Shown: in pieces, positions 1 through 64,000 of the stretch
How positions within the stretch are numbered: position 1 is the stretch's first letter
How the letters are laid out: each line of letters starts with the position of its first letter
DNA from: Nitrospinota bacterium
GTDB lineage: Bacteria > Nitrospinota_A > UBA7883
Assembly: GCA_965223725.1 (NCBI GenBank)
Contig: CBDCXE010000006.1
Coordinates: 610,012 to 674,011, forward strand
Length of the DNA: 64,000 bases
Reading direction: 5' to 3'
The notes under the pieces: model-generated
What the model was told of the DNA's origin: nothing
Seen by the model: the letters and a program-made list of their open reading frames with translations, nothing else
Databases searched by the model: none
Made by a program: the position numbers and the translations under genes

Positions 1-1
1 A

Positions 2-691
2 AAACTGGCTGAAAAAGCTGGCTATGAATTGATTAGCAATAATAGTGGAAGTAAAAAAACAATGTTTTTTATTGCTGATTCATTTGCTACATGGAACAAG
101 GAATATTTGGCAAGTTCATATAAAAACACTTTTATAGTAAATACATGGAGTCAATCATGGAGTCGTATGGAACAATTTCCAATAGATGCGATTAATACAA
201 TTAAACCAGATCTAGTTCTTATGCAATTTTCTGAAAGTCGCCTTGGTGTTAAACGAATAAGCCCATTCATTGTCCCACCATATGGCGGCGCAAACCCCCC
301 TCAAGTGAGGCAAGCTCGGCTGAGGCGACTCTACAAATCGACTAGGGACACTGCTTCGGCTACCGTTAAAAAGGTGTCTGGCGCTGATGGTAAATCGTTT
401 AATTTAGAATTAAACAAGCCAACAGCGAAAATGGTCATTGCACGCTTTGAAGTAATGGCGCATAAAGCGACGACTCTTTCTGTGCAATCCAACTTTAGGA
501 AAAAGGAGAAGTGGAGCGATCTATGCTATAAATATGACGAAATGACAATCATCCATATAAAGCCGGGACGTCACACTGTATATCTTTGTGGGCAGATAAA
601 AGAAAATATTTCTCACCTTACATTTGCAACAACTGAGCCACAGGACCTAACTATAGTAAAAGTGGATGTGCGACCGCATCTAGATCCGTAG
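2..691 (+). CDS. hypothetical protein, 5'-truncated at the window edge (frame open from nt 2; first ATG at 29)
   Basis: ORF track 29..691. The same frame has no stop back to nt 2, so the gene probably continues left of the window. Codon usage is AT-rich like the rest of the island. No catalytic motif recognised. Confidence 0.35.
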   Translation, partial: KLAEKAGYELISNNSGSKKTMFFIADSFATWNKEYLASSYKNTFIVNTWSQSWSRMEQFPIDAINTIKPDLVLMQFSESRLGVKRISPFIVPPYGGANPPQVRQARLRRLYKSTRDTASATVKKVSGADGKSFNLELNKPTAKMVIARFEVMAHKATTLSVQSNFRKKEKWSDLCYKYDEMTIIHIKPGRHTVYLCGQIKENISHLTFATTEPQDLTIVKVDVRPHLDP

Positions 692-765
692 CTATTATTT
701 CTCAGCCGCATTATATCGCATGATGATCCTTGGGCCATAAAGCCTATAGCAACGCTTTATAAAAT

Positions 766-1443
766 CTATTTTGGTTTAGAGCCGAGTATGAAAAACTGTT
801 TTCCTAGAAGAGGCCAGATCAGTGGGATTCGAAGATAAAGGGCTATGAGGGCTGGATGTTTTGGAAACCGCGATTTAGTAGAATAAGGTACAAACCGGTC
901 TATTAATCGATCAACACTAAATCCAGATTTCAGGAACGCTTCGGCGCACGATAAATGTGATAAAGGCAGATGATGGTCATAAAAATCCCAATATTGGCCT
1001 GGGACGTACCTGATATTCGGTTGTAAAGCCATAAATCGACCACCCGGTTCGAGGATACGTAAAACTTCCGCCAAAAGTGTATCAAAGGTCTTTTTGTCTG
1101 GCAAATGCTCGAAAAAATTACTGGTAAATACAACATTGACATCCTCATCCTTAATGAATGAGAGATCTGTTGCGGAGCCTAAATGAAAAGTTACATCAGG
1201 ACCAACAGATAAGGCGGAATCAGGGTTTAAATCCACGGCAAGTTTTTTCCCTGCGTTAATATGTCTGCTGAACTCCCCATATCCTGACGCCAAATCCAGA
1301 AGCGTGTCGCTTGGATTGATATACTGCTGGAAAAATTTTTCGCACAACACTTTCCAAACCATATCCTTTTCGAGTTTCTCCTTTTCAGAGAACCTGTGCC
1401 GATAGAGAACATCTACCTTCTCCACTGCTCTATCGCTCCACAC
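766..1443 (-). CDS. class I SAM-dependent methyltransferase
   Basis: Motif I-like VLDLASGYGEF followed by an acidic loop (Rossmann MTase fold). 225 aa. 14-nt overlap with the upstream GT2 gene, which suggests an operon. Confidence 0.7.
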   Translation of the reverse strand: MWSDRAVEKVDVLYRHRFSEKEKLEKDMVWKVLCEKFFQQYINPSDTLLDLASGYGEFSRHINAGKKLAVDLNPDSALSVGPDVTFHLGSATDLSFIKDEDVNVVFTSNFFEHLPDKKTFDTLLAEVLRILEPGGRFMALQPNIRYVPGQYWDFYDHHLPLSHLSCAEAFLKSGFSVDRLIDRFVPYSTKSRFPKHPALIALYLRIPLIWPLLGKQFFILGSKPK

Positions 1444-2146
1444 GCTCGTAATCAGCAGAAAAAATATTTTTCCATATTTTTAGCATATCTTTAATAGTAG
1501 CCAAGATATTTTTTACAGACACACTGTTACCTTGCCCAAAAGTTCGTGGAAAGGTCTGTATGCCAACCTGCCCGACCTGGTATCCTTTGAGCATGGATTT
1601 AATAGCTATTTCGGCGCCAATAAACGGGCTGTCAGATTCAAGCTTTATATCATCCGCGACTTTCTTTTTCATCATTCGCAGACCGGTGGAAATATCGCGA
1701 AAATGGGTGCGAAAAAGGAATCTTAATATGACATTATAGACCCAGGAGACAAAAATTCTCCAGTTCGAATAAATCTTCTTATAACGAAAGGTTATTATGA
1801 GATCATAATGATCTTTGACCAGAAAAATTTTGTTAAACTCGCCCACATCATACTGGTTATCTCCATCAAGCATTAATATCCACTCGTATTGACACGCGTT
1901 TATTCCTGTTCGAATAGCAGCCCCATAACCTCGGTTTTCCGGGTGATGAATAACTGATATATTTTTATGTTCGCCAGCCAGTTCATCAGCTATCGCGCCT
2001 GATCGATCGGGCGATCCATCATCCACAATAATAACTTCATATGGACAGCCAAGACTCTCAAGCAGGGCAATGGCGTTTTCTGCTACAGTACGGACGGTCC
2101 CCTCATCTCCATATACCGGAAAAAAAAGGCTTGCTGATGTAGGCAT
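1430..2146 (-). CDS. GT2-family polyprenyl-phosphate sugar synthase (Ppm1/ArnC/GtrB-like glycosyltransferase)
   Basis: EVIIVDDGSPD...HPENRGYGAAIRTG...LMLDGDNQYD. This is the typical GT-A DXD layout of dolichyl/undecaprenyl-phosphate hexosyltransferases, and the protein ends in a C-terminal helix. Confidence 0.75.
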   Translation of the reverse strand: MPTSASLFFPVYGDEGTVRTVAENAIALLESLGCPYEVIIVDDGSPDRSGAIADELAGEHKNISVIHHPENRGYGAAIRTGINACQYEWILMLDGDNQYDVGEFNKIFLVKDHYDLIITFRYKKIYSNWRIFVSWVYNVILRFLFRTHFRDISTGLRMMKKKVADDIKLESDSPFIGAEIAIKSMLKGYQVGQVGIQTFPRTFGQGNSVSVKNILATIKDMLKIWKNIFSADYERVER

Positions 2147-2159
2147 AATAATATTTAAC

Positions 2160-2897
2160 CTAAAAATTCATGCGACGGAAAATACTCCATGGTGTCCACT
2201 TTAAAGCAGCGGATATCCACATCCAAAAACTGGGAATATACCATACCCCCCCCTTATTACCTAGGTTATTAACAACCTTCTCTGCAATACGCTCCGGACT
2301 GGCTTTAGGGATAGGAGTAGACATCCCGAATGCCTGGCCAGTGTCGAGATAGCCAACAATGTAAAAAGATACCATTACACCGTATGGAGCAAATCCATGA
2401 CGTATCGACTCGAAAAAACTGGCCAAAGCCCGTTTAGCCGCGCTGTAGTAAATATTTGCATTCCTCCCTCTGGCAGCGGCGATAGAACCAAATCCTACAA
2501 TATCACCTTTGCGCTCTTTTATTATTTTAGGAGAAAAATAAGATATAATTTCGCTCACTGAAGAGAAATTGGCGGCCAATACTTCTATGCCTATAGTTTC
2601 ATCCGGAGGAAATCGATCTTCGTCCCAGGTTGCGCCAATCGGAAATAGCATTCCATTTAGCTCTCCGGTTTTGTCTATCGCCTTCTCAAGTTTACTGAGG
2701 TCAGGGCGGGATGAAGCGTTGAAGGAAAGGGCCACCGGACAAATGGAAACGCCATAGCGTATGGCGCAGTCTGTGGCAAGCGCATCCAGGTCACGCTGGT
2801 CACTGGAGACAATAACCAGGTTGGCTCCTATCCTGGCCAGCGCTACTGTAATTGCTCTTCCGAGGCCTGAAGACGCCCCAACGACAAGGTATGTCAT
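2160..2897 (-). CDS. short-chain dehydrogenase/reductase, DprE2-like (polyprenyl-phospho-2-keto-sugar 2-reductase)
   Basis: N-terminal VVGASSGLGRAIT dinucleotide motif. YSAAKRAL matches the catalytic YxxxK. The C-terminal WSIFRRM tail resembles DprE2 RSIFRKL. ATGA 4-nt overlap with the upstream FAD oxidase gene. Confidence 0.7.
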   Translation of the reverse strand: MTYLVVGASSGLGRAITVALARIGANLVIVSSDQRDLDALATDCAIRYGVSICPVALSFNASSRPDLSKLEKAIDKTGELNGMLFPIGATWDEDRFPPDETIGIEVLAANFSSVSEIISYFSPKIIKERKGDIVGFGSIAAARGRNANIYYSAAKRALASFFESIRHGFAPYGVMVSFYIVGYLDTGQAFGMSTPIPKASPERIAEKVVNNLGNKGGVWYIPSFWMWISAALKWTPWSIFRRMNF

Positions 2898-4228
2898 AGT
2901 CCTGCTCTCATAAGTAATTCAGACATAAATACCCTGTTTGGGTCAAGTTTATTAATTCGGTCAATAGTAAGTTCATACTCTGGATAACTGGCAGACACGA
3001 CCTCCTGTGAAAGTCGGGAGTCTTTAATCAGGTTGGGAATTGCTTTATGCTCCAGGCAAAGCTCGTCAAAAGCTGTGAGAAATATCGATGTAGAACTTGT
3101 CTGGGCCATATCAAGCGTAACGCATATCCCAGGGCCTGCAAAGCGAAAACCAGTTTGCAAGCCAGATGATTTTTTTAATGATATCATGACACCAGGAGCA
3201 TTGTGATTAAACAGCAACGCTTCCAAAAGTTCAAGGAATGCCCCTGCTTTTTCATCAGTTATAATTACCTGCGCTTCCGCCAAACCACGCTTGCCATAGG
3301 CTAAAAAATAATATGGGTTGGCGGCGAAAGGAAAAGTTGATGCAAATAACGATATATTGTTCGTAGAAGTTTTTTTCTCTTCTTGATGCAAATAAAATTT
3401 TAAAGCTGCATTTCTCAATGGGCTGGCCCAAAGGGAGATAGGTGAAATAGAGCGAGCTCGAGCGGTGATGGGTCGGTATGAGGGTGGAGATGTGAATTTA
3501 CCATTTCCCTCTGCTGGTTCACCTGTATACAAAAATCCTCGACCGAATAATCCTTTCGTGGGAGACGCAACATGGAATGTATAGGCAAAATTGGAAGAAG
3601 AAACAGCGCTCGAACGTAATTGTTCCAAACCTTCTGTCAATGAGTTTAGTGAACTGCGATGGAGAAGAGTCTTTTCTCCCTTTTTAATTTGTTCAAGACG
3701 AAGAGTGGCGCTTACGATAATTCCTGTGGAGCCATAACCACCACAGGTCAAATCGAAAAGTTCCTTGTTTTCTTCTTCCGACAACGTAATAAGACCATGA
3801 GCAGGATGATAGAGGACTAATGAGATTACACAAGAATGAAAGCTTCCTGCAACTCCAAAATTTTTTCCGTTTACATCTGCAGCAATGCAACCTCCAATAG
3901 TGATATCTGGATAGCCAGGTTGGACACCAAGGGCAAGCCCACGCCGGGAGGTGGCGCCTAAAAGTTCCCCCAGGGTTATACCAGCCTCAACAGTGACTGT
4001 TTTATTATTTTCATCCAGGAAAAGGATTCTGGAAAAAGAACGCATGGAGACCGTAGTGACACCTTGTCCAAAAGAGGCCGCTGCATAGGAATAGCCGCCA
4101 CCTTGAGCAATATATGGCCCTTTAGCCCACGTTTGGTCAAACACACGGTATCTATCAGGCCGCGCAAAGTCAGAAGAGATAGATATCTGGCCATCGAAAG
4201 ATAAAAATTTGCTTAACTCTGTTTTCAC
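2894..4228 (-). CDS. FAD-linked oxidase, DprE1-like (polyprenyl-phospho-sugar 2-oxidase)
   Basis: GGCIAADVNGKNFGVAGSFHSCV and STGIIVSATLRL match the DprE1 FAD-binding (PCMH) core GGAIACDIHGKNHHSAGSF / LTGIIMRATIEM. The C-terminal KDSR...YP...INKLDPNRVFMSELLMRAGL matches the DprE1 C-terminus. Confidence 0.75.
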   Translation of the reverse strand: MKTELSKFLSFDGQISISSDFARPDRYRVFDQTWAKGPYIAQGGGYSYAAASFGQGVTTVSMRSFSRILFLDENNKTVTVEAGITLGELLGATSRRGLALGVQPGYPDITIGGCIAADVNGKNFGVAGSFHSCVISLVLYHPAHGLITLSEEENKELFDLTCGGYGSTGIIVSATLRLEQIKKGEKTLLHRSSLNSLTEGLEQLRSSAVSSSNFAYTFHVASPTKGLFGRGFLYTGEPAEGNGKFTSPPSYRPITARARSISPISLWASPLRNAALKFYLHQEEKKTSTNNISLFASTFPFAANPYYFLAYGKRGLAEAQVIITDEKAGAFLELLEALLFNHNAPGVMISLKKSSGLQTGFRFAGPGICVTLDMAQTSSTSIFLTAFDELCLEHKAIPNLIKDSRLSQEVVSASYPEYELTIDRINKLDPNRVFMSELLMRAGL

Positions 4229-4779
4229 GTATTATTATGCTTGTTGATTATCTGTATTGTAGCAATTAATATTAAATTACTTACCGTCTGCCTAAATTAT
4301 TAGCCACCATGCCTGGAGAAAATAAAGAGATTTAGTCTATGCTCATAACTGTATTACAATAACGATTTAAATAAGTTAACTTCCTGGTTTTATCATAATA
4401 TAGCAGAGTTAAAATAAATTCTATATTGCCATATTATTTTTAAGTAAACTTTTTCCAAAATTATATAAGTAATAACCTCTGGTATGTGATATTTATTTTA
4501 TAAGAAATTTGCAAACAGTATCATGTGTGTTATCCTGTGTTGGATTTATGCCAAATAATGCAAAGTAATTATAACCGATAACAAATTAACTAATAAAGTC
4601 TTAAGATGCAATTGTATGGAGACTGCCAAAAAAAATGCGGACTTGTACCTGCAAGTTAAGCAAAAAATCTGTGAAAAGCGCTTGCTTATTTAGAACCTGA
4701 CGATAAAACTAAAATAAAATCGCCTGCATCAGTCTGGCAATGGCAACATCACATGTTTGTTTAAATAACACTATTTTAA
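4229..4779. promoter_or_regulatory. 550-bp extremely AT-rich divergent intergenic region (bidirectional promoter region for the DprE1-like operon and the GT-C-like gene)
   Basis: Divergent gene starts at 4228 (minus) and 4780 (plus). The region has long AT runs and no ORF of 60 aa or more. Confidence 0.35.
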
Positions 4780-7110
4780 TTGTCATTTATGCTTAAACCA
4801 ATTGTATACACTGCACTTACTTTTACGGTAATTATTATTTTTACCGTATTCAACCCACTTTTGCCTGGTGTGGGCCTCGATATTTCATGGTATCTTGCAA
4901 ACAACCAAGCAGTAGCGCAGAACGTGGTGTTTGGTGAGAATTTGCTAACTACGCTTGGTCCATACCCATCAATTTATTCGAACGTCTATCATCCTGATAT
5001 TCACCAAATGGCGTTACTAGGTGGCATACTGATTGGCGTATGCTATTCAGTATTATTATTGCTCATTGCGATTGAGTTAGACTGGAAATGGTTGATCCTT
5101 TACATTTGCTTCTTATTTGCCTGTCGTGTCCCGTTTGATACTTATTTGTTTTCATATATCTTCTTTATGTCAATAGTTGTCTACCGTATGACCCTGCCCA
5201 TCTCATCCAATCTTGTGTTGGAGAACACTGCACAAAACAAATGTTTTTATATTTTAGCGCTTGTACCATTGGGACTTTTGTTACTAACCAAAGGATCCGT
5301 CATACCATATATAGTATTAGCTGTTGGTATATGCGTCATTATGTTTTGGATGAGCCGTGATAAAGCATTCGCTTTAATTACTATCATAGTGCCAGTTGCC
5401 AGCTCTTTAGCTTTCTGGGTTGTTTCTGGACAACCTTTATGGGCCTTTCCAAAGTTTGTTGGTAATATGCTTGAAGTTATATTTGGATATTCAGATGCGA
5501 TGTCAGCATCAGGACCAGGTGGCTCATCGCATATTGCTTTGTATTTAATAACATCAGCGATGATTCTTTACCTAACGACAAAAAAAGAGTTTGGTCCACT
5601 CGTTTCAAGACTTCTGCTGTTTACAACGTTTTCATTATTTTTGTACGTTTCATTTAAAGCCGGTTTTGTTAGAGCCGGTATTGGCCATCAAATGATGGCT
5701 AGCACTTCTCTGGTCATAGCGGCGTTATCCATATTACTATTATCTAAAAGTAAATTGCGGTTAATCATACTGCCATTTGTAATAATTACATGGGTATTTA
5801 TTGACGGTCATTTTTATAATAAGCCGGCGGAGAACTTGACCGGGTTACTGCGCTGGGCTGTTGGTGACAGGAATTTTGAAGAAGAATATGAAAATAAATT
5901 TAGTGAAATTAACAGGAAATACTATATTCCTAAACTAACAGGGACAGTGGATATCTATTCTTTTGGTCAGTCATTTTTACTAGCTTCCGGAAATAAGTAT
6001 AACCCACGACCAACGGTGCAAAGTTTTGCGGCGTACACACCATATCTGGCTAGCCTGAACGAGAGATACATTCGAGGATCCAACGCGCCAGACAACATAT
6101 TATTTAGGGTGGAAACCATAGATCACCGATTTCCAAGCCTTGATGATGGAATAAGTTGGCCCACTTTGCTTAACAGATATGAAATATATGGATATGATGA
6201 ATATTTGGATTTATTCTACTTGAGGAAAAAGGCCGAGGCAAAGGGTGATCTTTTTGATGATGAAACAGTTGATATCCAAGGCAATTTCCAACAGGAGATA
6301 TCACTACCTGATAGTGAGGAGGTGTTGTTTGCAGAATTTGATATTAAGCCAACATTATTTGGCAGGGCTATGTCTATTATCTATAAACGCCCCAAAATTG
6401 AAATCAGTATTGTCCTGGAAAGTGGACGATCCCGAACTTATCGAATAATTCCTGGTATGGCCAAGTCTGGTTTTATTATTTCTCCGTTAATTGAACGCAC
6501 AAGAGAATTTATATTTCTAAACAAGCCATACCAGAGCTATTTATCTCCAAATCGTGTGAAAAGTATAGTAATTTCGTCAACTCAAGGTATTTTTAAATCG
6601 TGGGACGAACATTTCATGCTGCGACTTGGAAAGGTAAAGATAGAGTCAAATAGAGACGCCAACCTGTTAAAAGTCATAGATTACGATTACTCAAAAATGG
6701 CGCTACACCCAGCCCAATCTATTAAAATTAGTGTAAAGTGCCAGGGAGGAGTCGATACAATAAATGGCTTCAGGGTAGATAAAAAAATAATAAACGTTTC
6801 TAAAACACTCTTGGTCTATGGATGGTCCACTGCATATTCAACAAAAAGTAAAGTCGCCAGCAATATTTATTTGACTTTAACCGATATGCATGGAGAGACT
6901 AAATATTTGGAAACAAAAAAAGTTGTCAGGCCAAATCTTGCAGAGTATTTTAATAATCCAATGCTATTAAACGCTGGATATTTTGCGAATATTAATATTT
7001 CTAACATTGAAGGGAAATATGCTTTAGGCATATCCCATATGCTTAATGGCTCAATCAAACATTGTGCTAGTCCTCAAATTCAGCTAAATATTAATAAGCA
7101 ACCTAAATAA
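4780..7110 (+). CDS. polytopic membrane protein, candidate GT-C-fold glycosyltransferase using a lipid-linked sugar donor
   Basis: 776 aa. The N-terminal ~400 aa carry roughly 11-13 hydrophobic helices. The C-terminal ~370 aa form a soluble domain, the architecture of Emb/Aft/ArnT-type GT-C enzymes. The gene is divergent from the DprE1/DprE2/GT2 operon. Confidence 0.45.
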   Translation: MSFMLKPIVYTALTFTVIIIFTVFNPLLPGVGLDISWYLANNQAVAQNVVFGENLLTTLGPYPSIYSNVYHPDIHQMALLGGILIGVCYSVLLLLIAIELDWKWLILYICFLFACRVPFDTYLFSYIFFMSIVVYRMTLPISSNLVLENTAQNKCFYILALVPLGLLLLTKGSVIPYIVLAVGICVIMFWMSRDKAFALITIIVPVASSLAFWVVSGQPLWAFPKFVGNMLEVIFGYSDAMSASGPGGSSHIALYLITSAMILYLTTKKEFGPLVSRLLLFTTFSLFLYVSFKAGFVRAGIGHQMMASTSLVIAALSILLLSKSKLRLIILPFVIITWVFIDGHFYNKPAENLTGLLRWAVGDRNFEEEYENKFSEINRKYYIPKLTGTVDIYSFGQSFLLASGNKYNPRPTVQSFAAYTPYLASLNERYIRGSNAPDNILFRVETIDHRFPSLDDGISWPTLLNRYEIYGYDEYLDLFYLRKKAEAKGDLFDDETVDIQGNFQQEISLPDSEEVLFAEFDIKPTLFGRAMSIIYKRPKIEISIVLESGRSRTYRIIPGMAKSGFIISPLIERTREFIFLNKPYQSYLSPNRVKSIVISSTQGIFKSWDEHFMLRLGKVKIESNRDANLLKVIDYDYSKMALHPAQSIKISVKCQGGVDTINGFRVDKKIINVSKTLLVYGWSTAYSTKSKVASNIYLTLTDMHGETKYLETKKVVRPNLAEYFNNPMLLNAGYFANINISNIEGKYALGISHMLNGSIKHCASPQIQLNINKQPK

Positions 7111-7322
7111 ACCACCAATGCAGTCGATAACTAACAAGGCTATATATTACGTTAGCATTATTTCCAGCTGGCGCAGAATAAAAAGATATGTTTCGATTAA
7201 ACCGCACGATCGATTAAAAAATAGAAGAGATACGCGGTTCCATTTTGATTATTCACTGTTAAATTTATAACATATATATACAAACTGGCTACTGTAATAA
7301 TTTAGCGAGATTGCTGTTTGAG

Positions 7323-8270
7323 TCAATTCTGCTCCGCTTCCTTGACGGAATATGCTTTCTTGATTCCGAGTGTACAGCCGCCACATATTGGATGACCAAC
7401 TCTCGATTGGTTTTCAACTCTCAACTGCCTTAGTTCAGGTTTATTATAGATTTCCAAAATGCTTTCATCTTTAACATTGTACTTTCCTAAATCTCCATTC
7501 GCGTCCAGACAGCAAAATGCGACTTTACCATCGGAACAGATATGTATCTGGAACCATTTTGCACACCCTATATCCGGGGTTTCGCTGGTTTTGAGATCAC
7601 TTACCGAGCCTAACCAATTGAACGGTTCGGTAAGAGCGGGGTTAAACATAGGGAATTCATTTTCAACGAAAGCAACATAGTTATCATCATCCAAATTATT
7701 GCTTGCGACACGGGATAAAGTTACAGGAAAAGCAATGTTCCCGTTTACTTTTTCATCATGTAGTAATCTTAAATTGTTCATTATAAGATCCCACGATAGC
7801 CCCATGCTATGTTCATATTTTTCTGGTTCGCATTCATTAAGCGAGACGTTCAACATCATGATATTTTCAAGTTCTGCAAATTTATCGATGATTTTCCCAT
7901 TTAGAGGAGATCCATTTGTATAAAAAGGTATTCTTGCTTGCGGAGCGACCGTTTTTACTTTATCAATAGCATCGAAGATATCTTTATTTAGAAGCGGTTC
8001 ACTTAGGCTTGATAATACTATCCTTATTGGAAGTTTATTTGGAAATTCACCTAGGTCATGCAATATTTTTTCGAAAAGCTCACCTGACATTTTTTCACCT
8101 TTTCTAGATGAACTATCATATGGACAAAAATTGCAAGTAGCGTTACACAGGTTTAATAGATCAAATGTGACCTGGAAAGGATATTCAGAATATCGTTCTT
8201 GCAGAATGGATATCAGATTCTGATATTTAGTTAAAGATTCTTCATTATAGAAATCATTTTTATTATTCAT
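7323..8270 (-). CDS. radical SAM protein with C-terminal SPASM/twitch-like cysteine cluster
   Basis: CNATCNFC is a CX3CX2C radical-SAM motif near the N-terminus. A second Cys cluster lies C-terminally (CSDGKVAFCCLD ... GHPICGGCTLG). Confidence 0.65.
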   Translation of the reverse strand: MNNKNDFYNEESLTKYQNLISILQERYSEYPFQVTFDLLNLCNATCNFCPYDSSSRKGEKMSGELFEKILHDLGEFPNKLPIRIVLSSLSEPLLNKDIFDAIDKVKTVAPQARIPFYTNGSPLNGKIIDKFAELENIMMLNVSLNECEPEKYEHSMGLSWDLIMNNLRLLHDEKVNGNIAFPVTLSRVASNNLDDDNYVAFVENEFPMFNPALTEPFNWLGSVSDLKTSETPDIGCAKWFQIHICSDGKVAFCCLDANGDLGKYNVKDESILEIYNKPELRQLRVENQSRVGHPICGGCTLGIKKAYSVKEAEQN

Positions 8271-8367
8271 GGCAATATTTCCATTTGAAACGAAACCAAC
8301 ATTGCTATAGTAACTGAAAAATTAAATGGCAGGTTGACTGATTTGCAAGTAGAAAAACGTCATGGAG

Positions 8368-9009
8368 TCAATACCGCAATAACCACCCATTTGGAGAATA
8401 AGTTACATTGTATCCATAAAAATCACAATAAGACGCATCGATCTTATAGCGTTTGTAATTTGCTTTTAGGAATGCTTCTACCGCCCGGTTAGGGCCATTA
8501 TTAAACATTTCAAACTGTTTAAGAGGCATGTCATTCAAAATGCCATCCTCTATCACAATATATTCGCCCGGGTGAAGGTAATTATCAAAAAAATTAAGAG
8601 CAGCAGTGCATGTTTCAAATAGATGACCACTATCTTCTACCACTAGCCACGGACGGGGAAGCGAAGATAAAAAACTCTCCGGTAACACTTTTTCCAAATC
8701 AAGGACATCCCCTTCAAGAAATGTTATCCGTTCATCTTCAAACGTTGCTATCGGGTTATTGTCGATGGTGACTATGCGAGGTTGATAACCCATGTTTGAA
8801 GCTGTATCGGCAAACCATAGAGCGCTTCCGCCTTCCTTTGTGCCCAGTTCGATAATAGTCTTTGGTAAGGTTTTCTGGATAAGACGCATATATGAAACGA
8901 TATCAAAAGGGCATTTGATGAATCGGTAACCTTTATAAGTTGTACGTGCAATACCTTGATGAATACCTATTATAGTATCTGCTGGTAGCGATGATTTAAA
9001 GTCACGCAT
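8368..9009 (-). CDS. CmcI/cephalosporin-hydroxylase-family SAM methyltransferase (rhamnosyl O-methyltransferase-like)
   Basis: IIELGTKEGGSALWFAD resembles the CmcI family (PF04989-like) Rossmann motif. 213 aa. Confidence 0.5.
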   Translation of the reverse strand: MRDFKSSLPADTIIGIHQGIARTTYKGYRFIKCPFDIVSYMRLIQKTLPKTIIELGTKEGGSALWFADTASNMGYQPRIVTIDNNPIATFEDERITFLEGDVLDLEKVLPESFLSSLPRPWLVVEDSGHLFETCTAALNFFDNYLHPGEYIVIEDGILNDMPLKQFEMFNNGPNRAVEAFLKANYKRYKIDASYCDFYGYNVTYSPNGWLLRY

Positions 9010-9187
9010 CGAAGTTACAATTACTTTTCATTTTTATGATGCAATTTATAGCATTCGTTTGTTTTGTTAACTTTTTTACGCTTTCCAAACAGTACTTGCT
9101 ATCAATCGATTAGCGCTGGTTTATGATTTGTCTGGGTTGTGTTCAAAGAGTTGCAAATAATAGTTATATTTTTGTTATCTATTGATT

Positions 9188-10036
9188 CTAGTCTGGCGAT
9201 TTCTTTTTTAACGCAAAAAAGCCTTGTTCTAGTACGTCAGGATGATCGACGTAATAGATAAGATCGAGAAACCCACCCCACATCCTTCTAGCGTAAGCAT
9301 CGGTCATGAAAGAATAACCGTAATCAAGATGATTGTAATTGCCTTTGCCGGAGCCTGGCATAAAGACCATTTCTCCCATTTCCATAAATTCAACAAACCG
9401 GCCAAAAGATTCTAAAAAAGGTCGATGTGCTTCACGACGGGACGGTGGCAGTTGATCAACAGGAGTTTCCATTATCGTCTGGTAATGGCCCATGCCAAAC
9501 GATGTAATGAATATCACACCATTAGGTTTTAGGGTGCGTGACATTTCATGCAACCAGTCCAGCCCATGCGCCTGACTTAAATGTGAAAAGACTGAATAGG
9601 CAGTAATGTAATCAAACGATTCATCCTGAAAAGGAAGTTTTGGCGGTTTCGCCGCAATCGGGTGAAAAGTCCCTTGAGGGAAATCTTTTTTTACAGTTTT
9701 GACAAAATCTGGAACCACGTCAACTCCATGAATATGAGCGGCTGGAACATTGCGCAAAAATGTCCTTCCAATACGAGCTGTAGTACCGCAACCAAAATCG
9801 AGAATCTTTGAGTTTTTATCGAGCGTCAAACCTTTACGCCATATTGCGCGTGTAGCTTCGTTATAAAAGCATGTTGCCTCAGATATAGAATCTTTGGCGG
9901 TTGCGCTTCCAAGCATGGCATTATGGGAATACTTGCCGAAGGCCCCCCCATCGACACTATTGTCTGCAAGCGATTCAATCCATGCGTCCCTGAATTCTTC
10001 AACAGGCTTTTTTTCATATTTTTCAAACAGTTCCAC
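9188..10036 (-). CDS. class I SAM-dependent methyltransferase
   Basis: Motif I ILDFGCGTTARIG. Motif II/III acidic residues follow. Confidence 0.7.
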   Translation of the reverse strand: MELFEKYEKKPVEEFRDAWIESLADNSVDGGAFGKYSHNAMLGSATAKDSISEATCFYNEATRAIWRKGLTLDKNSKILDFGCGTTARIGRTFLRNVPAAHIHGVDVVPDFVKTVKKDFPQGTFHPIAAKPPKLPFQDESFDYITAYSVFSHLSQAHGLDWLHEMSRTLKPNGVIFITSFGMGHYQTIMETPVDQLPPSRREAHRPFLESFGRFVEFMEMGEMVFMPGSGKGNYNHLDYGYSFMTDAYARRMWGGFLDLIYYVDHPDVLEQGFFALKKKSPD

Positions 10037-10269
10037 GTTATCAAGGCCTCCGTTAGTCGCAAATGTAATAATGATTAGCCTCGCAATATAGCATACTTGT
10101 TAAACAGAGCAAATATTTTTAGCTATAGCAACGCTCGATTGCAGACATAATCACTTTTTGGTGTTGCCACAATTTACGCACTAAATACAATTTGTCATTG
10201 ATTTTGTCTGCGAGAAATTTTTCGGTAAACCACTTTACCTTGTTATAAGAACTTTTATACATAAACTTC

Positions 10270-11259
10270 CTATTTGGGAGAGGGTAATGTATACCCAGCG
10301 CTTTTTAGATCTAACCCGGTTAACGTAGAAAGAGATAAGTTATCTTCAGCATAATATTCGTTAATGAATTTCATAGACTCTGGTGAAAAGTATCGCGGGG
10401 GTGTGTCAATATATGAGATAAGCTCCATCACTCTTCCATGAACCCCTTCTTCAAAAGTACCCCATGGCCGATAGTCGTATGAAGGGTCCACTCTTTTTCG
10501 CAATCTACCCATTTTTTTTAAGATACGCTGATACCCACTGCCAAACCTTCCAAAAGATACATTATGCCTGGGTTCTTCACTGAGAAAGTCTGCGCATTTT
10601 TTTGTATCAATGCCAGCAAACTCAGATAACGTTTTTGCAAACAGGTCCAGATTGCCCTTCAACCATTCAAGGGGGATAACCAAAACATTTTCTTTTCCAA
10701 AAGTGTCCTGGTAACAACTTACCAATGGACTGTAAAGATATTGCCGCAGATGAAAGTCATTCTGTTGGCCATGATAGTAGTTGAAGGACCTCATCCAGTT
10801 TATCCAGTCATCGCTTGAACCTGTAAACAAGTCTCTCGTAGCAAGCCATCGATAGCCAGAAAATAGAACTGACTTTTGCTCCCTTATGGTTATGAGAATT
10901 CTTACCTTGCCGAAAATACTCTGCAATCGCTGACAGATTAACAAAGGGTCTGCCGCGCCAGCTAAAGATAGCGCTTCTTCAGATAGAACTGTAACAGGCT
11001 TCTCGTTAAGCCGGGGCTTGATACCATGATCATATAACTTATAGGCATTATTCAAATCAAAAAAGTAAGCTGAATGCTGACATATAGATTCAAGCAAAGA
11101 AGCAGTTGATTTGCTCATATCATACCCAACGGCTTCATCCCAATAAGGTTTCCCAAGGTACCGAATATCTGGATGTTTTGCGAACAGGTTAAATTGTAAG
11201 GTGGTAGTGCCGGTTTTCGGCGGGCCGATATGGATAATAAAAGAAGACTCGTTCGCCAT
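10270..11259 (-). CDS. sulfotransferase (PAPS-dependent)
   Basis: N-terminal 5'-PSB loop HIGPPKTGTTTLQ. 329 aa. 1-nt junction with the upstream sulfotransferase gene. Confidence 0.65.
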   Translation of the reverse strand: MANESSFIIHIGPPKTGTTTLQFNLFAKHPDIRYLGKPYWDEAVGYDMSKSTASLLESICQHSAYFFDLNNAYKLYDHGIKPRLNEKPVTVLSEEALSLAGAADPLLICQRLQSIFGKVRILITIREQKSVLFSGYRWLATRDLFTGSSDDWINWMRSFNYYHGQQNDFHLRQYLYSPLVSCYQDTFGKENVLVIPLEWLKGNLDLFAKTLSEFAGIDTKKCADFLSEEPRHNVSFGRFGSGYQRILKKMGRLRKRVDPSYDYRPWGTFEEGVHGRVMELISYIDTPPRYFSPESMKFINEYYAEDNLSLSTLTGLDLKSAGYTLPSPK

Positions 11260-12032
11260 CAGGTCAACAGTTTCTTTTTCAGGTCATTAAACCTGCCCAC
11301 TGCCTGGTGATAGACATCCATTTCTTCTGCCAGCAGTGATTCCAGCTTTTGGCGTTCAGCGGTTGTAATTTTATCCCTGTCAGTTTTTCCATCCGGGTTT
11401 ACATTTATAAAACGTACAGGCTCAACTTTTCCTGACTTGTTAACAGTCAATCTGCCACTGGCATATCGATAGGCGATCCTTTGAAAGTAATTCATATTGA
11501 TCATGTTTTCGACTTCGCTTCTGTCATAGGCTTCTGGCAATCGAAGCTTTGTATTCAGAAACACTTCCAGCATTTCTATTGTAACGCCCAATTCTTCAGA
11601 TAACCCGATGAAATCGTATTCATTGATGGGTTTTCCCTCCAGATAAATGGCCATAGCTCTTGTCATACTAGGGAACGAAGCGAAAGTGACCACATCAAAA
11701 CCATTTTGTTTCATAAACTGGTACGATGGCTTGGTTTCATCTTTTATCCGTAAGATATGCCGATAATTTGAGATCATACGATCAACCGGATGCCTGACAC
11801 AGGTAATGTAGGAAGCGTCATCAAATATACCTTCATACTTTTTGTAGTGAAAATGCCCATGGATCATTTTAAACCGCCTAAGGAAATCTTTATGCAAAAT
11901 TACCTGCGCCCTGTCCTCATCCCTGGGGATATGTTGGTAATAATCAAAATATACGTGGCGGCTGAACGAGTGGTCGAAATAGTTGGCTAATGTGGTGCCA
12001 GCAGTTTTCGGGATGTGTATGGAAATAATCAT
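11259..12032 (-). CDS. sulfotransferase (carbohydrate sulfotransferase-like, Sulfotransfer_2-type)
   Basis: N-terminal IHIPKTAGTTLANYF 5'-PSB motif, typical of Gal-3-O / HS-2-O sulfotransferase-like enzymes. 257 aa. Confidence 0.65.
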   Translation of the reverse strand: MIISIHIPKTAGTTLANYFDHSFSRHVYFDYYQHIPRDEDRAQVILHKDFLRRFKMIHGHFHYKKYEGIFDDASYITCVRHPVDRMISNYRHILRIKDETKPSYQFMKQNGFDVVTFASFPSMTRAMAIYLEGKPINEYDFIGLSEELGVTIEMLEVFLNTKLRLPEAYDRSEVENMINMNYFQRIAYRYASGRLTVNKSGKVEPVRFINVNPDGKTDRDKITTAERQKLESLLAEEMDVYHQAVGRFNDLKKKLLT

Positions 12033-12309
12033 ATCAGGAGATTATAAATCAATTAAACTAGATCAGCTTTTGTAAGCGAATAATTGCATTCATTAAAACC
12101 CCATCTGATTTGCGTATTTAAATAGAATTGTTTTCGTATCTTTCCGGCGGGATTTTATCACACACTAATATTTCCTTACAACCGAACATGAATAAATCAG
12201 AACGACAGCAATTAAATTAAATAGTTTTATTTATATAATATACAGCATGATCAAAGCCTTACCCTGTATAATATGTATTTGTGGCCACTAAAATATTTTC
12301 ATCTATCTA

Positions 12310-12338
12310 TTGACACCCACCACCAAAATTTATAAACT
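12310..12338 (+). promoter_or_regulatory. sigma70-type promoter candidate for the tRNA-tuf operon (-35 TTGACA, 17-nt spacer, -10 TAAACT)
   Basis: TTGACA at 12310-12315. TAAACT at 12333-12338. The first tRNA starts ~57 nt downstream. Confidence 0.35.
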
Positions 12339-12394
12339 ACTCGTTTATTGTTTTCAAAGGCTAGTGTTTCCGGTATTTTAGAAAGGTTTTCGGC

Positions 12395-12470
12395 GCCGGC
12401 GTAGCTCAGTTGGTAGAGCAGCTGATTTGTAATCAGCAGGCCGCGGGTTCGAGTCCCATCGCCGGCTCCA
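12395..12470 (+). tRNA. thrU: tRNA-Thr (anticodon TGT)
   Basis: Cloverleaf read by eye. Acceptor stem GCCGGCG/CGCCGGC. GTAGCTCAGTTGGTAGAGC D-arm. Anticodon loop TTTGTAA. GGTTCGAGTCC T-arm. Encoded CCA. Confidence 0.9.
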
Positions 12471-12541
12471 TATGTTTCCAGCTGTCAGTGGCGGTGTTAG
12501 TCTATTAATTATAATAATTTAGAAAGTCCATAGTTGGATTC

Positions 12542-12626
12542 GGGGAGGTTCCCGAGTGGTCAAAGGGAGCAGACTGTAAATCTGCCGGCATAGCCTTCGG
12601 AGGTTCGACTCCTCCCCTCCCCACCA
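12542..12626 (+). tRNA. tyrU: tRNA-Tyr (anticodon GTA)
   Basis: 85 nt with a long variable arm. Anticodon loop ACTGTAAAT. GGTTCGACTCC T-arm. Acceptor stem GGGGAGG/CCTCCCC. CCA encoded. Confidence 0.9.
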
Positions 12627-12639
12627 TTTATTAGGTTGG

Positions 12640-12715
<76 letters not shown>

Positions 12716-12787
12716 TTGGTTTCTAATCGCAGGAGCGATGGAGCGAAGGATATAGGCAAAGAGAGCGCTTACGCTTTTTAATAAAGC

Positions 12788-12862
12788 GCCCGCGTAGCTC
12801 AGTGGTGGAGCGCTTCCTTGGTAAGGAAGAGGTCATCGGTTCAATCCCGATCGCGGGCTCCA
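12788..12862 (+). tRNA. thrT: tRNA-Thr (anticodon GGT)
   Basis: Acceptor stem GCCCGCG/CGCGGGC. Anticodon loop TTGGTAA. GGTTCAATCC T-arm. CCA encoded. Confidence 0.9.
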
Positions 12863-12984
12863 TACCATGATTGTAATGGCGAACTGGTAAGTAGTTAGTT
12901 TGGTTTGAATGACAGGCGCATGTAATGGTTCATGCCTGGTTGGAATGATAAAAGATCATAAAGTGAATGCAGGAGTGATCAGCG

Positions 12985-14175
12985 ATGGCTAAGGAAAAAT
13001 TTGACAGGAGCAAGCCTCACGTAAACATCGGTACGATAGGTCATGTGGACCATGGCAAGACGACGTTGACAGCGGCGATAACGGAGGTGTTGAGCAAGAA
13101 GGGTTTGGCGGATTACATTCCCTTTGACGAGATAGACAAGGCTCCTGAGGAGCGTGAGCGTGGTATCACCATCGCGACGGCCCATGTGGAGTATCAGACG
13201 GAGAACCGCCACTATGCCCATGTGGACTGCCCTGGCCATGCTGACTATGTGAAGAACATGATCACCGGCGCTGCGCAGATGGATGGGGCGATATTGGTGG
13301 TGTCCGCCGCGGACGGTCCGATGCCTCAGACGCGGGAGCATATCCTGCTGGCGCGTCAGGTTGGCGTTCCTTACATCGTGGTGTTTCTGAACAAGGTGGA
13401 CCAGGTGGACGACCCGGAGTTGCTGGAGCTGGTTGATCTTGAGATCCGTGAGCTGCTGGACAAGTACGATTTTCCTGGAGAGGACACGCCAGTGATCCAG
13501 GGTTCCGCTTTGAAAGCGCTGGAGAACCCGGAGGATGAGGAGGCGAACAAATGCATAATGGAGCTGATGGCTGCTGTGGACAGCTATATACCTGAGCCTG
13601 AGCGTGATGTGGACAAGACGTTTCTGATGCCTGTGGAGGATGTGTTCACGATATCGGGTCGCGGCACGGTTGTGACCGGTCGTGTGGAGCGTGGGATCGT
13701 ACGCACCGGCGAAGAGGTGGAGATCGTTGGCATCCGTGACACGCAGAAGACGGTTGTGACCGGCGTGGAGATGTTCCGGAAGATCCTTGATGAAGGAATG
13801 GCTGGCGATAATGTAGGGTTGTTGCTTCGCGGCACGAAGCGTGAGGAAGTGGAGCGCGGCCAGGTGTGCGCGCAGCCTGGCAGCATCACACCGCACAAGA
13901 AGTTCAAGGCTGAAGTATATATATTGACGAAGGAAGAGGGTGGCCGTCACACGCCTTTTTTCAAGGGGTACCGTCCGCAGTTTTATTTTCGGACAACAGA
14001 TGTTACCGGAGTGGTGGAGCTTCCGGAAGGTGTGGAGATGGTAATGCCTGGTGACAACGTGAGCATAGTGGGCGAGCTGATCACGCCGATCGCCATGGAG
14101 AAAGAGCTGCGGTTCGCCATCCGTGAAGGCGGCCGCACCGTCGGCGCAGGCGTCGTCGCAGAAATTATTGAGTAG
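12985..14175 (+). CDS. tuf: elongation factor Tu
   Basis: [28 protein letters not shown]...DCPGHADY...NKVD. A complete 396-aa EF-Tu. Confidence 0.97.
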
Positions 14176-14184
14176 GCGGGCAAG

Positions 14185-14334
14185 ATGCGAGTGATAATAC
14201 AGCTGCAGTGCACAGAGTGTAAAAGGAAGAACTACAGCACTACAAAGAACAAAAAAAATACTCCTGACAGGTTGGAGTTCAAGAAGTATTGCAGGTTTTG
14301 CAGGAAGCATACGGCGCACAAGGAGACAAAGTAA
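14185..14334 (+). CDS. rpmG: 50S ribosomal protein L33
   Basis: 49-aa [52 protein letters not shown], with the 4-Cys L33 zinc ribbon. Not in the ORF track because it is under 60 aa. Confidence 0.85.
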
Positions 14335-14353
14335 TCGGATGAATATCCGACGA

Positions 14354-14430
14354 AGGCCAGTAGCTCTAACGGCTAGAGCACCGCGCTCCAAACGCGGGTG
14401 TTGGGGGTTCGAATCCCTCCTGGCCTGCCA
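14354..14430 (+). tRNA. tRNA-Trp (anticodon CCA)
   Basis: Acceptor stem AGGCCAG/CTGGCCT. Anticodon loop CTCCAAA. GGTTCGAATCC T-arm. CCA encoded. Confidence 0.88.
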
Positions 14431-14441
14431 GAAGTGACAAG

Positions 14442-14642
14442 GTGGATATGAACAAGGTTCAGCAAGGCGTACAGTTTTTAAAAGAGGTCAGGGTAGAGAC
14501 CCGGAAGGTGACGTTTCCGGACAGGAAAACGACACTGATGACCACATCTGCGGTCATAGTGTTTGTGATAATTATCTCTATCTATCTGGGTATTGCTGAT
14601 TTTATTTTATCGAAACTTATGGGGCTTGCGCTTAATACGTGA
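14442..14642 (+). CDS. secE: preprotein translocase subunit SecE
   Basis: 66 aa with a single C-terminal TM helix. The conserved EVRVETRKVTFP-like SecE region. The tuf-(rpmG)-secE-nusG context. Confidence 0.85.
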   Translation: MDMNKVQQGVQFLKEVRVETRKVTFPDRKTTLMTTSAVIVFVIIISIYLGIADFILSKLMGLALNT

Positions 14643-15388
14643 TGATGGAAGACGAAACGAAAAAAGAAGCGGAGGCTCTGGAAAATGAAGAGTCCGAGCA
14701 ACAGGAAATGACAGAATCAGTTGAACCTGCGTCTTTGGATAAAATCTTCGGGCAGGAGGTTGTCGCTGAGGAAAGCGACCTGGACCCTGCGGTAGAGGCG
14801 ACGGAAAGCGCGCCTGTTGCGGAAGCGCCGCCGGTTGTGGAGCAGAGTAAAAAGTCTAGCAAAATGAAATGGTATGTGCTCCATACATATTCCGGGTATG
14901 AAAAGAAAGTGCGCGACCAGCTGAGCGACCGGCTTTCCCAGCACGGCATGGCCGACAAGGTGGGTGACATCATGGTGCCGGAAGAGAGCGTGGTGGAAGT
15001 GAAGAGCGGCAAAAAACGAGTAAGCGCCCGAAAGTTTTTCCCCGGTTATGTATTGATAGAGATGGAGATGAACGAAAAGCTGTGGCACGTGGTCAAAGAG
15101 ACACCGCGGATCACCGGCTTTCTGGGCGACGCGCATCTGCCGTCACCACTATCATTGGAAGAAGTAAACAGAATAAAAGAGCAGATGACAGGCGAGACCG
15201 ACACGCCACGGCCGAAGTTTTCTTTCAACGTGGGCGAGCAGGTGCGTGTCACCGATGGCGCGTTTGCAAACTTCACCGGCACGCTGGAAGAGGTCGATAC
15301 CGAGCGCGGCAAAGTGAAGGTGATGATAAGTATTTTTGGACGGTCTACCCCTGTGGAGCAGGAGTTTTCCCAGATAGAAAAGATATAA
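14639..15388 (+). CDS. nusG: transcription termination/antitermination factor NusG (with ~75-aa acidic N-terminal extension)
   Basis: KWYVLHTYSGYEKKV NGN domain. KOW motif FNVGEQVRVTDGAFANFTGTL. Possible internal start at M76 (nt 14864). Confidence 0.85.
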   Translation: MMMEDETKKEAEALENEESEQQEMTESVEPASLDKIFGQEVVAEESDLDPAVEATESAPVAEAPPVVEQSKKSSKMKWYVLHTYSGYEKKVRDQLSDRLSQHGMADKVGDIMVPEESVVEVKSGKKRVSARKFFPGYVLIEMEMNEKLWHVVKETPRITGFLGDAHLPSPLSLEEVNRIKEQMTGETDTPRPKFSFNVGEQVRVTDGAFANFTGTLEEVDTERGKVKVMISIFGRSTPVEQEFSQIEKI

Positions 15389-15417
15389 GCGTATTGCTTG
15401 TAATGACTGAGGTATAA

Positions 15418-15840
15418 ATGGCAAAAGAAGAATTAGCGAAAATCAAATTGCAGGTTCCTGCAGGCGCGGCCAACCCGTCGCCTCCTGTGGGTCCGGCGCT
15501 GGGCCAGCATGGCGTGAATATAATGGAGTTTTGCAAAGCGTTCAACTCGCAGACCCAGGGACAGGAAGGGCTGATCATCCCGGTGGTCATATCTGTATAC
15601 GCCGACCGCTCCTTTAGTTTCATACTAAAATCGCCGCCGGCTTCGGTATTGCTGAAAAGAGCGGCCGGGGTGGCCAAAGGCTCCTCCGAGCCGAACAAGA
15701 CAAAAGTAGGCAAGGTGACCTGGAGCCAGGTCAAGGAGATCGCCGAAACTAAAAAAGAAGATCTGAATGCCGCGGATGTGGACGCCGCCTCGCAAATTAT
15801 CGCGGGAACAGCAAGGTCCATGGGCATTCTGGTTGAGTAA
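15418..15840 (+). CDS. rplK: 50S ribosomal protein L11
   Basis: [43 protein letters not shown]. Confidence 0.95.
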
Positions 15841-15873
15841 CATACAGGATTTGATGGAGTTTTATATAAGCTG

Positions 15874-16575
15874 ATGGCTAAAACTGGTAAACGAATGAAA
15901 GCGGCGAAGGAGTCGTATGACGCCACTGCCAGATTCCAGCTTTTGGAAGCTGTGAAAATAATTAAAGAAGCGCCCGCTACAAAGTTTGATGAAAGCGTTG
16001 ATATCGCCATGCGCCTTGGTGTTAACCCCACCAAAGCGGATCAGATGATCCGTGGTTCTGTGGCGTTGCCCAAAGGTACTGGCAAAAAACAGAGGATCGC
16101 CGTGTTCGCAAAAGGCGATAAAGCCAGGGAAGCGGAAGAGGCCGGGGCCGATTTTGTTGGCGCCGAGGACCTGGTGACCAAGGTGGAAGGTGGTTGGATG
16201 GACTTTGATGTGGCCGTATCCACACCAGACATGATGGGCCAGGTCGGTAAGCTTGGTAAAGTGTTGGGTCCCAGAGGCCTGATGCCAAACCCGAAGTCTG
16301 GCACTGTTACATTTGAAATGGAAAAAGTAGTAAACGAGATTCAGGCGGGTAAAGTGGAGTTCCGGGTGGACAAAGCGGGCATCGTCCATGCCCCTGTTGG
16401 CAAGGCCAGCTTCTCTGTGGAAGATATTTTCGAGAACGCTAAAATGGTGATCGAGCAGACCCAGAAAATGAAACCAGCGACGGTCAAGGGTACTTACATT
16501 CGCAGTATCAGCATCTCCACAACCATGGGGCCAGGTGTGCGGATTGATAACAGTAATATTGGCCTTAACGCCTGA
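15874..16575 (+). CDS. rplA: 50S ribosomal protein L1
   Basis: MAKTGKRMKAAKESYD...AVFAKGDKAREAEEAGAD. A 233-aa L1. Confidence 0.95.
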   Translation: MAKTGKRMKAAKESYDATARFQLLEAVKIIKEAPATKFDESVDIAMRLGVNPTKADQMIRGSVALPKGTGKKQRIAVFAKGDKAREAEEAGADFVGAEDLVTKVEGGWMDFDVAVSTPDMMGQVGKLGKVLGPRGLMPNPKSGTVTFEMEKVVNEIQAGKVEFRVDKAGIVHAPVGKASFSVEDIFENAKMVIEQTQKMKPATVKGTYIRSISISTTMGPGVRIDNSNIGLNA

Positions 16576-16606
16576 TTGGCAATAGAGAAATTAAGGAAAA
16601 GAGACA

Positions 16607-17131
16607 ATGGTAACAGAAGCCAAAAGCAAAGCAGTCGAAGAGCTTAAGGCGATATTTGCGGAATCCACATCGGCTGTGATGGCGGATTATCGTGGCGTCA
16701 ACGGCAACGATATCACACAACTTCGCAAAGAGCTGAGAGAAGCGGACGCGAAATTTAAAGTAGTGAAAAACACCCTTGTTAAGCTGGCGGTGAAGGACAC
16801 CCCATACGAGCCGGCGGAGCAGATGTTCGAAGGGCCTGTGTCGGTTACTTTCGGGTTTGGTGATGAAATCGGAAAGCCAGCCAAGGCGTTGCTGAATTTC
16901 GCCAAACAGAACGAAAACCTGAAAATAATCGGCGGCATGGTGGAAGGATCTGTTCTGGACAAAGCTGGTGTTAAAAAACTGGCCGATATGCCACCGAAAC
17001 CGGTGGTTCAAGCCATGTTGCTTGGTCTGCTTCAGTCGCCGGCGAGGAACCTGCTGGGTGTGCTGGAAGGGGCGCCGAGGAAACTTCTCTACGCTCTTCA
17101 TGCTATTGCGCAGGAAAAAGAAAAAGAATAA
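16607..17131 (+). CDS. rplJ: 50S ribosomal protein L10
   Basis: 174 aa. ADYRGVNGNDITQLRKELREA, typical of L10. Confidence 0.92.
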   Translation: MVTEAKSKAVEELKAIFAESTSAVMADYRGVNGNDITQLRKELREADAKFKVVKNTLVKLAVKDTPYEPAEQMFEGPVSVTFGFGDEIGKPAKALLNFAKQNENLKIIGGMVEGSVLDKAGVKKLADMPPKPVVQAMLLGLLQSPARNLLGVLEGAPRKLLYALHAIAQEKEKE

Positions 17132-17190
17132 CGAAACAGAAAATTTGTTTTATTTATAAATATACCTATCGATAGGAAAGGGATTGTAAA

Positions 17191-17574
17191 ATGTCTGCAA
17201 CGAAAGACGATGTGAAAGATTATCTGAAAAACCTTCCGGTTCATGAGCTGCTGGGGCTCGTCAAAGAGCTGGAAGAAGAGTGGGGCGTTTCAGCCGCCGC
17301 TCCTGCCGCTGTGGCCGCTCCGGCCGGTGGCGATGGCGCCGCCGCCGCAGAGGATGAAGGGCCTGCCCAGGTTTCTGTTGTCCTTTCCGCTGTGGGTGAC
17401 AAGAAAATTCAAGTGATCAAGGTAGTTCGCGAAATAACCGGATTGGGACTAAAAGAGGCCAAGGAACTGGTCGACGGCGCGCCAAAGGCTGTTAAAGAGG
17501 GTATTGAAAAGGACGAGGCGGACAAAATCAAGGCACAGCTCGAGGAAGTTGGCGCGGTTATTGAAATCAAGTAG
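17191..17574 (+). CDS. rplL: 50S ribosomal protein L7/L12
   Basis: 127 aa. Ala-rich hinge. C-terminal [21 protein letters not shown]...AVIEIK. Confidence 0.95.
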
Positions 17575-17640
17575 CTCTTGAAATTGTTAAGGGTGGGAAA
17601 GCCTTGCGCTTTCTCATCAACGGCTACGGCAGTCAATTAT

Positions 17641-17660
17641 CCGGGCTTGGCGCCCGGTTT
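17641..17660 (+). terminator. attenuator-like GC hairpin in the rplL-rpoB intergenic region (CCGGGC-TTGGC-GCCCGG + TTT)
   Basis: Perfect 6-bp GC stem followed by TTT. The position corresponds to the known rplL-rpoB partial terminator of proteobacteria. Confidence 0.35.
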
Positions 17661-17733
17661 CCATATTGTCCATCCTTGCCCGATCGCGTTATATGCTATG
17701 GGTCGAGCGCGGGTTCCCTTTGGAGGTTAGCGG

Positions 17734-20700
17734 ATGAGTAAAACAGTAGGCTACAGATCAGGTAGAGAGCCGATCAAGCGGCAGAATTTTTCAAGGATTC
17801 CATCGATCATTGATATTCCCAACATGCTTGAGGTTCAAACCAGATCGTACGAGAAGTTTCTGCAAAGAAACAGCCAACCTAATAATCGCGAAGATATAGG
17901 TTTACTGGAAGTATTTACCAGAACATTTCCGATTTCAGATTATAACGACACGGCGACACTTGAGTTCAAAGGCTATGAGCTTGGCATCTGGGAGTGCAAC
18001 TGTGGCGAATATATGGAGCTCGGCGGCCCTGGTGTTGTATGCGCCAGTTGCGGCAAAGAGGTTGTATACAAAGAGAAATTCCAGGTCAGTGAATGCCGCC
18101 AAAGGGGGCTGACGTACGCCGATCCTTTAAAAATACTGGTCCAACTTATCATATATAGCGTTGATGAAGATACGGGCGAGAAAGTGATCCGGGAAGTCAA
18201 GGAACAGAAAATATACCTGGGTGAGATCCCTTTGATGACCCAGACCGGCACATTCATTATAAATGGAACAGAGCGTGTGGCGGTAAGCCAGATGCACCGT
18301 TCGCCAGGTGCAGTATTTACATCGGAAAAGGGTAAAGGCTCCCAGGCGGGGCAGATGGTCTATTCCGCCAGGCTGATACCGTACAGGGGTTCCTGGCTCG
18401 ACTTCGAGTTCGACATCAAGGATTTTCTGAATGTGCGTATCGACCGGCGCAGAAAGTTTTTTGTCACTACACTGTTAAGGGCTTTGGGTTACGACACGGA
18501 AGATATCTTGTCATATTTTTATAAATTTGTGCAGGTTAACTATAATACGGACAAGGATGAGTTTAACGTCAATACTGGCAAAGAGCTGCTCGGTATAGGC
18601 TTCAAGCCGGCATCAGAGGTCAAGGATGGGAAGACCGGCGATGTTATAGCCAAGGCAGGCCGCAAGCTGACAAAGAAAAGCATGAAGCTGATGCTGGCGT
18701 CTGGCGTAGAATCAATGCCGATCGACGCTGAAGATTTAATTGGCAAATTTTGCGCGGAAGATGTGGTGGACGAGCAGTCTGGCGAAGTGCTAATCGAGAT
18801 CAACACTGCAATCTCTGAAGAAACGTTGGATATCATAAGGTCGAGAAAGATCAGCGGCTTTCAGATTTTGGGTATCGGTGAACAGTTAAACGATACAGCC
18901 ATCCGAGATACAATGGCGCTCGACAAGGTTGAAACGGAAGAAGAAGCGTTAAAAGAGATTTATAAACGAATGCGTCCAGGAGATCCGCCCACGGCTGAAA
19001 CCGCAAAAACGCTATTCGACAACCTTTTTTTCGACCCAAAACGGTATGACCTCTCGGAGGTGGGCCGGCTGAAATTGAATGACAAGCTGGAACTTGATTA
19101 TCCATTGAACCAGAGGTTGCTTACCAAAGAAGATATTTTAAAAACGGTCCGTGTCCTGATCGATCTGCGACAAGGCATCGGGCAGACTGATGACATCGAC
19201 CATTTAGGCAACCGGAGAGTTCGATCCGTGGGCGAGTCGGTGGAAAACCAGTTCCGGGTTGGGCTTGTCCGTATGGAAAAGGCAATCAAGGAGCGGATGA
19301 ACATGATGGATCTTGCGGTATCAATGCCGCACGACCTGATAAACGCGAAGCCTGTTACCGCCGCTATAAGGGAGTTTTTCGGATCGAGCCAGCTATCACA
19401 ATTTATGGATCAGACAAACCCGCTTTCGTCTATCACCCACAAACGGCGTTTATCGGCATTGGGTCCTGGCGGTTTGACCAGGGAGCGCGCAGGGTTCGAA
19501 GTGCGTGACGTGCACCCCAGCCACTATGGCCGGATATGCCCCATCGAAACCCCTGAAGGGCCGAACATCGGTCTGATCTCTTCTCTGTCGACTTTTGCGC
19601 GGGTTAACGATTTTGGGTTTATCGAAACACCATACAGAAAAGCGGAGAACGGCGTTGTCACCAACGAGGTGCATTATCTGTCCGCCATGGAAGAGGATAA
19701 ATATACGATCGCGCAGGCGAACGCGCTGCTGGATGAAAATGGCAGGTTCATCAAGGACCTGATCCAGACCAGGCAACGGGGCGATTATGTCATGGCGCCG
19801 CCGACCGAGATCGACTATATGGATGTCTCGCCCAAACAGCTGGTGTCTGTGGCCGCCGCGCTGATACCGTTTTTGGAGAATGATGACGCCAACAGGGCGC
19901 TGATGGGGTCTAACATGCAACGTCAGGCTGTGCCTTTATTACATACGGAAGCGCCACTGGTGGGCACTGGTATGGAAGCGATCGTTTCCCGTGATTCCGG
20001 TGCTGTCGTGGTGGCGCGCAACTCTGGCGAGGTTATCAGCCTCGACTCTGGCCGTATCGTTGTCCGAACAGACGCAAAGAGCAGGGATAAATCCCAGGTG
20101 GATATTTATAACCTGACGAAGTATGACCGGTCGAACCAGAACACCTGTGTCAACCAGATACCGATCGTGTCGTTGGGGCAAAAGATCAAAAGCGGCGATG
20201 TGATCGCCGATGGTCAATCGACCGACCGGGGCGAGCTGGCGCTGGGTCGTAACGTGCTGGTGGCTTTTATGCCATGGAACGGCTACAACTTCGAGGACGC
20301 TATCATAGTCTCGGAGAAGCTGGTGAAACGGGATGTGTACACTTCGATTCATATTGAGGAGTTTGAAGTAGAAGCGCGCGATACCCGACAGGGCAATGAA
20401 GAGATCACCGCTGATATACCGAATATTTCTGAAGAAGCGCTCAAAAATCTCGACGAGTCAGGAATCATCAGGATAGGCGCCAAGGTAAAGACCGGAGATA
20501 TCCTGGTCGGCAAAGTTACTCCTAAAGGTGAAACGCTATTATCACCGGAAGAAAAGCTGCTAAAAGCGATTTTCGGTGAAAAAGCGGGCGATGTGCGTGA
20601 CACATCCCTGAAAGTTCCGCCTGGAAACGAAGGAACCGTTATCAGCGTAAAAGTGTTCACCCGCAGGGGCGCGGAAAAGGACGCGCGCACCCTGGCCATA

Positions 20701-21783
20701 GAGGAAGAAGAAAAGGCCCGCCTGGAGAAAGATATGTCGGAGGAGATTTCGATTGTTTCGCAGGAGCGGGATGTGAAACTGCGCTCCATGCTGGTGGGAA
20801 GGGAAGTGGCAGCCCCTCTAAAAAGAGGGTCGAAAGATGACATAGAGGCCAAAACAATTCTTACAGAGGAAGTGTTGGCGGATCTGGATGGCAGGGACCT
20901 GCTTAAACTCGAAATTTCTAAACCGGGCGACATTATTGAAAAAATTACCCAGGTGGAAGAAGAGAGCAAAACACTGATTGATGAGCTTCGCAACAGATAT
21001 GAAGATCGAATCGATAAATTCTCCCGGGGCGACGAGCTGGCCCCTGGTGTTATCAAGATGGTCAAGGTATATGTCGCCATCAAGCGCAAACTTCAGGTGG
21101 GTGACAAAATGGCCGGAAGACATGGTAACAAAGGTGTTGTCTCTGTCATCGTGCCAGAAGAGGACATGCCTTTTACAGAGGATGGACAGCCGGTTGAGGT
21201 TGTGCTGAATCCGCTGGGCGTGCCATCCCGTATGAACGTCGGCCAGATAATGGAGACCAATCTGGGCATGGCGGCCAAGCGTCTTGGCGAGCATATGATG
21301 ACCCCGGTGTTTGATGGGGCGCATGAAAAAGATATTACTGATCTGCTGGAGCAATCGGGTTATCCGGCCAATGGCAAGATCTCGCTGATTGATGGAATGA
21401 GCGGCGAACAGTTCGAGCAGAAAGTGCTGGTCGGCTATATATATATGCTCAAGCTGCACCATCTGGTGGACGACAAGATACATGCCCGTTCCACCGGCCC
21501 ATACTCGCTGGTTACCCAACAGCCCTTGGGCGGCAAGGCCCAGTTCGGTGGACAACGGTTGGGTGAAATGGAGGTCTGGGCGCTGGAGGCCTATGGCGCC
21601 GCGCATACCCTGCAGGAGATGCTGACCGTTAAATCGGACGATGTGGAGGGCCGCAAACGGATGTATGAGTCGATCGTTAAAGGTGATCATTCCCTCAACC
21701 CCGGCCTTCCGGAATCGTTTAACGTCCTGGTCAAAGAGCTGCAGGCGCTGGCCCTGGATGTGGAGCTGATGCAACAGTCGTAG
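17734..21783 (+). CDS. rpoB: DNA-directed RNA polymerase subunit beta
   Basis: 1349 aa. [33 protein letters not shown] and the rest of the universal beta regions. Contains an extra CxC...CxxC insertion at aa 88-112. Confidence 0.97.
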
Positions 21784-21848
21784 GCTACACCGGCGAAACT
21801 GGATTATAAAAATAAAATTTAATAAATATATTTATTAGGAGATACAAA

Positions 21849-26147
<4,299 letters not shown>

Positions 26148-26175
26148 CTCGGCGCCAGGTATAAGTTTTGTATAA

Positions 26176-26204
26176 GCCGGTGACAAACTTCACCGGCTTT
26201 TTTA
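26176..26204 (+). terminator. rho-independent terminator after rpoC (GCCGGTG-AAACTT-CACCGGC + TTTTTT)
   Basis: 7-bp perfect GC-rich stem followed by a T6 run 29 nt after the rpoC stop. Confidence 0.75.
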
Positions 26205-26259
26205 CTTGCTAAATTGGCTGCCTTCATCCGTGTCAAGCAAGCTGGCAGATGAGGAATAA

Positions 26260-28053
26260 ATGTTTGGATTCAAGGAGATTGGGAAAACCGGGAAAAAGAT
26301 ATCCGACATCCTGGAAACCTGGGGATCGCACGAGCATACATTCCTGATTGTGGTTTCCGGCTTGCTCGGTGTAATCTGCGGTTTGCTGGCCGTTGTATTC
26401 GAGCAGTTGATAGATATGGTATGGGATGGTTTTTTCGAACATCCCAAGTTTTTGTTTTCCAGCGATTCCAGCTTATATTACTACATCCTTGTTCCACTGA
26501 TCCCTGCGCTGGGAGGCCTGTTGATCGGGTTGTTGACCTGGCGGTTCAAAATGGGTTACGAGTCTGCTTCCGCCGCTGAAGTGATGAAATGGGCTGCGGT
26601 TGATGGTGGGTCGGTTAAGCCGAGGACCATATGGTTTCGCATGTTATCCACAATTATATTTTTAGGCAGTGGCGGTTCCGGAGGACGTGAAGGCCCCATC
26701 GCGCAAATCTGCGGCGCCATGGGCTCCGCCATAGGTCAGTTTCTGAAAATGTCTACAGACAGGCTGCGACTGCTCGTTGGTTGCGGCGCGGCGGCGGGCA
26801 TCGCGGCGTCGTTTAATGCTCCGATCGCTGGTGTTATTTTCACGGTGGAGCTTATCCTGGGCGACTTTAATGTCATATCGTTCCTGCCGCTGGTCATCAG
26901 CTCTGTCATGGCCACAACCACCAAACGATTACTGATCGGTGATGTGCCCGCATTCGTCGCGCCCTCCTATTCCCTGGTTTCATATTGGGAGATCGTTCTT
27001 TACTTTATCCTTGGTATACTTTGCGGCCTGGTATCGATGCTGTTCTTCAAGGTTTATTTTAAAGTGGATGAATTCTTTAGTAAAAAAGTGAACATTCACC
27101 CTGTTTTAAAACCAGCGTTGGGCGGGCTGATAATCGGGTTCATCGCCATCTTCTTTCCACAGGTGATGGGCGGTGGTTACACTGTGATGGACGATATGCT
27201 AAACGGCCATATGATCTGGTATATTGCGCTGGCGCTTATATTCATGAAGATCATCGCTACTGCGATTTCGCTCGGCTCTGGTGGCTCGGGTGGTGTGTTC
27301 GCTCCTGCTCTGTTTATCGGGTGTATGACCGGGGGTGTGGTGGGTTCGCTGGCAAACGCGGTTTTCCCCGATTCCACAGCTTCCGCTGGAGCGTACGCAA
27401 TGGTGGGTATTGGCGCCGTTATGGCGGCTGTCGCCCATGCGCCGCTCACCAATATATTGATGGGATATGAGCTTACCGGTAATTATCTGATCATTCTCCC
27501 GATCATGACTGCTTGCATTATGTCCACTTTTGTTATGACCCGCTATTCCGACAAATCACTTTATACAGAGAAGCTGAGCCGACGCGGTATTGAGCTGTGG
27601 CGCGGGCGCGACCTGACCATCATGGATAAAATCAAGGTGTCGGATGTGATGCATAAGAGCGTGACCACTATACCCGAACATCTTCCATTCGGCGAGTTGA
27701 TGCAGTTGGTGGCAAGCTCCCGGGATAACTATTTTCCGGTTGTGGACAGGGATGAAAAACTGAGCGGGATAATATCGATGCAGAATATCAGGGAGATCAT
27801 GCTCGACTCGGAAGATCTGTGCAACCTGGTGGTGGCCAAAGAGATTGCCACTCTGGATGTATTGACACTCCATGGCGATAATAACCTGAATGAAGCAATG
27901 GAAAAATTTGGACTGCGTGATATTGAGCAGCTGCCGGTGGTCAGGGCGGACGAGCCGAGGATAATTGTCGGGATGTTGAGCCGTATGGATGTTATCGCCG
28001 CATATAAAAAGGAAGTGCTTAAAAAAACAACATCGGCTGAAGAGAGCGTGTAA
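26260..28053 (+). CDS. ClC-family voltage-gated chloride channel / H+-Cl- antiporter with C-terminal tandem CBS domains
   Basis: GSGGSGGREGP and GSGGSGGVFAP selectivity-filter-like motifs. ~10-12 TM segments. Two CBS-like repeats at the C-terminus. Confidence 0.85.
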   Translation: MFGFKEIGKTGKKISDILETWGSHEHTFLIVVSGLLGVICGLLAVVFEQLIDMVWDGFFEHPKFLFSSDSSLYYYILVPLIPALGGLLIGLLTWRFKMGYESASAAEVMKWAAVDGGSVKPRTIWFRMLSTIIFLGSGGSGGREGPIAQICGAMGSAIGQFLKMSTDRLRLLVGCGAAAGIAASFNAPIAGVIFTVELILGDFNVISFLPLVISSVMATTTKRLLIGDVPAFVAPSYSLVSYWEIVLYFILGILCGLVSMLFFKVYFKVDEFFSKKVNIHPVLKPALGGLIIGFIAIFFPQVMGGGYTVMDDMLNGHMIWYIALALIFMKIIATAISLGSGGSGGVFAPALFIGCMTGGVVGSLANAVFPDSTASAGAYAMVGIGAVMAAVAHAPLTNILMGYELTGNYLIILPIMTACIMSTFVMTRYSDKSLYTEKLSRRGIELWRGRDLTIMDKIKVSDVMHKSVTTIPEHLPFGELMQLVASSRDNYFPVVDRDEKLSGIISMQNIREIMLDSEDLCNLVVAKEIATLDVLTLHGDNNLNEAMEKFGLRDIEQLPVVRADEPRIIVGMLSRMDVIAAYKKEVLKKTTSAEESV

Positions 28054-28071
28054 TCAAAGCATACAAGCTGG

Positions 28072-28983
28072 CTAATATTTTCGCCAATGTTTTGGAACCG
28101 CATGTTGAGAGGCATACCGCTCCAGCTTACGGAAAAGTTTATTAGCTTCTGCGTACTGTTTTTCCGCCAATTGAATAGTTCTTTGCGCATCCGCCGAATT
28201 TTGGCTCTGAATCTTAAGCTTTTCGGTTACCTGTTTCCATCGGTTCCGGGTATCTGCAAAGCGGCGATAATTATTGCGCCACCACCTCTCATCATGGCCA
28301 GCGGGCATATTTCTTTTTGGCTCTGTTTCCTGGAATACGATTACGTTTTTTGATGTGTCGATATTGGTCTTATAATTTGCGACGAAGATCATACCCAGGA
28401 GCCCGTCAAATTCGCTTGAGATGGAATCGACAATCGTGGTCGGCACAAACTCTGTGTATGCTCCACCCACCGATACCTTGTCGATTATTGTTTCAAACGC
28501 CGGTACTATGCCACCGATTCCTCCTGCGGCTGATCGTAATAGTCCTTCATCAGTATCCAGGAGCCCAAGCTTTTTCGCCAGCTTTGGCGAGATTGTTAGT
28601 GTTGGCGCCCCAGTATCAAAGGCCATGGGGACAGTGATGGAATCATTAAAAGTAACCGGTATAATAATCCTCCGGGCATATCCTTCATATGCCCGGTATG
28701 GGACTGTATATCTGTTCAGCTTTAATAACCTGTTTGAAAGTTGAGCAGACGACGCTGGGCTCGATGTATTGCTTTGGGATTTTACTGTGGACCCGGGCTG
28801 CTTTTTGAAATCTTTTGTTTCAATCTGATCTCTGTATTTTGCGGGTATATTTGATTTGGAATCGGTGAAATGCACTTCGCCAGCATCGTCTGTCCATTTA
28901 TAATACTCCGCCGCTTTCGACGTTTGAGCGCCGAGAAGTGTAACTAAAATATAAAGTATTAACTGTGTTGTGAACTGCCTCAT
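28072..28983 (-). CDS. secreted DUF4124-domain protein fused to a retropepsin-like (clan AA) aspartic protease domain
   Basis: Signal peptide. YYKWTDDAGEVHFTD (DUF4124 signature). AFDTGAPTLTIS (the D-T/S-G-A retropepsin active-site motif). Confidence 0.55.
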   Translation of the reverse strand: MRQFTTQLILYILVTLLGAQTSKAAEYYKWTDDAGEVHFTDSKSNIPAKYRDQIETKDFKKQPGSTVKSQSNTSSPASSAQLSNRLLKLNRYTVPYRAYEGYARRIIIPVTFNDSITVPMAFDTGAPTLTISPKLAKKLGLLDTDEGLLRSAAGGIGGIVPAFETIIDKVSVGGAYTEFVPTTIVDSISSEFDGLLGMIFVANYKTNIDTSKNVIVFQETEPKRNMPAGHDERWWRNNYRRFADTRNRWKQVTEKLKIQSQNSADAQRTIQLAEKQYAEANKLFRKLERYASQHAVPKHWRKY

Positions 28984-29124
28984 ACCAGACCCAGCATTGA
29001 TTTAATTTTACTGTTAACAGTATACAGCGTAACTGCGCGCCAGAATATTAAATAGAAATTTAATTGAAATGCTGCTCATGTTTACAGACGTTTATTGTAG
29101 AAAAGTAATATAATAACAATCCAT

Positions 29125-29201
29125 CGGGACGTGGCTCAGTCTGGTAGAGTACTCGCTTCGGGAGCGAGGGGTCGGCGGTTCAAATCCGCCCGTCCCGACC
29201 A
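29125..29201 (+). tRNA. tRNA-Pro (anticodon CGG)
   Basis: Acceptor stem CGGGACG/CGTCCCG. Anticodon loop TTCGGGA. GGTTCAAATCC T-arm. CCA encoded. Confidence 0.88.
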
Positions 29202-29546
29202 CTGCCGTGGGAAGGCCAATTATCCTGTCGGGATTAGTGGCAAGGTTTTTTCTTTGTTTACGAGTGATTGCCAACTCCTCTAATCATATAAGTCCGCAGG
29301 CAAGCTCTGGACCTGAGTCTTCGCGCGCATAGAAGACAACTATGATATACCGCCAATGCAATGAAAGCGCCGCTCAGGCGCCATCGTTTGCTTTTGGATT
29401 GGAATAGAATTCAATTTCATAAGAGTAAACCTTGACTAGTTTCGTTAAATTATAATAAAATGCTAGTTTGCTTAAGATGATAACCGATAGGATGGTCCTC
29501 ATTATTCTGGACTCTGGATCGGGTTAATCGGTAATGGAGGAGTTTG

Positions 29547-29681
29547 ATGAAAAGAACATATCAGCCCCATAATCTCCGTAGGAAAAGAACCCACGGGTTC
29601 ATGGCGCGAAAGAAGACCAAAGGGGGTCGAGCTGTCCTTAAAAGGAGAAGGGCAAGGGGGAGAAAGCGGTTGACGGTATAA
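29547..29681 (+). CDS. rpmH: 50S ribosomal protein L34
   Basis: 44-aa [47 protein letters not shown], not in the ORF track because it is under 60 aa. Canonical L34 sequence and rpmH-rnpA-yidD-yidC context. Confidence 0.9.
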
Positions 29682-30040
29682 CCGATGAGCGTCGCTTATT
29701 TAGACAAGCGGATAAGCTTTGTAAATCATCTGAATTTTTAGCAGTTTTTAAAAGTCGGAAACGGGTTTCAGGCGCAGGTTTAGCCATCGGTTACAAGAAG
29801 AATAAGCTAGGCAGATCCAGGCTTGGGCTGGTCGTGCCGCGCAAGGCAGGCAAAGCGCATAATCGTAACCATATCAAACGTATAACGCGTGAAGTTTTCC
29901 GAATAAACAGATCCAGACTGCCGGAGGGTTATGACATTGTTGTGAAAATTGCTCCAAAGGTCATTAACCTTGAATATAACGATATTGAAATGGAGTTTGA
30001 AAATTTGGTTTCAATAATTTTGACGAATAATAGTGAATAA
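29678..30040 (+). CDS. rnpA: ribonuclease P protein component (start codon uncertain; no ATG/GTG/TTG upstream of the conserved N-terminal region)
   Basis: The frame is open from 29642. It encodes [30 protein letters not shown]...[26 protein letters not shown], which matches the RnpA N-terminal consensus. The ORF track's GTG at 29834 would remove the conserved N-terminal half. The only candidate start is ATA at 29678, overlapping the rpmH stop. Confidence 0.55.
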
Positions 30041-30073
30041 AACAGGCGTTGCGCCGAGCCAAATTTAGTAAAC

Positions 30074-30283
30074 ATGAAAAAGATTATTGTATATATATTA
30101 AAAGCTTATAAACTAATGGTTTCGCCATTGTTGCCACCTGCCTGCGGTTATTATCCAACATGTTCTGTATATGCTGTTGAAGCTGTAGAAAAATATGGTA
30201 TTTCGCGTGGCGTTTTTTTCGCCATTAAAAGGCTTCTACGGTGCACTCCGCTCCATAAGGGGGGGTATGATCCTGTTCCATAA
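30074..30283 (+). CDS. yidD: membrane protein insertion efficiency factor YidD
   Basis: 69 aa. YKLMVSPLLPPACGYYPTCSVYAVEAVEKYG...CTPLHKGGYDPVP. Canonical. Confidence 0.9.
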   Translation: MKKIIVYILKAYKLMVSPLLPPACGYYPTCSVYAVEAVEKYGISRGVFFAIKRLLRCTPLHKGGYDPVP

Positions 30284-32062
30284 ATGTTAGATCGCAACTT
30301 TATTCTAGCGCTGGCAGTTTCTGTAACGCTGGTGGTTTCTTATAATCTCTACTATCAGTGGCGCTTTGGTGATTATCTAAATGAACAGCCTGCCAAGCAA
30401 GCAGCGCAACAGGCTGAGAAAGAACAAAAAGCAGAACATCAAGCTGCGCCAGCAGGGCCTCCGACTGATGGCAACAAAGCAACTGTTGATGGTAGCTCCT
30501 CTGCTGTGCCTTCTGCGCCTGCTGTTGAAGGAACTGCGGACGCTCCGGTCCAGCCAGTTGAAAGCGGCAGTTCTGTGGACAATACGAGGCCTGTCTCCGC
30601 AAAAGGGGTGGAGGAGATCAAGATTTCCACAGGTGTGGCACAGATAATCTTGTCCAACCTTGGCGCTGTGCCGGTCGCATATGACTTGACGGAGTATCAT
30701 GATGAGAATGCTGAAAATATAAGCCTTATTTTTGATCAAAAGAAATATAAAGAGAAGTTATTGGAGGAGGGGTATGATGAAGAGGAAAAGGCAGGTTCCA
30801 AATCAGGCGCGAATTTTTACCCGACCCTTGGTCTTAAATTTCCGGTTGGAGCCTTCTCCAGGGTTGTAAATAGAGCATTGTTTAACAGCAATGTATCAGA
30901 AAAAAAAATAGAACTGGCAGAAGGTGATAAACCGAAAACAATAAAGTACAATTTTGTTGACGGATCGGGTGTTGCGGTAGAGAAGATATACACATTCTAT
31001 CCAGGTAAATATTATTTCGATTTTTCCATTATTGTAAAATCAACACCAAAATGGGGCGAGTTTGATTATTCCCTTGTATGGTATGGGCTTGGCGATGAAA
31101 ACAGCGATTTTATATCGTATTACTCATACCTGGGGCCGATCGTGATGGTTAATGGAATGCGGATGGCGGAACCACCTGAAGATGATGAACCTTTAAGAGA
31201 GTATGAAGGCAATATCACATGGGCGGCTTTGACAAACAGATATTTTACGATGTTTGGCATTCCGGAATCGTCAGGAAACCAGTCAGTCTCATCACGGTAC
31301 CTGGACGACTCTAACGCCACATTGGAATGGAACAATAAAGCGCGGCTGATTGAACAACCTTTCAACATTCGGTTCTACCTGGGTCCCAAAAGGCACGACT
31401 TGCTAAAAGAGCATGACCTGGAAATCAAATCGATTATTAACTACGGCTGGTTCGATATAATAGCCAAACCGATGTTTTGGGTTCTGAACCAGTTTCACAG
31501 CTTGACCGGCAACTGGGGTTGGGCGATCATTTTGCTCACGGCTGTTGTAAAAATCCTGTTTTTTCCTTTGACCCAGAGAGGTTTCAAATCGATGCAGAAA
31601 TTGCAAAAACTTCAGCCACAAATGAAGCGATTGCAAGAAGCGTATAAAGATGACAAGGAAAAAATGAACCAGGAGATGATGGCGCTGTATAAAGAGCATA
31701 AGGTAAACCCGGTGGGTGGCTGTATGCCGATGATTTTACAGATACCCATCTTTTTCGCGTTATACAAAGTGCTATTAGAGTCAATAGAGCTTAAAGGGGC
31801 CGAATTTATATTGTGGATCAAGGATTTATCCCTCCAAGACCCCTACTATGTAACGCCATTGCTAATGGGAGCCAGTATGTTTGTGCAGCAGATGATGACC
31901 CCGAAAACAGGAGACCCGATGCAGAGGAAAATGATGATGGCTCTGCCGGTGATTTTTACAGTTATGTTCCTTACCTTCCCTGCCGGGCTTGTTGTTTATT
32001 GGCTCGTAAATAATATATTAACAATTGGACAGCAGTGGATCATATATAGAGAAGCTAAATAA
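30284..32062 (+). CDS. yidC: membrane protein insertase YidC (with N-proximal low-complexity A/Q/P/S-rich periplasmic insertion)
   Basis: C-terminal 60-kDa IMP core WGWAIILLTAVVKILFFPLTQRGFKSMQKLQKLQPQMKRLQEAYKDDKEKMNQEMMALYKEHKVNP. Confidence 0.9.
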   Translation: MLDRNFILALAVSVTLVVSYNLYYQWRFGDYLNEQPAKQAAQQAEKEQKAEHQAAPAGPPTDGNKATVDGSSSAVPSAPAVEGTADAPVQPVESGSSVDNTRPVSAKGVEEIKISTGVAQIILSNLGAVPVAYDLTEYHDENAENISLIFDQKKYKEKLLEEGYDEEEKAGSKSGANFYPTLGLKFPVGAFSRVVNRALFNSNVSEKKIELAEGDKPKTIKYNFVDGSGVAVEKIYTFYPGKYYFDFSIIVKSTPKWGEFDYSLVWYGLGDENSDFISYYSYLGPIVMVNGMRMAEPPEDDEPLREYEGNITWAALTNRYFTMFGIPESSGNQSVSSRYLDDSNATLEWNNKARLIEQPFNIRFYLGPKRHDLLKEHDLEIKSIINYGWFDIIAKPMFWVLNQFHSLTGNWGWAIILLTAVVKILFFPLTQRGFKSMQKLQKLQPQMKRLQEAYKDDKEKMNQEMMALYKEHKVNPVGGCMPMILQIPIFFALYKVLLESIELKGAEFILWIKDLSLQDPYYVTPLLMGASMFVQQMMTPKTGDPMQRKMMMALPVIFTVMFLTFPAGLVVYWLVNNILTIGQQWIIYREAK

Positions 32063-32069
32063 GAGGTGA

Positions 32070-33119
32070 TTGATGAGTTGGATTGAAGTTGAAGCGGAGA
32101 CGAGAGAAGAGGCGGAATCAAAATTACTCAGCGAACTGGGCGAAGCGGATATAAATAATGTTGAAGTGGAAGAGCTGAAAGTCGTACGCAAATTCCTTGG
32201 GATGGGTGGCAGAACGGTAAGACTGCGTGGCAAGGTTAAAGAGGCGGAAAACGAGCAACAGCAGACTAATGTGGTAGCGGATGCGCCGGTTGACGCTCCT
32301 GAAGAGGAAACAAATACTCCCGCCGCTTCAGAAAAAGAAGCGACAGCGACAGAAGGTGGCGCCGAAGATAAAAAGCCAGAGCCATCGGAATCAATAAAGA
32401 AAAGTGGATCAATATACAAGCCATGGGCCTCTGAAGGGAAGAGCGCCATAGTCATCCCGCCAGAAGGAAGAGGGTTTGGCAAAAGGCTGTACAGCGCCGA
32501 TCCGTTTGCTGAAGATCAGGAAGAAGTCGAAAACATGGATGATCGCGATTCTGAAGAGAGGCGATTTGAGGAGAATGGATTCACACCCCCTGATTACAAG
32601 GACGATGAAAACTCTGATATCCCGGAAGAGGTCAGAACCATGGCGGTCGAATTTGTGAACAGCTTGCTGGATGGCATGTCTATCGACGGTGATGTAAAAG
32701 CGTACAAGCTTGAGGACCGGCTCCTTGTCCATATCGACTCGGAAGATGGCGGCCTGTTGATCGGACGGAAGAGCGAAACCCTTGATTCACTCCAGTACCT
32801 GACAGATATTATCGTGAACAGGGGGCGCGAAACCAGGACCAGAATCTCGCTGGATGTAGAGCATTATAAAGAGCGTAGAAGATTTAAAATATATTCCATG
32901 GCCCAGGACGCCGCCGAAAACGCCATACAAAAAAGTCACCCGATACGTTTACAGCCGATGAGCCCGGCTGAACGTCAGATTATCCATGCCACACTGGCGG
33001 AAAATGAAAATGTGGAAACAATATCTGAAGGGCAGGGCAGCAGGAGACGGGTGGTCGTGCACCCTGTGTCAGGCAGGAAAAAACCTAGAAGAAACAGCGT
33101 AAGGGGCCGGGGCAGGTAA
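32070..33119 (+). CDS. jag: RNA-binding protein Jag/KhpB (Jag-N, KH and R3H domains) with long acidic linker
   Basis: Jag N-domain MMSWIEVEAETREEAESKLLSELG. C-terminal R3H-like RLQPMSPAERQIIHATLAENENVETISEG. Confidence 0.8.
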   Translation: MMSWIEVEAETREEAESKLLSELGEADINNVEVEELKVVRKFLGMGGRTVRLRGKVKEAENEQQQTNVVADAPVDAPEEETNTPAASEKEATATEGGAEDKKPEPSESIKKSGSIYKPWASEGKSAIVIPPEGRGFGKRLYSADPFAEDQEEVENMDDRDSEERRFEENGFTPPDYKDDENSDIPEEVRTMAVEFVNSLLDGMSIDGDVKAYKLEDRLLVHIDSEDGGLLIGRKSETLDSLQYLTDIIVNRGRETRTRISLDVEHYKERRRFKIYSMAQDAAENAIQKSHPIRLQPMSPAERQIIHATLAENENVETISEGQGSRRRVVVHPVSGRKKPRRNSVRGRGR

Positions 33120-33245
33120 CGAACCGTTTGCTACCTGACGCCTGAATTTCTTTGAATAAAAATAAACACTCAACGGCGCAGCAATACAACAGGTAATCAT
33201 CACAGAAACTATGATTAATTCTGTTTCGCTCACCAGCCTATAATT

Positions 33246-34640
33246 TTACTCCAGCAGAGCCATCTGCCCAGCAACGCTTTCCTGCTGAACCAGGTATTTG
33301 CCATCAAAGCAGGCTGTGCAAAAATCACCCTTCCGTTCACCCACCACCTCCAGCATCTTTTCCATACTTAAATAGGCCAAAGAGTCCGCACCCAGATAAT
33401 CGGAGATTTCACTTGGGGTGTAGGTCGAGGAAATAAGCTCGTCCCGGGTGGGCGTGTCGATTCCATAAAAACATGAATGGGTCGTTGGCGGAGAAGAAAT
33501 GCGCATATGAATTTTTTTCGCTCCCGCGTCGCGCACCATCTTCACAATTTTTTTCGATGTGGTGCCCCTCACAATAGAATCATCCACAACGACAACTTCT
33601 TTTCCCTTGATAATTTCTTTTATCGGGTTGAGTTTCAGTTTCACACCAAAGTGGCGGATCGATTGCACAGGCTCAATAAACGTTCTTCCCACATAATGGT
33701 TCCTGATGATCCCCTTTTCATATGGGATCCCCGACTCCTCCGAATAGCCAAGCGCGGCCACGATCCCGGAGTCAGGTACAGGGATGACCATGTCAGCCTC
33801 CACAGGATACTCCAGCGCCAGCATCCGCCCGAACTTTTTGCGAACCGCATGCACGTTGGCGCCAAATATATTGGAGTCTGGCCGAGCAAAATATATATAT
33901 TCAAAAATACAATGCTGGCTAGGGGCAGGCTCGAATGGGAAATAGCTGTTCAAACCTTCATCGTTTACAACAATCACTTCGCCAGGCTCTACTTCGCGGA
34001 GAAACTTTGCGTCGATCAGATCAAACGCGCAAGTTTCCGATGCGAATATATAAGCATTACCCAATTTGCCAATTGCCAAGGGCCTGAACCCATAGACATC
34101 GCGGGCTATTATCAGCTCGTTCGATCCCATGATCGCCAATGAATACGCGCCGTTTATTTGGCTCAAGGCTTCAGTTACCTTATCTTGCAGCCGTTGACCT
34201 TTAGATTTTGCAATGAGATGGATAATGACTTCAGAATCCATGGATGATCGAAATATGGAGCCTTCATTTTCCAACTGCTCCTTCACCTGGTCAGCGTTTA
34301 TCAGGTTGCCATTATGCGCCAGCGCCAGCGGACCACGGGAATATTCGATGGCCATAGGCTGTGCGTTGCGCAATTGTGAAACACCATGGGTGGAATACCG
34401 GTTATGCCCCACAGCCATGGAGCCTTCCAGTCCATCGATTTTCTCTTCATCAAATATTTCGGAGACAAGCCCCATACCAAGCTCTATATGGTGCCGGACG
34501 CTATCAGACGAAACTATTCCTGACGACTCCTGACCTCTATGTTGAAGGGCGTACAGGCCCAGATATGTCAGGTTGGCAGCCTCCGGATGGCCATATACCG
34601 CAAATACAGCACATTCTTCCTTAAACTTGTCAAACGGCAT
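33246..34640 (-). CDS. purF: amidophosphoribosyltransferase
   Basis: N-terminal CAVFAVYGH Ntn nucleophile. LQHRGQESSGI. PRTase domain VVVVDDSIVRGTTS. 4Fe-4S-type Cys near the C-terminus. Confidence 0.92.
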   Translation of the reverse strand: MPFDKFKEECAVFAVYGHPEAANLTYLGLYALQHRGQESSGIVSSDSVRHHIELGMGLVSEIFDEEKIDGLEGSMAVGHNRYSTHGVSQLRNAQPMAIEYSRGPLALAHNGNLINADQVKEQLENEGSIFRSSMDSEVIIHLIAKSKGQRLQDKVTEALSQINGAYSLAIMGSNELIIARDVYGFRPLAIGKLGNAYIFASETCAFDLIDAKFLREVEPGEVIVVNDEGLNSYFPFEPAPSQHCIFEYIYFARPDSNIFGANVHAVRKKFGRMLALEYPVEADMVIPVPDSGIVAALGYSEESGIPYEKGIIRNHYVGRTFIEPVQSIRHFGVKLKLNPIKEIIKGKEVVVVDDSIVRGTTSKKIVKMVRDAGAKKIHMRISSPPTTHSCFYGIDTPTRDELISSTYTPSEISDYLGADSLAYLSMEKMLEVVGERKGDFCTACFDGKYLVQQESVAGQMALLE

Positions 34641-34746
34641 TTTTTAATTCATTTATGAAAGAAACGCAGTTAAGGGTGAAGCGTAAATTTGTTTTGCCCA
34701 TTAATATGACAGTTTAACATACACAATAAGCCTTGGAAAATGTAAG

Positions 34747-34763
34747 TACGAAATAATTTCGTA
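34747..34763. promoter_or_regulatory. 17-bp near-perfect palindrome TACGAAATAATTTCGTA between dnaN 3' end and purF 5' region (PurR-box-like ACGnAAA half-sites)
   Basis: The inverted repeat is visible directly. It lies ~107-123 nt upstream of the purF start. No T-run follows on either strand, so it is not a terminator. Confidence 0.3.
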
Positions 34764-34794
34764 TGCAGACCGGCAATAAACCGCCGACAGATGG

Positions 34795-35910
34795 CTATAG
34801 CCTCATCGGCATGACAATACAGAGCAGGTTGGCGTCGTCGGGCGCGACTACCATCACCGGGCTGAGCTGATCGTTCATTTTGATAATCACATTCTCCGAG
34901 CCAAGCACCTTCAATGAGTCGAGCAGATAATATGCGTTCAGCCCTATGGTCACATCTTCGCCATCGAATTTTATGGCGGTTTCATCCTTCGCTTCGCCCA
35001 GCTCACCACCTTCGCTGACCAGTTCCACGCTTTCCTTGCTGAACGCGAAGCGCACCATGTGCGACTTTTCATCCGCCAGGGTCACCACCCGCCTTAAGCT
35101 GTTGGCGAATTCTTCCGAAACAACCGCGCCTTCACGATCAAACGATTTCGGTATCACCTGCTCATAGTTGGGATAGGCGCCGTCGATCAGACGCACAGCC
35201 AGGGTCAAGGAGTCCACTTCGAATATCAGATGATTATCTTTCTTGCAAAATTTCAGCGAGCCATCGCTATCGTCCAGCAGTTTTTCCAGCTCATGTATCG
35301 CTTTCCTGGCGATGATAGCCTTGATGGTCTCCGACACGCCGAACACACCTTCGCGCTCTATAAACGCCAGGCGATGACCGTCAGTGGCGACCATACTGAC
35401 CTTTGTGGGGGTGACCTCTATGAATGCGCCGTTCAGGGTGAGCCTGGTTTCATCCTGGGATATGGCATAGCTGGTTTTCTTGATCATCTCTGTCATCATT
35501 TCGGCGTCCAGCCCGGTGAGAGAGGACTCCTCAAAATCAGGCAGGGAGGGAAATTCGCTGGAACTGATGGTCGCCAGTTTGAACTTGGAATTGCCAGATA
35601 TAACCCGGCAACGCCCATCATCATCCACCTTCACAACGATATCTTCAGACGGCAGCTCTTTTAATATATCGTGCAGTTTTTTGGCCTGAATTGTCACATT
35701 GCCTTTGGCTTTTACCTTCGCTGGATAAGAACCCCTCAGCCCCATATCCAGGTTGGTCGCAAAGATAGTGATCGCTTTGTCACCCGCCTCGATTAATGCA
35801 TTCGCCAACACCGGCATCGCGCCTTTGGAAGAAACAATCCCCTGAACTCTTTGAATACCCTTATACAGGTCATCGCGCCCTATGGTGAATTCCATAGCAT
35901 TCCCACTCAA
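34795..35910 (-). CDS. dnaN: DNA polymerase III subunit beta (sliding clamp); probable true start at nt 35895 (MEFTIG)
   Basis: 371 aa. MEFTIGRDDLYKGIQRVQGIV N-terminus. Three-domain clamp length. Confidence 0.9.
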   Translation of the reverse strand: MSGNAMEFTIGRDDLYKGIQRVQGIVSSKGAMPVLANALIEAGDKAITIFATNLDMGLRGSYPAKVKAKGNVTIQAKKLHDILKELPSEDIVVKVDDDGRCRVISGNSKFKLATISSSEFPSLPDFEESSLTGLDAEMMTEMIKKTSYAISQDETRLTLNGAFIEVTPTKVSMVATDGHRLAFIEREGVFGVSETIKAIIARKAIHELEKLLDDSDGSLKFCKKDNHLIFEVDSLTLAVRLIDGAYPNYEQVIPKSFDREGAVVSEEFANSLRRVVTLADEKSHMVRFAFSKESVELVSEGGELGEAKDETAIKFDGEDVTIGLNAYYLLDSLKVLGSENVIIKMNDQLSPVMVVAPDDANLLCIVMPMRL

Positions 35911-36072
35911 AAAATGATTAATAGTAAAATATAAATATTGCGCTTAACAGCAGATGCCATTACACGCTTTTAACATACCTAGCGCTAAAGATTTTAGAAG
36001 CTTATCAATTCATTATACATGTGTCAACAACCAGATGGGGTAAGTTATCCAGTTAAAGGAAGATATTGCCAA

Positions 36073-38745
36073 TTAATGGGCTTCATCCCAGTTGGCGCCA
36101 CTTTGCACATCCACAGTCAGGGGCACAACCAACTTCCATACATTCTCCATTTCATGTTTCACCATTTCGGTCAGCGATTCCATCTCCTGCTCCGGCGTTT
36201 CAAAAACAAGTTCATCGTGCACTTGCAAGATCATTTTTGTTTCGAACCTGCCTTCATCCAGTTTGCGCTGGATGTTTATCATAGCTACCTTGATGATATC
36301 CGCCGCGCTGCCTTGGAGCGGCGAGTTTATGGCGTTGCGCTCGGCGAACTGCCGCGCCTGACGGTTCGACGCGTTGATCTCAGGCAGATATCGCCGACGC
36401 CCTGATATGGTGGTCACATATCCGGTTTTTTTCGCTTCTTCCACCGCCTTGTCCATGAACTTTCGCACATCCGGGTATCGCTCGAAATAGTTATTGATAA
36501 ACCTTTGCGCCTCGGCCCGGGGGATCTTCAGTTCGTTGCTCAGGCCGAAGGCTGTCTGTCCGTAGATGATCCCGAAGTTCACGCTTTTCGCCACCCGGCG
36601 CATATCATCGCTGACCAGCGCAGGAGTTACGTTGAAAACCTCCGCCGCTGTGCGGGCATGGATATCCTCATCATTTTGAAACGCCTCCAGCAAAACCTTC
36701 TCGCCAGAGAAATGGGCCAGCAGCCGAAGCTCGATCTGTGAATAATCAGCCGATACCAGCAAAGTACCCTTCGGCGCTATGAATGCTTCTCTTATCCGTC
36801 GGCCCGTGGCTGTGCGTATCGGTATGTTCTGCAGGTTCGGGTCGGAGGAGGAGAGCCGGCCGGTGGCGGCGACGGTCTGGTTGAAAGATGTATGTATCCT
36901 GCCTGTCTTCTCGTTGATCATCTGCGGCAAGGCGTCCACATAAGTGTTCTTCAGCTTGGCTAGCTGCCGATACTCCAGAATCAGCGCCGGCAGTGGATGC
37001 GCGTCCGCTAATCTTTCCAGCGTTGACTGATCGGTGGAGAACCCGGTCTTCGTTTTCCTGCCGCCGGACAGTTTCAGTTTTTCGAAAAGTATGGGGCCCA
37101 ATTGTTTGGGGGAGTTGATGTTGAACTCTTCACCTGCGGCCTCATAAATATCTTTCTCGTACCGTTCAATATCTCCGCCCAGCTCGGTGGAGAATTCGGC
37201 CAGCATATCAGCGTCCACCAGCATGCCGTTGCGCTCTATTCGCGCCAATGCATATATAAGCGGGATTTCGATATTCTCCATCAGACAATTCAACTTGTCG
37301 CGCTCAATCACAGGGCGCAGCTTGTCCACAAGCCGACAGGTTATATCAGCGTCCTCCGCGGCGTAATCGGCGGCCTTTTCTATCTCCACCTGGCGGAAAC
37401 TTATCTGCTTTGCCCCGGAGCCGCACAGATCGGAATATTCGATCATCGTCTCGCCGAAATGTTCCAGCGCCAGAGCGGAGAGGCCATGCTTTTTAGACGG
37501 GTTTATAAGGTATGAAGCGATCATGGTGTCGAAACCGATCGGCGCCACGCTAATACCTTCAGTCTCCATGATATGCATGTCGTATTTTATATTCTGACCA
37601 TATTTAGGGATCGATTCATCTTCCAATAACTTCTTGATCTTCGGCAATACGCTCTTCAAGGATAACTGTTTCGGAACATTTTCATAATCGTGACGTAATG
37701 GCAGATAGTATGCCTTGCCCTCCTTCGCGGAAAAGCTCATCCCCACCATCTGCGCCGCAATCGGGTCGAGGGATGTTGTCTCTGTATCGAAAGCAAATCC
37801 GCTAGAGCCGCGCATCTCTTTTATCATCGCGTCGAATGTTTTCATATCGGTGACGCAGATATACTCCCTGGGCGTCGATGGCGCCGACGGGCCAAGGTCG
37901 TTGATCATCGATGTGAACTCCAGCTCGGTGAACAGCTCCCTCAGCTTGCCGTTGTCCGGCTCGACGACCTTCCATTTGTCCGGCTCGACAGCGACCGGCG
38001 CGTCCAGGACTATGGTTGCCAATTGTTTCGACAACCGGGCCTGGTCGGCGTATTCGATCAGGTTTTCCCGCAGCTTTTTCTTTTTCATGGTCTCCGCCGC
38101 GGCGAGCACCTTTTCGACATTGCCAAACTCTTTCACCAGCGATATCGCCGTCTTTTCGCCCACGCCCGGCACACCCGGGATGTTGTCCGAAGAATCACCC
38201 ATCAGCCCCAGGATATCCGCCACCAGCTCCGGCGCCACACCGAATTTCGCTTCCACCTCCTCCATGCCGATATCCTTGTCTTTCATCGAATCGTACATCT
38301 GTACGCCGGCGGTGACCAGCTGCATCATGTCCTTGTCGGACGTCACGATCACCACGTCGTATCCTTGCGCGGCGGCCTGGGCGGCGATGGTCCCGATCAG
38401 GTCGTCCGCTTCGTATCCAGGCTCCTTTATCGACGACAGGTTGTATCCATCCACCAGCCGGTCGATATATGGAAGCTGGCTTGCCAGGTCATCCGGCATC
38501 TCCGGACGATGCGCCTTGTACTGGTCGAACATTTCATGCCTAAAAGTCTTCTCCTTCGAGTCGAACACCATCACGGCGCTGTCCGGCTTCCGCTCATCGA
38601 GGATCTTTTTCAGCATCAACGCAAAACCGTAGACCGCATTGGTCGGCTGCCCCCGGGAGTTGGATAGGAACTGGCGGATGGCGAAATAAGCGCGATAATA
38701 GTATCCAGCGCCATCGATCAGGTATAAAACAGGTTTTTTCGACAT
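36073..38745 (-). CDS. polA: DNA polymerase I
   Basis: 890 aa. 5'-3' exonuclease domain LYLIDGAGYYYRAYFA. 3'-5' exonuclease domain. Polymerase motifs DYSQIELR and QVHDELVFE. Confidence 0.95.
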   Translation of the reverse strand: MSKKPVLYLIDGAGYYYRAYFAIRQFLSNSRGQPTNAVYGFALMLKKILDERKPDSAVMVFDSKEKTFRHEMFDQYKAHRPEMPDDLASQLPYIDRLVDGYNLSSIKEPGYEADDLIGTIAAQAAAQGYDVVIVTSDKDMMQLVTAGVQMYDSMKDKDIGMEEVEAKFGVAPELVADILGLMGDSSDNIPGVPGVGEKTAISLVKEFGNVEKVLAAAETMKKKKLRENLIEYADQARLSKQLATIVLDAPVAVEPDKWKVVEPDNGKLRELFTELEFTSMINDLGPSAPSTPREYICVTDMKTFDAMIKEMRGSSGFAFDTETTSLDPIAAQMVGMSFSAKEGKAYYLPLRHDYENVPKQLSLKSVLPKIKKLLEDESIPKYGQNIKYDMHIMETEGISVAPIGFDTMIASYLINPSKKHGLSALALEHFGETMIEYSDLCGSGAKQISFRQVEIEKAADYAAEDADITCRLVDKLRPVIERDKLNCLMENIEIPLIYALARIERNGMLVDADMLAEFSTELGGDIERYEKDIYEAAGEEFNINSPKQLGPILFEKLKLSGGRKTKTGFSTDQSTLERLADAHPLPALILEYRQLAKLKNTYVDALPQMINEKTGRIHTSFNQTVAATGRLSSSDPNLQNIPIRTATGRRIREAFIAPKGTLLVSADYSQIELRLLAHFSGEKVLLEAFQNDEDIHARTAAEVFNVTPALVSDDMRRVAKSVNFGIIYGQTAFGLSNELKIPRAEAQRFINNYFERYPDVRKFMDKAVEEAKKTGYVTTISGRRRYLPEINASNRQARQFAERNAINSPLQGSAADIIKVAMINIQRKLDEGRFETKMILQVHDELVFETPEQEMESLTEMVKHEMENVWKLVVPLTVDVQSGANWDEAH

Positions 38746-39219
38746 GGCCTACTTTAGCAGTCCACGCGGCCAAGGGCAATACCGCAGAGATGACTGGATT
38801 GTGTCACTGATATACAATTAGTTTTATAACTATCATTTCAAAAATCCTTCTGTCAAATTCCTTATCTGCAGCATATTCTGCATTAAGTATGAGGTTACAA
38901 GAAGAATTGTAGTTTGCAAATGGCAGGTGAGGGATTTGGAGCATTTGAGGCAAAAGAAGCATATGCGGGATTTGAGGGATCGTTTTGGCGCCGTTGTTGC
39001 TGGAGCTGTTATTGTGGATTTATACCAACTCATTGTTTTATTTGAACAACCCTCATAAGAAAGAGATGCAATTAAATGGTGAGAGTATATTGGAGACAGG
39101 AAACCCAGTATAGACAAAAATTTAAGCTGACATAAAGGACAAATCGAATTTATTTGACGTAAGTTATTAAATTGATTATAATTAATACTTAATTGTCCGT
39201 TGATCTCAGTGGATAGAAA

Positions 39220-39813
39220 GTGAAATTTTTGATGCTACAACAGTATAAATTAGCGCTTGTTGTGATGGTCGTCGCCTCTGTTTTTGTTGTGCGGTACACC
39301 TATTCAGAAGCCACAAAAGTTGGAAATAGCGCTAAAGAACCAGCGCTAGCTTCAGATATAGGCAATAGTGAGCTGTTGCCAGACCCTGATACAGAGTTTA
39401 AATTACATTCTATTAATGAAATGTACCGGCAAGCCTTGATCGCCGTTAGCGCTGGTTCATACCAGGATGCAAGGATCAAGTTTTCCTATTTTATCAGGAA
39501 TTTTCCATCGTCCCATCTGATACCTTTGGCAATTTACTGGAGGGGTGAAGCCAGCTACGGTTTGAGTAAATATGAAATGGCTTCAGAAGATTTTCATATC
39601 GTAAGCTCCCGATATCCAAACAGTAATAAAGCGCCAGACGCGTTGTTGAAGCTTGGTCTATGCAAACTGAAACTGGACAACCTTGGTGAAGGCTTGGTGA
39701 TTCTGGAGTTGGTAACAGTAACATATCCATCTACTCCTGCCGCGCTTCGGGCTGAGCAGGAGATTGGTAAAAGAGACGATGTTAGCGATAAATCGAAACC
39801 GGGGAATAGTTAA
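39220..39813 (+). CDS. TPR-repeat protein, CpoB/YbgF-like (Tol-Pal associated)
   Basis: C-terminal TPR-like region with YWRGEASY...SRYPNSNKAPDALLKLGLCKL. N-terminal signal/anchor. The start may be internal. Confidence 0.55.
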   Translation: MKFLMLQQYKLALVVMVVASVFVVRYTYSEATKVGNSAKEPALASDIGNSELLPDPDTEFKLHSINEMYRQALIAVSAGSYQDARIKFSYFIRNFPSSHLIPLAIYWRGEASYGLSKYEMASEDFHIVSSRYPNSNKAPDALLKLGLCKLKLDNLGEGLVILELVTVTYPSTPAALRAEQEIGKRDDVSDKSKPGNS

Positions 39814-39833
39814 TATGGAGGGGGTTCACAACC

Positions 39834-40808
39834 ATGATGAATAAATTTGTATTTTCTTTTTTCGCTCTGGGCGTAATGTTTATATTTAACAGCGCCACAG
39901 CCAATGCCAGCAACACGATGGTCTATCTGCAGATGAATAATCTGTTCGTAGCTGGTGGGCTGGATGACGAAGCTGGATCTACCGATAGCTCCGTGGAGCT
40001 GGAAGAGTTTGATGAGATCGATTCCACCCATGTCACGGGGGCGATGGAAGATGAAACTGATGTCACTTCCGAAAGCCTGGATGAACAGTTTTTTTATAAA
40101 TCAGATAGAGGGGCGCCTACAACTTATCTCCAGATGTTCGAGTCTTCCGGTTATATTGCTGATTCTGTTACCGAAGAGGGAGATATTTTGGATGGAGAGC
40201 CTGGTGTGCTCAATTCCTTCATCGAGACCGAAACAGTATATTTAGGTCAGGGCTCCGCTGATGGTGTTGTCGCTGGTGACAAGTTTTATGTTGTACACCT
40301 GTCGGAGGATCCGGTAATTCACCCAGTATCCAAAAAGCTGGTTGGTTATAAAGTGCTGGTGGATGGAGTGATAGAAGTCTACGACACAACTGATGCGTTT
40401 TCCAAGGCAAAAGTAGTGAATAGCTATGATTCCATTGAAAGAGGGGACTACATTATTCCATACATAGAACCTGATCTAGCGAAACTGGACCCAGACAGGC
40501 CAGTGATCGAAAAAGGTATCGAAGGCGTGTTGCTGGCCAGCAAGGAACCAAAGGAAGGCCTTGCCACCGGCGATGTAATTTACCTGGATATTGGTGGAGC
40601 GTCTGGCGTTGAAGAGGGCGATGTGTTTAACATACTGGATCAAAACCCTGTTTTCAAAAGAGATGGCAAGCTGGCGGAAGGGTTCCCCAAGATAGTGGGT
40701 CAGGCAAAGGTAATTTCCATTCAGGATAATACATCAACAGCCTATATCACCGACAGCACGCTGGACTCGCATGCGGGTTATTCGGTTGTTTATTCAAATG
40801 TACGCTGA
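39834..40808 (+). CDS. secreted acidic protein with internal G-x-G-D/V repeats, function unknown
   Basis: Signal peptide MMNKFVFSFFALGVMFIFNSATANA. Very acidic N-terminal third. Repeated GxxxGVxxGDxF/Y-like segments. Confidence 0.5.
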   Translation: MMNKFVFSFFALGVMFIFNSATANASNTMVYLQMNNLFVAGGLDDEAGSTDSSVELEEFDEIDSTHVTGAMEDETDVTSESLDEQFFYKSDRGAPTTYLQMFESSGYIADSVTEEGDILDGEPGVLNSFIETETVYLGQGSADGVVAGDKFYVVHLSEDPVIHPVSKKLVGYKVLVDGVIEVYDTTDAFSKAKVVNSYDSIERGDYIIPYIEPDLAKLDPDRPVIEKGIEGVLLASKEPKEGLATGDVIYLDIGGASGVEEGDVFNILDQNPVFKRDGKLAEGFPKIVGQAKVISIQDNTSTAYITDSTLDSHAGYSVVYSNVR

Positions 40809-40973
40809 TAAATAATATTATTTCAACATTACTATAGCCTGTATCATGGCCCGGCCACGATGCAGCGATGAGAATTATTTTAACGCAATTGACCCAGCCT
40901 TCTTTGCGCCATTTCCCCAGGAATAAGTTAAACTATACCCGGCTTGATGATCCTTCGGCGTTAACAGGATGAA

Positions 40974-41711
40974 ATGAACGAAAAAATCGATATACAAGTA
41001 CAAAAAGAAACCGAGCGCTCCGACAAGTCCAAGCTTAGGCAATATCAGGACATGGTGGTGGGCAGCCGGTCGATATGGTTTTTGATCAAGTTCGAGCTGG
41101 TCGCTTTGTTTGTATCACGAATTCCCGGGGCGCTGGGCCTGCTGTTGCGGAAAATATTTTATCCAATGATATTGGCGGAAGTGGGCAGCGGTGTAGTGTT
41201 TGGGACAGACTGCTGGTTCCGCCACCCGGGCAAGATAAGAATAGGCGCCGACACGATTATAGACGACGGTGTGTTGATCGACGCCAAAGGATCGAACAAT
41301 AAAGGTGTACTTATCGGCCGGGGCTGCTACATAGGCCGGGGGACGGTGCTCAGCTGCAAGGAGGGGGACATCATACTGGGCGAGGCTGTGAACCTTTCCA
41401 CATGGTGCAATATTTCTTCAAACTCCAGTATCGAGATCGAAGAGAAAACATTGCTGGGCCCCTACGCTTCCATATTCGCCACGGAGCACAACTTCGATGA
41501 TCCAGGCATCGATATCCTGGATCAGAAATGGTCCAGCAAGGGCGTGACGATAAAACGGAACTGTTGGCTGGGCGCCAGGGTGACCGTGCTGGATGGTGTC
41601 AGCGTGGGGGCCAATACCATTATCGGCGCCGGCTCGGTGGTCAACGATGATTTGCCGGATGATGCGATCGCGGTGGGCTCGCCGGCGAAAACTGTGAAAC
41701 AGAGGCGATGA
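40974..41711 (+). CDS. membrane-anchored left-handed beta-helix (hexapeptide-repeat) acetyltransferase, WcaF/NeuD-like sugar O-acetyltransferase
   Basis: N-terminal TM helix. Hexapeptide repeats IGRGCYIGRGTV...LGARVTVLDGVSVGANTIIGAGSVV. Confidence 0.7.
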   Translation: MNEKIDIQVQKETERSDKSKLRQYQDMVVGSRSIWFLIKFELVALFVSRIPGALGLLLRKIFYPMILAEVGSGVVFGTDCWFRHPGKIRIGADTIIDDGVLIDAKGSNNKGVLIGRGCYIGRGTVLSCKEGDIILGEAVNLSTWCNISSNSSIEIEEKTLLGPYASIFATEHNFDDPGIDILDQKWSSKGVTIKRNCWLGARVTVLDGVSVGANTIIGAGSVVNDDLPDDAIAVGSPAKTVKQRR

Positions 41712-44305
41712 CCCAACTCAGCCCCATAAGCCGGGCAATCGCTGTTTTCATTATTTTTTTCGGGTTGGGCATAGCGCACTCCTGGCCGCTGGCTCCGTAT
41801 GTATTAAAGGGCATCCCATACGCCCTGGACCCGATTCCCAACCATGAGCTGTTCCCGCTCCAGCATGGCGACCACCTTCAATCGTACTACCACCTGGGGC
41901 TGCTGAAAAATGCGGCGGCGGGTCGGATCGACTGGTTCACTAACCCGCTGGAGTTCGTCACCGAACATGAATCGGGCGATCATCCGGCGAGCTATTATTT
42001 TCTGCCGGTGTCGATTATCTCGTTGCCGTTTTCCGCTGTTTCCGAGCCGCTGGGGTATAACATGCTGCTGCTGATATGTGTCGCGCTGGGCGGCTTGTCG
42101 ATGTATTTGTGGGCGAACCTGCTGATCGGCAACTTCTGGGCAGGACTGTTTGCCGGGTTTCTGTTTAATTTTATCCCGGTCCGCATGGCGGAGCTTTATG
42201 GCGGGCACCCGGCCGGCCTTGCTATCTTCCTCCTGCCGTTGACGCTCTATTTTTTCGACCGGGCAATCATAGAAAAAAGGATTCTGTTTTCCGCGCTGGG
42301 CGGCCTGGCGCTGTTTGCGCTCTCCTTCCAGTACCTCTATTTCAGCTACTACCTGCTGATGTTCCTGATGGTTTATATACCGTGGCGGCTGGTTCCTGCT
42401 GTTGTGGGGTCGGTTAACAAAGGATGGGATGAAGTTTGCAAGTTGGCGGGCGCCAGTCTCCCGTTTGCCATCGGCGCCTTGTCGGCGATCGGGTGGATGT
42501 ACTACTATTCCCGTTCTGTGGTGGCGTCATCCGCCTTTTCCGCTAAACGGACCATGAACGAGGTGGCGCTGTTTTCCCCCGATATTTCCAGCGCCTGGTC
42601 GCCCCAATTGGATTGGAAAGTCTATTTCGGTCTGCCGATCATTGCGCTGCTTTTTGGTCTGATAGTTGGCGTCGTTAAAGTTATCAACCGCAAACCCATA
42701 GGGTGGGAGTATCTGTTTTTTTCGATTCTTTTTGTTGTCAGCTATATCCTGGCCTTTGGCGCGACCCTGGACCGGTATATCCCGCTCTATTCACTTTTCT
42801 ACGATTACTTTCCATACTTCGACCTGTCGAGGTCGCCATCCAAGATCATGGCTCTCTGCGCCGCGTTGCTTGCCGTTCTGGGCGCGTATTTCGTAAGCTG
42901 GGCGTGGCGGAGAGCAGGCGGCGGCTTTATATGGAGGTCGGTCGTGGCGTTGCTGGCCGCCATTACCATCATCGATTACCACCCCAACGGCGGTATCGGC
43001 ATTTGCCTGCTGGACAGGGGCAACAAAATCTATAAACAAATAGCGGAAACATCCGATGGTGGATACGTATTGAACCTGCCCATATGGCCCGGCGACAGCT
43101 CGTGGGAGTCTATATACCAGTATTACGCCTTACAAAGCGGGGTGGCGATGGTCAACGGGTATTCGCCGGTGGTTTCCAAAAGCTATGTGGATAATGTTTT
43201 CTGGAAGCTGTTCACCATGAACAGCGGTAATGTGACGAAGGAGCAGATAAACTTTCTGAAAGATAAAAACGTAAAGGCGATCGTGTTCCATGAAGAAGCT
43301 TATCCAAACAAAGTTTCGCCATTTCCAGCGTCTGTCGCATTGAACAGATTAAAATCATCCGCTCTGCTTGATATGGTGGGGCAGGATGGGCCGCTGACAC
43401 TTTTCAGAATATCCGATAGCGAACAGGCCAAAAACGATCGACCGGTCAGCTCCCCCATGTCCGCCCTGTACCAGGCGGAGGCGCTGATAAAAATCGATGG
43501 AAAAGTGATGGAGGATGATGACGCTGTAAACGACCTGGCGCTATATGGCGCCGGCGCTATGAGGAGGACCGGTTTCCTCGGCGCAGGGCCGTATCAAAGT
43601 TTTCCAAGTGGCAGTTATAATGCTGTTTTCCGGGCAAAAGTGGCGGACAACACCATAGATGAACTGGCGGTTCTGTTCGATGTGTCAGCCAACAGCGGGA
43701 GGGACGTTTTAGCCAAGCTGGCCATTAAAAATTCTGATTTCGTTGAGCCGGACAAATATCAGGAGTTTGCTTTACCGTTCGAAGTTGTTGCTGAGAAGTC
43801 AACCAAGATTGAGTTTCGTTCCGCCCTGCCGGAAAGCAGCGCCGGGGTATATGTGGACTGGATATATGTGACCTTTGCTGATCAAACCGACCCGGAGTAT
43901 TCCTATGAGATCGAAGATTTCTTCCATATAGGCGCGACGGTGGAGGACCAGATGGCGTCTGCGGGCAAATCCTTGTATGCTCATCCAGACCAGGACCCTG
44001 CGGGTATGATCGCCCATGGCCCAATGCGGAAACTGGAGGAGGGCGCGTACATCGCCTATTTCAGAATGAAAGCTGATATGGTGGAGGCAGACAGCCGGGT
44101 CGCTGTGCTGGAGGTGGCGTCCGCTGGCAGATCTGAAACGATCGCACAGCGTGATGTGATGGGCAGGGAGCTGGGGGGCAGCAGCGGTTACATCGAGGCG
44201 TCCATCGATTTTCTGCTTGAGGAAACCGATTTCATAGATTTCCGCGTCAGGTTCACCGGCGCCACGGCGCTATATCTTGATAAAATCCGGATAGAAAAAA
44301 AGTGA
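41708..44305 (+). CDS. large polytopic membrane protein (865 aa), YfhO/GT-C-like candidate glycosyltransferase with ~350-aa C-terminal extracytoplasmic domain
   Basis: More than 10 hydrophobic helices in the first ~480 aa, with acidic/His motifs in the first loop (HGDH, ESGDH). ATGA overlap with the acetyltransferase gene. Confidence 0.45.
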   Translation: MTQLSPISRAIAVFIIFFGLGIAHSWPLAPYVLKGIPYALDPIPNHELFPLQHGDHLQSYYHLGLLKNAAAGRIDWFTNPLEFVTEHESGDHPASYYFLPVSIISLPFSAVSEPLGYNMLLLICVALGGLSMYLWANLLIGNFWAGLFAGFLFNFIPVRMAELYGGHPAGLAIFLLPLTLYFFDRAIIEKRILFSALGGLALFALSFQYLYFSYYLLMFLMVYIPWRLVPAVVGSVNKGWDEVCKLAGASLPFAIGALSAIGWMYYYSRSVVASSAFSAKRTMNEVALFSPDISSAWSPQLDWKVYFGLPIIALLFGLIVGVVKVINRKPIGWEYLFFSILFVVSYILAFGATLDRYIPLYSLFYDYFPYFDLSRSPSKIMALCAALLAVLGAYFVSWAWRRAGGGFIWRSVVALLAAITIIDYHPNGGIGICLLDRGNKIYKQIAETSDGGYVLNLPIWPGDSSWESIYQYYALQSGVAMVNGYSPVVSKSYVDNVFWKLFTMNSGNVTKEQINFLKDKNVKAIVFHEEAYPNKVSPFPASVALNRLKSSALLDMVGQDGPLTLFRISDSEQAKNDRPVSSPMSALYQAEALIKIDGKVMEDDDAVNDLALYGAGAMRRTGFLGAGPYQSFPSGSYNAVFRAKVADNTIDELAVLFDVSANSGRDVLAKLAIKNSDFVEPDKYQEFALPFEVVAEKSTKIEFRSALPESSAGVYVDWIYVTFADQTDPEYSYEIEDFFHIGATVEDQMASAGKSLYAHPDQDPAGMIAHGPMRKLEEGAYIAYFRMKADMVEADSRVAVLEVASAGRSETIAQRDVMGRELGGSSGYIEASIDFLLEETDFIDFRVRFTGATALYLDKIRIEKK

Positions 44306-44313
44306 CAGCCAGG

Positions 44314-44619
44314 CTACATCGCCACCTTTGATGTTTTATAGTCAACCTTGGCGGTGGATTCGCAAATGCTTTTTATAGTGTCGAGCGCCTTAACATGGGC
44401 GGGATGGACAGCATACGCGTTTACCGAATCCATGGAATCGAACAGGGTGTTCAACACCATGTCATAAGAGTTGTGATTGGCGCCGATATCCATTTCCAGC
44501 TCCAGATCCCTGATGTGGTCGATGTTCTGTTGCAGGTTGGACAGCTCCAGCGCCAACCCCTCTTTCTGCTCGGTAGTGACACCATCTTTAAACTTGAAAA
44601 AAACTATATGCCGTATCAT
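44314..44619 (-). CDS. Dabb-family stress-responsive alpha/beta-barrel protein (likely start ATG at 44619 with AGGG Shine-Dalgarno; ORF track extends to GTG at 44673)
   Basis: MIRHIVFFKFKDGVTTEQKEG...AYAVHPAHV. Typical Dabb fold, ~100 aa. Confidence 0.6.
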   Translation of the reverse strand: MIRHIVFFKFKDGVTTEQKEGLALELSNLQQNIDHIRDLELEMDIGANHNSYDMVLNTLFDSMDSVNAYAVHPAHVKALDTIKSICESTAKVDYKTSKVAM

Positions 44620-44750
44620 GCTTATCCCTTCTGTGCTTTTACAAAACAAGCGTTCGATTGAACTTTTCGGCACAGGTTACACTAATTTTATTATGGAGTA
44701 AATAGCATAACCGATATACAGCCAGGGCTGTATTGCATGGATAACTAAAA

Positions 44751-44827
44751 TGGTGGGCCCACCAGGAATCGAACCTGGAACCATCCGGTTATGAGCCGGA
44801 AGCTCTAGCCAATTGAGCTATGGGCCC
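44751..44827 (-). tRNA. tRNA-Met (anticodon CAT; elongator-type or Ile2/lysidine-type, G1-C72 paired)
   Basis: The reverse complement gives GGGCCCA-TA-GCTCAATTGGCTAGAGC...CTCATAA...GGTTCGATTCC...TGGGCCC-A-CCA. Confidence 0.85.
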
Positions 44828-44896
44828 GCGCAGATGTGGCAGGTATGTGCGATACCTGTTTCAGGCGTGTTGAGCCCGGTCTGATATCTGTGGCGG

Positions 44897-46636
44897 TCAT
44901 TCAACAAATGATCGCAGTTTTTTGCTGCGGCTGGGGTGGCGCAATTTGCGCAATGCCTTGGCCTCTATCTGACGTATCCGCTCGCGGGTGACGTCAAAAT
45001 CCTGCCCGACTTCTTCCAGCGTATGCTCGGAGTCGGTGCCAATGCCGAACCGTTTCCGCACGACCCGCTCTTCACGTTGCGCCAGCGTCGACAGCACCAT
45101 GGATGTTTGCTCCTTCAGGTTGGTGCGCACCATCGATTCCACAGGACTTATTATCTTTTTGTCTTCAATGAAGTCACCCAGGTGGCTGTCTTCCTCTTCG
45201 CCGATCGGCGTCTCCAGCGATATCGGCTCTTTGGCGATTTTCAGCACCTTGCGCACCTTGTCCACAGGCAACGCCATCTTCTCCGCGATCTCTTCCGGTG
45301 TCGGCTCCCGACCGATCTGTTGCATCAGCATCCTGGATGTGCGTATAAGCTTGTTGATGGTTTCTATCATATGGACCGGTATGCGGATGGTCCTGGCCTG
45401 GTCCGCGATGGCTCTGGTTATCGCCTGCCGAATCCACCAGGTCGCGTAGGTGGAGAATTTGTAACCACGCTGATATTCAAACTTGTCCACGGCCTTCATA
45501 AGGCCGATATTGCCTTCCTGTATCAGGTCGAGAAACTGCAGGCCTCTGTTGGTATACTTTTTCGCAATGGAAACGACCAACCGCAGGTTCGCCTCCGCCA
45601 GCTCCTTCTTCGCCTTGCGCTCGCGAATATATCCTTCGTTGATACTTCTGATGGTCTGGCGCAACTCATCCCGAGAGACCTGTGCCTCAGCTTCAACATT
45701 CTTGATCTCTTTTTTAGCTGATTTAATGGCCCCTTCATACTGTTTCTTTTTATCAGGGCTTACCTGTTTTTTACCTTTGCTCTTCGTGACAACTTCAACC
45801 CTTTTTGATTCCCGCAAACCCAGCCGTTCTTCCGCATGGCGAATCTTCTCTTCCGCTTTGGCGCATACATCGGCATAATCCCGGATTCTCTGGATGATAC
45901 CGCTCATACGGCCTGGTTCCAGCTTTATGTCGCGGATCAGCTCTGTGACCTTATCCCGCAGTTTTGCTTCTTCTTTTTTATGTTTTTCACGTTCCTTGGC
46001 GGAAATATTGCGAAGCTTTTGCTTCTGTTTCGATTTTTCCAGCTTTCCACCGGCAGTTTTCAACTGGGTTACCAGCTTCAAAATCCTTTTTGTTTCCTTT
46101 TTAATTTTCGCTTCGGTGATCTCTTCATCCGGCTCACTGATGTTAATAAGGCTCTGGATAGGGAGCTCTTCCCTTTTCACGCTTTCGGCCAGATCAACAA
46201 TCTCATAAATGGTAACAGGGCAATTAATAACCGAGCTGATCACTATGTTCTGGCCCTTTTCGATCTCCTTGGCTATGGTCACCTCGCCTTCGCGGGTGAG
46301 CAAGGAAATAGAGCCCATCTCCTTGAGATACATACGGACCGGATCCTCGCTGGAGGCGAAACCTTCCTCTTCGGAAGCTACGCCAGTGACCGGCTTCCCT
46401 TTTTTGTACATAGCCGATGCTTTCGACTTCATGGAGGCCAGATGAGCGCTCTCCTTGGCGGGGTCGATAACAACAATGCCCAACTCGGCGAACTTACCCA
46501 TTATGCTTTCGATCTCTTCGGCCACAACTATATTGTCCGGCAGAGATTCGTTTACTTCATCATATGTAAGATAGCCCTTTTCCTTACCTATCTTCACAAG
46601 CCCGTTATCAGGCAGCAAGCTCTTGGTTTTCCCCAT
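44897..46636 (-). CDS. rpoD: RNA polymerase sigma factor RpoD (sigma70)
   Basis: 579 aa. Region 2 [48 protein letters not shown]. Region 4 LTERERQ-like motif [29 protein letters not shown]. Confidence 0.95.
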
Positions 46637-46681
46637 TAATTCGCCTCCATATCATGAGAAAAGCTAAACTATCTATTATAG

Positions 46682-48427
46682 CTAATTATCTCTTATTTCG
46701 AAATATTTCTTTTTCGCTTGATAGAACTTTTCTTTAGCCCCATTCTTAGCAGCGGAAATCTGGTCTTCAAGCTTGTTTTTTCTGCCTTTATGGCTATAGC
46801 GCACCCGCTTGAGGCAATCCTCCGCTACTATATCGACGTCATTTTCGTCAAAAAGATTTTTTTCCATCGATAATCCAGTCAAGATTTTTCGTATATTCTC
46901 GTCCGGGGAGAGGTCTATTATGTCAGCGGTAAGCTCGATTTTCCGCGATTTGGCGCTTTGTATCATCTCAAACATGGCTTTATGATTATCATCCTCGAAA
47001 TCATCCACTCTTAAATCAGACGCTAAACTATCCAAATATTCCGGACGATCCAGCAATATTCTGACAAGAATCCGCTCCGCGTTCTGTTTGGCGGATCTTT
47101 TCTTTGAATCGGTTGATTTGTAACCACCAAACCCTGGGGCGCCCTCCGTGGTTAAATTCCGGGCCAGAACCTTTTCGTCGATGCCTGCTCTCTCTGACAA
47201 TAGCTGGACATATTGCGATCGCTCTATGTTGTCCTTGATCCTGCGCAGGTATGGCATTATCTCATGGGCCGCTTTCGTCCGCCCTTCGATGCTGGACATA
47301 TCGGCCTTGCCGCAAACCGAATCGATTATAAAAGCGGGAAAAGCGGGAGCGCTGTTCACCCGCTCCATCAGCTGCTCCGGCCCGTTTGCCGCCAGGTATT
47401 CATCCGGGTCCTTGGCCCCGGGTAATGACAGCATCTTGACCGACAGCCTATGATCCAGCAAAACCGGGACGCTCCTTTTCGCAGCGTTGAGCCCCGCTTC
47501 ATCAGCGTCAAACAAGGCTATTACACTGTCAGCGATCCGTTTGATAGCTTCCGCCTGCCCGGGCGTGAACGCCACCCCGGAGACAGCGGCGCAGTTTTCT
47601 ATCCCGGCGGACCAGAGGGCCAGCACATCCATATAGCCTTCGACCACCACCACGGCATTGTTGCGGCGGGCAGAAGTCTGGGCATGGTTCAGGCCATATA
47701 GAACACGGCTCTTGTTATATATCGGTGTCTCCGGGCTGTTTATATATTTCGGGGCGTCCTTTACATTGTCGGCTATTATCCGCCCGCCAAAGGCGATCAC
47801 CTTGCCGCCGATACTGGATATCGGGAACATCAGCCGGCCCCGGAACCGGTCGATCATGTTGCCTTTGGACGATGGTTGACCCAGCCCGGCCGCGTTGATG
47901 GTTTTGTCGCTAAACCCTGCCTTGGACAGATGCCTGTAAAGCGAATCCCAATCATCAGGCGCCCAGCCCAGCATGAACCTTTCGACCAGCTCCGGCGCTA
48001 TACCCCGCTTTTTTATATATTGAGCTACTTTCGAATTATCCCGGCTCTCTGCCAGCAGTCTGTGATAGAAATTTGCGGCGCTGTCCATAGCTTTGTATAT
48101 CGCTTCGATCTCGTCATTTTTCCTGCCCCCTTGCGCTTCTATTTTTATCCCGTAGTTCGAGGCCAGCAGGCGCACAGCCTCCGGAAACGATATCTTCTCG
48201 TACTTCATCAGAAAGGTAAAAACGTTGCCCCCCTCGCCGCAACCGAAGCAATGGAATATCTGTTTGGCCGGGTTCACGTTGAATGATGGAGTTTTCTCCT
48301 GATGGAAAGGGCATAGGGCGCGATAGTTTGACCCTGCCTTTTTCAGAGCGATATAGCCAGACACAACCTCGACAATATCAGCCCTGCTTTTTACTTCCTC
48401 TATTGTGTGCTCAGGTATACCAGCCAT
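46682..48427 (-). CDS. dnaG: DNA primase
   Basis: Zinc-binding CPFHQEKTPSFNVNPAKQIFHCFGCGEGG. TOPRIM motif AVVVVEGYMDV. Confidence 0.95.
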   Translation of the reverse strand: MAGIPEHTIEEVKSRADIVEVVSGYIALKKAGSNYRALCPFHQEKTPSFNVNPAKQIFHCFGCGEGGNVFTFLMKYEKISFPEAVRLLASNYGIKIEAQGGRKNDEIEAIYKAMDSAANFYHRLLAESRDNSKVAQYIKKRGIAPELVERFMLGWAPDDWDSLYRHLSKAGFSDKTINAAGLGQPSSKGNMIDRFRGRLMFPISSIGGKVIAFGGRIIADNVKDAPKYINSPETPIYNKSRVLYGLNHAQTSARRNNAVVVVEGYMDVLALWSAGIENCAAVSGVAFTPGQAEAIKRIADSVIALFDADEAGLNAAKRSVPVLLDHRLSVKMLSLPGAKDPDEYLAANGPEQLMERVNSAPAFPAFIIDSVCGKADMSSIEGRTKAAHEIMPYLRRIKDNIERSQYVQLLSERAGIDEKVLARNLTTEGAPGFGGYKSTDSKKRSAKQNAERILVRILLDRPEYLDSLASDLRVDDFEDDNHKAMFEMIQSAKSRKIELTADIIDLSPDENIRKILTGLSMEKNLFDENDVDIVAEDCLKRVRYSHKGRKNKLEDQISAAKNGAKEKFYQAKKKYFEIRDN

Positions 48428-48447
48428 TAAATCTGCTTCGAGCTATA

Positions 48448-48897
48448 TCAGCCGCCTGATAATGTCGCCTTCACTATTTTGTTTACAACTGCTCCATCCG
48501 CTTTGCCCTGGACCTTGGGCATCAGCAGCTTCATCACCTTGCCCATGTCCTTCATCGACTCTGCTCCAGCTTCTGTAATAGTCCCATCGACTACTTTTTT
48601 TATTTCATCTTCGGTCATCTGGCTCGGCAAATATTCTGTCAAAACCTTTATTTCCGCCTCTTCATTGTTGGCCAGGTCCTCCCTGCCTGCGTCACGGTAC
48701 TGTTTTGCAGAGTCACGCCTTTGCTTGACTGCTTTGGAAATAACATCCAGAATGCCATCATCGCCCAGCTCCTTGCCAAGCTCTATTTCCTTGTTTTTTA
48801 ATGCGCTGATAGTCATTCTGATGGTGGAAAGTTTGACAGAATCCTTGGCTTTCATTGCCAGCTTCATATCTTGGGACAGGCGCTCTTTTAAGTTCAT
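48448..48897 (-). CDS. GatB/YqeY domain-containing protein
   Basis: 149 aa. MNLKERLSQDMKLAMKAKD...LTEYLPSQMTEDEI. The classic yqeY-dnaG-rpoD arrangement. Confidence 0.85.
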   Translation of the reverse strand: MNLKERLSQDMKLAMKAKDSVKLSTIRMTISALKNKEIELGKELGDDGILDVISKAVKQRRDSAKQYRDAGREDLANNEEAEIKVLTEYLPSQMTEDEIKKVVDGTITEAGAESMKDMGKVMKLLMPKVQGKADGAVVNKIVKATLSGG

Positions 48898-49199
48898 TCA
48901 GGTTTCACAGGATCAGGTTACATATATGAGAAAGATAACGCTATGACAGCGATCTGTCAACTATCCGATATAACAAATTCCGGATATTATTGGAAAAATT
49001 GCGCGATAGTTTTATGATAATCATTATCAGTTGATAAAAGGCCGCCTGGCACATAATTATCATATAATTATAGTATTATTTAGTCATTTTAATATAAAAT
49101 ATGGGGTAATTCATTAAAGTAGTACTTTAACTATTGAATTTTTATAGTTAATTAATTAAAATATTAGAGTAAATAATCCACTTTTTTTGCCGCATATGC

Positions 49200-49227
49200 T
49201 TGACATTGCCTGTTATTTACATATAAT
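49200..49227 (+). promoter_or_regulatory. consensus sigma70 promoter of the dcw cluster (-35 TTGACA, 16-nt spacer, -10 TATAAT)
   Basis: TTGACA at 49200-05. TATAAT at 49222-27. ~40 nt upstream of mraZ. Confidence 0.6.
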
Positions 49228-49237
49228 AACCTAATTA

Positions 49238-49262
49238 GTGTCATAAAGTGTCTTAAAATGTC
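49238..49262 (+). promoter_or_regulatory. three direct GTGTC / GTGTC / ATGTC repeats with exact 10-bp phasing (candidate MraZ operator)
   Basis: aGTGTCataa aGTGTCttaa aATGTCaagg. The repeats lie between the promoter -10 and the mraZ start. E. coli MraZ binds 10-bp-phased direct repeats at the same position. Confidence 0.45.
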
Positions 49263-49265
49263 AAG

Positions 49266-49700
49266 GTGCGCATGTTTATTGGACGTTATGAGGCAACGCT
49301 CGATCCGAAGGGAAGGGTGCATCTGCCTGCAAAAATCAGGGATACTCTAAAAAAGAGTTTTGATCAGCCCTTGATTTTAACCATATCTGATAGATGCCTG
49401 GCGGGCTACCCTGCGCAGCAATGGCTCGAAAAGTGTGATGCGCTTGAAGCGGCCGAGTATACACCGGAAAAAGGGGACCTCCTGCGCGCCATCACAGAAA
49501 ACGCTGTTGAATGCCCAATTAAAAATGGACGAATCCTGATTCCTGCCTGGCTGAGGGACTATGCCGATATCCAGAAAGAAATTGTAATAGTCGGGCGGAT
49601 CAAAAAAATAGAAATCTGGTCGGCCCAGCGCCACAAAGTTGTCAGCGCGCAATATGTGCCGGAAAAATTATCCAAAAAATTACGCGAGCTTGGTTTTTAA
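49266..49700 (+). CDS. mraZ: transcriptional regulator MraZ (probable ATG start at 49272)
   Basis: MFIGRYEATLDPKGRVHLPAKIRD and a second SpoVT/AbrB-like repeat GRILIPAWLRDYA. Confidence 0.9.
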   Translation: MRMFIGRYEATLDPKGRVHLPAKIRDTLKKSFDQPLILTISDRCLAGYPAQQWLEKCDALEAAEYTPEKGDLLRAITENAVECPIKNGRILIPAWLRDYADIQKEIVIVGRIKKIEIWSAQRHKVVSAQYVPEKLSKKLRELGF

Positions 49701-49702
49701 TT

Positions 49703-50632
49703 TTGGAGCATACGCCTGTTTTGCTGAACGAAGTTTTGTCCTTGGTTGACTTTCCTGCCGCCAGGCTTGTCGTGGACGCCACCGTCGGCGCCGGTGGGCA
49801 CAGCCGCGCCATTTTGGATAAATTCGAAGATATAAAAATCATTGGGTTGGACAGGGATCATGACGCTGTGAAAAGGACGCAAAGCAAGCTTGCGGAATAT
49901 GGCAAACGGGCGCGGATAGTAAAAGCCAACTACAGCGACCTGGGCAAGGCGCTGGACAAAATGAAAATCGAGAGTGTGGACGCCATCCTGATGGACCTGG
50001 GGTTATCGTCGTATCATCTGGACGACCCGGACCGTGGCTTCTCCATATATATGCAAGGTCCGCTCGATATGCGCATGGACCACGACCAGAAGGAAACAGC
50101 GGCGGACCTGGTAAATAGACTCAGCGAACGAAAACTGGCTTCCATATTTAAACAGTATGGAGAGGAGCGTTACGCCAAAAAAATTGCCCGCGCCATAGTG
50201 ACTGGCAGAAAAATTGAACCGATCCAGACAACCGGCCAGCTGGCGTCCATTGTAAAGGACGCCCGCCCCGCCGCCAAAAAAGAGAAAATCCATCCAGCCA
50301 CCAAGGTTTTCCAGGCGTTGCGCATCGCAGTGAACGAAGAGCTGGATCATCTGTCCAAAGCTTTAAAGACAGCCATAGATCGCCTACGGCCCGGAGGGCG
50401 GATCATTGTAATTTCGTTCCACAGCCTGGAGGACAGGATCGTCAAAAACCATTTCCGCGACTTGACCGAAAGATGCGTCTGCCCGAAAGAGATACCAGCA
50501 TGTGTATGTGGCAGGCCGGCCACTGTGAAACTGCTGGCCAAAAAATCGATAACCCCGGGCGCGAAGGAACGCGCCGCCAACCCCCGGGCGCGATCGGCGC
50601 GGTTGCGCGCGGCGGAAAAACTGGCGGCATAG
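49703..50632 (+). CDS. rsmH: 16S rRNA (cytosine1402-N4)-methyltransferase
   Basis: HTPVLLNEVL...VDATVGAGGHS...DLGLSSYHLDDPDRGFS. Confidence 0.93.
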   Translation: MEHTPVLLNEVLSLVDFPAARLVVDATVGAGGHSRAILDKFEDIKIIGLDRDHDAVKRTQSKLAEYGKRARIVKANYSDLGKALDKMKIESVDAILMDLGLSSYHLDDPDRGFSIYMQGPLDMRMDHDQKETAADLVNRLSERKLASIFKQYGEERYAKKIARAIVTGRKIEPIQTTGQLASIVKDARPAAKKEKIHPATKVFQALRIAVNEELDHLSKALKTAIDRLRPGGRIIVISFHSLEDRIVKNHFRDLTERCVCPKEIPACVCGRPATVKLLAKKSITPGAKERAANPRARSARLRAAEKLAA

Positions 50633-50637
50633 TAGTC

Positions 50638-50943
50638 ATGTTTACCTATAGCAGAGAAAAGGCGCATTTAAGCAAATCGGCGCTGTTCCAGTGCGTGGCG
50701 GCTGGCGCGTTGCTGCTGCTGTCTATGCTGATCTATATATACCCCTCTATCCAGGCCACCAACCTTATGTATGAATATTCATATTCGCTGGAGCGCCTGG
50801 CGGAGCTTAAGGAACTGAACAAAAAACTGAAGCTGGAAGTATCGACCCTGAGATCATACGATTTCATCGAAAACGAAGCCTTCGAAAAGCTGGGGTATGT
50901 TGCGCCCGCCCCGGGCCAGGTGGTGATCATTGCGAAAAAATAA
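50638..50943 (+). CDS. ftsL: cell division protein FtsL
   Basis: ~100 aa. Single TM helix then coiled coil (LAELKELNKKLKLEVSTL). Sits between rsmH and ftsI. The ORF-track 50473 start overlaps rsmH and is rejected. Confidence 0.7.
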   Translation: MFTYSREKAHLSKSALFQCVAAGALLLLSMLIYIYPSIQATNLMYEYSYSLERLAELKELNKKLKLEVSTLRSYDFIENEAFEKLGYVAPAPGQVVIIAKK

Positions 50944-52852
50944 ACGGGAAAAGAAAGCCCGAAAACCAAAAAACAAGACCTATAAATTCAGGATCTACCT
51001 GCTCGCGTTCCTGTTTGCATTGGCGTTCGTGCTGGATGCGGCCAAGCTTGTGCAGTTGACACTGTTTTCCGACGCCAGGGTGTCCGAATTTTCAGAGAAG
51101 CAACGCTCGCGCTCTGTGAAGCTGCATTTGCCCAGAGGGATGATCTATGACCGCAACCAGAACGAGCTGGCGGTTTCCATCAAACTGCGCTCGGTTTACG
51201 TCAATCCAAAAAAAATCAGTGACCCCGATTCCACAGCGCAAAAACTAGCCCTCAGGATAGAGCCAGACAGCAGAAAGAACCGGAAAAAACTGTATAAAAA
51301 GCTAAAACGCAGTTTCAATAGATCCAGGGATAAATACTTTGTTTGGGTGGAAAGAAAAGTTTCGCCAGAAGTTTACGCGAAAATCAAAGCAGACAAGATA
51401 CCCGGCGTCGGGTTTGTGCGGGAGTCGAAACGTTTCTATCCAAAACGCAACATAGCGGCGAAGGTAATCGGGTTTGCAGGCATCGACAATCAGGGCCTGT
51501 CCGGCCTCGAATACCGATACGATAATGTGATCCGCCCGGTCAGCGCCCAGTCGGTGGTGCGCAAGGACGCATTGGGGCGACCGGTCAGTATGCCGGACGC
51601 GCTGAACATGTCGGACGCGGCCTCGCCCTACGACCTTCTGCTCACTATCGATGAGCGGATACAGTATATAGCGGAAAAAGCGCTGGAGCGACAGGTGCTC
51701 AAATCTGGCGCAAAAGGTGGAGTCGCCATCGTCATGGATCCGCACAACGGCGAAATTTTGACCATGGCCGAGCAGCCAACATACAACCCGAACCAATACA
51801 GCCAATACCGGTCTCTGCTACGAAAGTCCCATATAGTTTCCAACTCGGTGGAGCCAGGCTCCACTTTTAAGCTATTTGTCGCGGCCTCTGCGCTGGAGGA
51901 AAAAGTAGTAAAACCGGACGAGCTGATCGATTGCGAGCAGGGAAGATACAGGATCAGAAACAAAACATTCAAGGAAGCGCACAACATGCAATATGGCATG
52001 ATCACCCTTGCCGATGTGATCACCAAATCGAGCAACATCGGCGCCATCAAGCTGGCGGAGCGGTTGGGGCCGGACATGCTTCGCAACTATCTTGTATCTT
52101 TCGGTTTTGGATCGAAGACCAGCATAGACCTGCCTGCAGAAAGCAGCGGCGTATTGCGCCCTGTGTCGGATTGGTCGCTCTATTCCCTGCCTTCCATATC
52201 GTTCGGGCAAGAGGTCGCCGTCACGCCGATGCAACTGGCGGTCGGAATCAGCGTGTTCGCAAACGGAGGGAACCTTGTGCGCCCCAGCCTGGTGAAAGCA
52301 TTTATGCGCAACGGAAAAATCATCGAGCATGTGGAGCCGCAAATCGTACGTAATGTCATCTCGTCCAAGACCGCGAAGATGATAACAGAGATGATGACAA
52401 ACGTTGTGGAAAACGGCACCGGAAAAAAAGCAGCCATCAGCGGCTATTCGGTGGCAGGCAAAACAGGAACCGCGCAAAAAATCGACCCGGCCACCCGCCG
52501 CTATTCGGCAGATAAATATCTATCCTCCTTTGCGGGGTTTTTCCCGGCCGACAACCCGCGGCTGGTGATACTGGTGATGATAGACGAGCCGGAAGGAATA
52601 GCGTGGGGCGGCGCGGTGGCGGGGCCGGTGTTCGCCGAGATCGCCAGCAGATCAGCGCGGATACTGCGGATCCCGGGTGATGACACAAAAATATTCCAGA
52701 TCGATTGGGCCAAAATGGTGGAGCGAGAAGAAGCCGCCCAATCTTCGAATGAGGATGTCGCCGATGGGCAAGATCCTCAAAAGGAACGATTCAGCAACAG
52801 TGTGGCGACAAGGATAAAGTCGATGTTCGCCTACCTGAAACAAAATATTTGA
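50930..52852 (+). CDS. ftsI: peptidoglycan D,D-transpeptidase FtsI (PBP3)
   Basis: N-terminal TM helix. SXXK (GSTFKLF), SXN and KTGT (AGKTGTAQ) motifs. Confidence 0.9.
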   Translation: MRKNKREKKARKPKNKTYKFRIYLLAFLFALAFVLDAAKLVQLTLFSDARVSEFSEKQRSRSVKLHLPRGMIYDRNQNELAVSIKLRSVYVNPKKISDPDSTAQKLALRIEPDSRKNRKKLYKKLKRSFNRSRDKYFVWVERKVSPEVYAKIKADKIPGVGFVRESKRFYPKRNIAAKVIGFAGIDNQGLSGLEYRYDNVIRPVSAQSVVRKDALGRPVSMPDALNMSDAASPYDLLLTIDERIQYIAEKALERQVLKSGAKGGVAIVMDPHNGEILTMAEQPTYNPNQYSQYRSLLRKSHIVSNSVEPGSTFKLFVAASALEEKVVKPDELIDCEQGRYRIRNKTFKEAHNMQYGMITLADVITKSSNIGAIKLAERLGPDMLRNYLVSFGFGSKTSIDLPAESSGVLRPVSDWSLYSLPSISFGQEVAVTPMQLAVGISVFANGGNLVRPSLVKAFMRNGKIIEHVEPQIVRNVISSKTAKMITEMMTNVVENGTGKKAAISGYSVAGKTGTAQKIDPATRRYSADKYLSSFAGFFPADNPRLVILVMIDEPEGIAWGGAVAGPVFAEIASRSARILRIPGDDTKIFQIDWAKMVEREEAAQSSNEDVADGQDPQKERFSNSVATRIKSMFAYLKQNI

Positions 52853-54351
52853 TGAAACATTTTGATGAGATATTGCAAACTATGAACGCCCTATCCATTA
52901 AAGGCGCAAATCCAGGCAAGTTGCACGGCTTGTGCTACGATTCGCGCGAGGCAAAGCGCGGCTCCACATTTGTGGCCATCAAAGGCGACCAGGTGGACGG
53001 CCACGACTATATAGCCGAAGCGATCCGCAATGGCGCCACCACGCTGGTTGTGGAGCGACAGCCGAAGGTTTTACTGCCGAAAAGAGTTACCGTAATAAAA
53101 GTGCCGGACACCCGGATAGCTTTGTCCATGCTGGCCGATTATTACTACGACTCGCCTTCGACGATGCTGAAGGCCGTGGGGGTGACCGGAACAAACGGCA
53201 AAACCACAGTCGTGCATCTGCTCAACTCCGTTTTCTCTGCCGCGGGCGCCAAATGTGGGCAGATCGGCACCATTGAATATGACATCGCGGGCGAAATCGT
53301 CCCTGCCGTAAACACAACACCGCAGTCGCTCGACCTGCACCTCATGATGAACACGATGGTGAAAAAGAAAGCTGATTACTGCCTGATGGAAGTCTCGTCG
53401 CACGCGCTCGTCCAGTACAGGGTAGAGGATGTGGAGTTCCATTCGGCTCTGTTCACAAACCTGACGCAAGATCATCTGGACTATCACGAAGATATGGATG
53501 ACTATTTCCGCGCGAAGGCCAGACTTTTCGTGGAGCTCAACCCTGGTGTCTCGATCATTAATGCAGACGATCCATACTCTGCCAAGCTGATGTCGATGAT
53601 AGGTGGCGATGTGATCACTTATGGGCTGGAGCCTGACTGCGATATCAACGCGGATGATATAGCGATCGACGCGACCGGTATATCGATGACAGTCCATACA
53701 CCCGGCGGGTCGTTCCCCCTGCAATCGCCATTAATCGGCCAGCATAACGTGTATAACATATTGGCCACGGTTGGGCTGGCGCATGCGGAAGGTATCAGCC
53801 AGGAAGCCATCAGCAAAGGTATATCGCAGTTAAAAATTGTCCGGGGGCGGTTCCAGAAAATCGATGAAGGGCAGCCTTTCACCGTCGTTGTGGATTACGC
53901 CCATACCGCAGACGCGCTGGCCAATGCCCTGGGCGCGGCGCGGCCGCTTGCCAAAGGTAAGGTCATAACAGTGTTCGGTTGCGGTGGTGACAGAGACAGA
54001 ACCAAACGCCCGCTGATGGGCGCCACTGCATGGACCAGATCAGACGTCACGATTGTAACGTCAGATAACCCAAGGACGGAAAATCCGGAATCGATAATCA
54101 AGGATGTGCTGCAAGGTATACAAAGCGATGAAAACCCGGACGGCGTTTTGAAAGTGGAGCCAGACAGGCGAATTGCGATCCGGACTGCCATCGCCCTGGC
54201 CAAACCGGGCGATTTTGTGATGATCGCCGGCAAGGGGCACGAGGATTATCAGATCGTCGGCAAAACAAAAGAACATTTTGATGACAGGGAAGAAGCCGAA
54301 AAAGTCATCAAGGAAGTGTATGGCAAGGTTTTACCTGCAGGAAATAGCTAA
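52849..54351 (+). CDS. murE: UDP-N-acetylmuramoyl-L-alanyl-D-glutamate--2,6-diaminopimelate ligase
   Basis: GVTGTNGKTT P-loop. DNPRTE (meso-DAP specificity motif). Confidence 0.93.
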   Translation: MMKHFDEILQTMNALSIKGANPGKLHGLCYDSREAKRGSTFVAIKGDQVDGHDYIAEAIRNGATTLVVERQPKVLLPKRVTVIKVPDTRIALSMLADYYYDSPSTMLKAVGVTGTNGKTTVVHLLNSVFSAAGAKCGQIGTIEYDIAGEIVPAVNTTPQSLDLHLMMNTMVKKKADYCLMEVSSHALVQYRVEDVEFHSALFTNLTQDHLDYHEDMDDYFRAKARLFVELNPGVSIINADDPYSAKLMSMIGGDVITYGLEPDCDINADDIAIDATGISMTVHTPGGSFPLQSPLIGQHNVYNILATVGLAHAEGISQEAISKGISQLKIVRGRFQKIDEGQPFTVVVDYAHTADALANALGAARPLAKGKVITVFGCGGDRDRTKRPLMGATAWTRSDVTIVTSDNPRTENPESIIKDVLQGIQSDENPDGVLKVEPDRRIAIRTAIALAKPGDFVMIAGKGHEDYQIVGKTKEHFDDREEAEKVIKEVYGKVLPAGNS

Positions 54352-55705
54352 GGCAGTTAACGGCAACCTGATTCAGGGGAAAGAGGCTATGATTAACGGA
54401 GTATTGACCGACTCCAGGAACATAAAGCGAGGCTGCGCCTTCGTGGCGATAAAGGGCGACCGCTTCGACGGGCATTCCTATGTCGAGAGCGCATTCAAAC
54501 AAGGCGCCAGGGCGGCCATCGTATCGAAAAATATCAAACTCCCCGATTATCCTGACAAAGCAATAATCAAAGTAAAAGATGGTGTGCTCGCCCTGCAAGA
54601 GATCGCCGCTTATCACCGGAACCGGTTCAAGGCTCTGACATTGGTGGCGGTCACAGGCTCGAATGGTAAGACCACAGTCAAGGAGATGGTCACTTCTGTG
54701 CTGGCGCAAAAGTATAAAACCTTGAAGACCGAAGGTAACCTGAACAACCATATCGGTGTTCCATTGACCCTGCTGGGGCTGACCAAAGCGCACCAGGCGG
54801 CGGTGATAGAGATGGGGATGAACGCGCCGGGCGAAATTTCTGACCTGGCCCGAATCACCAGACCCGGAATCGGCGTTATTACAAACATCGGCCCCGCCCA
54901 TCTTGGTAAACTTGGCTCCATATCAGCGGTAAGGTCAGCCAAGGCGGAGCTGCTGGGAAAAATCGATCGCAATGGGATCGCTATCCTGAACATGGACGAC
55001 CCGAACAGCCTGCCATTGATAAAAAAGCATAAGGGGAAAACCATAACCTTCGGTAAGGACGGTTCGGCCGATATACAGCTGGTCGATTCCTGGGTCGACC
55101 AAAATGTCAGCTATCGCGCCGTTGTGTATAACAGAGGTAAAGAGACAGAGATCCATATACCCCTGACCGGCAAACATAATATACAAAACGCGCTAGCCGC
55201 TTTCGCCGTCGGGATAGCAGTTGGGGTCGAGCCTGCTGATATTGTCAAAGGTATAAAAAAAACAAAGGCAGCCAAAGGGCGTATGCGTGTTGAGCGACTG
55301 AAAAACGGCGTAACCTTGATAGACGACACATACAACGCCAACCCGGCATCCGTCAAAGCGGCCATCGAAACAGCGGCGGAAATGAAAAAGGACGGGCGGC
55401 TGTTTCTTGTTTTCGGCGATATGCTGGAGCTTGGTAAAACCGCCATTGGCGAGCATAAAAAAATTGCCAAGGTCGCCAACACCGCAGGTGTCGATTATCT
55501 CTACACAGTCGGCAAGCTGGCGGCACGCGCCGCAGAGACGGCCTCTGCGCTGGGCATACACTCTGTCGCCGGCAAATCGCACAACTCCATGGCCCGGCTG
55601 GTGTTCAACCGTATGAAAGCGAAAGATATCATCGTAGTGAAAGGCTCCCGGGGTTCTGCGATGGAGAAGTTTATAGCCCGATTAAAAGAGCTGATTGAAG
55701 GATAA
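54320..55705 (+). CDS. murF: UDP-N-acetylmuramoyl-tripeptide--D-alanyl-D-alanine ligase (ATG at 54320 preferred over the longer 54278 ORF)
   Basis: AVTGSNGKTTVKEM P-loop. Mur ligase domain order. Confidence 0.9.
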   Translation: MARFYLQEIAKAVNGNLIQGKEAMINGVLTDSRNIKRGCAFVAIKGDRFDGHSYVESAFKQGARAAIVSKNIKLPDYPDKAIIKVKDGVLALQEIAAYHRNRFKALTLVAVTGSNGKTTVKEMVTSVLAQKYKTLKTEGNLNNHIGVPLTLLGLTKAHQAAVIEMGMNAPGEISDLARITRPGIGVITNIGPAHLGKLGSISAVRSAKAELLGKIDRNGIAILNMDDPNSLPLIKKHKGKTITFGKDGSADIQLVDSWVDQNVSYRAVVYNRGKETEIHIPLTGKHNIQNALAAFAVGIAVGVEPADIVKGIKKTKAAKGRMRVERLKNGVTLIDDTYNANPASVKAAIETAAEMKKDGRLFLVFGDMLELGKTAIGEHKKIAKVANTAGVDYLYTVGKLAARAAETASALGIHSVAGKSHNSMARLVFNRMKAKDIIVVKGSRGSAMEKFIARLKELIEG

Positions 55706-55708
55706 GAT

Positions 55709-56791
55709 ATGCTGTACCATCTTCTGTTTCCGTTGCATGAGCAGTTCTCTGCGTTTAACGTTTTCCGTTACATCTCTTTTCGTTCGATCTACTCGATACT
55801 GACTGCTTTGGCGATTGCGCTTTTGATGGGGCCGGTGGTGATCAGGTGGCTCAAATCAAAAAAGATCGGCGAGAAGATCCGCAACGACGGCCCCCAGACC
55901 CACCTGGCAAAAGAGGGAACCCCCACCATGGGCGGGATGTTGATATTCATGGCTTTGGTCGCGCCCACCTTGTTGTGGGCCGACATACTGAACAGCTATG
56001 TATGGGTGTGTATCATAACTGTAACATCGTTCGCAGCTATCGGGTTTTATGATGATTTTATGAAGCTGGCAGGCAAAGGAAGCGGGATGTCCGGCAAGAC
56101 CAAACTTGCGCTTCAGTTTTCCGTGGCATTCATAGTTGTGCTGTTAATCTATTTGATGCAAGGTGGTGATCCATCGGTTACCAAGGTTCACATTCCGTTT
56201 CTTAAAGATGTCCAGCCAGACCTGGGTCTGCTATATATTCCGTTTGCCATGCTGGTTATTGTCGGCGCCGCCAACGCTGTCAACCTGACCGACGGGCTGG
56301 ATGGGCTGGCCATCGGCCCGATCATTATATCGTTCATGGCATATCTGGTGATCTGTTATATCGGCGGCAACGCAAATTTTGCGGCGTATCTGAACATACC
56401 TTTTATTGTGGAACTTTCGGAGGTGACCATATTCTGCGCTGCAATCATAGGCGCGTCGCTCGGGTTCCTCTGGTACAACTTTTATCCGGCCATGATTTTC
56501 ATGGGCAACGTTGGCTCCCTGGCCCTGGGCGGGGCGTTGGGCGCGGTGGCGGTGATGAGCAAGCAGGAGATAATCCTGGTGGTGATCGGGGGGATATTCG
56601 TGGCCGAAGCGTTATCAGTCATAATACAAGTGGCCTGGTTCAAGTTCACCGGCAAGCGAGTGTTCAAAATGGCGCCGTTGCATCATCATTTCGAGCAGCT
56701 GGGCTGGCCGGAGCCGCAGGTAATAATCAGATTCTGGGTGGTGGCCATTGTGCTTACCCTGCTGTCCCTCAGCACACTTAAACTCAGGTAA
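55709..56791 (+). CDS. mraY: phospho-N-acetylmuramoyl-pentapeptide-transferase
   Basis: GTPTMGG, NAVNLTDGLDGLA and HHHFE motifs. 10 TM helices. Confidence 0.95.
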   Translation: MLYHLLFPLHEQFSAFNVFRYISFRSIYSILTALAIALLMGPVVIRWLKSKKIGEKIRNDGPQTHLAKEGTPTMGGMLIFMALVAPTLLWADILNSYVWVCIITVTSFAAIGFYDDFMKLAGKGSGMSGKTKLALQFSVAFIVVLLIYLMQGGDPSVTKVHIPFLKDVQPDLGLLYIPFAMLVIVGAANAVNLTDGLDGLAIGPIIISFMAYLVICYIGGNANFAAYLNIPFIVELSEVTIFCAAIIGASLGFLWYNFYPAMIFMGNVGSLALGGALGAVAVMSKQEIILVVIGGIFVAEALSVIIQVAWFKFTGKRVFKMAPLHHHFEQLGWPEPQVIIRFWVVAIVLTLLSLSTLKLR

Positions 56792-56797
56792 TCAGAG

Positions 56798-58153
56798 ATG
56801 ATCGATTACTCAAACAAAAACGCGCTGATTATTGGGCTGGCCCGTTCCGGCCTCTCTGCGGCGAAACTGCTCGACCGGATGGGATCGAAGACCGTCATCA
56901 CCGATATCAAAAGTTATAGCGATCTAAAAACGTTGGCCGACCAACTGCCCGATTCTGTAGAGCAACGGCTTGGGTCGCATAACGGCTTAAACTATTCGGA
57001 AATTAATCTGGGCGTGATAAGCCCTGGCGTGCCGTGGGATTCACCGATAGCCGAGTCGGTTCGCAGCGCCAATATAGAGTTGATATCGGAAGTGGAGCTG
57101 GCGTTCTCCCTGCTGGAGGCGCCGGTAATCGCGGTCACCGGCTCCAACGGTAAATCAACAACCACTAGCATGATTGGCTCGATCCTGAAATCGGTGGGCA
57201 AAAAAGTTTATGTTGGAGGGAACATTGGCGCGCCTTTATGTGACGCCGTCGGGGGCGATTATGATTGGATAGTGGCGGAAATTTCCAGCTTCCAGTTGGA
57301 AGCGGTGAAAACGTTCCGGCCAAAGATTGCGATACTGCTTAATATCACGCCAGACCACCTGGATCGGCATAAAGATATGGAAACATATGCGTCACTGAAA
57401 GCAAGGCTGTTCGAAAACCAAAGCTCTGGTGATTGCGCGATCCTGAACGCCCAGGACGAAATTGTGATGAATATCGCACTGCCAGACGATATCAAAACCT
57501 GCTACTTCAGCCGCGATGAAATGCGTAAACCAGGGGCTTGGACAGAGCTGGACAAGGCGTATATCCAGACAGACACCACGATGGAAGAACTTTTCAATGT
57601 CGATGAGCTGAAAATCAAAGGCGCCCATAATATCGAAAATGCCCTTGCCGCCTCCCTTGTCGGGTATCTTGCTGGCGGGACCATCGATCAGATAAAAAGT
57701 GCGGTCACTAAATTTACCGGTTTGCATCACCGAATGGAGCTGGTGTCGGTGATCGACAATGTTTCATATTACAACGATTCGAAAGCCACAAATATCGACG
57801 CCGCTGTCAAATCGCTTTATGCGTTCAACAAAAACGTTGTTCTGATAGCGGGCGGCTCCGACAAGGGGGCAAATTTTAACTCCTTGGCCGACGCGATTGC
57901 CCGGAACGCGAAAGGGGTTGTGCTGATGGGCGAGACCGCGCCAAAGATTGAGCAGGCGCTCGGCTCGTTCGAAAATCAGGTGAAAGCTTCCACCATGGGT
58001 GAAGCTGTGGAATTGGCCACCCGTTGGACAAAACCGGGCGACGCTGTGTTGCTGGCGCCAGCCTGCGCCAGCTTTGATATGTATGACAGTTTTGAACAGA
58101 GGGGCCAAGCGTTTATAGACGCTGTGGTCGAGCTGGAAAAGGTGAAAAAATAA
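56798..58153 (+). CDS. murD: UDP-N-acetylmuramoylalanine--D-glutamate ligase
   Basis: N-terminal Rossmann GLARSG. VTGSNGKSTTTSMI P-loop. Confidence 0.93.
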   Translation: MIDYSNKNALIIGLARSGLSAAKLLDRMGSKTVITDIKSYSDLKTLADQLPDSVEQRLGSHNGLNYSEINLGVISPGVPWDSPIAESVRSANIELISEVELAFSLLEAPVIAVTGSNGKSTTTSMIGSILKSVGKKVYVGGNIGAPLCDAVGGDYDWIVAEISSFQLEAVKTFRPKIAILLNITPDHLDRHKDMETYASLKARLFENQSSGDCAILNAQDEIVMNIALPDDIKTCYFSRDEMRKPGAWTELDKAYIQTDTTMEELFNVDELKIKGAHNIENALAASLVGYLAGGTIDQIKSAVTKFTGLHHRMELVSVIDNVSYYNDSKATNIDAAVKSLYAFNKNVVLIAGGSDKGANFNSLADAIARNAKGVVLMGETAPKIEQALGSFENQVKASTMGEAVELATRWTKPGDAVLLAPACASFDMYDSFEQRGQAFIDAVVELEKVKK

Positions 58154-58154
58154 A

Positions 58155-59255
58155 ATGCCGATAAAGCGATCCCCCGATTATCTGATTGTGGCCAGCGCTG
58201 TTACCTTGCTGGTGATCGGGATAGTCATGATCTATTCAAGCTCTGCCGTGCTCGCTTCCGAAAGGTTTGGCAACCCATACTTTTACCTGAAAAAACAGAC
58301 CTTCGGCGCCACCATCGGTATCATCCTTATGATAGCCGCCATGCGGTTCGATTATCGACTGCTCAGAAAGTACTGCCTCTACTTTTACCTTGTGTCGGTA
58401 GCGCTGCTGATCATCGTTCTTGTTCCAGGCATCGGTCATGAAGTAAATGGCGCCCAGCGCTGGCTATCCATTGCCGGGTTTTCATTCCAGCCATCCGAGT
58501 TTGTAAAGCTTGCCATGCTGATATTTTTCGCCGGATATTTGGCCAAAAAGAAAGCGGAGGGGAAAATAGAGGATCTGCAGTTTGGCTTCGTCCCAAGTTT
58601 ACTTGCCCTATCGCTGGTCCTGGCGCTTATTCACTTGCAGCCAGATTTGGGGACAGCGGTTATCCTTGCCCTGATAATATTTCTGATGTTTTTCATATCC
58701 GGGATCAGGATCACCCACCTGATGGGAACAGCTCTGGTTATGCTTCCTCTGGTGGTGGTCTCGATATTTGCGGTCAATTACAGAAAAAGGAGGATCCTCT
58801 CGTTCCTCGACCCGTGGGAAGACGCTACAGATTCAGGTTATCAGATCATCCAGTCTTTCGTAGCGATGAATAATGGTGGCCTGTGGGGCGAGGGTCTGGG
58901 CGCCAGCCAGCAGAAGCTGTTTTTTCTGCCGGAGCCGCACACCGACTTCATATTTTCCATAATCACCGAAGAGCTGGGGTTTATAGGCGCCCTATTAGTG
59001 CTGGCGATTTTTGCATTGTTAATATGGCGCGGGTTCCAGGTGGGGATGAAAGTACCGGACAGCTTTGGAAGCTTGTTAGCCTTCGGGATCACTTTCGCCA
59101 TAGCGGCTCAGGCTGTGGTCAATATTGCGGTCACCGTTGGTCTGCTTCCTACGAAAGGATTGCCCCTGCCTTTTATAAGCCTGGGCGGCTCCGCGCTTGT
59201 CATGTGGATGACAAGTATAGGGATATTGACCAATATATCGGAACATGCGAAATGA
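58155..59255 (+). CDS. ftsW: peptidoglycan glycosyltransferase FtsW (SEDS family)
   Basis: 10-TM SEDS protein (QPSEFVKLA, PDLGTA, TDFIFS motifs) in dcw position between murD and murG. Confidence 0.9.
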   Translation: MPIKRSPDYLIVASAVTLLVIGIVMIYSSSAVLASERFGNPYFYLKKQTFGATIGIILMIAAMRFDYRLLRKYCLYFYLVSVALLIIVLVPGIGHEVNGAQRWLSIAGFSFQPSEFVKLAMLIFFAGYLAKKKAEGKIEDLQFGFVPSLLALSLVLALIHLQPDLGTAVILALIIFLMFFISGIRITHLMGTALVMLPLVVVSIFAVNYRKRRILSFLDPWEDATDSGYQIIQSFVAMNNGGLWGEGLGASQQKLFFLPEPHTDFIFSIITEELGFIGALLVLAIFALLIWRGFQVGMKVPDSFGSLLAFGITFAIAAQAVVNIAVTVGLLPTKGLPLPFISLGGSALVMWMTSIGILTNISEHAK

Positions 59256-60355
59256 GATGGGCGCTTAATAATATGCGATTGATAATAACAGGCGGCGGCA
59301 CTGGAGGACATATCTATCCGGGAATAGCAATCGCCAAAGAGTTGATGGGCCGCGGCGTCCATCACAAGGTTTTATGGATAGGCGCCAAACGTGGGCTTGA
59401 AACAAAACTTGTAACAAAAGAAAAGCTGGATTTTACGGCTCTGGAAGTCACTGGCTTGAAAGGGAAAGGGGCCATGGCCAAAGCGCAGTCCACCGTAAGG
59501 CTGGCCAAGGCTATTGCACAGTCCATTCGTATGATTATCAGATTCAAGCCTAGTGTGGTCCTTGGTGTGGGCGGATACGCTTCCGGGCCCGCGTCGGTGG
59601 CGGCGCTGTTGACCGGCCATCCGTTGGCGTTGGCGGAGCAAAACGCGGCCCCGGGGATGACCAACCGGAAGCTGGCGCGATATGCAAAGGCCCTGTTTTT
59701 AAGCTGGCCTGGGTCCGAGCGGTTTTTTAAGAAAAATATTCGATCTATACAGACCGGCAACCCTGTGAAACAAGAGTTTTTTAACGTGGAAGCAAATAAA
59801 AAAGATGAACGGCTCAATATTCTTGTTATCGGTGGCAGTCAAGGCGCAGGGTCAATAAACAGAGCCATGGTTGAAGCGGCGCCACTTTTGAACTCCATCG
59901 CAAACAAAATAATGGTCACACACCAGACCGGCGAATCGGATATAAAAAAAGTGCGATCATCCTATCAAAATGCCCGGTTCGAGTGGGTGGCGGAGCCTTA
60001 TCTGTACGATATGGCACAACAGATCGCTAATGCCGACTTGGTGATATCACGATCTGGCGCTGGCGCTATAGCGGAGATCTGTTCGGTTGGTCGAGCGGCG
60101 ATTTACGTGCCTTTTCCTTATGCGGCGGATGATCATCAAACAAAAAACGCGGAACCGGCAAGGAAGGCCAATGCCGCCATTGTTATAGCGGATAGCGAGC
60201 TGAATGGCGGTTGGATAGCTAATGAAATTATGAAATTCGAAGAATCGGGGGAGCGACTGATAGAAATGGGCAAACAAGCAAAAGGGATGGCGAAGCCGAG
60301 AGCGGCTGAGATGATTGTGGATGAATTGCTGGCATTGGCAGGGGAGGCTGTATGA
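59252..60355 (+). CDS. murG: undecaprenyldiphospho-muramoylpentapeptide beta-N-acetylglucosaminyltransferase (start ATG 59252 overlapping the ftsW stop; alternative 59273)
   Basis: MRLIITGGGTGGHIYPGIAIAKEL G-loop. C-terminal DDHQTKNA. The ORF-track 58883 start lies inside ftsW and is rejected. Confidence 0.9.
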   Translation: MRWALNNMRLIITGGGTGGHIYPGIAIAKELMGRGVHHKVLWIGAKRGLETKLVTKEKLDFTALEVTGLKGKGAMAKAQSTVRLAKAIAQSIRMIIRFKPSVVLGVGGYASGPASVAALLTGHPLALAEQNAAPGMTNRKLARYAKALFLSWPGSERFFKKNIRSIQTGNPVKQEFFNVEANKKDERLNILVIGGSQGAGSINRAMVEAAPLLNSIANKIMVTHQTGESDIKKVRSSYQNARFEWVAEPYLYDMAQQIANADLVISRSGAGAIAEICSVGRAAIYVPFPYAADDHQTKNAEPARKANAAIVIADSELNGGWIANEIMKFEESGERLIEMGKQAKGMAKPRAAEMIVDELLALAGEAV

Positions 60356-61740
60356 GGTTCCGGCGAACAAAACAACTCCATTTCGTAGGTATCGGCGGGG
60401 CAGGGATGAGCGGTATTGCGGAGATATTGCTGAACACAGGATATACGGTTTCCGGCTCCGACCTGGCCGACTCGGAAACCGTTCGTCATCTGCGGGAAGC
60501 TGGCGCCACAATAACAATTGGTCACAAGGCCAAAAATGTCGCCGATGCGGAGGTTGTCATCATTTCCTCTGCCATACGCCCAACAAACCCGGAAGTTGTC
60601 GAAGCCAAAAGCCGTTTTATACCGGTAATAAAAAGGGCGCAGATGTTGGCCGAGCTTATGCGGATGAAGTACGCTATTGCTGTCGCAGGCTCCCACGGCA
60701 AGACAACCGTAACCTCCATGACCGCAGTGATTTTATCGAAGGGAGACCTAGACCCGACCATAATAATTGGCGGCAGGGTAGACCGGTTCGGCTCCGGCGC
60801 CCGGCTGGGTAAAGGTGACTTCCTGGTGGCCGAAGCGGATGAGTCGGACGGATCGTTCCTCAACCTCTATTCAACCATCGCCATCGTGACGAACATCGAT
60901 GCTGAGCATATGGATTATTACGGCTCGTATGACAAGGTTAAGTCGGCGTTTGTACAGTTCATAAACAAGACACCATTCTATGGCGCTTCTATTTTGTGCC
61001 TTGACGATCCGGCGATACAGGAGATCATCCCAAAGGTAGAGAAGCGATTCTGGACCTATGGCATACGCTCTACCGCCGACGTTACCGCGCATGATATTAA
61101 ATATGACAAGTTTCATAGCTCTTTTAACGTGAAATTGCGTGGAGAGGATATAGGCAGACTGAATATCGGTATGCCGGGGATCCATAATGTATACAATGCG
61201 TTGGCCGCTATGACATGCGGATTCGAGCTGGATATGGACCCTGATGATGTTATATCATCGCTCGACAATTTTGGCGGTATCCAGCGCCGGGTAGAGCTAA
61301 AGGGAGAGCGCGACGGAGTAATGGTCATCGACGACTACGGCCACCATCCAAACGAAATTAAAGCCACGCTGAGAGGGATCAAGGAAGGTTTTAAGGATCG
61401 ACGCCTTGTTGTTGCGTTCCAGCCCCACAGATATTCCAGAACCAGGGATCATCTTGTTGAATTTGGTAAATCTTTCTACGATGCGGATGACCTGATAGTT
61501 TCAGAAATCTATGCCGCAGGCGAAGATCCGATCGAGGATATCAGCGGCAAGCAAATAGCTGACGTAGCCATGTCCCATGGACAAAAAGCTGTCACTTTCA
61601 TCAAAGATATTGAAGGAATAGTTGAGTATCTGATCAAAAATGCAAAAAAGGGGGACATTATCCTCACCCTTGGCGCGGGAAATATCCTGACGGCAGGAGA
61701 TATGTTTCTGGAAAAATATGGCAAGAATCCTGGTAAATGA
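60352..61740 (+). CDS. murC: UDP-N-acetylmuramate--L-alanine ligase
   Basis: HFVGIGGAGMSGIAEIL. AVAGSHGKTTVTSM. Confidence 0.93.
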   Translation: MRFRRTKQLHFVGIGGAGMSGIAEILLNTGYTVSGSDLADSETVRHLREAGATITIGHKAKNVADAEVVIISSAIRPTNPEVVEAKSRFIPVIKRAQMLAELMRMKYAIAVAGSHGKTTVTSMTAVILSKGDLDPTIIIGGRVDRFGSGARLGKGDFLVAEADESDGSFLNLYSTIAIVTNIDAEHMDYYGSYDKVKSAFVQFINKTPFYGASILCLDDPAIQEIIPKVEKRFWTYGIRSTADVTAHDIKYDKFHSSFNVKLRGEDIGRLNIGMPGIHNVYNALAAMTCGFELDMDPDDVISSLDNFGGIQRRVELKGERDGVMVIDDYGHHPNEIKATLRGIKEGFKDRRLVVAFQPHRYSRTRDHLVEFGKSFYDADDLIVSEIYAAGEDPIEDISGKQIADVAMSHGQKAVTFIKDIEGIVEYLIKNAKKGDIILTLGAGNILTAGDMFLEKYGKNPGK

Positions 61741-62596
61741 ACCGTTATGGCACAGGTCGACATTCAAAATAGGCGGCGAAGCGGAAAAGCTGGTGTTTCC
61801 TGGCTCACTGAAGGAGCTGGTGGAATGGTTAAGTTCCGGGACGGTCACCCATATCCTGGGCGGCGGAGCGAATGTGCTGATATCGGATTCTGGATTACGT
61901 GGAGTGGTGATAAGCGCTCAGGAAGGTTTGAACAATTGGAGCGTCCGACGTACTGGCAATGGTGGGGTGTTGGTGGATGTCCAGGCTGGTATATCGCTAT
62001 CGAAACTGTCAAGCCTTTTGATGAAAGAGTCGGTGGCGGGGATAGAGTTCGCTTACGGGATACCAGGACTGCTGGGGGGCGCGTTGATCATGAACGCTGG
62101 GGCCATGGATGGCGAAATGAAGGACATTGTTGAAACTGTGACGCTCGTAACACCGGGAGGTAAAGTGAAAACGATTCGAAATGATCAATGCGGGTTTGCG
62201 TATCGCTCTTCCAGTTTTCCTGCGGGAAGTGTGATAACCAGCGCAGTGTTGAAACTGACCGAGGGTAAAAGAGAAGCAATCATGGATCGAATGAAAAAAA
62301 ACCAGCAAGAACGCAAAAGCAGACAGCCGCTGGATAAACCGAGCGCTGGGTCGGTCTACAAAAATCCACCGGGCGATTTCGCCGGACGACTGATCGAGGA
62401 GGCAGGGTTGAAAGGCGCCAGGGTTGGCGGCGCCATAGTGTCTGACAAACATGCGAATTTCATAATTAACAGGGGCAATGCGAAAGCTGATGATGTGCTG
62501 ACGCTGATGACGCTTGTGGAAAAAAGAGTGAGCGAGCAGTTCGGTGTAGAGCTGGAACGTGAAATAAATCTAATGGGTGATTTTGGAGTTGAGTGA
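61718..62596 (+). CDS. murB: UDP-N-acetylenolpyruvoylglucosamine reductase
   Basis: EPLWHRSTFKIGGEAEKLVFP FAD-binding N-terminus. GAGSVYKNP. C-terminal domain. Confidence 0.9.
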   Translation: MARILVNEPLWHRSTFKIGGEAEKLVFPGSLKELVEWLSSGTVTHILGGGANVLISDSGLRGVVISAQEGLNNWSVRRTGNGGVLVDVQAGISLSKLSSLLMKESVAGIEFAYGIPGLLGGALIMNAGAMDGEMKDIVETVTLVTPGGKVKTIRNDQCGFAYRSSSFPAGSVITSAVLKLTEGKREAIMDRMKKNQQERKSRQPLDKPSAGSVYKNPPGDFAGRLIEEAGLKGARVGGAIVSDKHANFIINRGNAKADDVLTLMTLVEKRVSEQFGVELEREINLMGDFGVE

Positions 62597-63527
62597 TATG
62601 TCATTGGAAAAGTTGAAAAAATTAAAAATTGGGGTGCTGATGGGTGGCATGTCCAACGAGCGTGAAGTGAGCCTGAAAACCGGCGCCGCTGTTTTGTCTT
62701 CCCTGGGTCGGTTGGGTGTCGAGGCGGTAGAGATTGACGGTGGCAAGGATGTACCATCGCTTATCGAAAAAGAGAAAATCGATTTGGCCTTTCTGGCCCT
62801 TCATGGTCAATTTGGCGAAGATGGATGTATGCAAGGCATGCTGGAAATTATGGGAATCCCATATACCGGTTCTGGAGTGGTTGGCAGCGCAATGGCCATG
62901 AGTAAAACCATAACCAAGGAAATATGTGTGGCCAGAGGGATAAATACACCTGAAAATCATGTTTATACAAAATCCAGTTTCACCGGCTCTGCTGATGATT
63001 GCAAAATAAAAGCGCCTGCCGTGGTCAAGCCGGCCAATGGAGGCTCTTCCATTGGCGTGACCGTATGCAAAACCGACCAGGAAATTGCGCCGGCCATAGC
63101 AAAAGCTTTGGGCGAGGATAGTGAGGCGTTGGTAGAGGAATTTATTGATGGTCCGCTTATAACCATCGGTGTCGTGGGAAGCCAGGTATTGCCCGCCATA
63201 GAGATAGAGACCTTAAAAGGCTTCTATGACTACGAAAGCAAATATACACCCGGAAATACTGTCTATCATCTGCCAGCAAGGATAGACAGCGCGATAGAAA
63301 AAAAGGCTGGCGAAATCACATTGGAGATGACAAAAGCGCTAAGGCTGAAAGGCGCCACCCGCACAGACCTGATGATAGATGGGGCTGGAACCATATATTT
63401 TATAGAAGTTAACACTATACCAGGGATGACCGAAACCAGCCTGCTGCCAAAAGCGGCGGAATACTCTGACATCTCTTTTGATGAGCTTGTTCTGCGTATA
63501 GCGAGTGAGGCGCTGGGTAATGATTAA
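62577..63527 (+). CDS. ddl: D-alanine--D-alanine ligase (possible start at 62598 MSLEKLK)
   Basis: KIGVLMGGMSNEREVSL. ATP-grasp EVNTIPGMTETS. Confidence 0.92.
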   Translation: MILELSDMSLEKLKKLKIGVLMGGMSNEREVSLKTGAAVLSSLGRLGVEAVEIDGGKDVPSLIEKEKIDLAFLALHGQFGEDGCMQGMLEIMGIPYTGSGVVGSAMAMSKTITKEICVARGINTPENHVYTKSSFTGSADDCKIKAPAVVKPANGGSSIGVTVCKTDQEIAPAIAKALGEDSEALVEEFIDGPLITIGVVGSQVLPAIEIETLKGFYDYESKYTPGNTVYHLPARIDSAIEKKAGEITLEMTKALRLKGATRTDLMIDGAGTIYFIEVNTIPGMTETSLLPKAAEYSDISFDELVLRIASEALGND

Positions 63528-64000
63528 AAAAATCAGGTTTATAAAACGTATGGCGCTGGCGTTGCTGTTCATATCAGTAACTGCGTACGGCGCTCATGCC
63601 GAGTATAAAACTGGTTATGTGAAAAGCTATTTCATTGTCGATCATGTAAGCGTCATTGGCGCAGCGACCGTAGATGTCGAAGTATTGGAAGGGCTGATAG
63701 GCACAGTGGAAGGTGAAAACATTTTTGAAATCGATTTGCCGGGTATCGGAGAAAAGATTGAAAATCATCCATGGATATCATCAGTAAAAGTGAAACGTCA
63801 GCTTCCTTCGACTTTGAAAGTGGAAGTGGAAGAGAGAAAACCAGCCGCGTTGCTGGACGCTAAAAAGACCTGGCTGATAGACAAGGCCGGCGTTTGCTTG
63901 CGTGCAGTTGACCCGGCTGAGGGGATAAGGCTGCCTGTGTTAACCGGGTTCAAGCCGGACAAACGCAAACTGGCGCCGGGGGCTATGCTGGGGTCGAAAG
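63520..64000 (+). CDS. ftsQ: cell division protein FtsQ (3'-truncated at the window edge)
   Basis: Not in the ORF track because no stop falls inside the window. ATG overlaps the ddl stop. MIKKIRFIKRMALALLFISVTAYG TM helix, then POTRA-like VIGAATVDVEVLEG...ENHPWISSVKVKRQLPSTLKVEVEERKP. Last gene of the dcw cluster. Confidence 0.75.
   Translation, partial: MIKKIRFIKRMALALLFISVTAYGAHAEYKTGYVKSYFIVDHVSVIGAATVDVEVLEGLIGTVEGENIFEIDLPGIGEKIENHPWISSVKVKRQLPSTLKVEVEERKPAALLDAKKTWLIDKAGVCLRAVDPAEGIRLPVLTGFKPDKRKLAPGAMLGSK

Follow-up and report, generated by a model that had tools for sequence, protein, structure and literature searches.

Composition of the region

The window, the whole 64-kb stretch of DNA analysed here, begins with about 12 kb of glycan-related genes next to a tRNA-Thr/Tyr/Gly/Thr-tuf block. 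This locus raised the question of whether the genes are of foreign origin, what they make and whether the neighbouring tRNA has any part in their arrival. The original prediction described the first ~12 kb as far more AT-rich than the rest, at 38–42% GC. The measured GC content was 39.4% in 1–12394 against 50.2% in 12395–64000, and one-kb windows ranged over 34–46% inside the island and 41–56% outside. The GC3 of the 11 island ORFs was 0.32–0.46, with a mean of 0.378 against 0.580 for the 33 other genes (Mann-Whitney p = 1.4e-6). With ordinary core genes as the reference, Karlin codon bias was 0.438 for the island and 0.153 for the tuf-rpoC block, which is highly expressed. In codon usage, ten of the 11 island genes resembled the pooled island genes more than the pooled core genes. 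By dinucleotide signature, the island had a distance of 65.6, against 18–47 for all other 12.4-kb segments of the window. The island composition is foreign by all measures tried (GC, GC3, codon usage and dinucleotides), and the windowed GC and codon-usage profiles proposed earlier as a check differ from the rest of the window and do not refute the claim.

The long A/T runs reported in two spacers were also found, with several A/T-only runs of 10–18 nt in each of 4229–4779 and 12033–12394. Both spacers are divergent promoter regions. The former has eight A/T-only runs of at least 10 nt, no ORF of at least 50 aa and no Rfam RNA family; the GC content of the latter is 30.9%. Lowish GC3 (0.42–0.47) was also observed outside the island, in yidC, 28072–28983 and 39220–40808.

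Gene content and extent of the cluster

Positions 1 to ~12.3 kb are an AT-rich accessory gene cluster. Two operons had been described; the annotation showed two minus-strand operons and, besides them, one plus-strand gene and a truncated ORF. The features are as follows.

2–691, plus strand: ORF1, 3′ end of a gene truncated at the left window edge (frame open from base 2)
766–1443, minus strand: class I SAM methyltransferase, last in the left operon (Pfam Methyltransf_11/25)
1430–2146, minus strand: GT2 of polyprenyl-phosphate sugar synthase type (ArnC/GtrB/DPM1/PpgS-like), 238 aa (Glycos_transf_2, 1.2e-26)
2160–2897, minus strand: short-chain dehydrogenase/reductase (SDR), DprE2-like (adh_short, 2.3e-23)
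2894–4228, minus strand: FAD-dependent oxidase, DprE1-like, first in the left operon (FAD_binding_4)
4229–4779: AT-rich spacer separating the divergent DprE1-like operon and GT-C-like gene (28.7% GC)
4780–7110, plus strand: inner-membrane protein, 776 aa, GT-C-like (no Pfam model; 11 TM helices)
7323–8270, minus strand: radical SAM/SPASM protein (twitch-like), very divergent, last in the right operon (Pfam Radical_SAM and SPASM)
8368–9009, minus strand: methyltransferase of the CmcI/rhamnosyl O-methyltransferase family (PF04989, 2.4e-26)
9188–10036, minus strand: class I SAM methyltransferase (Pfam Methyltransf_25/11/12)
10270–11259, minus strand: sulfotransferase, weak sequence match (Sulfotransfer_1 1.7e-4, Sulfotransfer_3 1.6e-3, both under gathering scores)
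11259–12032, minus strand: carbohydrate sulfotransferase type, first in the right operon (Sulfotransfer_2 7.4e-10, Sulfotransfer_1 3.4e-7)
12033–12300: AT-rich spacer with the right boundary of the island (29.5% GC, unalignable to the relative L095)
12301–12394, plus strand: core, promoter of the tRNA-tuf operon (promoter scan; bases conserved in L095)
12395–12862, plus strand: core, tRNA-Thr(tgt), Tyr(gta), Gly(tcc) and Thr(ggt) (ARAGORN and Rfam)
12985–14175: core, tuf, after the four tRNAs

Pfam and NCBIfam matched the predicted gene list of a GT2, DprE1/DprE2-like enzymes, three methyltransferases, two sulfotransferases and a radical SAM protein. ORF1 had no match in Pfam, NCBIfam, PHROG or PDB; it is an island member by composition, with a GC3 of 0.34 and island-like codon usage. 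Since its frame is open from base 2, the gene and the island extend past the left edge of the window. The cluster measures 12.3 kb or more, its left end being beyond the sequence analysed. The segment from 1 to ~12300 is its right-hand part, which this lineage, that of an uncultured Nitrospinota/Nitrospirota-like bacterium, has directly upstream of the tRNA-Thr/Tyr/Gly/Thr-tuf promoter. The first tRNA-Thr (12395) is 362 nt from the start of the last island gene, as the earlier figure of ~360 nt had it.

The best explanation, which we hold to be probable, is a low-GC accessory cluster acquired horizontally without a tRNA as integration site, in which module A (766–7110) would carry out glycosylation and module B (7323–12032) tailoring. 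The sequence matches support a glycan-related content.

Module A enzymes

The FAD oxidase matched the DprE1 model NF053785 over its full length (8e-47, 160 bits; cutoff 500 bits). Its top PDB matches were the DprE1 of M. tuberculosis and M. smegmatis (7e-26, residues 36–441), 15 orders of magnitude in E-value ahead of other solved families; the next family reached only 1e-11, over the FAD domain alone. The KDSR motif of the oxidase aligns with the KDSR of DprE1. Its identity is 38% to the GT2-linked homologue of locus L050 and ~25% even to a Gram-negative DprE1 homologue linked to PPPRS. The SDR matched the DprE2 model NF053786 over its full length with 62 bits (cutoff 250 bits) and has 38% identity to the SDR of L050 and 26% to that of the Pantoea cassette. 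These matches uphold the DprE1/DprE2-like calls of the original prediction, and the SDR is proposed as the keto-reductase half of an epimerase. Both scores are far under the NCBI equivalog cutoffs; therefore, the substrate would not be decaprenyl-phosphoribose.

The top NCBIfam matches of the GT2 were AglJ, ArnC, PpgS and Dol-P-hexose transferase, and the top PDB matches were ArnC, Dol-P-Man synthase and GtrB sll0501. Homologues of the methyltransferase at 766–1443 (41–56% identity) accompany the cassette of the GT-C-like gene elsewhere, and tblastn matches adjoin that gene in 15 of 83 loci (e.g., L050, 55%).

The GT-C-like membrane protein and its family

The 776-aa protein (773 aa in the database copy, which begins at 4789) has a GT-C-like fold, as predicted. 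It has 11 TM helices in N-in/C-out topology, a conserved Asp34 in the first periplasmic loop, a membrane domain of ~345 aa and a C-terminal beta-rich periplasmic region of ~430 aa. Its longest structural match is AftA. We propose that it is a GT-C-type transferase using a lipid-linked sugar. Three acidic residues otherwise well conserved in the family are absent (N54, H75 and position 300), which counts against the proposed glycosylation role.

The closest homologue has 56% identity and a different gene context, and other family members have a scattered distribution across Gammaproteobacteria, Betaproteobacteria and further taxa. The neighbourhoods of the family comprised 83 loci, of which 23 had 5 kb or more of sequence on either side. 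Cassettes of the order HAD-UbiA(PPPRS)-DprE1-DprE2-[GT-C-like family]-epimerase-DAO-GtrA occur in Pantoea sp. At-9b and in numerous metagenome contigs, and no GT-C candidate other than the family member was visible in them. At least one such cassette gene was near the family in 15 of the 23 loci, and DprE1/E2 in 11–12 of the 23. The combination found in the window (GT-C-like protein with FAD oxidase, SDR, GT2 and methyltransferase) also occurs in L050 and L076, with identities in L050 of 54% (GT2), 55% (methyltransferase), 38% (FAD oxidase) and 38% (SDR).

Module B enzymes

The first two genes of the right operon encode sulfotransferases and overlap at stop and start. The best PDB match of the first (11259–12032) was heparan sulfate 2-O-sulfotransferase (6e-4), with a PHROG match to galactose-3-O-sulfotransferase (3e-4) and the motif HIPKTAGTT. 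The second (10270–11259) matched the PDB sulfotransferase 3rnl (0.024) and has a PKTGTT 5′-phosphosulfate-binding loop (IGPPKTGTT in the translation). The methyltransferase at 8368–9009 matched the rhamnosyl O-methyltransferase model NF045824 with 69 bits, under the cutoff, and CmcI in the PDB (4e-11). The best PDB match of the radical SAM protein was BtrN, a dehydrogenase of a sugar-type substrate (2e-5), and another was the peptide epimerase YydG. A word-seeded search of 5.8 billion proteins gave one other homologue only (28%). The five module B proteins and ORF1 had no homologue in the 83 loci carrying the GT-C-like family. Modules A and B are convergent neighbours 212 nt apart with a composition in common, and it is this adjacency and composition, with no co-occurrence in the 83 loci, that link module B to the glycan.

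Proposed pathway and comparison with known systems

Module A may be a periplasmic glycosylation system resembling three-component systems. The GT2 would transfer a sugar from a nucleotide sugar to polyprenyl phosphate at the cytoplasmic face. The DprE1-like oxidase would then oxidise a sugar hydroxyl to the ketone (C2 by analogy), the DprE2-like SDR would reduce this ketone to the epimer, and the co-conserved methyltransferase might O-methylate the sugar. The lipid-linked sugar would cross the membrane by a flippase whose gene is not in the visible part. The 776-aa protein would then transfer the sugar to an acceptor, either a glycan or a protein, which its beta-rich periplasmic domains at the C terminus probably bind. 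Module B would act in the cytoplasm before export, where two PAPS-type sulfotransferases, two SAM methyltransferases and the BtrN-like radical SAM/SPASM protein probably modify the same glycan, or one next to it, by sulfation, methylation and oxidation. We infer the catalytic steps, the sugar and the acceptor, which may be a surface polysaccharide, as well as the link between the modules and the direction and timing of transfer. No flippase (GtrA, SMR, MATE or LPG_synthase_TM) was found in the 64-kb window, so the visible sequence does not cover every step of the proposed pathway.

Three-component systems for pentofuranoses, in which epimerases serve as auxiliary enzymes, are established (Kelly et al. 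PNAS 2024, PMC11127046). In Citrobacter youngae O1/O2, they comprise the PPPRS ORF15, the MATE flippase ORF14, the GT-C enzyme ORF12 (GT136) and the optional epimerase ORF13, and candidate Araf systems contain DprE1/E2 homologues (PMC11127046). The membrane domain of ORF12 is ~500 aa (PMC11127046), compared with ~345 aa in the window protein. Module A resembles these systems in that the donor is a lipid-linked monosaccharide, on which an optional epimerase acts, and in that the GT-C-type membrane enzyme is large and has beta-rich domains at its C terminus. The GT-C-like family of the window also occurs in PPPRS-DprE1-DprE2-GtrA cassettes elsewhere. It differs from the Citrobacter system in that no MATE or other flippase is visible in the window. 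Its donor synthase is a nucleotide-sugar GT2, whereas theirs is a PRPP-dependent, UbiA-type PPPRS. With this GT2 and no UbiA homologue in the window, the sugar is probably not derived from ribofuranose. The GT2 in place of a PRPP-dependent synthase upstream of a DprE1/E2-type epimerase is new; the island is otherwise ordinary in kind.

The mycobacterial decaprenyl-phospho-arabinose pathway comprises the UbiA protein Rv3806c, Rv3807c, DprE1/DprE2, Rv3789 and the Emb/Aft GT-C arabinosyltransferases. The oxidase and SDR of the window are most similar to DprE1/DprE2, and AftA belongs to this pathway. However, both model scores lie well below their cutoffs, the GT2 stands for UbiA and the host is of a Gram-negative-type lineage. 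The Gtr (GtrA/GtrB/Gtr*) systems for O-antigen glucosylation and the ArnC/ArnT systems for lipid A modification, which are frequently horizontally mobile and of low GC, likewise use a GtrB/ArnC-type GT2 to feed a GT-C enzyme, but they do not epimerise the lipid-linked sugar with DprE1/E2-type enzymes. The window has no GtrA, and its GT2, unlike GtrB, is short and, as read from its sequence, seemingly without C-terminal TM helices. Low-GC surface-polysaccharide clusters and genomic islands in general, such as O-antigen and capsule loci, share the accessory glycan genes, a GC content ~11 points under the backbone, the atypical codon usage and the absence from the equivalent position in three relatives. 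They differ in that no conserved anchor pair is known to flank the island and no Wzx, Wzy or ABC transporter, initiating transferase, integrase or att site was found in the window.

Right boundary and origin of the cluster

The core genes from 12395 are tRNA-Thr, Tyr, Gly, Thr, tuf, rpmG, tRNA-Trp, secE and nusG, and their promoter has TTGACA (12310–12315), a 17-nt spacer and TAAACT (12333–12338). L095, the only relative with the same tRNA-tuf block, has all these genes, the four tRNAs in the same order, and the −35/−10 promoter and surrounding bases are conserved. The synteny check suggested earlier showed argH, a ubiE-like gene and mazG upstream of its tRNA block in place of the island. The alignment of the two begins at ~12300, at the conserved promoter; thus, the right boundary is at ~12033–12300. 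Two other relatives (L012 and L094) have priA-rpsL-rpsG-fusA-tuf there, so within this lineage the tufB-type block is not universally conserved, contrary to the earlier supposition. No island protein had a match in any relative locus, and the island is missing from the corresponding site in each of the three relatives with sequence extending that far. The L095 comparison supports a lineage-specific acquisition. The relatives are all distant (RpoB 70–81%), and the absence therefore speaks for lineage-specificity, not for recency or direction (gain or loss). The earlier claim of horizontal acquisition is partly supported, by the foreign composition and the absence from relatives but not as to direction or recency. 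Horizontal transfer is the most likely origin.

A resident, long-standing variable glycan locus that the relatives lost or relocated seems unlikely to us. Its low GC would then be that usual for surface-glycan clusters, kept up by diversifying exchange, by relaxed selection on codons and by an AT bias of membrane or accessory genes. The distance of the relatives makes synteny weakly informative. In two unrelated hosts, too, the GC content of the GT-C-like gene falls below that of its flanks (0.40–0.42 vs 0.45–0.51 in L008 and 0.44–0.47 vs 0.51–0.56 in Pantoea L009), which counts against reading composition as foreign origin. Core genes such as yidC (GC3 0.47) have island-like codon usage, and the absence of mobility genes, att repeats and tRNA fragments fits a resident locus as well. 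However, the shift extends to GC3, to the dinucleotide signature and to all 11 genes, soluble enzymes included; the sharp boundary falls where L095 homology sets in; and the GT-C-like family is scattered over taxa, its nearest member at 56% in another context. It is similarly doubtful that two unrelated modules merely adjoin, with module B tailoring a sulfated or methylated lipid or small molecule instead. The missing module B homologues in the 83 loci, the nearly orphan radical SAM protein with its YydG match and the lack of a scaffold-building glycosyltransferase besides the GT2 in the window point that way. The best module B matches are nevertheless carbohydrate enzymes, the convergent modules, 212 nt apart, share their composition, and the listed ORFs showed no gene for a precursor peptide, a PKS, an NRPS or lipid synthesis.

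Horizontal acquisition without a tRNA target also has to be weighed against a classical tRNA-targeted integrative island with an integrase and a second att left of the window, which we consider very improbable. The island adjoins a tRNA cluster, its left boundary is outside the window, and the related Pantoea cassette lies directly after smpB, a classical tmRNA hot spot. As the original prediction had observed, the island is nonetheless on the 5′ side of the tRNA, and the window searches revealed no integrase, IS or att repeat. No direct repeats of tRNA segments were found in 1–13000, no tRNA fragment by Rfam even at a relaxed threshold, and no integrase by PHROG or Pfam among the ORFs searched. 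Because of these results, and because the island precedes the conserved promoter of the tRNA operon itself, a side unused by integrases, the tRNA adjacency is probably incidental. A chimera near tRNA/tuf, with the left part assembled or binned from a lower-GC organism, is just as hard to credit. The window comes from a contig assembled from a metagenome (810,643 bp), the composition changes abruptly at this point, and the assemblies of four relatives (L001, L011, L093 and L096) break in or at the start of tuf, which marks an assembly trouble spot. The switch, however, lies outside repeats, in unique AT-rich sequence ~100–360 nt upstream of the first tRNA, and the promoter segment 12301–12394 already matches L095. 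The 12 kb hold accessory genes only, with no housekeeping gene of a second genome, and the layout is that of normal divergent operons sharing a spacer with the tRNA operon.

Composition and Right Boundary of the Island

The first ~12.3 kb of the window are a real, compositionally foreign accessory cluster for glycan modification. The GC content of positions 1–12394 was 39.4%, and that of the other 51.6 kb, a housekeeping-gene-rich stretch from which alone the backbone composition was estimated, was 50.2%. In 1-kb windows, GC varied between 34 and 46% inside the island and between 41 and 56% outside, with a step between 12 and 13 kb. The GC3 of the 11 island ORFs was 0.32–0.46 (mean 0.378), and the mean of the 33 other genes was 0.580 (Mann–Whitney p = 1.4 × 10−6). 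Karlin codon bias relative to ordinary core genes was 0.438 for the island and 0.153 for the highly expressed tuf-rpoC block against the same reference. In codon usage, ten of the 11 island genes lay nearer the island pool than the core pool. By dinucleotide signature, the island stood at a distance of 65.6 from the rest, and all other 12.4-kb segments gave 18–47. The difference between island and backbone is not merely one of amino-acid composition. The original prediction had described the first ~12 kb as AT-rich and compositionally foreign, with long A/T runs in the spacers at 4229–4779 and 12033–12394. The island deviated in GC and GC3 as well as in codon bias and dinucleotide signature, and the two spacers, at 28.7% and 30.9% GC, contained many runs of 10–18 nt made up of A and T only.

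The best NusG matches were 67–76% identical and came from Nitrospinae or Nitrospirae MAGs and a hydrothermal vent metagenome. RpoB identity to relatives was 70–81%, and the collections searched held no close relative. Seven tuf-nusG loci were found through NusG, of which three (L012, L094 and L095) were usable. The contigs of the other four (L001, L011, L093 and L096) begin inside tuf or at its start and are uninformative upstream, whereas the window's contig reads through. This suggests that a second near-identical tuf copy breaks short-read assemblies in the lineage.

L012 and L094 have the order priA-rpsL-rpsG-fusA-tuf-(rpmG)-tRNA-Trp-secE-nusG, without the tRNA block. The arrangement of L095 is that of the window: tRNA-Thr(tgt), Tyr, Gly(tcc), Thr(ggt), tuf, rpmG, tRNA-Trp, secE and nusG. 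Upstream of its tRNA block, L095 carries argH, a ubiE-like methyltransferase and mazG at ~50% GC. In the intergenic alignment of the window with L095, the tRNAs and a TTGACA-17-TAAACT promoter (window 12310–12338) were kept, and nothing upstream of ~12300 aligned. The predicted right boundary of the island thus lies within 12033–12300. The −35 TTGACA, the −10 TAAACT and surrounding bases are shared by window 12301–12394 and L095 3560–3621 although the L095 proteins are only 59–91% identical, indicating that the promoter of the tRNA-tuf operon is strongly constrained. It was the only promoter site backed by conservation; a promoter and terminator scan of the island was at shuffled expectation (39 vs. 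36.6 and 11 vs. 10.8, respectively).

The original prediction had noted the 5′-side position of the island and had seen no integrase, IS or att repeat, and both points were borne out. No integrase, IS or phage gene was detected among the ORFs of 1–12394 with Pfam, NCBIfam and PHROGs. No tRNA segment was repeated in 1–13000, where only tRNA–tRNA similarities and short chance matches appeared, and Rfam at E ≤ 0.1 returned tRNAs only, with no tRNA fragment. Against the E. coli collection, tRNA-Tyr alone of the core block was matched, so the host is not enterobacterial. Integration at a tRNA is very unlikely, as neither an integrase nor an att repeat was found in the part of the island inside the window and the island lies 5′ of the tRNA, beyond the promoter that L095 shares. 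That it adjoins the tRNAs is probably a coincidence.

The same genes did not occupy this position in all relatives: the island was absent there in L095, L012 and L094. These relatives are distant, so the absence shows lineage-specificity, not recency or direction. The main alternative is a long-resident variable glycan locus; we consider it unlikely, and it draws on the GC of the GT-C-like gene (window 4780–7110 and homologues), which is below that of its flanks in two other hosts. An assembly chimera is less probable still: this region is notoriously break-prone, but the change in composition falls in unique sequence that precedes the conserved promoter. Low-GC clusters for glycan modification are common, and as a genomic island this foreign accessory cluster is ordinary and shows no unusual mode of mobility. 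What is plausibly new here is GT2-primed, DprE1/E2-type epimerisation feeding a large GT-C-like family.

Gene Content of the Island

The gene list of the original prediction was confirmed by Pfam and NCBIfam.

Features of the island (coordinates, strand, annotation)
2–691, plus, ORF1, open from base 2
766–1443, minus, class I methyltransferase (Pfam/NCBIfam)
1430–2146, minus, GT2 (Pfam 1.2e-26; top NCBIfam matches AglJ, ArnC, PpgS and Dol-P-hexose transferase)
2160–2897, minus, SDR (DprE2 model NF053786, full length, 62 bits, cutoff 250)
2894–4228, minus, FAD oxidase (DprE1 model NF053785, full length, 39–441 of 444, 8e-47, 160 bits, cutoff 500)
4780–7110, plus, 776-aa membrane protein, no Pfam/NCBIfam model, divergent from the left operon
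7323–8270, minus, radical SAM/SPASM protein (Pfam/NCBIfam)
8368–9009, minus, CmcI/rhamnosyl-O-methyltransferase family enzyme (Pfam/NCBIfam)
9188–10036, minus, class I methyltransferase (Pfam/NCBIfam)
10270–11259, minus, sulfotransferase (sub-threshold Pfam matches only; motif IGPPKTGTT)
11259–12032, minus, sulfotransferase (Sulfotransfer_2, 7.4e-10; motif HIPKTAGTT)

The genes at 766–4228 form a tightly packed minus-strand operon, which together with the 776-aa gene makes up module A (766–7110). Since ORF1 is open from base 2, the cluster extends past the left edge of the window. Among solved structures, the FAD oxidase matched DprE1 of M. tuberculosis and M. smegmatis over residues 36–441 (7e-26, 94 bits), and its KDSR motif aligned with that of DprE1. 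The next solved family was galactonolactone dehydrogenase (1e-11), through the FAD domain alone. By its sequence, the FAD oxidase is a DprE1 homologue and not an equivalog. The SDR is below the DprE2 equivalog cutoff, and the generic SDR model PRK07102 scores higher (119 bits). The GT2 matched ArnC, Dol-P-Man synthase and GtrB, and it is predicted to be of the polyprenyl-phosphate sugar synthase type.

Module B (7323–12032) is a second minus-strand operon, convergent with the 776-aa gene. Both sulfotransferases have the PKxGTT phosphosulfate (5′-PSB) loop. The best solved relatives in module B are heparan sulfate 2-O-sulfotransferase, CmcI and the radical SAM protein BtrN. The radical SAM/SPASM protein is nearly an orphan: when 5.8 billion proteins were searched with word seeding, one other protein (28%) passed E ≤ 1e-10. 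Its assignment as an anaerobic sulfatase-maturating enzyme was rejected, as this function does not appear in the best 25 of the 31 NCBIfam matches and we saw no gene for a sulfatase. No signal peptide was seen in the module B translations. The enzymes appear to be of cytoplasmic type, so that, if the same glycan is their substrate, they would act before export. The five module B proteins and ORF1 had no homologue in any of the 83 loci carrying the 776-aa family. We infer a link between modules A and B solely from their adjacency and shared composition.

The 776-aa Membrane Protein and Its Family

The AlphaFold model of the 776-aa protein, built with 39 homologues, was confident (pLDDT 89.5, pTM 0.87). 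In the model, eleven helices make up a membrane domain of ~345 residues, and two periplasmic helices and ~400 residues of beta-rich domains follow. The glycosyltransferase ORF12 (GT136) of C. youngae has 11 TM helices and a CBM at 503–652 of 652 aa (Kelly et al. 2024, PMC11127046). The charge distribution of the window protein is consistent with an N-in/C-out topology, and Lys and Arg are absent from its first loop of 53 residues. This loop has a GLDxSW motif, whose Asp34 is present in 34 of 39 sequences and replaced by Glu in 2 more. Some acidic residues that the other family members conserve are missing from the window protein and its nearest homologue (56% identity). Foldseek against the PDB found Ig-like matches to the C-terminal domains only and none for the membrane domain. 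The sequence profile found no solved relative among PDB sequences, only a weak C-terminal amidase-domain match. The model gives moderate structural support for a GT-C-like protein; gene neighbourhood supports this role more strongly than the structure and sequence searches do.

This is a large family: a profile run against 1.84 billion cluster representatives (50% identity) found 10,639 members when the threshold was E ≤ 1e-3, and 5,230 at 1e-30. In some loci (L062, L064), two copies are adjacent or near each other. The closest homologue (56%) is in locus L008, where 16226–22094 encodes a GT2, a methyltransferase, an 817-aa protein without Pfam match and a PTPS_related (PF10131) membrane protein. 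The GT2 of this locus is 28% identical to that of the window, the methyltransferases are unrelated, and no DprE1/E2 was found within 10 kb of the homologue.

In Pantoea sp. At-9b, the family homologue, a protein of 792 aa encoded at 3284384–3286762 of CP002433, is part of a single operon directly after smpB. The order is HAD-UbiA fusion (PPPRS type), FAD oxidase, SDR, the homologue, NAD epimerase, DAO-type oxidase, GtrA and LPG_synthase_TM. We fetched 80 metagenome loci of the family and queried them with the window and Pantoea proteins; counts are over 83 loci, many of them short contigs. The Pantoea-type cassette recurred repeatedly, with DprE1-like proteins in 30 loci, DprE2-like in 31, HAD-UbiA in 22, NAD epimerase in 31, DAO oxidase in 27, GtrA in 19 and the window-type methyltransferase in 15. 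Of the 23 loci in which 5 kb or more is available on each side, 15 had one or more cassette genes and 11–12 had DprE1/E2. The family member was the sole GT-C candidate seen in the cassettes. Fold and conserved neighbourhood indicate that the family is probably the GT-C partner of DprE1/DprE2-type lipid-linked sugar pathways. A very large family without Pfam or NCBIfam model thereby gains a probable role, which should be of use to glycobiologists.

The widespread cassette (Pantoea sp. At-9b CP002433, L009 6529–15999; L023, L033, L041, L049, L063–L065, L067 and others) combines a HAD-UbiA phosphoribose synthase, GtrA and the 776-aa family with two epimerase types. These are the DprE1/DprE2-like pair (C2 epimerisation) and the NAD-dependent epimerase with the DAO-type FAD oxidase. 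Two epimerisations on one lipid-linked pentofuranose could yield a doubly epimerised sugar, e.g., lyxofuranose, which according to Kelly et al. 2024 (PMC11127046) has never been found.

Comparison with Known Glycosylation Systems

The cassettes of the family elsewhere match the three-component pentofuranose systems in content (Kelly et al. 2024, PMC11127046). DprE1/E2 homologues were noted there where the sugar is arabinofuranose, and the authors knew no other epimerases in such side-chain systems. Three-component systems need a synthase, a flippase and a GT-C, a fold of 7–13 TM helices whose first extracytoplasmic loop bears the catalytic acidic residue. The window has the synthase type, and no flippase gene was found in its 64 kb. 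No small membrane ORF, as a candidate flippase, was found in the island spacers; the flippase gene could lie past the left edge. The PRPP-dependent pentofuranose pathway has a UbiA-type PPPRS/DPPRS, whereas the window has a GT2 instead. No UbiA, GtrA, LPG_synthase, NAD-epimerase or DAO homologue was found in the 64-kb window. The Pantoea HAD-UbiA protein had no tblastn match in it, and the island ORFs had no UbiA Pfam match.

The GT2 of the window shares its operon with the DprE1/E2-like pair, and two other loci have similar sets. Locus L050 has the order family member-LPG_synthase_TM-FAD-SDR-GT2-methyltransferase, with identities to the window proteins of 54% (GT2), 55% (methyltransferase), 38% (FAD) and 38% (SDR). 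Locus L076 has FAD-SDR-GT2-methyltransferase, a desaturase, a second methyltransferase and the family member. Its contig is very AT-rich (27% GC), and the fatty-acid desaturase and second methyltransferase lie at 4059–5988, between the methyltransferase and the GT-C-like gene. The window oxidase and the PPPRS-linked enzyme of Pantoea share only 25% identity. We infer a sub-branch primed by a GT2, with a lipid-linked sugar that is not ribofuranose. With a GT2 replacing the PRPP-dependent synthase in the window, L050 and L076, DprE1/E2-like chemistry would act on sugars other than ribofuranose. Beyond Kelly et al. 2024, we found no literature description of a combined GT2 and DprE1/E2 system.

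We tentatively speculate that the left module is an undescribed branch of such pathways, a possibility that we hold to be somewhat doubtful. The polyprenyl-phosphate sugar would be made by a GT2 of the GtrB/ArnC type instead of a PRPP-dependent UbiA enzyme, and the DprE1/DprE2-type oxidase–reductase pair would epimerise it. The rare epimer would be delivered by the large GT-C-like family that has no Pfam/NCBIfam model, and the glycan so formed would be further modified by dedicated sulfotransferases and methyltransferases of this organism. If this is true, DprE-type chemistry would act on a hexose or pentopyranose as well as in ribose-to-arabinose conversion. Natural variants that use other substrates are mechanistically interesting because DprE1 is a major drug target in tuberculosis.

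Other Features of the Window

Lowish GC3 (0.42–0.47) was also seen outside the island, in yidC, at 28072–28983 and at 39220–40808. The gene at 28072–28983 (minus strand) encodes an Asp_protease_2/DUF4124 protein beside tRNA-Pro(cgg) (29125–29201). A TPR/YfiO-like lipoprotein and a FlgT_C-domain protein are encoded at 39220–39813 and 39834–40808 (both plus strand). These three genes have island-like codon usage and may be further accessory insertions. The GC3 of yidC, a core gene, is only 0.47.

The NusG of the window (14639–15388) has an acidic N-terminal extension of ~75 residues and is 249 aa long, against 176–182 aa in most matches. Its nearest relatives have extensions of variable length (225–278 aa). 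SecE is short in the window (66 aa). The region 30284–38745 carries yidC and jag/khpB (plus strand), followed by purF, dnaN and polA (minus strand), and dnaN does not adjoin dnaA. The sign of the GC skew flips near 33 kb along with gene orientation.

Follow-up and report, generated by a model that had tools for sequence, protein, structure and literature searches.

A gene for a large membrane protein stands back to back with DprE1-like and DprE2-like genes in a Nitrospinota bacterium, raising the question of what this protein does and whether it uses the lipid-linked sugar that its neighbours are predicted to make. We addressed this question in a 64,000-nt stretch of contig CBDCXE010000006.1 (the window). 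The initial annotation had placed the gene at 4229-7110. The plus-strand open reading frame proved real and intact, whereas the 4229 start takes in the intergenic region, and the frame opens at 4780. Translation from the TTG at this position gives 776 aa; it more probably begins at the ATG at 4789, giving 773 aa, and the database protein P0001 (773 aa) is 100% identical to this shorter version (Table 1).

Table 1 Features of the locus, in window coordinates
Feature	Coordinates	Strand	Basis or remark
Class I SAM methyltransferase	766..1443	−	~50% identity across 22-24 related loci
GT2, ArnC/DPMS/GtrB type	1430..2146	−	best PDB matches ArnC, DPMS, GtrB
DprE2-like SDR reductase	2160..2897	−	DprE2 model full length, E 4.7e-17
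DprE1-like FAD oxidase	2894..4228	−	NCBIfam DprE1 E 8e-47, full length, below equivalog cutoff
AT-rich intergenic region between divergent genes	4229..4779	.	551 bp, 28.7% GC
773-aa GT-C-like membrane protein gene	4789..7110	+	AlphaFold pLDDT 89.5; identity to P0001
Membrane domain, aa 1-345, 11 predicted TM helices, N-terminus cytoplasmic	4789..5823	+	hydropathy, AlphaFold, positive-inside, Foldseek
First periplasmic loop, aa 19-71 (53 residues), GLD31xSW and FGPY motifs	4843..5001	+	D31 codon 4879-4881
K168 of LIKGS motif, invariant, short periplasmic turn	5290..5292	+	alignment, topology
FKAGFVR-x-x-x-x-H motif, aa 289-300	5653..5688	+	K290, R295, H300 retained
Conserved periplasmic domain, aa 380-625, most conserved part of family	5926..6663	+	conservation
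C-terminal beta-sandwich domain, aa ~650-773	6736..7107	+	8c4d_A profile match, Ig-like Foldseek matches

The divergent minus-strand operon of DprE1-, DprE2- and GT2-type genes was present as first described, together with a methyltransferase gene. The best PDB matches of the DprE1-like oxidase were all DprE1 (E 6.5e-26 over aa 36-441), while other FAD oxidases in the PDB matched it over the FAD domain only. This oxidase retains the lysine of KDSR and is predicted to oxidise the 2-OH of a lipid-linked sugar. Full-length DprE1 homology together with a paired SDR, the two marks of a DprE1/DprE2 lipid-sugar epimerase module, were thus both found, and the GT2 is predicted to be a polyprenyl-phosphate sugar synthase.

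An AT-rich region of 550 bp had been reported between the divergent genes, in agreement with the length and composition that we measured. Its promoter-like sites occurred at chance level (14 vs 14.1 in shuffles), and we saw neither a notable small ORF nor an Rfam match in it, so that co-regulation of the membrane protein and the epimerase operon through this common region stays something that we infer. The reported lack of a flippase in the window was borne out, with no GtrA, MATE, SMR or MprF-like protein found within it and no match to an HMM that we made from 28 GtrA neighbours; the other multi-pass ORFs encode a CLC channel, YidC, MraY, FtsW and one unknown 865-aa protein. The window therefore holds a GT2 synthase, an epimerase pair and a GT-C candidate, and of the synthase, flippase and GT-C enzyme that together make up a three-component system, it is the flippase that is missing. 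On balance, we consider it probable that the 773-aa protein is an inner-membrane glycosyltransferase of GT-C fold, working at the periplasmic face and adding the epimerised lipid-linked sugar of its neighbours to a surface glycan.

Predicted fold and topology

The two-part architecture of membrane and soluble domains was seen as claimed, with a membrane domain somewhat shorter than the ~400 aa first given. Hydropathy and AlphaFold secondary structure placed two linker helices after this domain, followed by a soluble part at aa 385-773, and roughly 430 aa of the protein are periplasmic. At the family level, the distribution of Lys and Arg residues supported an N-in/C-out orientation by the positive-inside rule, with all conserved polar residues outside. 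The natural fusion protein P0010, arranged as GT2-TM-domain-TM-family member, bears on the same point: its membrane-pass count puts the Asp loop and the GT2 domain on opposite sides of the membrane, and its fused GT2 domain is homologous to the GT2 of the window. Eleven helices fall within the 7-13 of a GT-C polytopic domain. The extracytoplasmic loop after TM1, which in GT-C enzymes carries short helices and a conserved Asp or Glu, has helices at residues 30-43 and 60-64 and the conserved D31, and Lys and Arg are scarce in it (0.038 per residue).

We modelled the membrane domain and searched it with Foldseek separately from the full-length protein, and the AlphaFold models were confident (pLDDT 89.5 and 91.2). 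Against the PDB, the only coherent superpositions of the membrane domain were with GT-C enzymes, namely Pmt4, Pmt1/2, ArnT, AftB and ALG9, at E-values of at least 0.15, which are not significant; Pmt4 was the best match (probability 0.98, TM-score 0.49). GT-C proteins made up 6 of the top 32 matches, and all others had TM-scores of 0.24 or below. No transporter, Wzy or WaaL fold appeared in this search at a comparable TM-score, that is, none of the unrelated transporter or O-antigen polymerase folds that would speak against the GT-C-like reading of the initial annotation. At the sequence level, profile and hmmsearch comparisons with all PDB chains, Emb and Aft structures included, gave no match to the membrane domain at E ≤ 10, and hhalign gave no match between the family and E. 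coli ArnT (probability 0.1%). The 11 TM helices, the N-in orientation, the D31 loop and the big periplasmic C-terminus support that GT-C-like reading at the level of predicted fold, and the coherent Foldseek matches, not significant in themselves, are in keeping with it.

Family distribution and genomic linkage

The family is large, with 5,914 cluster representatives (50% identity) at E ≤ 1e-3. Relatives of the window protein occur in 315 species, and the carriers include Pseudomonas, Burkholderia, Achromobacter, Bordetella, Legionella, methanotrophs, Acidobacteriota and candidate phyla. Members are annotated as hypothetical, and the window protein and 37 + 64 relatives had no Pfam or NCBIfam match even at E ≤ 1, and no match to Pfam YfhO or Gtr was found for the family. 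A membrane-domain profile search of a word-indexed protein database returned 5 matches. Two neighbouring families, memb609 and memb505, were considered as distant paralogues and received no support from HMM search, nor did hhalign support a relationship to the window's second large membrane protein (41708-44305).

Within 10 kb of a family member, a DprE1-like or DprE2-like gene was found in 39 of 80 genome loci, and in 16 of them it was directly adjacent on the same strand. Counted singly, the 80 loci contained DprE1 (35), SDR (32), HAD-UbiA (32) and GtrA (28) genes; at least one donor-pathway marker was present in 52 loci and no pathway marker in 20. The usual order is PPPRS/phosphatase (HAD-UbiA), DprE1, DprE2 (SDR), family member and, further on, GtrA, and records from Burkholderia stagnalis and Rhizobium tumorigenes show the same cluster. 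Cultured bacteria that are candidate carriers of a full cluster are Pseudomonas arsenicoxydans E3, P. citronellolis LMG 18378, Achromobacter piechaudii, Methylovulum miyakonense HT12 and Burkholderia stagnalis YJ-2. In related loci the SDR always adjoins DprE1, and the flippase-type genes are GtrA (the 28 above) or LPG_synthase_TM-like, the latter being Pfam-confirmed in genome loci and called by sequence resemblance only in metagenome loci. The window represents a rarer variant, in which an ArnC/GtrB-type GT2 takes the place of the phosphoribosyl synthase.

The GT2-DprE1-SDR(-methyltransferase) module of this variant recurred in 11 metagenome loci, where a window-type DprE1 was defined by at least 35% identity. 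Three metagenome loci with such a DprE1 (L094, L097 and L098) also carry a family member, and in L017 and L094 the same subtypes of GT2, DprE1, SDR and methyltransferase occur together with one. The co-occurrence with epimerase genes proposed as a check therefore held from the family outwards, and in the reverse direction the metagenome DprE1 genes stood beside the same GT2 and SDR. The closest homologue of the window protein, P0002 (56% identity, locus L003), has no adjacent epimerase. Next to it lie an outer-membrane factor and an ATP-grasp gene, DprE1 is lacking, and only 4 kb separate it from a GT2 and a methyltransferase.

The surroundings of P0002 and the 20 loci devoid of pathway markers would fit an alternative in which the protein is a GT-C-type transferase that makes no use of the operon's product, adjacency being a by-product of one horizontally acquired glycan island. 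The genes are indeed divergent rather than co-transcribed, and positions 1-12100 of the window form a low-GC island (39.6% vs 50%). We nevertheless regard this alternative as unlikely, given how often DprE1 or SDR genes accompany the family, including the 16 directly adjacent pairs, and given that L017 and L094 join the very same four subtypes to it. This linkage and the one GT2 fusion are the observations that bear on the predicted use of a polyprenyl-phosphate-linked donor by the window protein, as in the reading that we favour.

Conserved residues and periplasmic domains

A search for a conserved Asp/Glu pair in the first periplasmic loop had been proposed as a check, and alignment revealed a nearly invariant Asp, D31. 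It was invariant among 24 sequences, and its conservation was at least 90% across 128 sequences and 92% across 267. G49, G57 and P58 of this loop were invariant, and the conserved polar residues of the periplasmic face comprised D31, D117, K168, K290, R295 and H300.

Conservation was higher in the periplasmic domain than in the membrane domain, reaching its maximum at residues 385-465 (D388 99%, R407 99%, P408 100%, Q411 97%, D445 96%), and no Pfam relative or PDB sequence relative of this domain was found. The C-terminal beta-sandwich domain is probably glycan-binding, as predicted from a family profile match to the C-terminal domain of amidase 8c4d_A (E 0.0012) and from the Foldseek search with the full-length model, which gave Ig-like matches only, to this domain. 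Short family variants of ~640 aa do without it.

Because the periplasmic domain is better conserved than the membrane domain, a catalytic centre outside the membrane would also fit, with the domain acting as a new type of glycan hydrolase, lyase or transferase and the membrane domain serving as an anchor or lipid channel. Its lack of known relatives accords with this possibility, as does the observation that carbohydrate-binding modules of GT-C enzymes are usually variable, the one in ORF12 being dispensable (PMC11127046). We think it quite unlikely, since D31, K168, K290 and R295 are invariant in the membrane domain at positions typical of a GT-C donor site, and since the lipid-linked donor made by the genomic partners calls for a membrane-embedded binding site.

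The window protein departs from its family in one motif, RHDxH, where H296/D297 are A296/G297, whereas the other conserved residues are all retained. D297 is 91% conserved, and the ~9% of members that also lack it include copies within complete clusters (L066 and L027). Loss of D297 was considered as a marker of GT2-type systems and rejected: the residue is absent in the window and in one L017 copy, but L094, which carries the same GT2/DprE1/SDR/methyltransferase module as the window, has RHDVH. That this copy has degenerated or changed role, to glycan binding, scaffolding or donor flipping, is very improbable even with the altered motif, the missing flippase and a flippase role proposed, not demonstrated, for the GT-C protein TfpW (bioRxiv 10.1101/2020.04.19.049825), because the ORF is intact with every other conserved residue in place, the same loss occurs in complete clusters, and flippases can be unlinked, with ArnE/F able to replace GtrA.

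Proposed pathway and closest known systems

What the data show is the gene itself, its family, the class of fold predicted for it, the reasoning on topology and the linkage in genomes. For the preferred reading, in which the protein is a transferase supplied by its neighbours, we infer catalytic activity, roles for individual residues and the parts played by a sugar, an acceptor and a flippase as follows. At the cytoplasmic face, the GT2 would charge undecaprenyl phosphate with a sugar taken from a nucleotide sugar, and the DprE1-like oxidase and DprE2-like reductase would invert the C2 hydroxyl while the sugar is still lipid-linked; the methyltransferase may modify it further. The donor would cross the membrane through a flippase encoded elsewhere. 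On the other side, K168, K290, R295 and H300 of the 773-aa protein would bind the donor phosphate, the first periplasmic loop would supply the catalytic base, D31, at its start, and the sugar would pass to a surface glycan gripped by the periplasmic domains.

Mycobacterial EmbA-C and AftA-D use decaprenyl-P-Araf made by DprE1/DprE2, and several carry carbohydrate-binding domains. Like these enzymes, the window protein is predicted to be of GT-C class and to consume a DprE1/DprE2 epimerisation product at the membrane's outer face. Unlike theirs, its proposed donor starts from a GT2 rather than from PRPP, and it has no detectable sequence similarity to them (all PDB chains), only AftB being among the weak structural matches.

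A second comparison is with GT136, the Citrobacter youngae O1 protein ORF12, which carries out the last step in a three-component system of periplasmic glycosylation (Kelly et al. 2024, PMC11127046); systems of this kind can include DprE1/E2 epimerases. By description, both proteins have 11 TM helices, a helical periplasmic loop after TM1 with an Asp at position 31, catalytic in ORF12, and a beta-rich C-terminus, which in ORF12 is glycan-binding. The membrane module of ORF12 is larger (~500 aa vs ~345 aa), and it is partnered by a synthase that depends on PRPP and by a MATE flippase, in contrast to the GT2 and absent flippase of the window. In a motif comparison made without alignment, D31 was the only one of the ORF12 essential residues (D31, E34, H106, R349; Y35, Y350) with a positional counterpart: E34, Y35 and R349/Y350 have none, position 34 of the family being a conserved Trp (W34) and the basic motif being K290/R295/H300, with R295-x-x-x-x-H300 in the window protein. 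The D..EY...RY pattern was absent from the proteins of 83 loci except for one loose match, a 1,125-aa gene in L003 whose position carries the annotation DNA polymerase III alpha.

TfpW of Pseudomonas aeruginosa, with PsPA7_6246-6249, resembles the window system in being Gram-negative, DprE1/DprE2-linked and of GT-C type (predicted for our protein) with 11 TM helices. TfpW (646 aa) requires DprE1 and DprE2 as well as a PRPP-dependent synthase and a GtrA-like protein, and it has a DDX motif, a TPR C-terminal domain and a pilin locus, whereas the window protein carries one Asp motif, has beta-rich domains at its C-terminus and adjoins epimerase genes. The lipid A pathway of ArnC/ArnD/ArnE-F/ArnT follows the order proposed here, from a GT2 to an undecaprenyl-P-sugar, its modification on the lipid, flipping and GT-C transfer. 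ArnC is the best solved relative of the window GT2, and the two routes differ in that Arn uses deformylation where the window has DprE1/DprE2-type oxidation and reduction. GtrA/GtrB/GtrC and CsbB/GtcA/YfhO likewise have a GT2 that makes the donor and a polytopic transferase acting in the periplasm, as predicted for the window; unlike it, they have no epimerase step, their small flippase is missing from the window, and the transferase families differ.

We tentatively propose that the window encodes a hybrid pathway, in which an ArnC/GtrB-type GT2 would make a non-ribose undecaprenyl-P-sugar and a distinct DprE1/DprE2 clade would invert its C2, yielding a new lipid-linked donor. Under this proposal the 773-aa protein would found a new GT-C (CAZy) family, with the conserved periplasmic domain taking part in catalysis or acceptor recognition. 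No such hybrid pathway was described in the literature that we searched.

Lipid-linked donors feed the periplasmic glycosylation that shapes O antigens, capsules and pili, a process with consequences for serotype, sensitivity to phages and the design of vaccines. Only one GT-C family, and only pentofuranoses derived from PRPP, are covered by GT136, the prototype of 2024. The family studied here is widespread and described in no database, even though, outside actinobacteria, no other membrane protein accompanies DprE1/DprE2 genes so regularly. DprE-type epimerisation is the chemistry of a validated tuberculosis drug target, and the GT2-DprE1-DprE2 module would extend it to donors of non-PRPP origin. 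The module offers a direct way to search Gram-negative bacteria, both environmental and pathogenic, for unknown sugars.

A membrane protein gene divergent from DprE1- and DprE2-like genes

The initial annotation had described a gene for a large membrane protein divergent from DprE1/DprE2/GT2 genes and sharing with them a ~550-bp AT-rich control region. We found this arrangement as described, with one plus-strand ORF diverging from four minus-strand genes across 551 bp of 28.7% GC, a region that the previously assigned start at 4229 takes in besides the ORF. The frequency of promoter-like sites in the intergenic region did not exceed that in shuffles of it, and neither a small ORF of note nor an Rfam match was found there. 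The arrangement is thus confirmed, but co-regulation of the gene with the epimerase operon is still an inference.

Features of the window
Feature	Coordinates	Strand	Remarks
ORF, 220 aa	29-691	+	No Pfam/NCBIfam match; no relative in 83 related loci
Class I methyltransferase	766-1443	-	Divergent from the GT-C-like gene
GT2, 238 aa	1430-2146	-	Divergent from the GT-C-like gene
SDR	2160-2897	-	Full-length match to DprE2 model
DprE1-like FAD oxidase	2894-4228	-	Divergent from the GT-C-like gene
GT-C-like membrane protein	4780-7110	+	776 aa from TTG; ATG at 4789 gives 773 aa, the exact length of the identical database protein P0001
Radical SAM/SPASM, CmcI-like (rhamnosyl O-methyltransferase family), class I methyltransferase, two sulfotransferase-like	7323-12032	-	Downstream of the GT-C-like gene
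Four tRNA genes	12395-12859		Upstream of tufA and secE-nusG-rpl-rpoBC genes
Hexapeptide-repeat acyltransferase	40974-41711		
Membrane protein, 865 aa	41708-44305	+	~11 TM helices, large C-terminal soluble part, no Pfam match; directly after the acyltransferase

In a PDB search, the top solved relatives of the oxidase were all DprE1 (E = 6.5e-26, aa 36-441), and matches to other FAD oxidases were confined to the FAD domain. The top solved relatives of the GT2 were the polyprenyl-phosphate glycosyltransferases ArnC, archaeal dolichol-P-mannose synthase and GtrB. No protein of the cluster was better conserved than the methyltransferase at 766-1443 (~50% identity across phyla, 22-24 related loci); the transferase and epimerases were only 25-38% identical.

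Positions 1-12100 are low in GC (39.6%, versus 50% for 16000-64000), and this segment ends at the tRNA genes. Together with the nearby modification genes, which suggest that the glycan is methylated and sulfated, this composition suggests that a glycan-modification island was acquired horizontally beside the tRNA cluster. Elsewhere in the window, the 865-aa protein is a possible further polytopic glycan enzyme that lacks annotation; hhalign found no relation to the family studied here.

Fold, topology and conserved residues

Confident AlphaFold models (pLDDT 89.5 for the full-length protein, 91.2 for aa 1-385) place TM1 before a loop of 53 residues containing two short helices and ten further membrane helices, followed by two linker helices, an alpha/beta and beta-sandwich region (aa 385-620) and a last beta-sandwich (aa ~650-773). 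Whole-model Foldseek searches of the PDB returned only Ig-like matches to the C-terminus, and the membrane domain alone gave nothing at E ≤ 1e-3. The only PDB entries that superposed coherently on this domain, though none at E ≤ 1e-3, were GT-C enzymes, namely Pmt4 (probability 0.98, TM-score 0.49), Pmt1 (0.87), Pmt2 (0.66), ArnT, AftB and ALG9.

Among the polar residues of the membrane domain, those invariant or almost so in 128-267 family members were D31 (GLDxSW), D117, K168 (LIKGS), Q215 and Y234, together with K290, R295, D297 and H300 (FKAGFVRHDxH). Family-level Lys/Arg counts were high in the N-terminal tail and loops 95-100, 188-193, 263-270 and 318-324, and the first loop and region 213-245 had almost no basic residues; in two short outside turns the sole basic residues were the invariant K168 and R295. 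This distribution supports an N-in, C-out topology with 11 TM helices, which would put all conserved polar residues on the predicted periplasmic face. An independent check came from a natural fusion, P0010 (1,201 aa; L001 8001-11606, also L002), in which a GT2 domain, a TM helix, a 120-aa domain and a second TM helix precede a full family member, and pass parity sets the Asp loop across the membrane from the cytoplasmic GT2. The fusion gene adjoins UDP-glucose dehydrogenase and NAD epimerase genes.

The window protein sequence FKAGFVRAGIGH has A/G in place of the family's H296/D297, which counts against the transferase reading. D297 is 91% conserved, and the ~9% of members without it include copies in complete clusters; a link between its loss and the GT2 type was tested and rejected.

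Conservation across the family peaks in the middle periplasmic domain (D388 99%, R407 99%, P408 100%), which had no annotated relative among 89 matches. Proteins encoded in two phage records, Leptospira phage LE1 (L088 3677-4741) and MT837038.1, are related solely to this domain (aa ~385-570). A relative of the final domain forms the C-terminal domain of amidase structure 8c4d (E = 0.0012), which fits a putative glycan-binding module.

In mode of action, the candidate transferase was likened to GT136 ORF12 (the Citrobacter youngae O1 GT-C enzyme), TfpW, Emb/Aft enzymes and ArnT, with membership supported in none. Profile searches of PDB chains, and hhalign against ArnT, detected no sequence similarity to Emb, Aft, ArnT or PMT; the essential E34 and R349/Y350 of ORF12 had no counterpart in a motif comparison made without alignment; and TfpW is set apart by its DDX motif and TPR domain.

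An unannotated family and its genomic neighbours

No Pfam or NCBIfam model matched the protein, and sets of 37 and 64 diverse relatives still gave no match at a threshold as loose as E ≤ 1. In Burkholderia stagnalis and Rhizobium tumorigenes, PGAP annotates the family member as "hypothetical protein". The family is nevertheless large: when 1.84 billion cluster representatives were scanned exhaustively with phmmer, 5,914 matched at E ≤ 1e-3, of which 1,407 reached E ≤ 1e-30. With one genome taken per species, a motif-seeded scan yielded 315 confirmed stretches encoding a relative, 80 of which were kept for neighbourhood analysis; these represent Gamma-, Beta- and Alphaproteobacteria, Bdellovibrionota, Acidobacteriota, Nitrospirota, Verrucomicrobiota, Planctomycetota, Bacteroidales and candidate phyla. 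In Legionella parisiensis (L169 8378-10275), two overlapping genes of 208 aa and 424 aa together make up one member, probably a frameshifted copy, located away from epimerase genes.

ORFs were called and clustered within flanks of up to 10 kb, with domains assigned by Pfam. The recurrent order was a HAD-phosphatase/UbiA fusion (polyprenyl phosphoribose synthase type), DprE1-like, SDR and the family member, sometimes a second unannotated 11-TM protein, then a GalE-like epimerase, an FAD amine-oxidase-like protein, GtrA and a methyltransferase. DprE1 occurred in 35/80 loci, SDR in 32/80, HAD-UbiA in 32/80, GtrA in 28/80 and methyltransferase in 20/80; 52 loci had at least one donor-pathway marker and 20 had none. 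DprE1 or SDR was present in 39/80 loci and directly adjacent in 16/80. The closest homologue (56% identity) lies in a locus lacking epimerase pathway markers, with GT2 and methyltransferase genes ~4 kb off.

This gene order is the architecture of the three-component systems of Kelly et al. (PMC11127046), which add pentofuranoses periplasmically, in which DprE1/E2 homologues specify arabinofuranose, and whose GT-C genes are mostly annotated hypothetical. Many clusters (e.g. L006, L011, L012, L018, L049, L053) combine DprE1/DprE2 (C2 inversion) with the GalE-like NAD epimerase and FAD amine-oxidase-like protein. Such clusters could yield lyxofuranose, a sugar never found in a glycan according to Kelly et al. 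(PMC11127046), provided that the GalE-like enzyme inverts C3 in the manner proposed for ORF13 of C. youngae O2.

Two further unannotated multi-pass families recurred among L004-L083, one with PVPYWDMW...QHNEHR after TM1 (~570-610 aa, 23 loci) and one with LWAEDG, likewise after TM1 (~430-530 aa, 10 loci; examples of the two in L012 12300-14300, L053, L063 and L066). Both look GT-C-like, and HMM comparison found no relation to the present family.

A variant with a predicted GT2-made donor

The window has neither a UbiA-type synthase nor GtrA, and a GT2 is present instead. Only one genome locus, in Pseudobdellovibrio (L017), shared all four window subtypes (GT2 55%, DprE1 36%, SDR 39%, methyltransferase 53% identity). 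We then searched metagenomes with the window-type DprE1 and sorted loci by best-segment identity to the window oxidase. At ≥34% identity, 11 of 20 loci carried the window GT2 family beside DprE1 and SDR, often plus methyltransferase, and none of the 20 had a UbiA synthase, which occurred in 22 loci at ≤33%. This split indicates that the window type is a distinct DprE1 clade tied to a predicted GT2-made donor. The membrane protein family was present in three GT2-type metagenome loci (L094, L097, L098); others had different multi-pass proteins, some resembling LPG_synthase_TM (MprF flippase-like) by sequence only. In several metagenome loci (L104-L107, L112, L118), a DprE1-like match lay beside or inside very long opposite-strand ORFs of 1,135-1,169 aa, which could reflect gene fusion or an artefact of ORF calling. 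No description of GT2 coupled to DprE1/DprE2 was found in the literature searched.

The 64-kb window encodes no flippase of any known type; the initial annotation had seen none of the Wzx/GtrA type. ArnE/F can substitute for a GtrA-like protein in published work, which makes it plausible that the flippase for this donor is encoded elsewhere.

The initial annotation's reading as a candidate periplasmic GT-C transferase is supported, and we lean towards a GT-C-like transferase mechanism with moderate confidence. We would best place the protein in a large GT-C-like family that lacks annotation and is the usual companion of DprE1/DprE2 lipid-sugar epimerase modules, and describe the window as a rarer, undescribed variant with a predicted GT2-made donor.

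What the first reader, a model, noticed from the sequence alone, without database searches (positions are those of the whole stretch)
10270..12032. Two adjacent PAPS-type sulfotransferases in a bacterial glycan cluster
Both ORFs begin with the 5'-phosphosulfate-binding loop (IHIPKTAGTT and HIGPPKTGTTT). One resembles eukaryote-like carbohydrate sulfotransferases (Sulfotransfer_2). Their genes abut with a 1-nt junction and precede two methyltransferases and a radical-SAM gene.

Sulfated bacterial glycans and glycolipids are uncommon; known examples are Nod factors, mycobacterial sulfolipids and some marine EPS. Here two distinct sulfation steps appear to be combined with O-methylation and a lipid-linked sugar epimerisation.
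Basis: partly seen in the sequence, partly recalled or inferred. Interest (0 to 1): 0.6.

Follow-up and report, generated by a model that had tools for sequence, protein, structure and literature searches.

The report
Paired sugar sulfotransferases in glycan locus
Two overlapping genes in a low-GC surface-polysaccharide gene cluster of an uncultured marine bacterium encode genuine but very different PAPS-type carbohydrate sulfotransferases, which predicts a sulfated and methylated surface glycan; this is a new example of a known kind of system, not a new kind.

Summary
Two minus-strand ORFs fill 10270-12032: ST-A (12032..11259, 257 aa) and ST-B (11259..10270, 329 aa). They overlap by one base (TGATG). 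Each opens with a strand-PKTxGTT-helix loop.

ST-A passes Pfam Sulfotransfer_2. It keeps every heparan-sulfate 2-O-sulfotransferase landmark: PKTAGT, H58-G-H60, R80...S88. Its AlphaFold model matches HS2ST best.

ST-B alone falls just below the Pfam cut-offs. A profile of its 23-member family hits sulfotransferase 3RNL (E 4e-19) and the NDST1 N-sulfotransferase domain (8e-8). Its model (pLDDT 90) matches only sulfotransferases. K15, R126 and S134 are conserved, and an invariant E95 sits where a catalytic base is expected.

Neither protein has a membrane segment, so sulfation is cytoplasmic.

Homologues recur together in ABC-transporter, WsaF-glycosyltransferase, dTDP-rhamnose and O-methyltransferase loci of several phyla. 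The closest locus keeps the order A-B-methyltransferase and the same TGATG junction.

The acceptor (probably a 6-deoxyhexose/rhamnose-type residue) and the PAPS supply are inferred, not shown. The adjacent DprE1/DprE2-like genes are not part of the conserved module.

Multi-sulfotransferase polysaccharide clusters are already described (Vibrio KMM 8419, synechan). Verdict: real, a new member of a known kind, modest interest.

The parts
11259..12032 (-). ST-A: 257-aa soluble Sulfotransfer_2-type (HS2ST-like) sulfotransferase. 5'-PSB PKTAGTT at 11991-12011; H58-G-H60 at 11853-11861; 3'-PB RHPVDRMIS (R80...S88) at 11769-11795.
   Evidence: Pfam PF03567 39.8 bits. phmmer to HS2ST 3F5F/4NDZ aligns all three motifs. 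These residues are invariant in 21 homologues. AF2 model pLDDT 83.5; top Foldseek hits are HS2ST at E ~1e-6. No hydrophobic segment. Motif coordinates checked.
10270..11259 (-). ST-B: 329-aa soluble sulfotransferase of a rare, divergent subfamily (3RNL/NDST/3-OST-like). 5'-PSB GPPKTGTTT at 11200-11226; S93-E94-E95 at 10975-10983; 3'-PB REQKSVLFS (R126...S134) at 10858-10884.
   Evidence: Sub-threshold Pfam hits. Family profile against PDB: 3RNL 4e-19, 1NST 8e-8, 3-OST 2e-3. Invariant H10, G12, T19, Q22, S93, E95, R126; near-invariant S134. AF2 pLDDT 89.9. All 50 listed Foldseek PDB hits are sulfotransferases. Coordinates checked.
11257..11261 (-). TGATG stop/start overlap (1 nt) that couples ST-A and ST-B.
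   Evidence: Sequence. The identical TGATG junction occurs between the orthologous pair in L005.
12033..12394 (-). AT-rich (about 38% GC) non-coding leader between the tRNA-Thr gene and ST-A; presumed promoter region of the ST-A/ST-B transcript.
   Evidence: No ORF here. Only weak sigma-70-like matches, no more than in shuffled sequence. Function is inferred.
9188..10036 (-). Class-I SAM methyltransferase (Methyltransf_25/11); third member of the conserved ST-A/ST-B/MT cassette.
   Evidence: Pfam. 49% identical orthologue directly after the ST-B orthologue in L005/L006.
8368..9009 (-). CmcI/rhamnosyl O-methyltransferase-family methyltransferase (sugar O-methyltransferase type).
   Evidence: PF04989 93.2 bits. 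NCBIfam rhamnosyl O-methyltransferase 69.5 bits, far below its 400-bit equivalog cut-off.
7323..8270 (-). Radical-SAM/SPASM enzyme; role unknown; not conserved with the sulfotransferase module.
   Evidence: PF04055 and PF13186. No homologue in L001-L006.
4780..7110 (+). 776-aa polytopic membrane protein of a large uncharacterised family; candidate periplasmic glycan-modifying transferase (inferred).
   Evidence: No Pfam or NCBIfam hit. 87 hydrophobic windows. 5,910 cluster representatives at E<=1e-3. The six homologues tested also lack any Pfam hit above the cut-offs.
2894..4228 (-). DprE1-like FAD oxidoreductase.
   Evidence: PF01565. NCBIfam DprE1 E 8e-47, 160 bits, cut-off 500: family-level similarity only.
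2160..2897 (-). Short-chain dehydrogenase, DprE2-like.
   Evidence: PF00106. NCBIfam DprE2 E 4.7e-17, below cut-off.
1430..2146 (-). Small soluble GT2 glycosyltransferase of the polyprenyl-phosphate-sugar synthase type.
   Evidence: PF00535. Sub-threshold NCBIfam hits to AglJ, ArnC, PpgS and dolichyl-P-hexose transferase.
766..1443 (-). Class-I SAM methyltransferase.
   Evidence: Methyltransf_11/25.
2..691 (+). C-terminal part of an AlgX-like protein whose gene starts left of the window, so the glycan locus continues beyond the window edge.
   Evidence: Open frame from base 2. 32% identity to the C-terminus of the PF16822 AlgX-like protein of L004. MBOAT-AlgX pairs accompany the sulfotransferase genes in L004, L005, L007 and L008.

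Best explanation
ST-A and ST-B are two soluble, cytoplasmic, PAPS-dependent carbohydrate O-sulfotransferases. They are made from one translationally coupled message.

Each should bind PAPS through an N-terminal strand-loop-helix: Lys9 in ST-A and Lys15 in ST-B contact the 5'-phosphosulfate. A later strand-turn-helix binds the 3'-phosphate (Arg80/Ser88 in ST-A; Arg126/Ser134 in ST-B). A general base then activates a sugar hydroxyl for in-line attack on the sulfuryl group. In ST-A that base is His60 of the HGH motif, as in HS2ST. In ST-B it is probably Glu95, as in NDST and 3-OST.

Because both enzymes and PAPS are cytoplasmic, they should act on a lipid-linked surface-glycan intermediate before export. 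Together with the neighbouring O-methyltransferases they would place two different sulfate groups on it. Related loci suggest the acceptor is a rhamnose-type (6-deoxyhexose) residue of an ABC-transporter-exported polysaccharide.

Shown: enzyme family, motifs, fold, coupling, and recurrent genomic association. Inferred: donor use, acceptor, timing, and product.
For: - Family and motifs: Pfam; the HS2ST alignment covers PKTAGT/PKTAST, HGH/HGH and RHPVDRMIS/RDPIERLVS; these residues are invariant in each family; the ST-B profile hits 3RNL at 4e-19 and NDST1 at 8e-8.
- Fold: confident AF2 models whose best PDB matches are HS2ST for ST-A and 3RNL/3-OST/NDST for ST-B. In both models the strand order is PSB strand, base strand, 3'-PB strand.
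- Location: no TM segment in either protein.
- Coupling: TGATG overlap here and in L005.
- Context: ST-A and ST-B homologues co-occur in L001, L002/3/14, L004, L005/6 and L008 with Wzm/Wzt, WsaF, TylF/MT24 methyltransferases, rml genes and MBOAT/AlgX.
- A WsaF-like glycosyltransferase lies directly upstream of ST-A in the eight best-scoring homologous loci.
- Of 80 genome loci with an ST-A homologue, 43 carry Wzt or WsaF within 10 kb.
- Distant ST-B homologues also sit in polysaccharide loci.
- Precedent: a sulfated Rha3S4Ac capsule made by an ABC-transporter cluster with three sulfotransferase genes (PMC11641403).
Against: - No biochemical data exist for any member of either subfamily.
- The window shows no Wzm/Wzt, WsaF or rml gene, so the pathway and acceptor are extrapolated from loci that share only 33-50% identity.
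- No cysDN/cysC/cysQ gene lies in the window and the rest of the genome could not be retrieved.
- ST-B's catalytic base is assigned from invariance and position only; no residue-level alignment to a solved enzyme covers it.
- ST-B alone is below Pfam gathering scores.
- A WsaF-like fold does not prove a rhamnosyltransferase.
Confidence: 0.75

Rival explanations
1. The two enzymes are true sulfotransferases, but their acceptor is not a surface polysaccharide. It could instead be a glycolipid or lipo-oligosaccharide, a small metabolite, or a peptide matured by the nearby radical-SAM/SPASM enzyme.
For: A radical-SAM/SPASM gene, a type often used in peptide maturation, lies about 2 kb downstream. 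Characterised bacterial sulfotransferases such as NodH and Stf0 act on glycolipids (PMC11625862). The window shows no polymerase or exporter gene.
Against: The radical-SAM gene is not conserved with the sulfotransferase pair in any related locus. Every related locus examined is a polysaccharide locus with ABC-2 transporter, glycosyltransferases and NDP-sugar genes. No precursor-peptide-like ORF or peptide-maturation partner was seen among the ORFs of at least 60 aa. ST-A's nearest structural relatives are polysaccharide sulfotransferases.
Confidence: 0.12
2. Only ST-A is catalytically active. ST-B is a degenerate paralogue that serves as a non-catalytic partner or acceptor-binding subunit, which would explain its sub-threshold Pfam scores.
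For: ST-B misses both Pfam cut-offs. Its catalytic base cannot be aligned to a solved enzyme. Tight translational coupling would suit a heteromeric complex.
Against: The PAPS-binding residues (K/R15, T18/T19, R126, S134) and S93/E95 are invariant or nearly so down to 25% identity, which indicates selection on an active site. The family profile matches active sulfotransferases strongly. ST-B homologues occur without an adjacent ST-A in L087 and L088.
Confidence: 0.06
3. The PKTxGTT segments are P-loop-like and the proteins are nucleotide or sugar kinases, or other P-loop enzymes, rather than sulfotransferases.
For: Sulfotransferases share their core fold with nucleotide kinases. Weak Foldseek hits of ST-A to guanylate kinase and PSTK appear at E 1e-3 to 1e-2.
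Against: The kinase hits are about 1,000-fold weaker than HS2ST. The sulfotransferase-specific 3'-PB Arg...Ser motif and the HGH motif are conserved. Only sulfotransferase families are found by Pfam and PDB sequence searches. ST-B's listed structural hits are all sulfotransferases.
Confidence: 0.03

Closest known systems
Heparan sulfate 2-O-sulfotransferase (HS2ST; PDB 3F5F, 4NDZ), Pfam Sulfotransfer_2 (PF03567)
   Same: ST-A shares the PKTA[GS]T 5'-PSB loop, the HGH catalytic-histidine motif and the R-x7-S 3'-PB motif in the same order on the same strands. HS2ST is also its best structural match.
   Different: Only 16-18% identity. ST-A is 257 aa and soluble, with no type-II membrane anchor and no Golgi context. 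The acceptor is unknown and almost certainly not a uronic acid of heparan sulfate. It is a bacterial subfamily with its own invariant H92, N212 and Y241.
Alicyclobacillus acidocaldarius sulfotransferase 3RNL; NDST1 N-sulfotransferase domain (1NST); HS 3-O-sulfotransferases
   Same: The ST-B family profile and model match these best. The GxxKtGTT loop, the R/S 3'-PB helix and the C-terminal helices align.
   Different: 12-16% identity. ST-B has an insertion of about 50 residues between the PSB helix and the putative base strand. 3RNL has no assigned function in the PDB record (its molecule name is only 'Sulfotransferase'). The Glu base is only positionally inferred.
Sulfated capsule locus of Vibrio sp. 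KMM 8419 (PMC11641403)
   Same: A marine bacterium with a polysaccharide locus that holds several sulfotransferase genes, rml genes, an acyltransferase and an ABC transporter. The product contains L-Rha3S4Ac. This is the same overall logic as the loci that carry ST-A/ST-B homologues.
   Different: That locus carries its own cysDNC copies, and this window does not. None of those sulfotransferases has been assayed either.
Synechan (xss) cluster of Synechocystis PCC 6803, XssA and XssE (bioRxiv 10.1101/2021.02.01.429190)
   Same: Two sulfotransferases of distinct subfamilies sit inside one bacterial extracellular-polysaccharide cluster, and the product has two sulfates per repeat.
   Different: It is a Wzx/Wzy-type cluster on a megaplasmid. 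The two genes are not adjacent or overlapping. Relatedness to ST-A/ST-B was not tested.
Rhizobial NodH/NoeE and mycobacterial Stf0 glycolipid sulfotransferases
   Same: All are soluble bacterial PAPS-dependent sugar O-sulfotransferases.
   Different: They act on lipo-chitooligosaccharides or trehalose and belong to other subfamilies: NodH to Sulfotransfer_3 with an RxG PSB loop, Stf0 with Ala/Arg in the PSB loop (PMC11625862). None appears among the sequence or structure hits of ST-A or ST-B.

Membership tests
PAPS-dependent sulfotransferase superfamily (Pfam Sulfotransfer_1/2/3) | 5'-phosphosulfate-binding strand-loop-helix with a conserved Lys (or Arg) and Thr/Ser | tested here: met
   ST-A has P8-K9-T10-A11-G12-T13, invariant in 21 sequences. 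ST-B has G12-x-x-K15-T-G-T18-T19, with K/R15 and T18/T19 conserved in 23 sequences. Both lie after the first strand of the models.
PAPS-dependent sulfotransferase superfamily (Pfam Sulfotransfer_1/2/3) | 3'-phosphate-binding strand-turn-helix with Arg...Ser eight residues apart | tested here: met
   ST-A R80/S88 are invariant and align with HS2ST RDPIERLVS. ST-B R126 is invariant and S134 is conserved in at least 90%; they align with 3RNL RNPVDRAFS. The two families align with each other only here.
PAPS-dependent sulfotransferase superfamily (Pfam Sulfotransfer_1/2/3) | General base (His or Glu) after the second core strand | tested here: inconclusive
   ST-A meets it: H58-G-H60 is invariant and aligns with the HS2ST HGH motif. 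ST-B has an invariant S93/E95 at the end of strand 89-93, but no residue-level alignment to a solved enzyme covers it.
PAPS-dependent sulfotransferase superfamily (Pfam Sulfotransfer_1/2/3) | Sulfotransferase fold | tested here: met
   ST-B model (pLDDT 89.9): all 50 listed PDB hits are sulfotransferases, led by 3RNL, 3-OST5 and NDST1. ST-A model (pLDDT 83.5): top hits are HS2ST, then NDST1, 3RNL, SULT7A1 and HS6ST.
PAPS-dependent sulfotransferase superfamily (Pfam Sulfotransfer_1/2/3) | Score above the curated Pfam gathering threshold | tested here: inconclusive
   ST-A passes: PF03567 39.8 against 22, PF00685 30.4 against 22. ST-B alone does not: PF00685 21.6 against 22, PF13469 19.2 against 27. 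More distant ST-B relatives carry PF13469/PF00685 in the precomputed annotation.
PAPS-dependent sulfotransferase superfamily (Pfam Sulfotransfer_1/2/3) | Sulfuryl transfer from PAPS, with a PAPS supply (ATP sulfurylase plus APS kinase) in the genome | not testable with these tools
   No cysD/N/C/Q gene in the 64-kb window. The source genome could not be retrieved. CysDN/CysC are reported for Nitrospinota genomes in general (PMC10839748, PMC3578206), the nearest named relatives by PolA.
Heparan sulfate 2-O-sulfotransferase orthologues (animal Golgi enzymes) | Type-II membrane anchor and lumenal enzyme acting on uronic acid of heparan sulfate | tested here: not met
   ST-A starts directly with the PSB strand and has no hydrophobic segment. 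Identity is 16-18%. ST-A works like an HS2ST-type enzyme but is not an orthologue.
ABC-transporter-dependent (Wzm/Wzt) polysaccharide locus | ABC-2 permease and ATPase genes in the same locus | tested here: not met
   No Wzm/Wzt homologue anywhere in the window. They are present next to ST-A/ST-B homologues in L001, L002, L004, L005 and L007. The locus runs off the left edge of the window, so absence is not established.

The most novel reading that the evidence does not exclude
The ST-A/ST-B/methyltransferase cassette does not decorate every repeat. Instead it builds a sulfated, O-methylated residue at the non-reducing end of an ABC-transporter-exported glycan. This would be a sulfate-containing chain-terminating and export signal, analogous to the methyl or phospho-methyl caps made by WbdD in E. 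coli O8/O9a, and would be a new chemical class of terminator. The evidence does not exclude this reading: in L002 and L004 the ST-B homologue follows Wzm-Wzt-TylF methyltransferase directly, and in the closest loci ST-A follows a WsaF-type glycosyltransferase directly.
Probability: 0.1. Interest if true: 0.65.

Novelty: new member of a known kind. Interest (0 to 1): 0.3.

Why it matters
No polysaccharide sulfotransferase of either subfamily has been assayed, and rhamnose or deoxyhexose sulfotransferases are still unidentified even in algae (PMC11625862). A compact, translationally coupled pair that recurs with WsaF-type glycosyltransferases and sugar O-methyltransferases gives concrete candidates for expression and assay. 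It also flags a rare subfamily (ST-B) that standard Pfam thresholds miss. Finally, it predicts a sulfated, methylated surface glycan in an uncultured marine or vent lineage related to Nitrospinota-labelled MAGs. It does not reveal a new type of system.

Tried and rejected
- **Retrieving the source genome.** The aim was to look for cysDN/cysC, Wzm/Wzt, WsaF and rml genes left of the window. Exact-product look-ups for ST-B and the GT2 found nothing on record. A genome-contig scan with the AlgX-like fragment found no relative. The second scan, with the ST-A family, gave a best hit of only 36% identity, so the genome is not among the species representatives. Cluster look-ups gave no names.
- **Residue-level alignment of ST-B's putative Glu base to a solved enzyme.** The profile search and a search with the shorter relative P0020 both align only from the 3'-PB region onward.
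- **Mobile-island idea.** No att-like repeat or tRNA fragment flanks the low-GC region. The only repeats are the tRNA genes themselves and short chance matches. The island lies 5' of tRNA-Thr, not at a 3' end.
- **RiPP or peptide-sulfation idea.** Rejected as the leading explanation because the radical-SAM/SPASM gene is absent from all related loci.
- **Kinase idea.** Rejected on hit ranking and motifs.
- **Naming the 776-aa membrane protein.** No Pfam or NCBIfam family matches it, and the six homologues tested have no Pfam hit above the cut-offs.
- **Promoter and terminator scans.** They gave no more sites than shuffled sequence.
- **Rfam.** Only the tRNAs were found.
Full report
**1. What is there**

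The reported interval 10270-12032 holds exactly two minus-strand ORFs.
- ST-A runs 12032..11259 (257 aa) and starts MIISIHIPKTAGTT.
- ST-B runs 11259..10270 (329 aa) and starts MANESSFIIHIGPPKTGTTT.
- The junction reads ...ACC TGATG GCG..., so stop and start share one base.

Downstream on the same strand lie three further genes:
- a Methyltransf_25 methyltransferase (10036..9188);
- a CmcI/rhamnosyl-O-methyltransferase-family methyltransferase (9009..8368);
- a radical-SAM/SPASM gene (8270..7323).

A 776-aa polytopic membrane protein with no family match converges on these from the other strand (4780..7110). Further left, again on the minus strand, are:
- a DprE1-like FAD oxidase (4228..2894);
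- a DprE2-like short-chain dehydrogenase (2897..2160);
- a small GT2 (2146..1430);
- another methyltransferase (1443..766).

At the left edge, an open frame from base 2 to 691 is the C-terminus of an AlgX-like protein, so the locus continues beyond the window.

The block from base 1 to about 12400 has 33-47% GC, against about 50% for the adjacent housekeeping genes: tRNA Thr-Tyr-Gly-Thr, tuf, rpoB and rpoC. Such a drop is common for surface-polysaccharide loci. No integration scars were found.

**2. Are they sulfotransferases?**

*ST-A: yes, by every available test.*
- It passes Pfam Sulfotransfer_2 (39.8 bits, cut-off 22) and Sulfotransfer_1.
- phmmer finds heparan sulfate 2-O-sulfotransferase (3F5F/4NDZ). 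PKTAGT aligns with PKTAST, IHGHF with YHGHV, and RHPVDRMIS with RDPIERLVS.
- From general knowledge of HS2ST, these are its 5'-phosphosulfate loop, catalytic histidines and 3'-phosphate Arg/Ser.
- In an alignment of 21 homologues down to 28% identity, K9, T10, T13, H58, G59, H60, R80 and S88 are invariant.
- The AlphaFold model (pLDDT 83.5) matches HS2ST best (E about 1e-6), followed by NDST1, 3RNL, SULT7A1 and HS6ST.

*ST-B: weaker as a single sequence, clear as a family.*
- Alone it scores 21.6 bits on Sulfotransfer_1 (cut-off 22) and 19.2 bits on Sulfotransfer_3 (cut-off 27).
- A profile of 23 family members hits the Alicyclobacillus sulfotransferase 3RNL at E 4e-19, the NDST1 N-sulfotransferase domain at 8e-8 and 3-O-sulfotransferases at 2e-3. 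The PSB loop, the 3'-PB helix and the C-terminal helices all align.
- H10, G12, T19, Q22, S93, E95, R111, R126, Y183 and N307 are invariant. T18 and S134 are nearly so. Position 15 is Lys or Arg.
- The model is confident (pLDDT 89.9, pTM 0.87), and every listed Foldseek PDB hit is a sulfotransferase.
- In both models the three functional segments sit in the canonical order, at the ends of consecutive core strands.
- Glu95 is invariant and lies where NDST and 3-OST carry their glutamate base. No residue-level alignment to a solved enzyme covers it, so this assignment stays an inference.

*Relationship between the two.* Profile-profile comparison aligns ST-A and ST-B only across the 3'-PB segment. 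They are two distant subfamilies, not a recent duplication.

**3. Where they act**

Neither protein has a hydrophobic segment. Both are therefore cytoplasmic, like PAPS itself. Sulfation must precede export, on a lipid-linked intermediate or on a polymer finished in the cytoplasm. This step is inference.

**4. Evidence from elsewhere**

Both families looked sparse in a word-indexed search of 5.8 billion proteins, a search that can miss distant relatives.
- ST-B gave 26 hits; the best non-self hit is 44% identical.
- ST-A gave 71 hits; the best non-self hit is 51% identical.

Their homologues travel together.
- In L005/L006 the order is WsaF-like glycosyltransferase, ST-A, ST-B, Methyltransf_25. 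Identities to the window proteins are 49-50%, and the A/B junction is the same TGATG.
- L001, L002/L003/L014 (Chthoniobacterales MAG), L004 and L008 (Phycisphaerales MAG) carry both families.
- These loci also carry Wzm/Wzt ABC-2 transporters, WsaF-like glycosyltransferases, TylF/Methyltransf_24 sugar O-methyltransferases, rmlABCD and MBOAT/AlgX O-acetylation pairs.

Eighty species-representative genome loci hold an ST-A homologue. They include Colwellia, Planktothrix, Stella, Pseudogemmobacter, Paracoccus, many Bacteroidota and cyanobacteria.
- 32 have a Wzt homologue within 10 kb, 19 have a WsaF homologue, and 43 have one or the other.
- In the eight best-scoring loci the WsaF-like gene lies directly upstream of ST-A on the same strand.

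More distant ST-B relatives (L087, L088) also sit in polysaccharide loci.

By contrast, the DprE1/DprE2-like genes, the GT2, the radical-SAM gene, the CmcI-type methyltransferase and the 776-aa membrane protein have no counterpart in L001-L006. Only ST-A/ST-B, and in the closest relative the Methyltransf_25, form the conserved module. The window itself has no Wzm/Wzt, WsaF or rml homologue, although the locus is cut at the window edge.

**5. Organism and sulfate donor**

The source contig (810,643 bp, NCBI/ENA) carries no name in the protein collection.
- PolA is 71% identical to proteins from a hydrothermal-vent metagenome and from a MAG labelled Nitrospirae.
- It is 60-63% identical to several MAGs labelled Nitrospinota.
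- The host is therefore an uncultured marine or vent bacterium near that group.

No PAPS-synthesis gene lies in the window, and the genome could not be retrieved. CysDN and CysC are reported in Nitrospinota genomes generally (PMC10839748, PMC3578206), so a PAPS supply is plausible but unverified.

**6. Most likely mechanism**

A single transcript yields ST-A and ST-B in coupled fashion. Each transfers sulfate from PAPS to a different hydroxyl of a surface-glycan intermediate. ST-A would use His60 as base and ST-B probably Glu95. The adjacent O-methyltransferases would modify the same glycan.

The conserved WsaF-ST-A adjacency, the rml genes in related loci and the CmcI-type methyltransferase here point to a rhamnose-type 6-deoxyhexose as acceptor. 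I rate that about 0.4, because WsaF-like does not prove rhamnosyl transfer and the window lacks these genes.

The DprE1/DprE2-like pair, the GT2 and the large membrane protein look like a separate module for adding a sugar from a polyprenyl-phosphate donor outside the cytoplasm. Its link to sulfation rests on adjacency alone.

**7. Comparison with the known, and verdict**

- ST-A works like HS2ST but is not an orthologue: it is soluble, 16-18% identical, and has a different acceptor.
- ST-B works like the NDST/3-OST/3RNL group.
- At system level the closest described cases are two. One is the sulfated Rha3S4Ac capsule locus of Vibrio sp. KMM 8419, with three sulfotransferase genes, rml genes and an ABC transporter (PMC11641403). 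The other is the synechan cluster, with two sulfotransferases of distinct subfamilies (bioRxiv 10.1101/2021.02.01.429190). In neither case have the sulfotransferases been assayed.

It is a new member of a known kind. Three points are modestly new:
- a rare ST-B subfamily that Pfam thresholds miss;
- a conserved, overlapping A-B pair;
- the prediction of a sulfated glycan in this lineage.

A more novel reading is that the cassette builds a sulfated terminal cap that ends chain growth in an ABC-transporter pathway. The data do not exclude it, and nothing specifically supports it (probability about 0.1).

Noticed in passing
window 4780-7110 (+): A 776-aa polytopic membrane protein has no Pfam or NCBIfam match, yet 5,910 cluster representatives match it at E<=1e-3 (1,408 at 1e-30) in the 1.84-billion-protein library. 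Six homologues tested also have no Pfam hit above the cut-offs. It is a large uncharacterised family, here beside DprE1/DprE2-like and GT2 genes, and could be a periplasmic glycan-modifying transferase.
   Followed up: partly
window 1430-4228 (-): A small soluble GT2 (PpgS/dolichyl-P-hexose-transferase-like), a DprE2-like SDR and a DprE1-like FAD oxidase sit in a row. This suggests 2-epimerisation of a polyprenyl-phosphate-linked sugar outside the Actinobacteria, started by a GT2 rather than a UbiA-type PRPP transferase. All NCBIfam scores are far below the equivalog cut-offs. The genes are not shared with loci that carry the sulfotransferase module.
   Followed up: partly
window 2-691 (+): This ORF runs off the left edge of the window. 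It is the C-terminus of an AlgX-like (PF16822-type) protein. MBOAT-AlgX pairs accompany the sulfotransferase genes in L004, L005, L007 and L008, so the glycan is probably also O-acetylated and the locus extends beyond the window.
   Followed up: partly
L005 (366-3306 and 18136-18362) and L006: The closest relative of the ST-A/ST-B/MT cassette lies on a 19-kb contig that also carries a ParE toxin, a phage-type integrase and a Replicase/PriCT_1 gene. The cassette may therefore travel on a plasmid or integrative element. Related loci span about 50-70% GC and several phyla.
   Followed up: no
L007-L011, L001, L005 (about 8.5-10.7 kb in each locus): A WsaF-like glycosyltransferase gene lies directly upstream of the ST-A homologue in the eight best-scoring loci. 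This conserved glycosyltransferase-sulfotransferase pair is missing from the window, where ST-A is the first gene after the tRNA cluster.
   Followed up: yes
window 1-12400 versus 12400-64000: The glycan locus has 33-47% GC, against about 50% for the neighbouring tRNA-tuf-rpoBC region and other housekeeping genes. No flanking repeats or tRNA fragments were found.
   Followed up: yes
window 41708-44305 (+): An 865-aa ORF with no Pfam match follows a hexapeptide-repeat transferase gene and BamD/FlgT_C-like genes.
   Followed up: no
L060 (Paracoccus pacificus CGMCC 1.12755): This cultured strain has rmlCBDA, a WsaF-like gene, an ST-A-like gene, a Methyltransf_24 gene and a weak ST-B-like match (30% over 156 aa) within 13 kb. 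It is a practical organism for testing whether the module yields a sulfated, methylated glycan.
   Followed up: no

Follow-up and report, generated by a model that had tools for sequence, protein, structure and literature searches.

Results

An insertion in the beta1 domain of RpoB

In the window analysed here, which is a stretch of 64,000 nucleotides from a Nitrospinota bacterium, the gene for the RNA polymerase beta subunit stands in its usual context, tuf-secE-nusG-rplKAJL-rpoBC, as judged from the list of open reading frames (ORFs), and the same rplKAJL-rpoB-rpoC order is found, with Pfam labels, on two related contigs (L081 and L082). The first 254 residues of its product match the beta subunits of the Protein Data Bank (PDB) with an E-value of 3.5e-70, Pfam matches RNA_pol_Rpb2_1 and RNA_pol_Rpb2_2 are present, and a Foldseek search with a 260-residue model recovers beta chains, and nothing but beta, at E of about 1e-18. 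The features relevant to the beta1 domain, in window coordinates, are as follows.

17734..21783, + strand: rpoB, RNA polymerase beta subunit, 1349 residues (ORF list, translation)
17953..17982, + strand: beta1-domain strand T74-L83, leading into the insert (AlphaFold2 (AF2) model m401c7553da64, pLDDT >90)
17986..18069, + strand: 28-residue insertion I85-Y112, a Cys4 zinc-ribbon-like module (PDB alignment, motif spacing, AF2, profile)
17995..18003, + strand: first knuckle, with two putative Zn ligands (C88-N89-C90), directly after W86-E87 (conservation, AF2)
18004..18039, + strand: 12-residue inter-knuckle loop G91-V102, acidic and Gly-rich (conservation, charge)
18040..18051, + strand: second knuckle C103-A-S-C106, two putative Zn ligands (conservation, profile alignment)
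18052..18072, + strand: return strand G107-K113, back into canonical beta (AF2 strand, conservation)
18196..18204, + strand: V155-K156-E157, counterpart of I117-K118-E119 in E. coli beta, where the RID of Mfd or CarD makes contact on beta1 edge strand 4 (PDB alignment, AF2 strand 150-166)

The preliminary description had placed the element at 17986-18075, which corresponds to RpoB residues I85-E114, and the peptide quoted there is the exact product of 17734-21783 on the forward strand. It had also counted about 25 residues more than in E. coli beta. The insertion itself is real and is seen relative to all solved bacterial beta subunits as well, as every PDB alignment with RpoB splits into two stretches; with 7ye1_C, for example, query residues 10-83 pair with 7-79 of the chain and 114-254 with 82-222, leaving residues 84-113 without a counterpart. 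Its length, however, has to be revised to 28 residues, because the FPI and EC motifs are 55 residues apart in this RpoB and 27 apart in the 103 of the 120 nearest homologues from which the insert is absent. In E. coli numbering, taken from the PDB alignment (RpoB residue 116 being E. coli 80), the insertion falls between G76 and E77/P78, so that the 28 residues stand in place of the tight turn of a surface beta-hairpin (G76-P78), and the KEKFQVSEC that follows corresponds to EPVFDVQEC of E. coli. For the beta1 crystal constructs 3mlq_A and 4xax_A, the alignment starts directly after the insert. The beta1 domain corresponds to the Rpb2 protrusion and is positioned close to the bubble's upstream part (PMC4593161). 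It consists of a sheet of four strands, and strand 4, at the edge, is bound by the RID, with I117-K118-E119 as the contact residues (Westblade 2010, PMC3001067). An artefact of assembly or annotation was ruled out by the presence of an insert of the same length in 80 of 80 independent genomes. A 94-residue minus-strand ORF (17973-18257) overlaps the insert inside rpoB and was taken as spurious.

A predicted Cys4 zinc ribbon

RpoB contains eight cysteines in its 1349 residues, and four of these (C88, C90, C103 and C106, arranged CxC-X12-CxxC) lie within 19 residues in the insert. The AF2 model has a pLDDT of 91-93 over residues 81-120 and strands at 74-83, 85-88, 91-92 and 109/111-113, with the cysteine pairs at turns; it shows a two-knuckle beta-hairpin finger extending the sheet of beta1 (the protrusion), and an isolated 53-residue model folds in the same way. 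When the latter was used as a Foldseek query, nothing was found at E<=0.001, and the 22 matches at E of 2-10 were mostly small metal-binding knuckle modules, among them Nob1, PolD, Nop10, the adenylate kinase lid and the beta-prime zinc-binding domain of M. tuberculosis, M. smegmatis and E. coli. A Pfam scan of the insert gave no domain match, only weak and generic zinc-ribbon matches (TerY_C, A2L_zn_ribbon, L37ae). The zinc-ribbon fold that had been suggested for the element, with AlphaFold as the means of checking it, is borne out as a predicted fold and as the sequence of a small Cys4 zinc ribbon. From sequence and model, C88, C90, C103 and C106 would bind one structural Zn2+, which would bring the zinc sites of this polymerase to three, compared to the two of the E. 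coli core enzyme.

Conservation and distribution in Nitrospinota

A scan confirmed by tblastn located the insert in 213 species-representative genomes, and of the 80 loci listed nearly all are labelled Nitrospinota. Its length is identical in all 80, and all four cysteines are kept in 77, so that the concern of the preliminary description that the cysteines might not be conserved in relatives can be laid to rest. Across 79 Nitrospinota sequences, G80, E82, G84, W86, G91, E92 and G97 are invariant, L96 is found in 78 and G98 in 76; C88, C90 and C106 are each Cys in 76 sequences and C103 in 77, and on the return strand E109, V110, Y112 and K113 are conserved. As the mean column identity of the insert (0.68) is on a par with that of the flanks (0.67 and 0.59), these alignments indicate that the insert is under purifying selection, conserved as much as the universal flanks. 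An exhaustive profile search matched 42 of 1.84 billion representative proteins at E<=1e-3; a second homologue search with a 50-residue alignment returned two short fragments, and that search seems to be biased towards proteins of about the length of the query.

Among the distinct insert sequences, 81 have four cysteines, four have none, two have a single one, and none has two or three (three more cysteine-less sequences, spotted by eye, lie outside this count). As the cysteines are kept or lost together, without intermediates of two or three, they behave as one site. The losses are nested within four-cysteine clades. On a neighbour-joining tree of this short region, the cysteine-less sequences P0009, P0011 and P0013 branch below all four-cysteine Nitrospinota sequences, a topology that would be compatible with a cysteine-less ancestor. 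Cysteine-less lineages retain the insert at its exact length, with W86 and the GE[YF]..LGG loop (in P0009, P0011, L065 and L078 as GE[YF]..LGG.GV), which suggests that the zinc may merely staple the finger. The beta-prime zinc-binding domain is still intact in a lineage with a cysteine-less beta insert, as it is at every locus with rpoC coverage, while the beta insert has lost its cysteines in several lineages.

Homology to the beta-prime zinc-binding domain

The other large subunit is encoded directly downstream:

21849..26147, + strand: rpoC, RNA polymerase beta-prime, an ORF from TTG whose true start may be a few codons downstream (ORF list, translation)
22053..22130, + strand: N-terminal zinc-binding element of beta-prime (W69...), the presumed source of the insert (translation)

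The insert had been described as closely mimicking the beta-prime N-terminal zinc-binding motif, and three lines of analysis (profile search, hhalign and a shuffle test) raise this likeness to homology. The insert and the beta-prime element of the same window have 14 of 26 residues in common at the same cysteine spacing. When the 22 non-cysteine residues were shuffled with the cysteines held fixed, the BLOSUM62 score was 16 +/- 11.6, compared with 96 for the actual pair, a value attained by none of the 200,000 shuffles. With a profile of the insert only, 59 of the top 60 hits of hmmsearch among 177,635 PDB sequences were beta-prime or cyanobacterial gamma; these matches are ungapped on E. coli beta-prime 69-93, with the second knuckle aligned to C85 and C88, and their E-values (2e-4 to 9e-3) are modest owing to the shortness of the motif (about 26 residues). 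In hhalign the insert and the beta-prime domain are matched at 97.9% over 28 columns. The likeness reaches past the cysteines to W, E, G, Y, G, V, G, E and V, and the WECNCGEY-X8-V-C-AS-CGKEV of the insert fits the motif [WY]ECxCGKY-X8-C-xx-CGVEV.

Like the N-terminal domain of beta-prime (C70, C72, C85 and C88 in E. coli), the insert has the pattern WECxCG.Y...G.VC..CG.EV with CxC-X12-CxxC, and both are predicted two-knuckle hairpins, but they differ in two key features. The first is location: the beta-prime domain sits on the clamp at the RNA exit channel, whereas the insert is on the beta1 protrusion of the other large subunit and, as it lies within beta residues 85-112, it is a homologous module in a new location rather than the beta-prime domain itself. 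The second is charge, as the inter-knuckle loop is strongly basic in beta-prime (KYKRMKHKG) and acidic and Gly-rich in the insert (EYKELGGPG), with the invariant E92 where beta-prime has Lys, giving net charges of +3 and -3, respectively.

On this evidence the insert is probably an old copy of the beta-prime zinc-binding motif, for which a stretch of some 84 nt at the 5' end of rpoC would have been copied into rpoB, about 4 kb upstream in the same operon. The copying would have happened long ago, since only 45 of 78 nucleotides (58%) are now identical, a figure that also rules out recent gene conversion from rpoC.

Related inserts in other phyla

The view that the feature is specific to Nitrospinota was dropped after a profile search found homologues in Acidobacteria and Aquificota. 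As these homologous inserts occupy the same site, the module, as far as sequence comparison can tell, is part of a wider, patchily distributed family. The preliminary description had suggested a lineage-specific insertion and an unusual zinc ribbon in beta: restriction to particular lineages holds, confinement to a single one does not, and 'unusual' is justified where uniqueness would not be, since other phyla carry homologues.

In Acidobacteria, RpoB has a double zinc-ribbon insert at the insertion site of the Nitrospinota one. Its first element, GNWECKCG.L.GLHHLR..C..CG, has the same cysteine spacing and is matched by hhalign at 97.0% to the Nitrospinota insert and at 96.3% to the beta-prime domain, although with the Acidobacterial profile eS27 and C2H2 fingers ranked as high as beta-prime. 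The segment between the Gly at the start of the insert and the conserved Glu-Cys motif measures 8 residues in canonical beta, 36 in the RpoB of the window (an excess of 28) and 69-70 in Acidobacteria, where it contains eight cysteines (two sites). The second Acidobacterial ribbon is matched by DUF7577, Zn_Ribbon_1 and DZR of Pfam, which match nothing in the RpoB of the window, and the Acidobacterial loop is basic and His-rich (net +3, with two His), unlike the acidic loop of Nitrospinota. The RpoB of Hydrogenivirga (Aquificota) has an insert at the same site that has GG.GV.C..CG...YKEKH..EC in common with the Nitrospinota insert but differs in its first knuckle, which is CxxC (CGNC) rather than CxC, and in its longer loop; it is known from one four-member cluster, with two full-length and one partial further copies. 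Outside the insert, the RpoB of the window is closer to insert-less proteins of the Myxococcota/Bdellovibrionota type (60%) than to those of Acidobacteria (52%) or Aquificota (40%), and a single origin would thus require many losses or transfer between lineages.

The catalogued beta inserts (betai4/SI1, betai9/SI2, betai11, betai12 of Thermus and those of the BEAN type) are likewise phylum-restricted surface insertions with unchanged flanks. They are, however, alpha/beta domains (BBM2, BEAN and others) of 40 to more than 120 residues in beta2, the flap and C-terminal parts, whereas the insert described here is a predicted metal-binding finger of 28 residues in beta1, and with its Cys4 set and lack of a Pfam domain match it is not built from the recurrent BBM2/SBHM, BEAN or HABAS insert folds. 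The survey of BEAN and HABAS domains enumerates five sites of insertion, with no mention of zinc, cysteine or ribbon anywhere. In the literature consulted, which included this survey and PMC2939025, a zinc ribbon in bacterial beta is not described. As betai4 comprises E. coli residues 225-343 (PMC2939025), betai1-3 of Lane and Darst must be located upstream of betai4, and any one of these three could be the insert site in Acidobacteria or Aquificae.

A parallel for the variation in cysteines is provided by ribosomal zinc-ribbon proteins, which, like the insert, have one fold whether the Cys4 site is complete or missing altogether; for ribosomal protein S4, one report describes a pair of zinc-dependent and zinc-independent forms (PMC3087516). 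The ribosomal case concerns paralogues of the same genome, between which zinc availability decides, whereas the insert varies between lineages in a single-copy essential gene.

Discussion

The explanation we favour, to which we assign a probability of roughly 0.65, is that the insertion in beta1 is real and ancient, specific to certain lineages and kept up by selection, and that it carries a Cys4 finger homologous to that of beta-prime and acts as a protein docking knob. The finger would most likely be a rigid knob for contact with, or docking of, another protein, because the loop has gone from basic (+3) to acidic and Gly-rich (-3) and is itself invariant; on sequence grounds, the acidic loop fits a knob for structure or docking better than the binding of nucleic acids. 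Of the two roles raised in the preliminary description, transcription-factor docking and DNA clamping, it argues against the latter in Nitrospinota. Strand topology would place the finger at the opposite end of the beta1 sheet from the edge contacted by Mfd and CarD, far from the equivalent of I117-E119; overlap with their binding site was therefore judged unlikely, and the finger probably does not block either factor.

Several other explanations deserve consideration. It is improbable, but worth stating, that the insert serves as a second, beta-prime-like nucleic-acid-binding zinc domain that reaches from the beta pincer to duplex DNA on the upstream side, to the non-template strand or to nascent RNA, across from the genuine beta-prime domain. 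The beta-prime domain is reported to contact DNA or RNA and to recruit Q, AlpA, RbpA, RapA, Rho and putRNA, and the proximity of beta1 to the upstream part of the bubble (PMC4593161) would suit such a role, as would the basic, His-rich loop that the Acidobacterial homologue has retained; for Nitrospinota, however, the replacement of KYKRMKHKG by EYKELGGPG, the invariance of E92 and the net charge of -3 speak against it. As the Acidobacterial loop is basic, this argument cannot be extended to Acidobacteria. The likeness to beta-prime might instead be convergent, an unrelated small zinc knuckle having been inserted and having drifted under shared constraints of the CxxCG type, and a short motif, weak and generic Pfam matches, a Foldseek list that mixes many unrelated Cys4 modules at non-significant E-values and the level ranking of eS27, C2H2 fingers and beta-prime with the Acidobacterial profile are all compatible with this. 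We regard convergence as quite unlikely, given that beta-prime and gamma account for nearly all of the best PDB matches, full-length and ungapped, in a database with many other zinc-binding proteins, that the likeness beyond the cysteines was never equalled by cysteine-fixed shuffles, and that a CxC first knuckle followed by exactly 12 residues is the beta-prime arrangement.

The finger could also be a decoration of the surface that the polymerase tolerates and that does nothing in particular; its conservation would then reflect only the harm that misfolding of the finger would do to beta1, an essential domain. Such dispensability has a precedent in betai4 and betai9 of E. coli, each of which can be deleted with only minor growth defects (PMC2939025), and it would sit comfortably with the absence of the insert from most phyla and the repeated loss of its cysteines from a gene that is kept. 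Yet a length that is the same in 80 of 80 loci, conservation equal to that of the universal flanks, and a loop in which G91, E92, L96, G97 and G98 are invariant or nearly so, its Glu and Gly persisting even where the cysteines are gone, are seemingly more than the upkeep of a 28-residue fold needs, and we find mere decoration doubtful. Finally, the Cys4 site might be a sensor that modulates transcription when oxidants or metals cause stress, as a redox switch of the thiol/zinc kind or through an iron site like that of rubredoxin. Cys4 knuckles can hold Fe, superoxide reductase domains of the desulforedoxin type appear in the Foldseek list, and the alternation of cysteine-containing and cysteine-free forms recalls the S4 pair cited above. 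The homologous site in beta-prime is a structural zinc site and is not known to be a sensor, and the all-or-none loss of the cysteines is equally consistent with a purely structural site; a sensor is thus very improbable.

A more daring proposal, which we put forward as speculation with little expectation that it is correct, is that the finger on beta functions as a true counterpart of the zinc-binding domain of beta-prime, having been moved onto the other pincer in the ancestor of several phyla. It would there form a second hub at the upstream fork, to which a factor for initiation or elongation that is specific to the lineage is recruited or which, in Acidobacteria, grips upstream or non-template DNA, and its cysteine-containing and cysteine-free forms would track zinc availability or redox conditions.

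It is in their lineage-specific inserts that the RNA polymerases of bacteria diverge in regulation. Those in the surveys consulted are larger alpha/beta domains, and none of them binds metal or originates from another subunit of the polymerase; a zinc finger of the beta-prime type on beta1 would be a new kind of insert, and would exemplify the copying of a motif from one large subunit to the other inside an operon. If zinc is indeed bound, the RNA polymerases of insert carriers have an extra metal site, and the lineages that have lost the cysteines are natural mutants in which the role of the metal can be tested. The insert also provides a clean sequence signature for Nitrospinota rpoB, and for genome bins that are mislabelled or contaminated. 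It marks the Nitrospinota, which are the major marine nitrite oxidisers, as its doubled form marks the Acidobacteria, and it does so in the very domain of the polymerase where CarD and Mfd act.

Results

An insert of fixed length in the N-terminal part of RpoB

The rpoB gene lies in a neighbourhood of the usual order, tuf-secE-nusG-rplKAJL-rpoBC, and the features relevant here, taken from the ORF list and translation, from PDB alignment and motif spacing, and from translation, respectively, are:

17734-21783, + strand: rpoB, encoding a 1349-aa RpoB
17986-18069, + strand: the insert, residues I85-Y112
22053-22130: canonical beta-prime zinc motif in rpoC

Alignment of the first 254 residues of RpoB with each bacterial beta subunit in the PDB gives two blocks: with 7ye1_C, residues 10-83 and 114-254 pair with chain residues 7-79 and 82-222, and residues 84-113 have no counterpart. 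The preliminary description, whose quoted peptide agrees exactly with the translated RpoB, was right about an insertion but put it at about 25 residues; because the FPI-to-EC spacing is 55 here versus 27 in 103 of 120 homologue matches, its length can be fixed at 28. In E. coli beta numbering, it falls between G76 and E77/P78. Its cysteines (C88, C90, C103 and C106; CxC-X12-CxxC) are four of the eight in the entire protein.

Around these genes, a tRNA cluster (Thr-Tyr-Gly-Thr, 12395-12862) lies upstream of tuf and a tRNA-Trp (14354-14430) between tuf and secE, as is usual in bacteria. After rpoC, a ClC chloride channel with CBS domains (26260-28053) stands in place of rpsL-rpsG-fusA, with yidC, a KH/R3H (Jag-like) gene, dnaN and polA further downstream; no Pfam family matches an 865-aa ORF (41708-44305) at E<=1e-5.

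Resemblance to the beta-prime zinc-binding domain

The close mimicry of the beta-prime motif that had been noticed by eye holds up statistically. The two modules in the window share 14 residues over 26 positions and space their cysteines identically, and their score of 96 compares with 16 +/- 11.6 when the 22 non-cysteine residues were permuted (0 of 200,000 shuffles as high). When a 36-column profile of the insert, stripped of its beta flanks, was compared with all 177,635 distinct PDB sequences, 59 of the top 60 matches were bacterial beta-prime or cyanobacterial gamma, with E-values of 2e-4 to 9e-3 and gap-free alignment to the zinc-binding domain (E. coli beta-prime 69-93); the sole exception was archaeal subunit P, with a 16-residue overlap. 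Profile-profile comparison with Nitrospinota beta-prime gave 97.9% over 28 columns (hhalign). Any copying event must be old, since only 45 of 78 nucleotides are identical. The chief difference between the modules lies in the inter-knuckle loop: beta-prime has a basic one (KYKRMKHKG; net charge of the module +3), the insert an acidic, glycine-rich one (EYKELGGPG; net -3), with an invariant E92 where beta-prime has Lys.

In rpoC itself, the region past the zinc-binding domain (22300-22650, RpoC about 150-265) looks, judging by eye, ~30-40 residues longer than in E. coli, and may hold another lineage-specific insert.

Predicted fold

AlphaFold2 modelling of residues 1-260 (93-sequence alignment) yielded pLDDT 91-93 across residues 81-120. 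In the model, the beta1 strand 74-83 runs on via 85-88 into a first knuckle, followed by a short strand (91-92), a loop, a second knuckle and a return strand (109-113) into the canonical chain. A 53-residue excerpt modelled alone adopted the same fold (mean pLDDT 75, core 84-92). The insert is thus a predicted two-knuckle finger with a putative Cys4 site, much as the zinc-ribbon proposal had it, but Foldseek found no significant match for the 53-residue model; its 22 weak matches were mostly small metal-binding knuckle modules, six of them the beta-prime zinc-binding domain of M. tuberculosis, M. smegmatis or E. coli. The larger model matched PDB beta chains at ~1e-18.

Conservation and cysteine loss in Nitrospinota

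A pattern scan of one GTDB genome per species, with tblastn confirmation, recovered 213 loci with the insert. Of the 80 listed, nearly all bear the name Nitrospinota, Nitrospinales, Nitrospinaceae or Nitrospina; the few with a Nitrospirae, Tectomicrobia or Verrucomicrobiota label cluster with the rest in an RpoB tree. Eight contigs with such odd labels (L030, L003, L015, L025, L034, L073, L077 and L070) carry the Nitrospinota-type insert, and those of them placed in the RpoB tree fall within Nitrospinota clades; they are probably mislabelled or contaminated bins, for which the insert offers a quick diagnostic.

Non-conservation of the cysteines had been named beforehand as an observation that would count against the proposal; among the 80 listed loci, 77 keep all four and segment length is identical in all 80. 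Mean column identity is 0.68 in the insert (0.63 without cysteines), against 0.67 in the upstream and 0.59 in the downstream flank, and G84, W86, G91, E92 and G97 are invariant. The insert is conserved and no accident of one genome.

Counted over distinct Nitrospinota-type sequences, the insert has all four cysteines in 81, a single one in two and none in four, and intermediate numbers (two or three) do not occur; cysteine-less P0013, P0126 and P0143, spotted by eye, fall outside this count. The four cysteines behave as one site. Loci L065 and L078, and separately L080, are nested within four-cysteine Nitrospinaceae in the RpoB tree, and therefore at least two secondary losses have occurred. 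A cysteine-less metagenomic group (P0009, labelled Nitrospinota, P0011 and P0013) lies below all four-cysteine sequences in a short-region NJ tree, so that the ancestral insert may, formally, have been cysteine-less. All cysteine-less forms retain insert length, W86 and the GE[YF]..LGG loop, and the P0013 contig has an intact beta-prime motif.

On that contig (L081:3322-7191; ENA ERZ27257347 k141_1173128), an in-frame TAA at locus 4045-4047 (..KKPVTAL*RAFGMS..) splits rpoB into two called genes, 241 and 1043 aa long; possible explanations are sequencing error, a pseudogene or recoding of the stop.

Inserts in other phyla

When 1.84 billion representative proteins were searched exhaustively (HMMER) with an insert-plus-flank profile, only 42 matched at E<=1e-3, in keeping with the suggested lineage specificity, but Acidobacteria and Hydrogenivirga also carry inserts. 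Many matches beyond Nitrospinota are RpoB N-termini, the named ones Acidobacterial, with GNWECKCG.L.GLHHLR..C..CG and then a second CxxC...CxxC ribbon. From the insert-start Gly to the conserved Glu-Cys motif, these measure 69-70 aa (118 of the 120 best matches), compared with 36 aa in the window RpoB and 8 aa in canonical beta, and 114 of 119 parsed matches have exactly eight cysteines. The first Acidobacterial element scores 97.0% against the Nitrospinota insert and 96.3% against the beta-prime domain (hhalign); a PDB search with it alone did not discriminate. The generic Pfam models DUF7577, Zn_Ribbon_1 and DZR match the Acidobacterial insert, whereas none matches the window RpoB. Hydrogenivirga (Aquificota) RpoB reads GDWECGNC...GGVGVKCPNCGGTLIYKEKHTVDEC at the same site.

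Soil-metagenome protein P0179 (388 aa), of the Acidobacterial type, has a 104-aa, 13-cysteine insert (residues about 83-186) in which the first ribbon and linker are apparently duplicated (..CRNCGASVVTNPYKTGDVLCAKCG.. occurs twice); evidently the module is able to grow by tandem duplication. The repetitive non-RpoB proteins P0128 (3013 aa), P0141 (1643 aa) and P0154 (479 aa) match short parts of the profile through many repeats (e.g. 'SWSGNCG', 'PLWESQRDEYKG') and were taken as chance or compositional matches.

Discussion

Outside the insert, the window RpoB comes nearer to insert-less Myxococcota/Bdellovibrionota-type RpoB (60%) than to that of Acidobacteria (52%) or Aquificota (40%). The distribution is therefore patchy, and reflects either ancient gain with losses or transfer between lineages. 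The insertions betai1-3 of Lane and Darst (2010) reportedly lie N-terminal of betai4, and one of them may already record the insert of Acidobacteria or Aquificae, simply as an insertion. Full-text searches and targeted reading, which took in the N. gracilis genome paper, the BEAN/HABAS survey of inserts in beta and beta-prime (2024) and Opalka 2010, turned up neither a bacterial beta described as having a zinc ribbon nor any account of the Nitrospina insert; the words zinc, cysteine and ribbon do not occur in the survey.

The beta1 domain, whose crystal constructs 3MLQ and 4XAX align directly after the insert, is a four-stranded antiparallel sheet. The Mfd RID pairs with its edge strand 4, at E. 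coli I117-K118-E119 (PMC3001067), equivalent to V155-K156-E157 in the window RpoB. The same lobe is bound by the CarD RID; it is the counterpart of the Rpb2 protrusion and is situated close to the upstream part of the transcription bubble (PMC4593161). The RID binds near the strand 3-4 hairpin tip, whereas the turn replaced by the insert is, from the modelled strand order, at the other end of the sheet; judged by this topology, the insert is unlikely to overlap directly with Mfd or CarD.

The beta-prime zinc-binding domain is known as a hub for Q, AlpA, RbpA, RapA, Rho and putRNA. As the loop is acidic and invariant, the best reading is that the insert would be a zinc-stapled rigid finger offering a surface for protein contact or docking. 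Since the finger persists without cysteines, any bound zinc would be structural only. The insert may also have a nucleic-acid role, above all in the Acidobacterial version with its basic loop. The insert belongs among the lineage-specific inserts of RNA polymerase.
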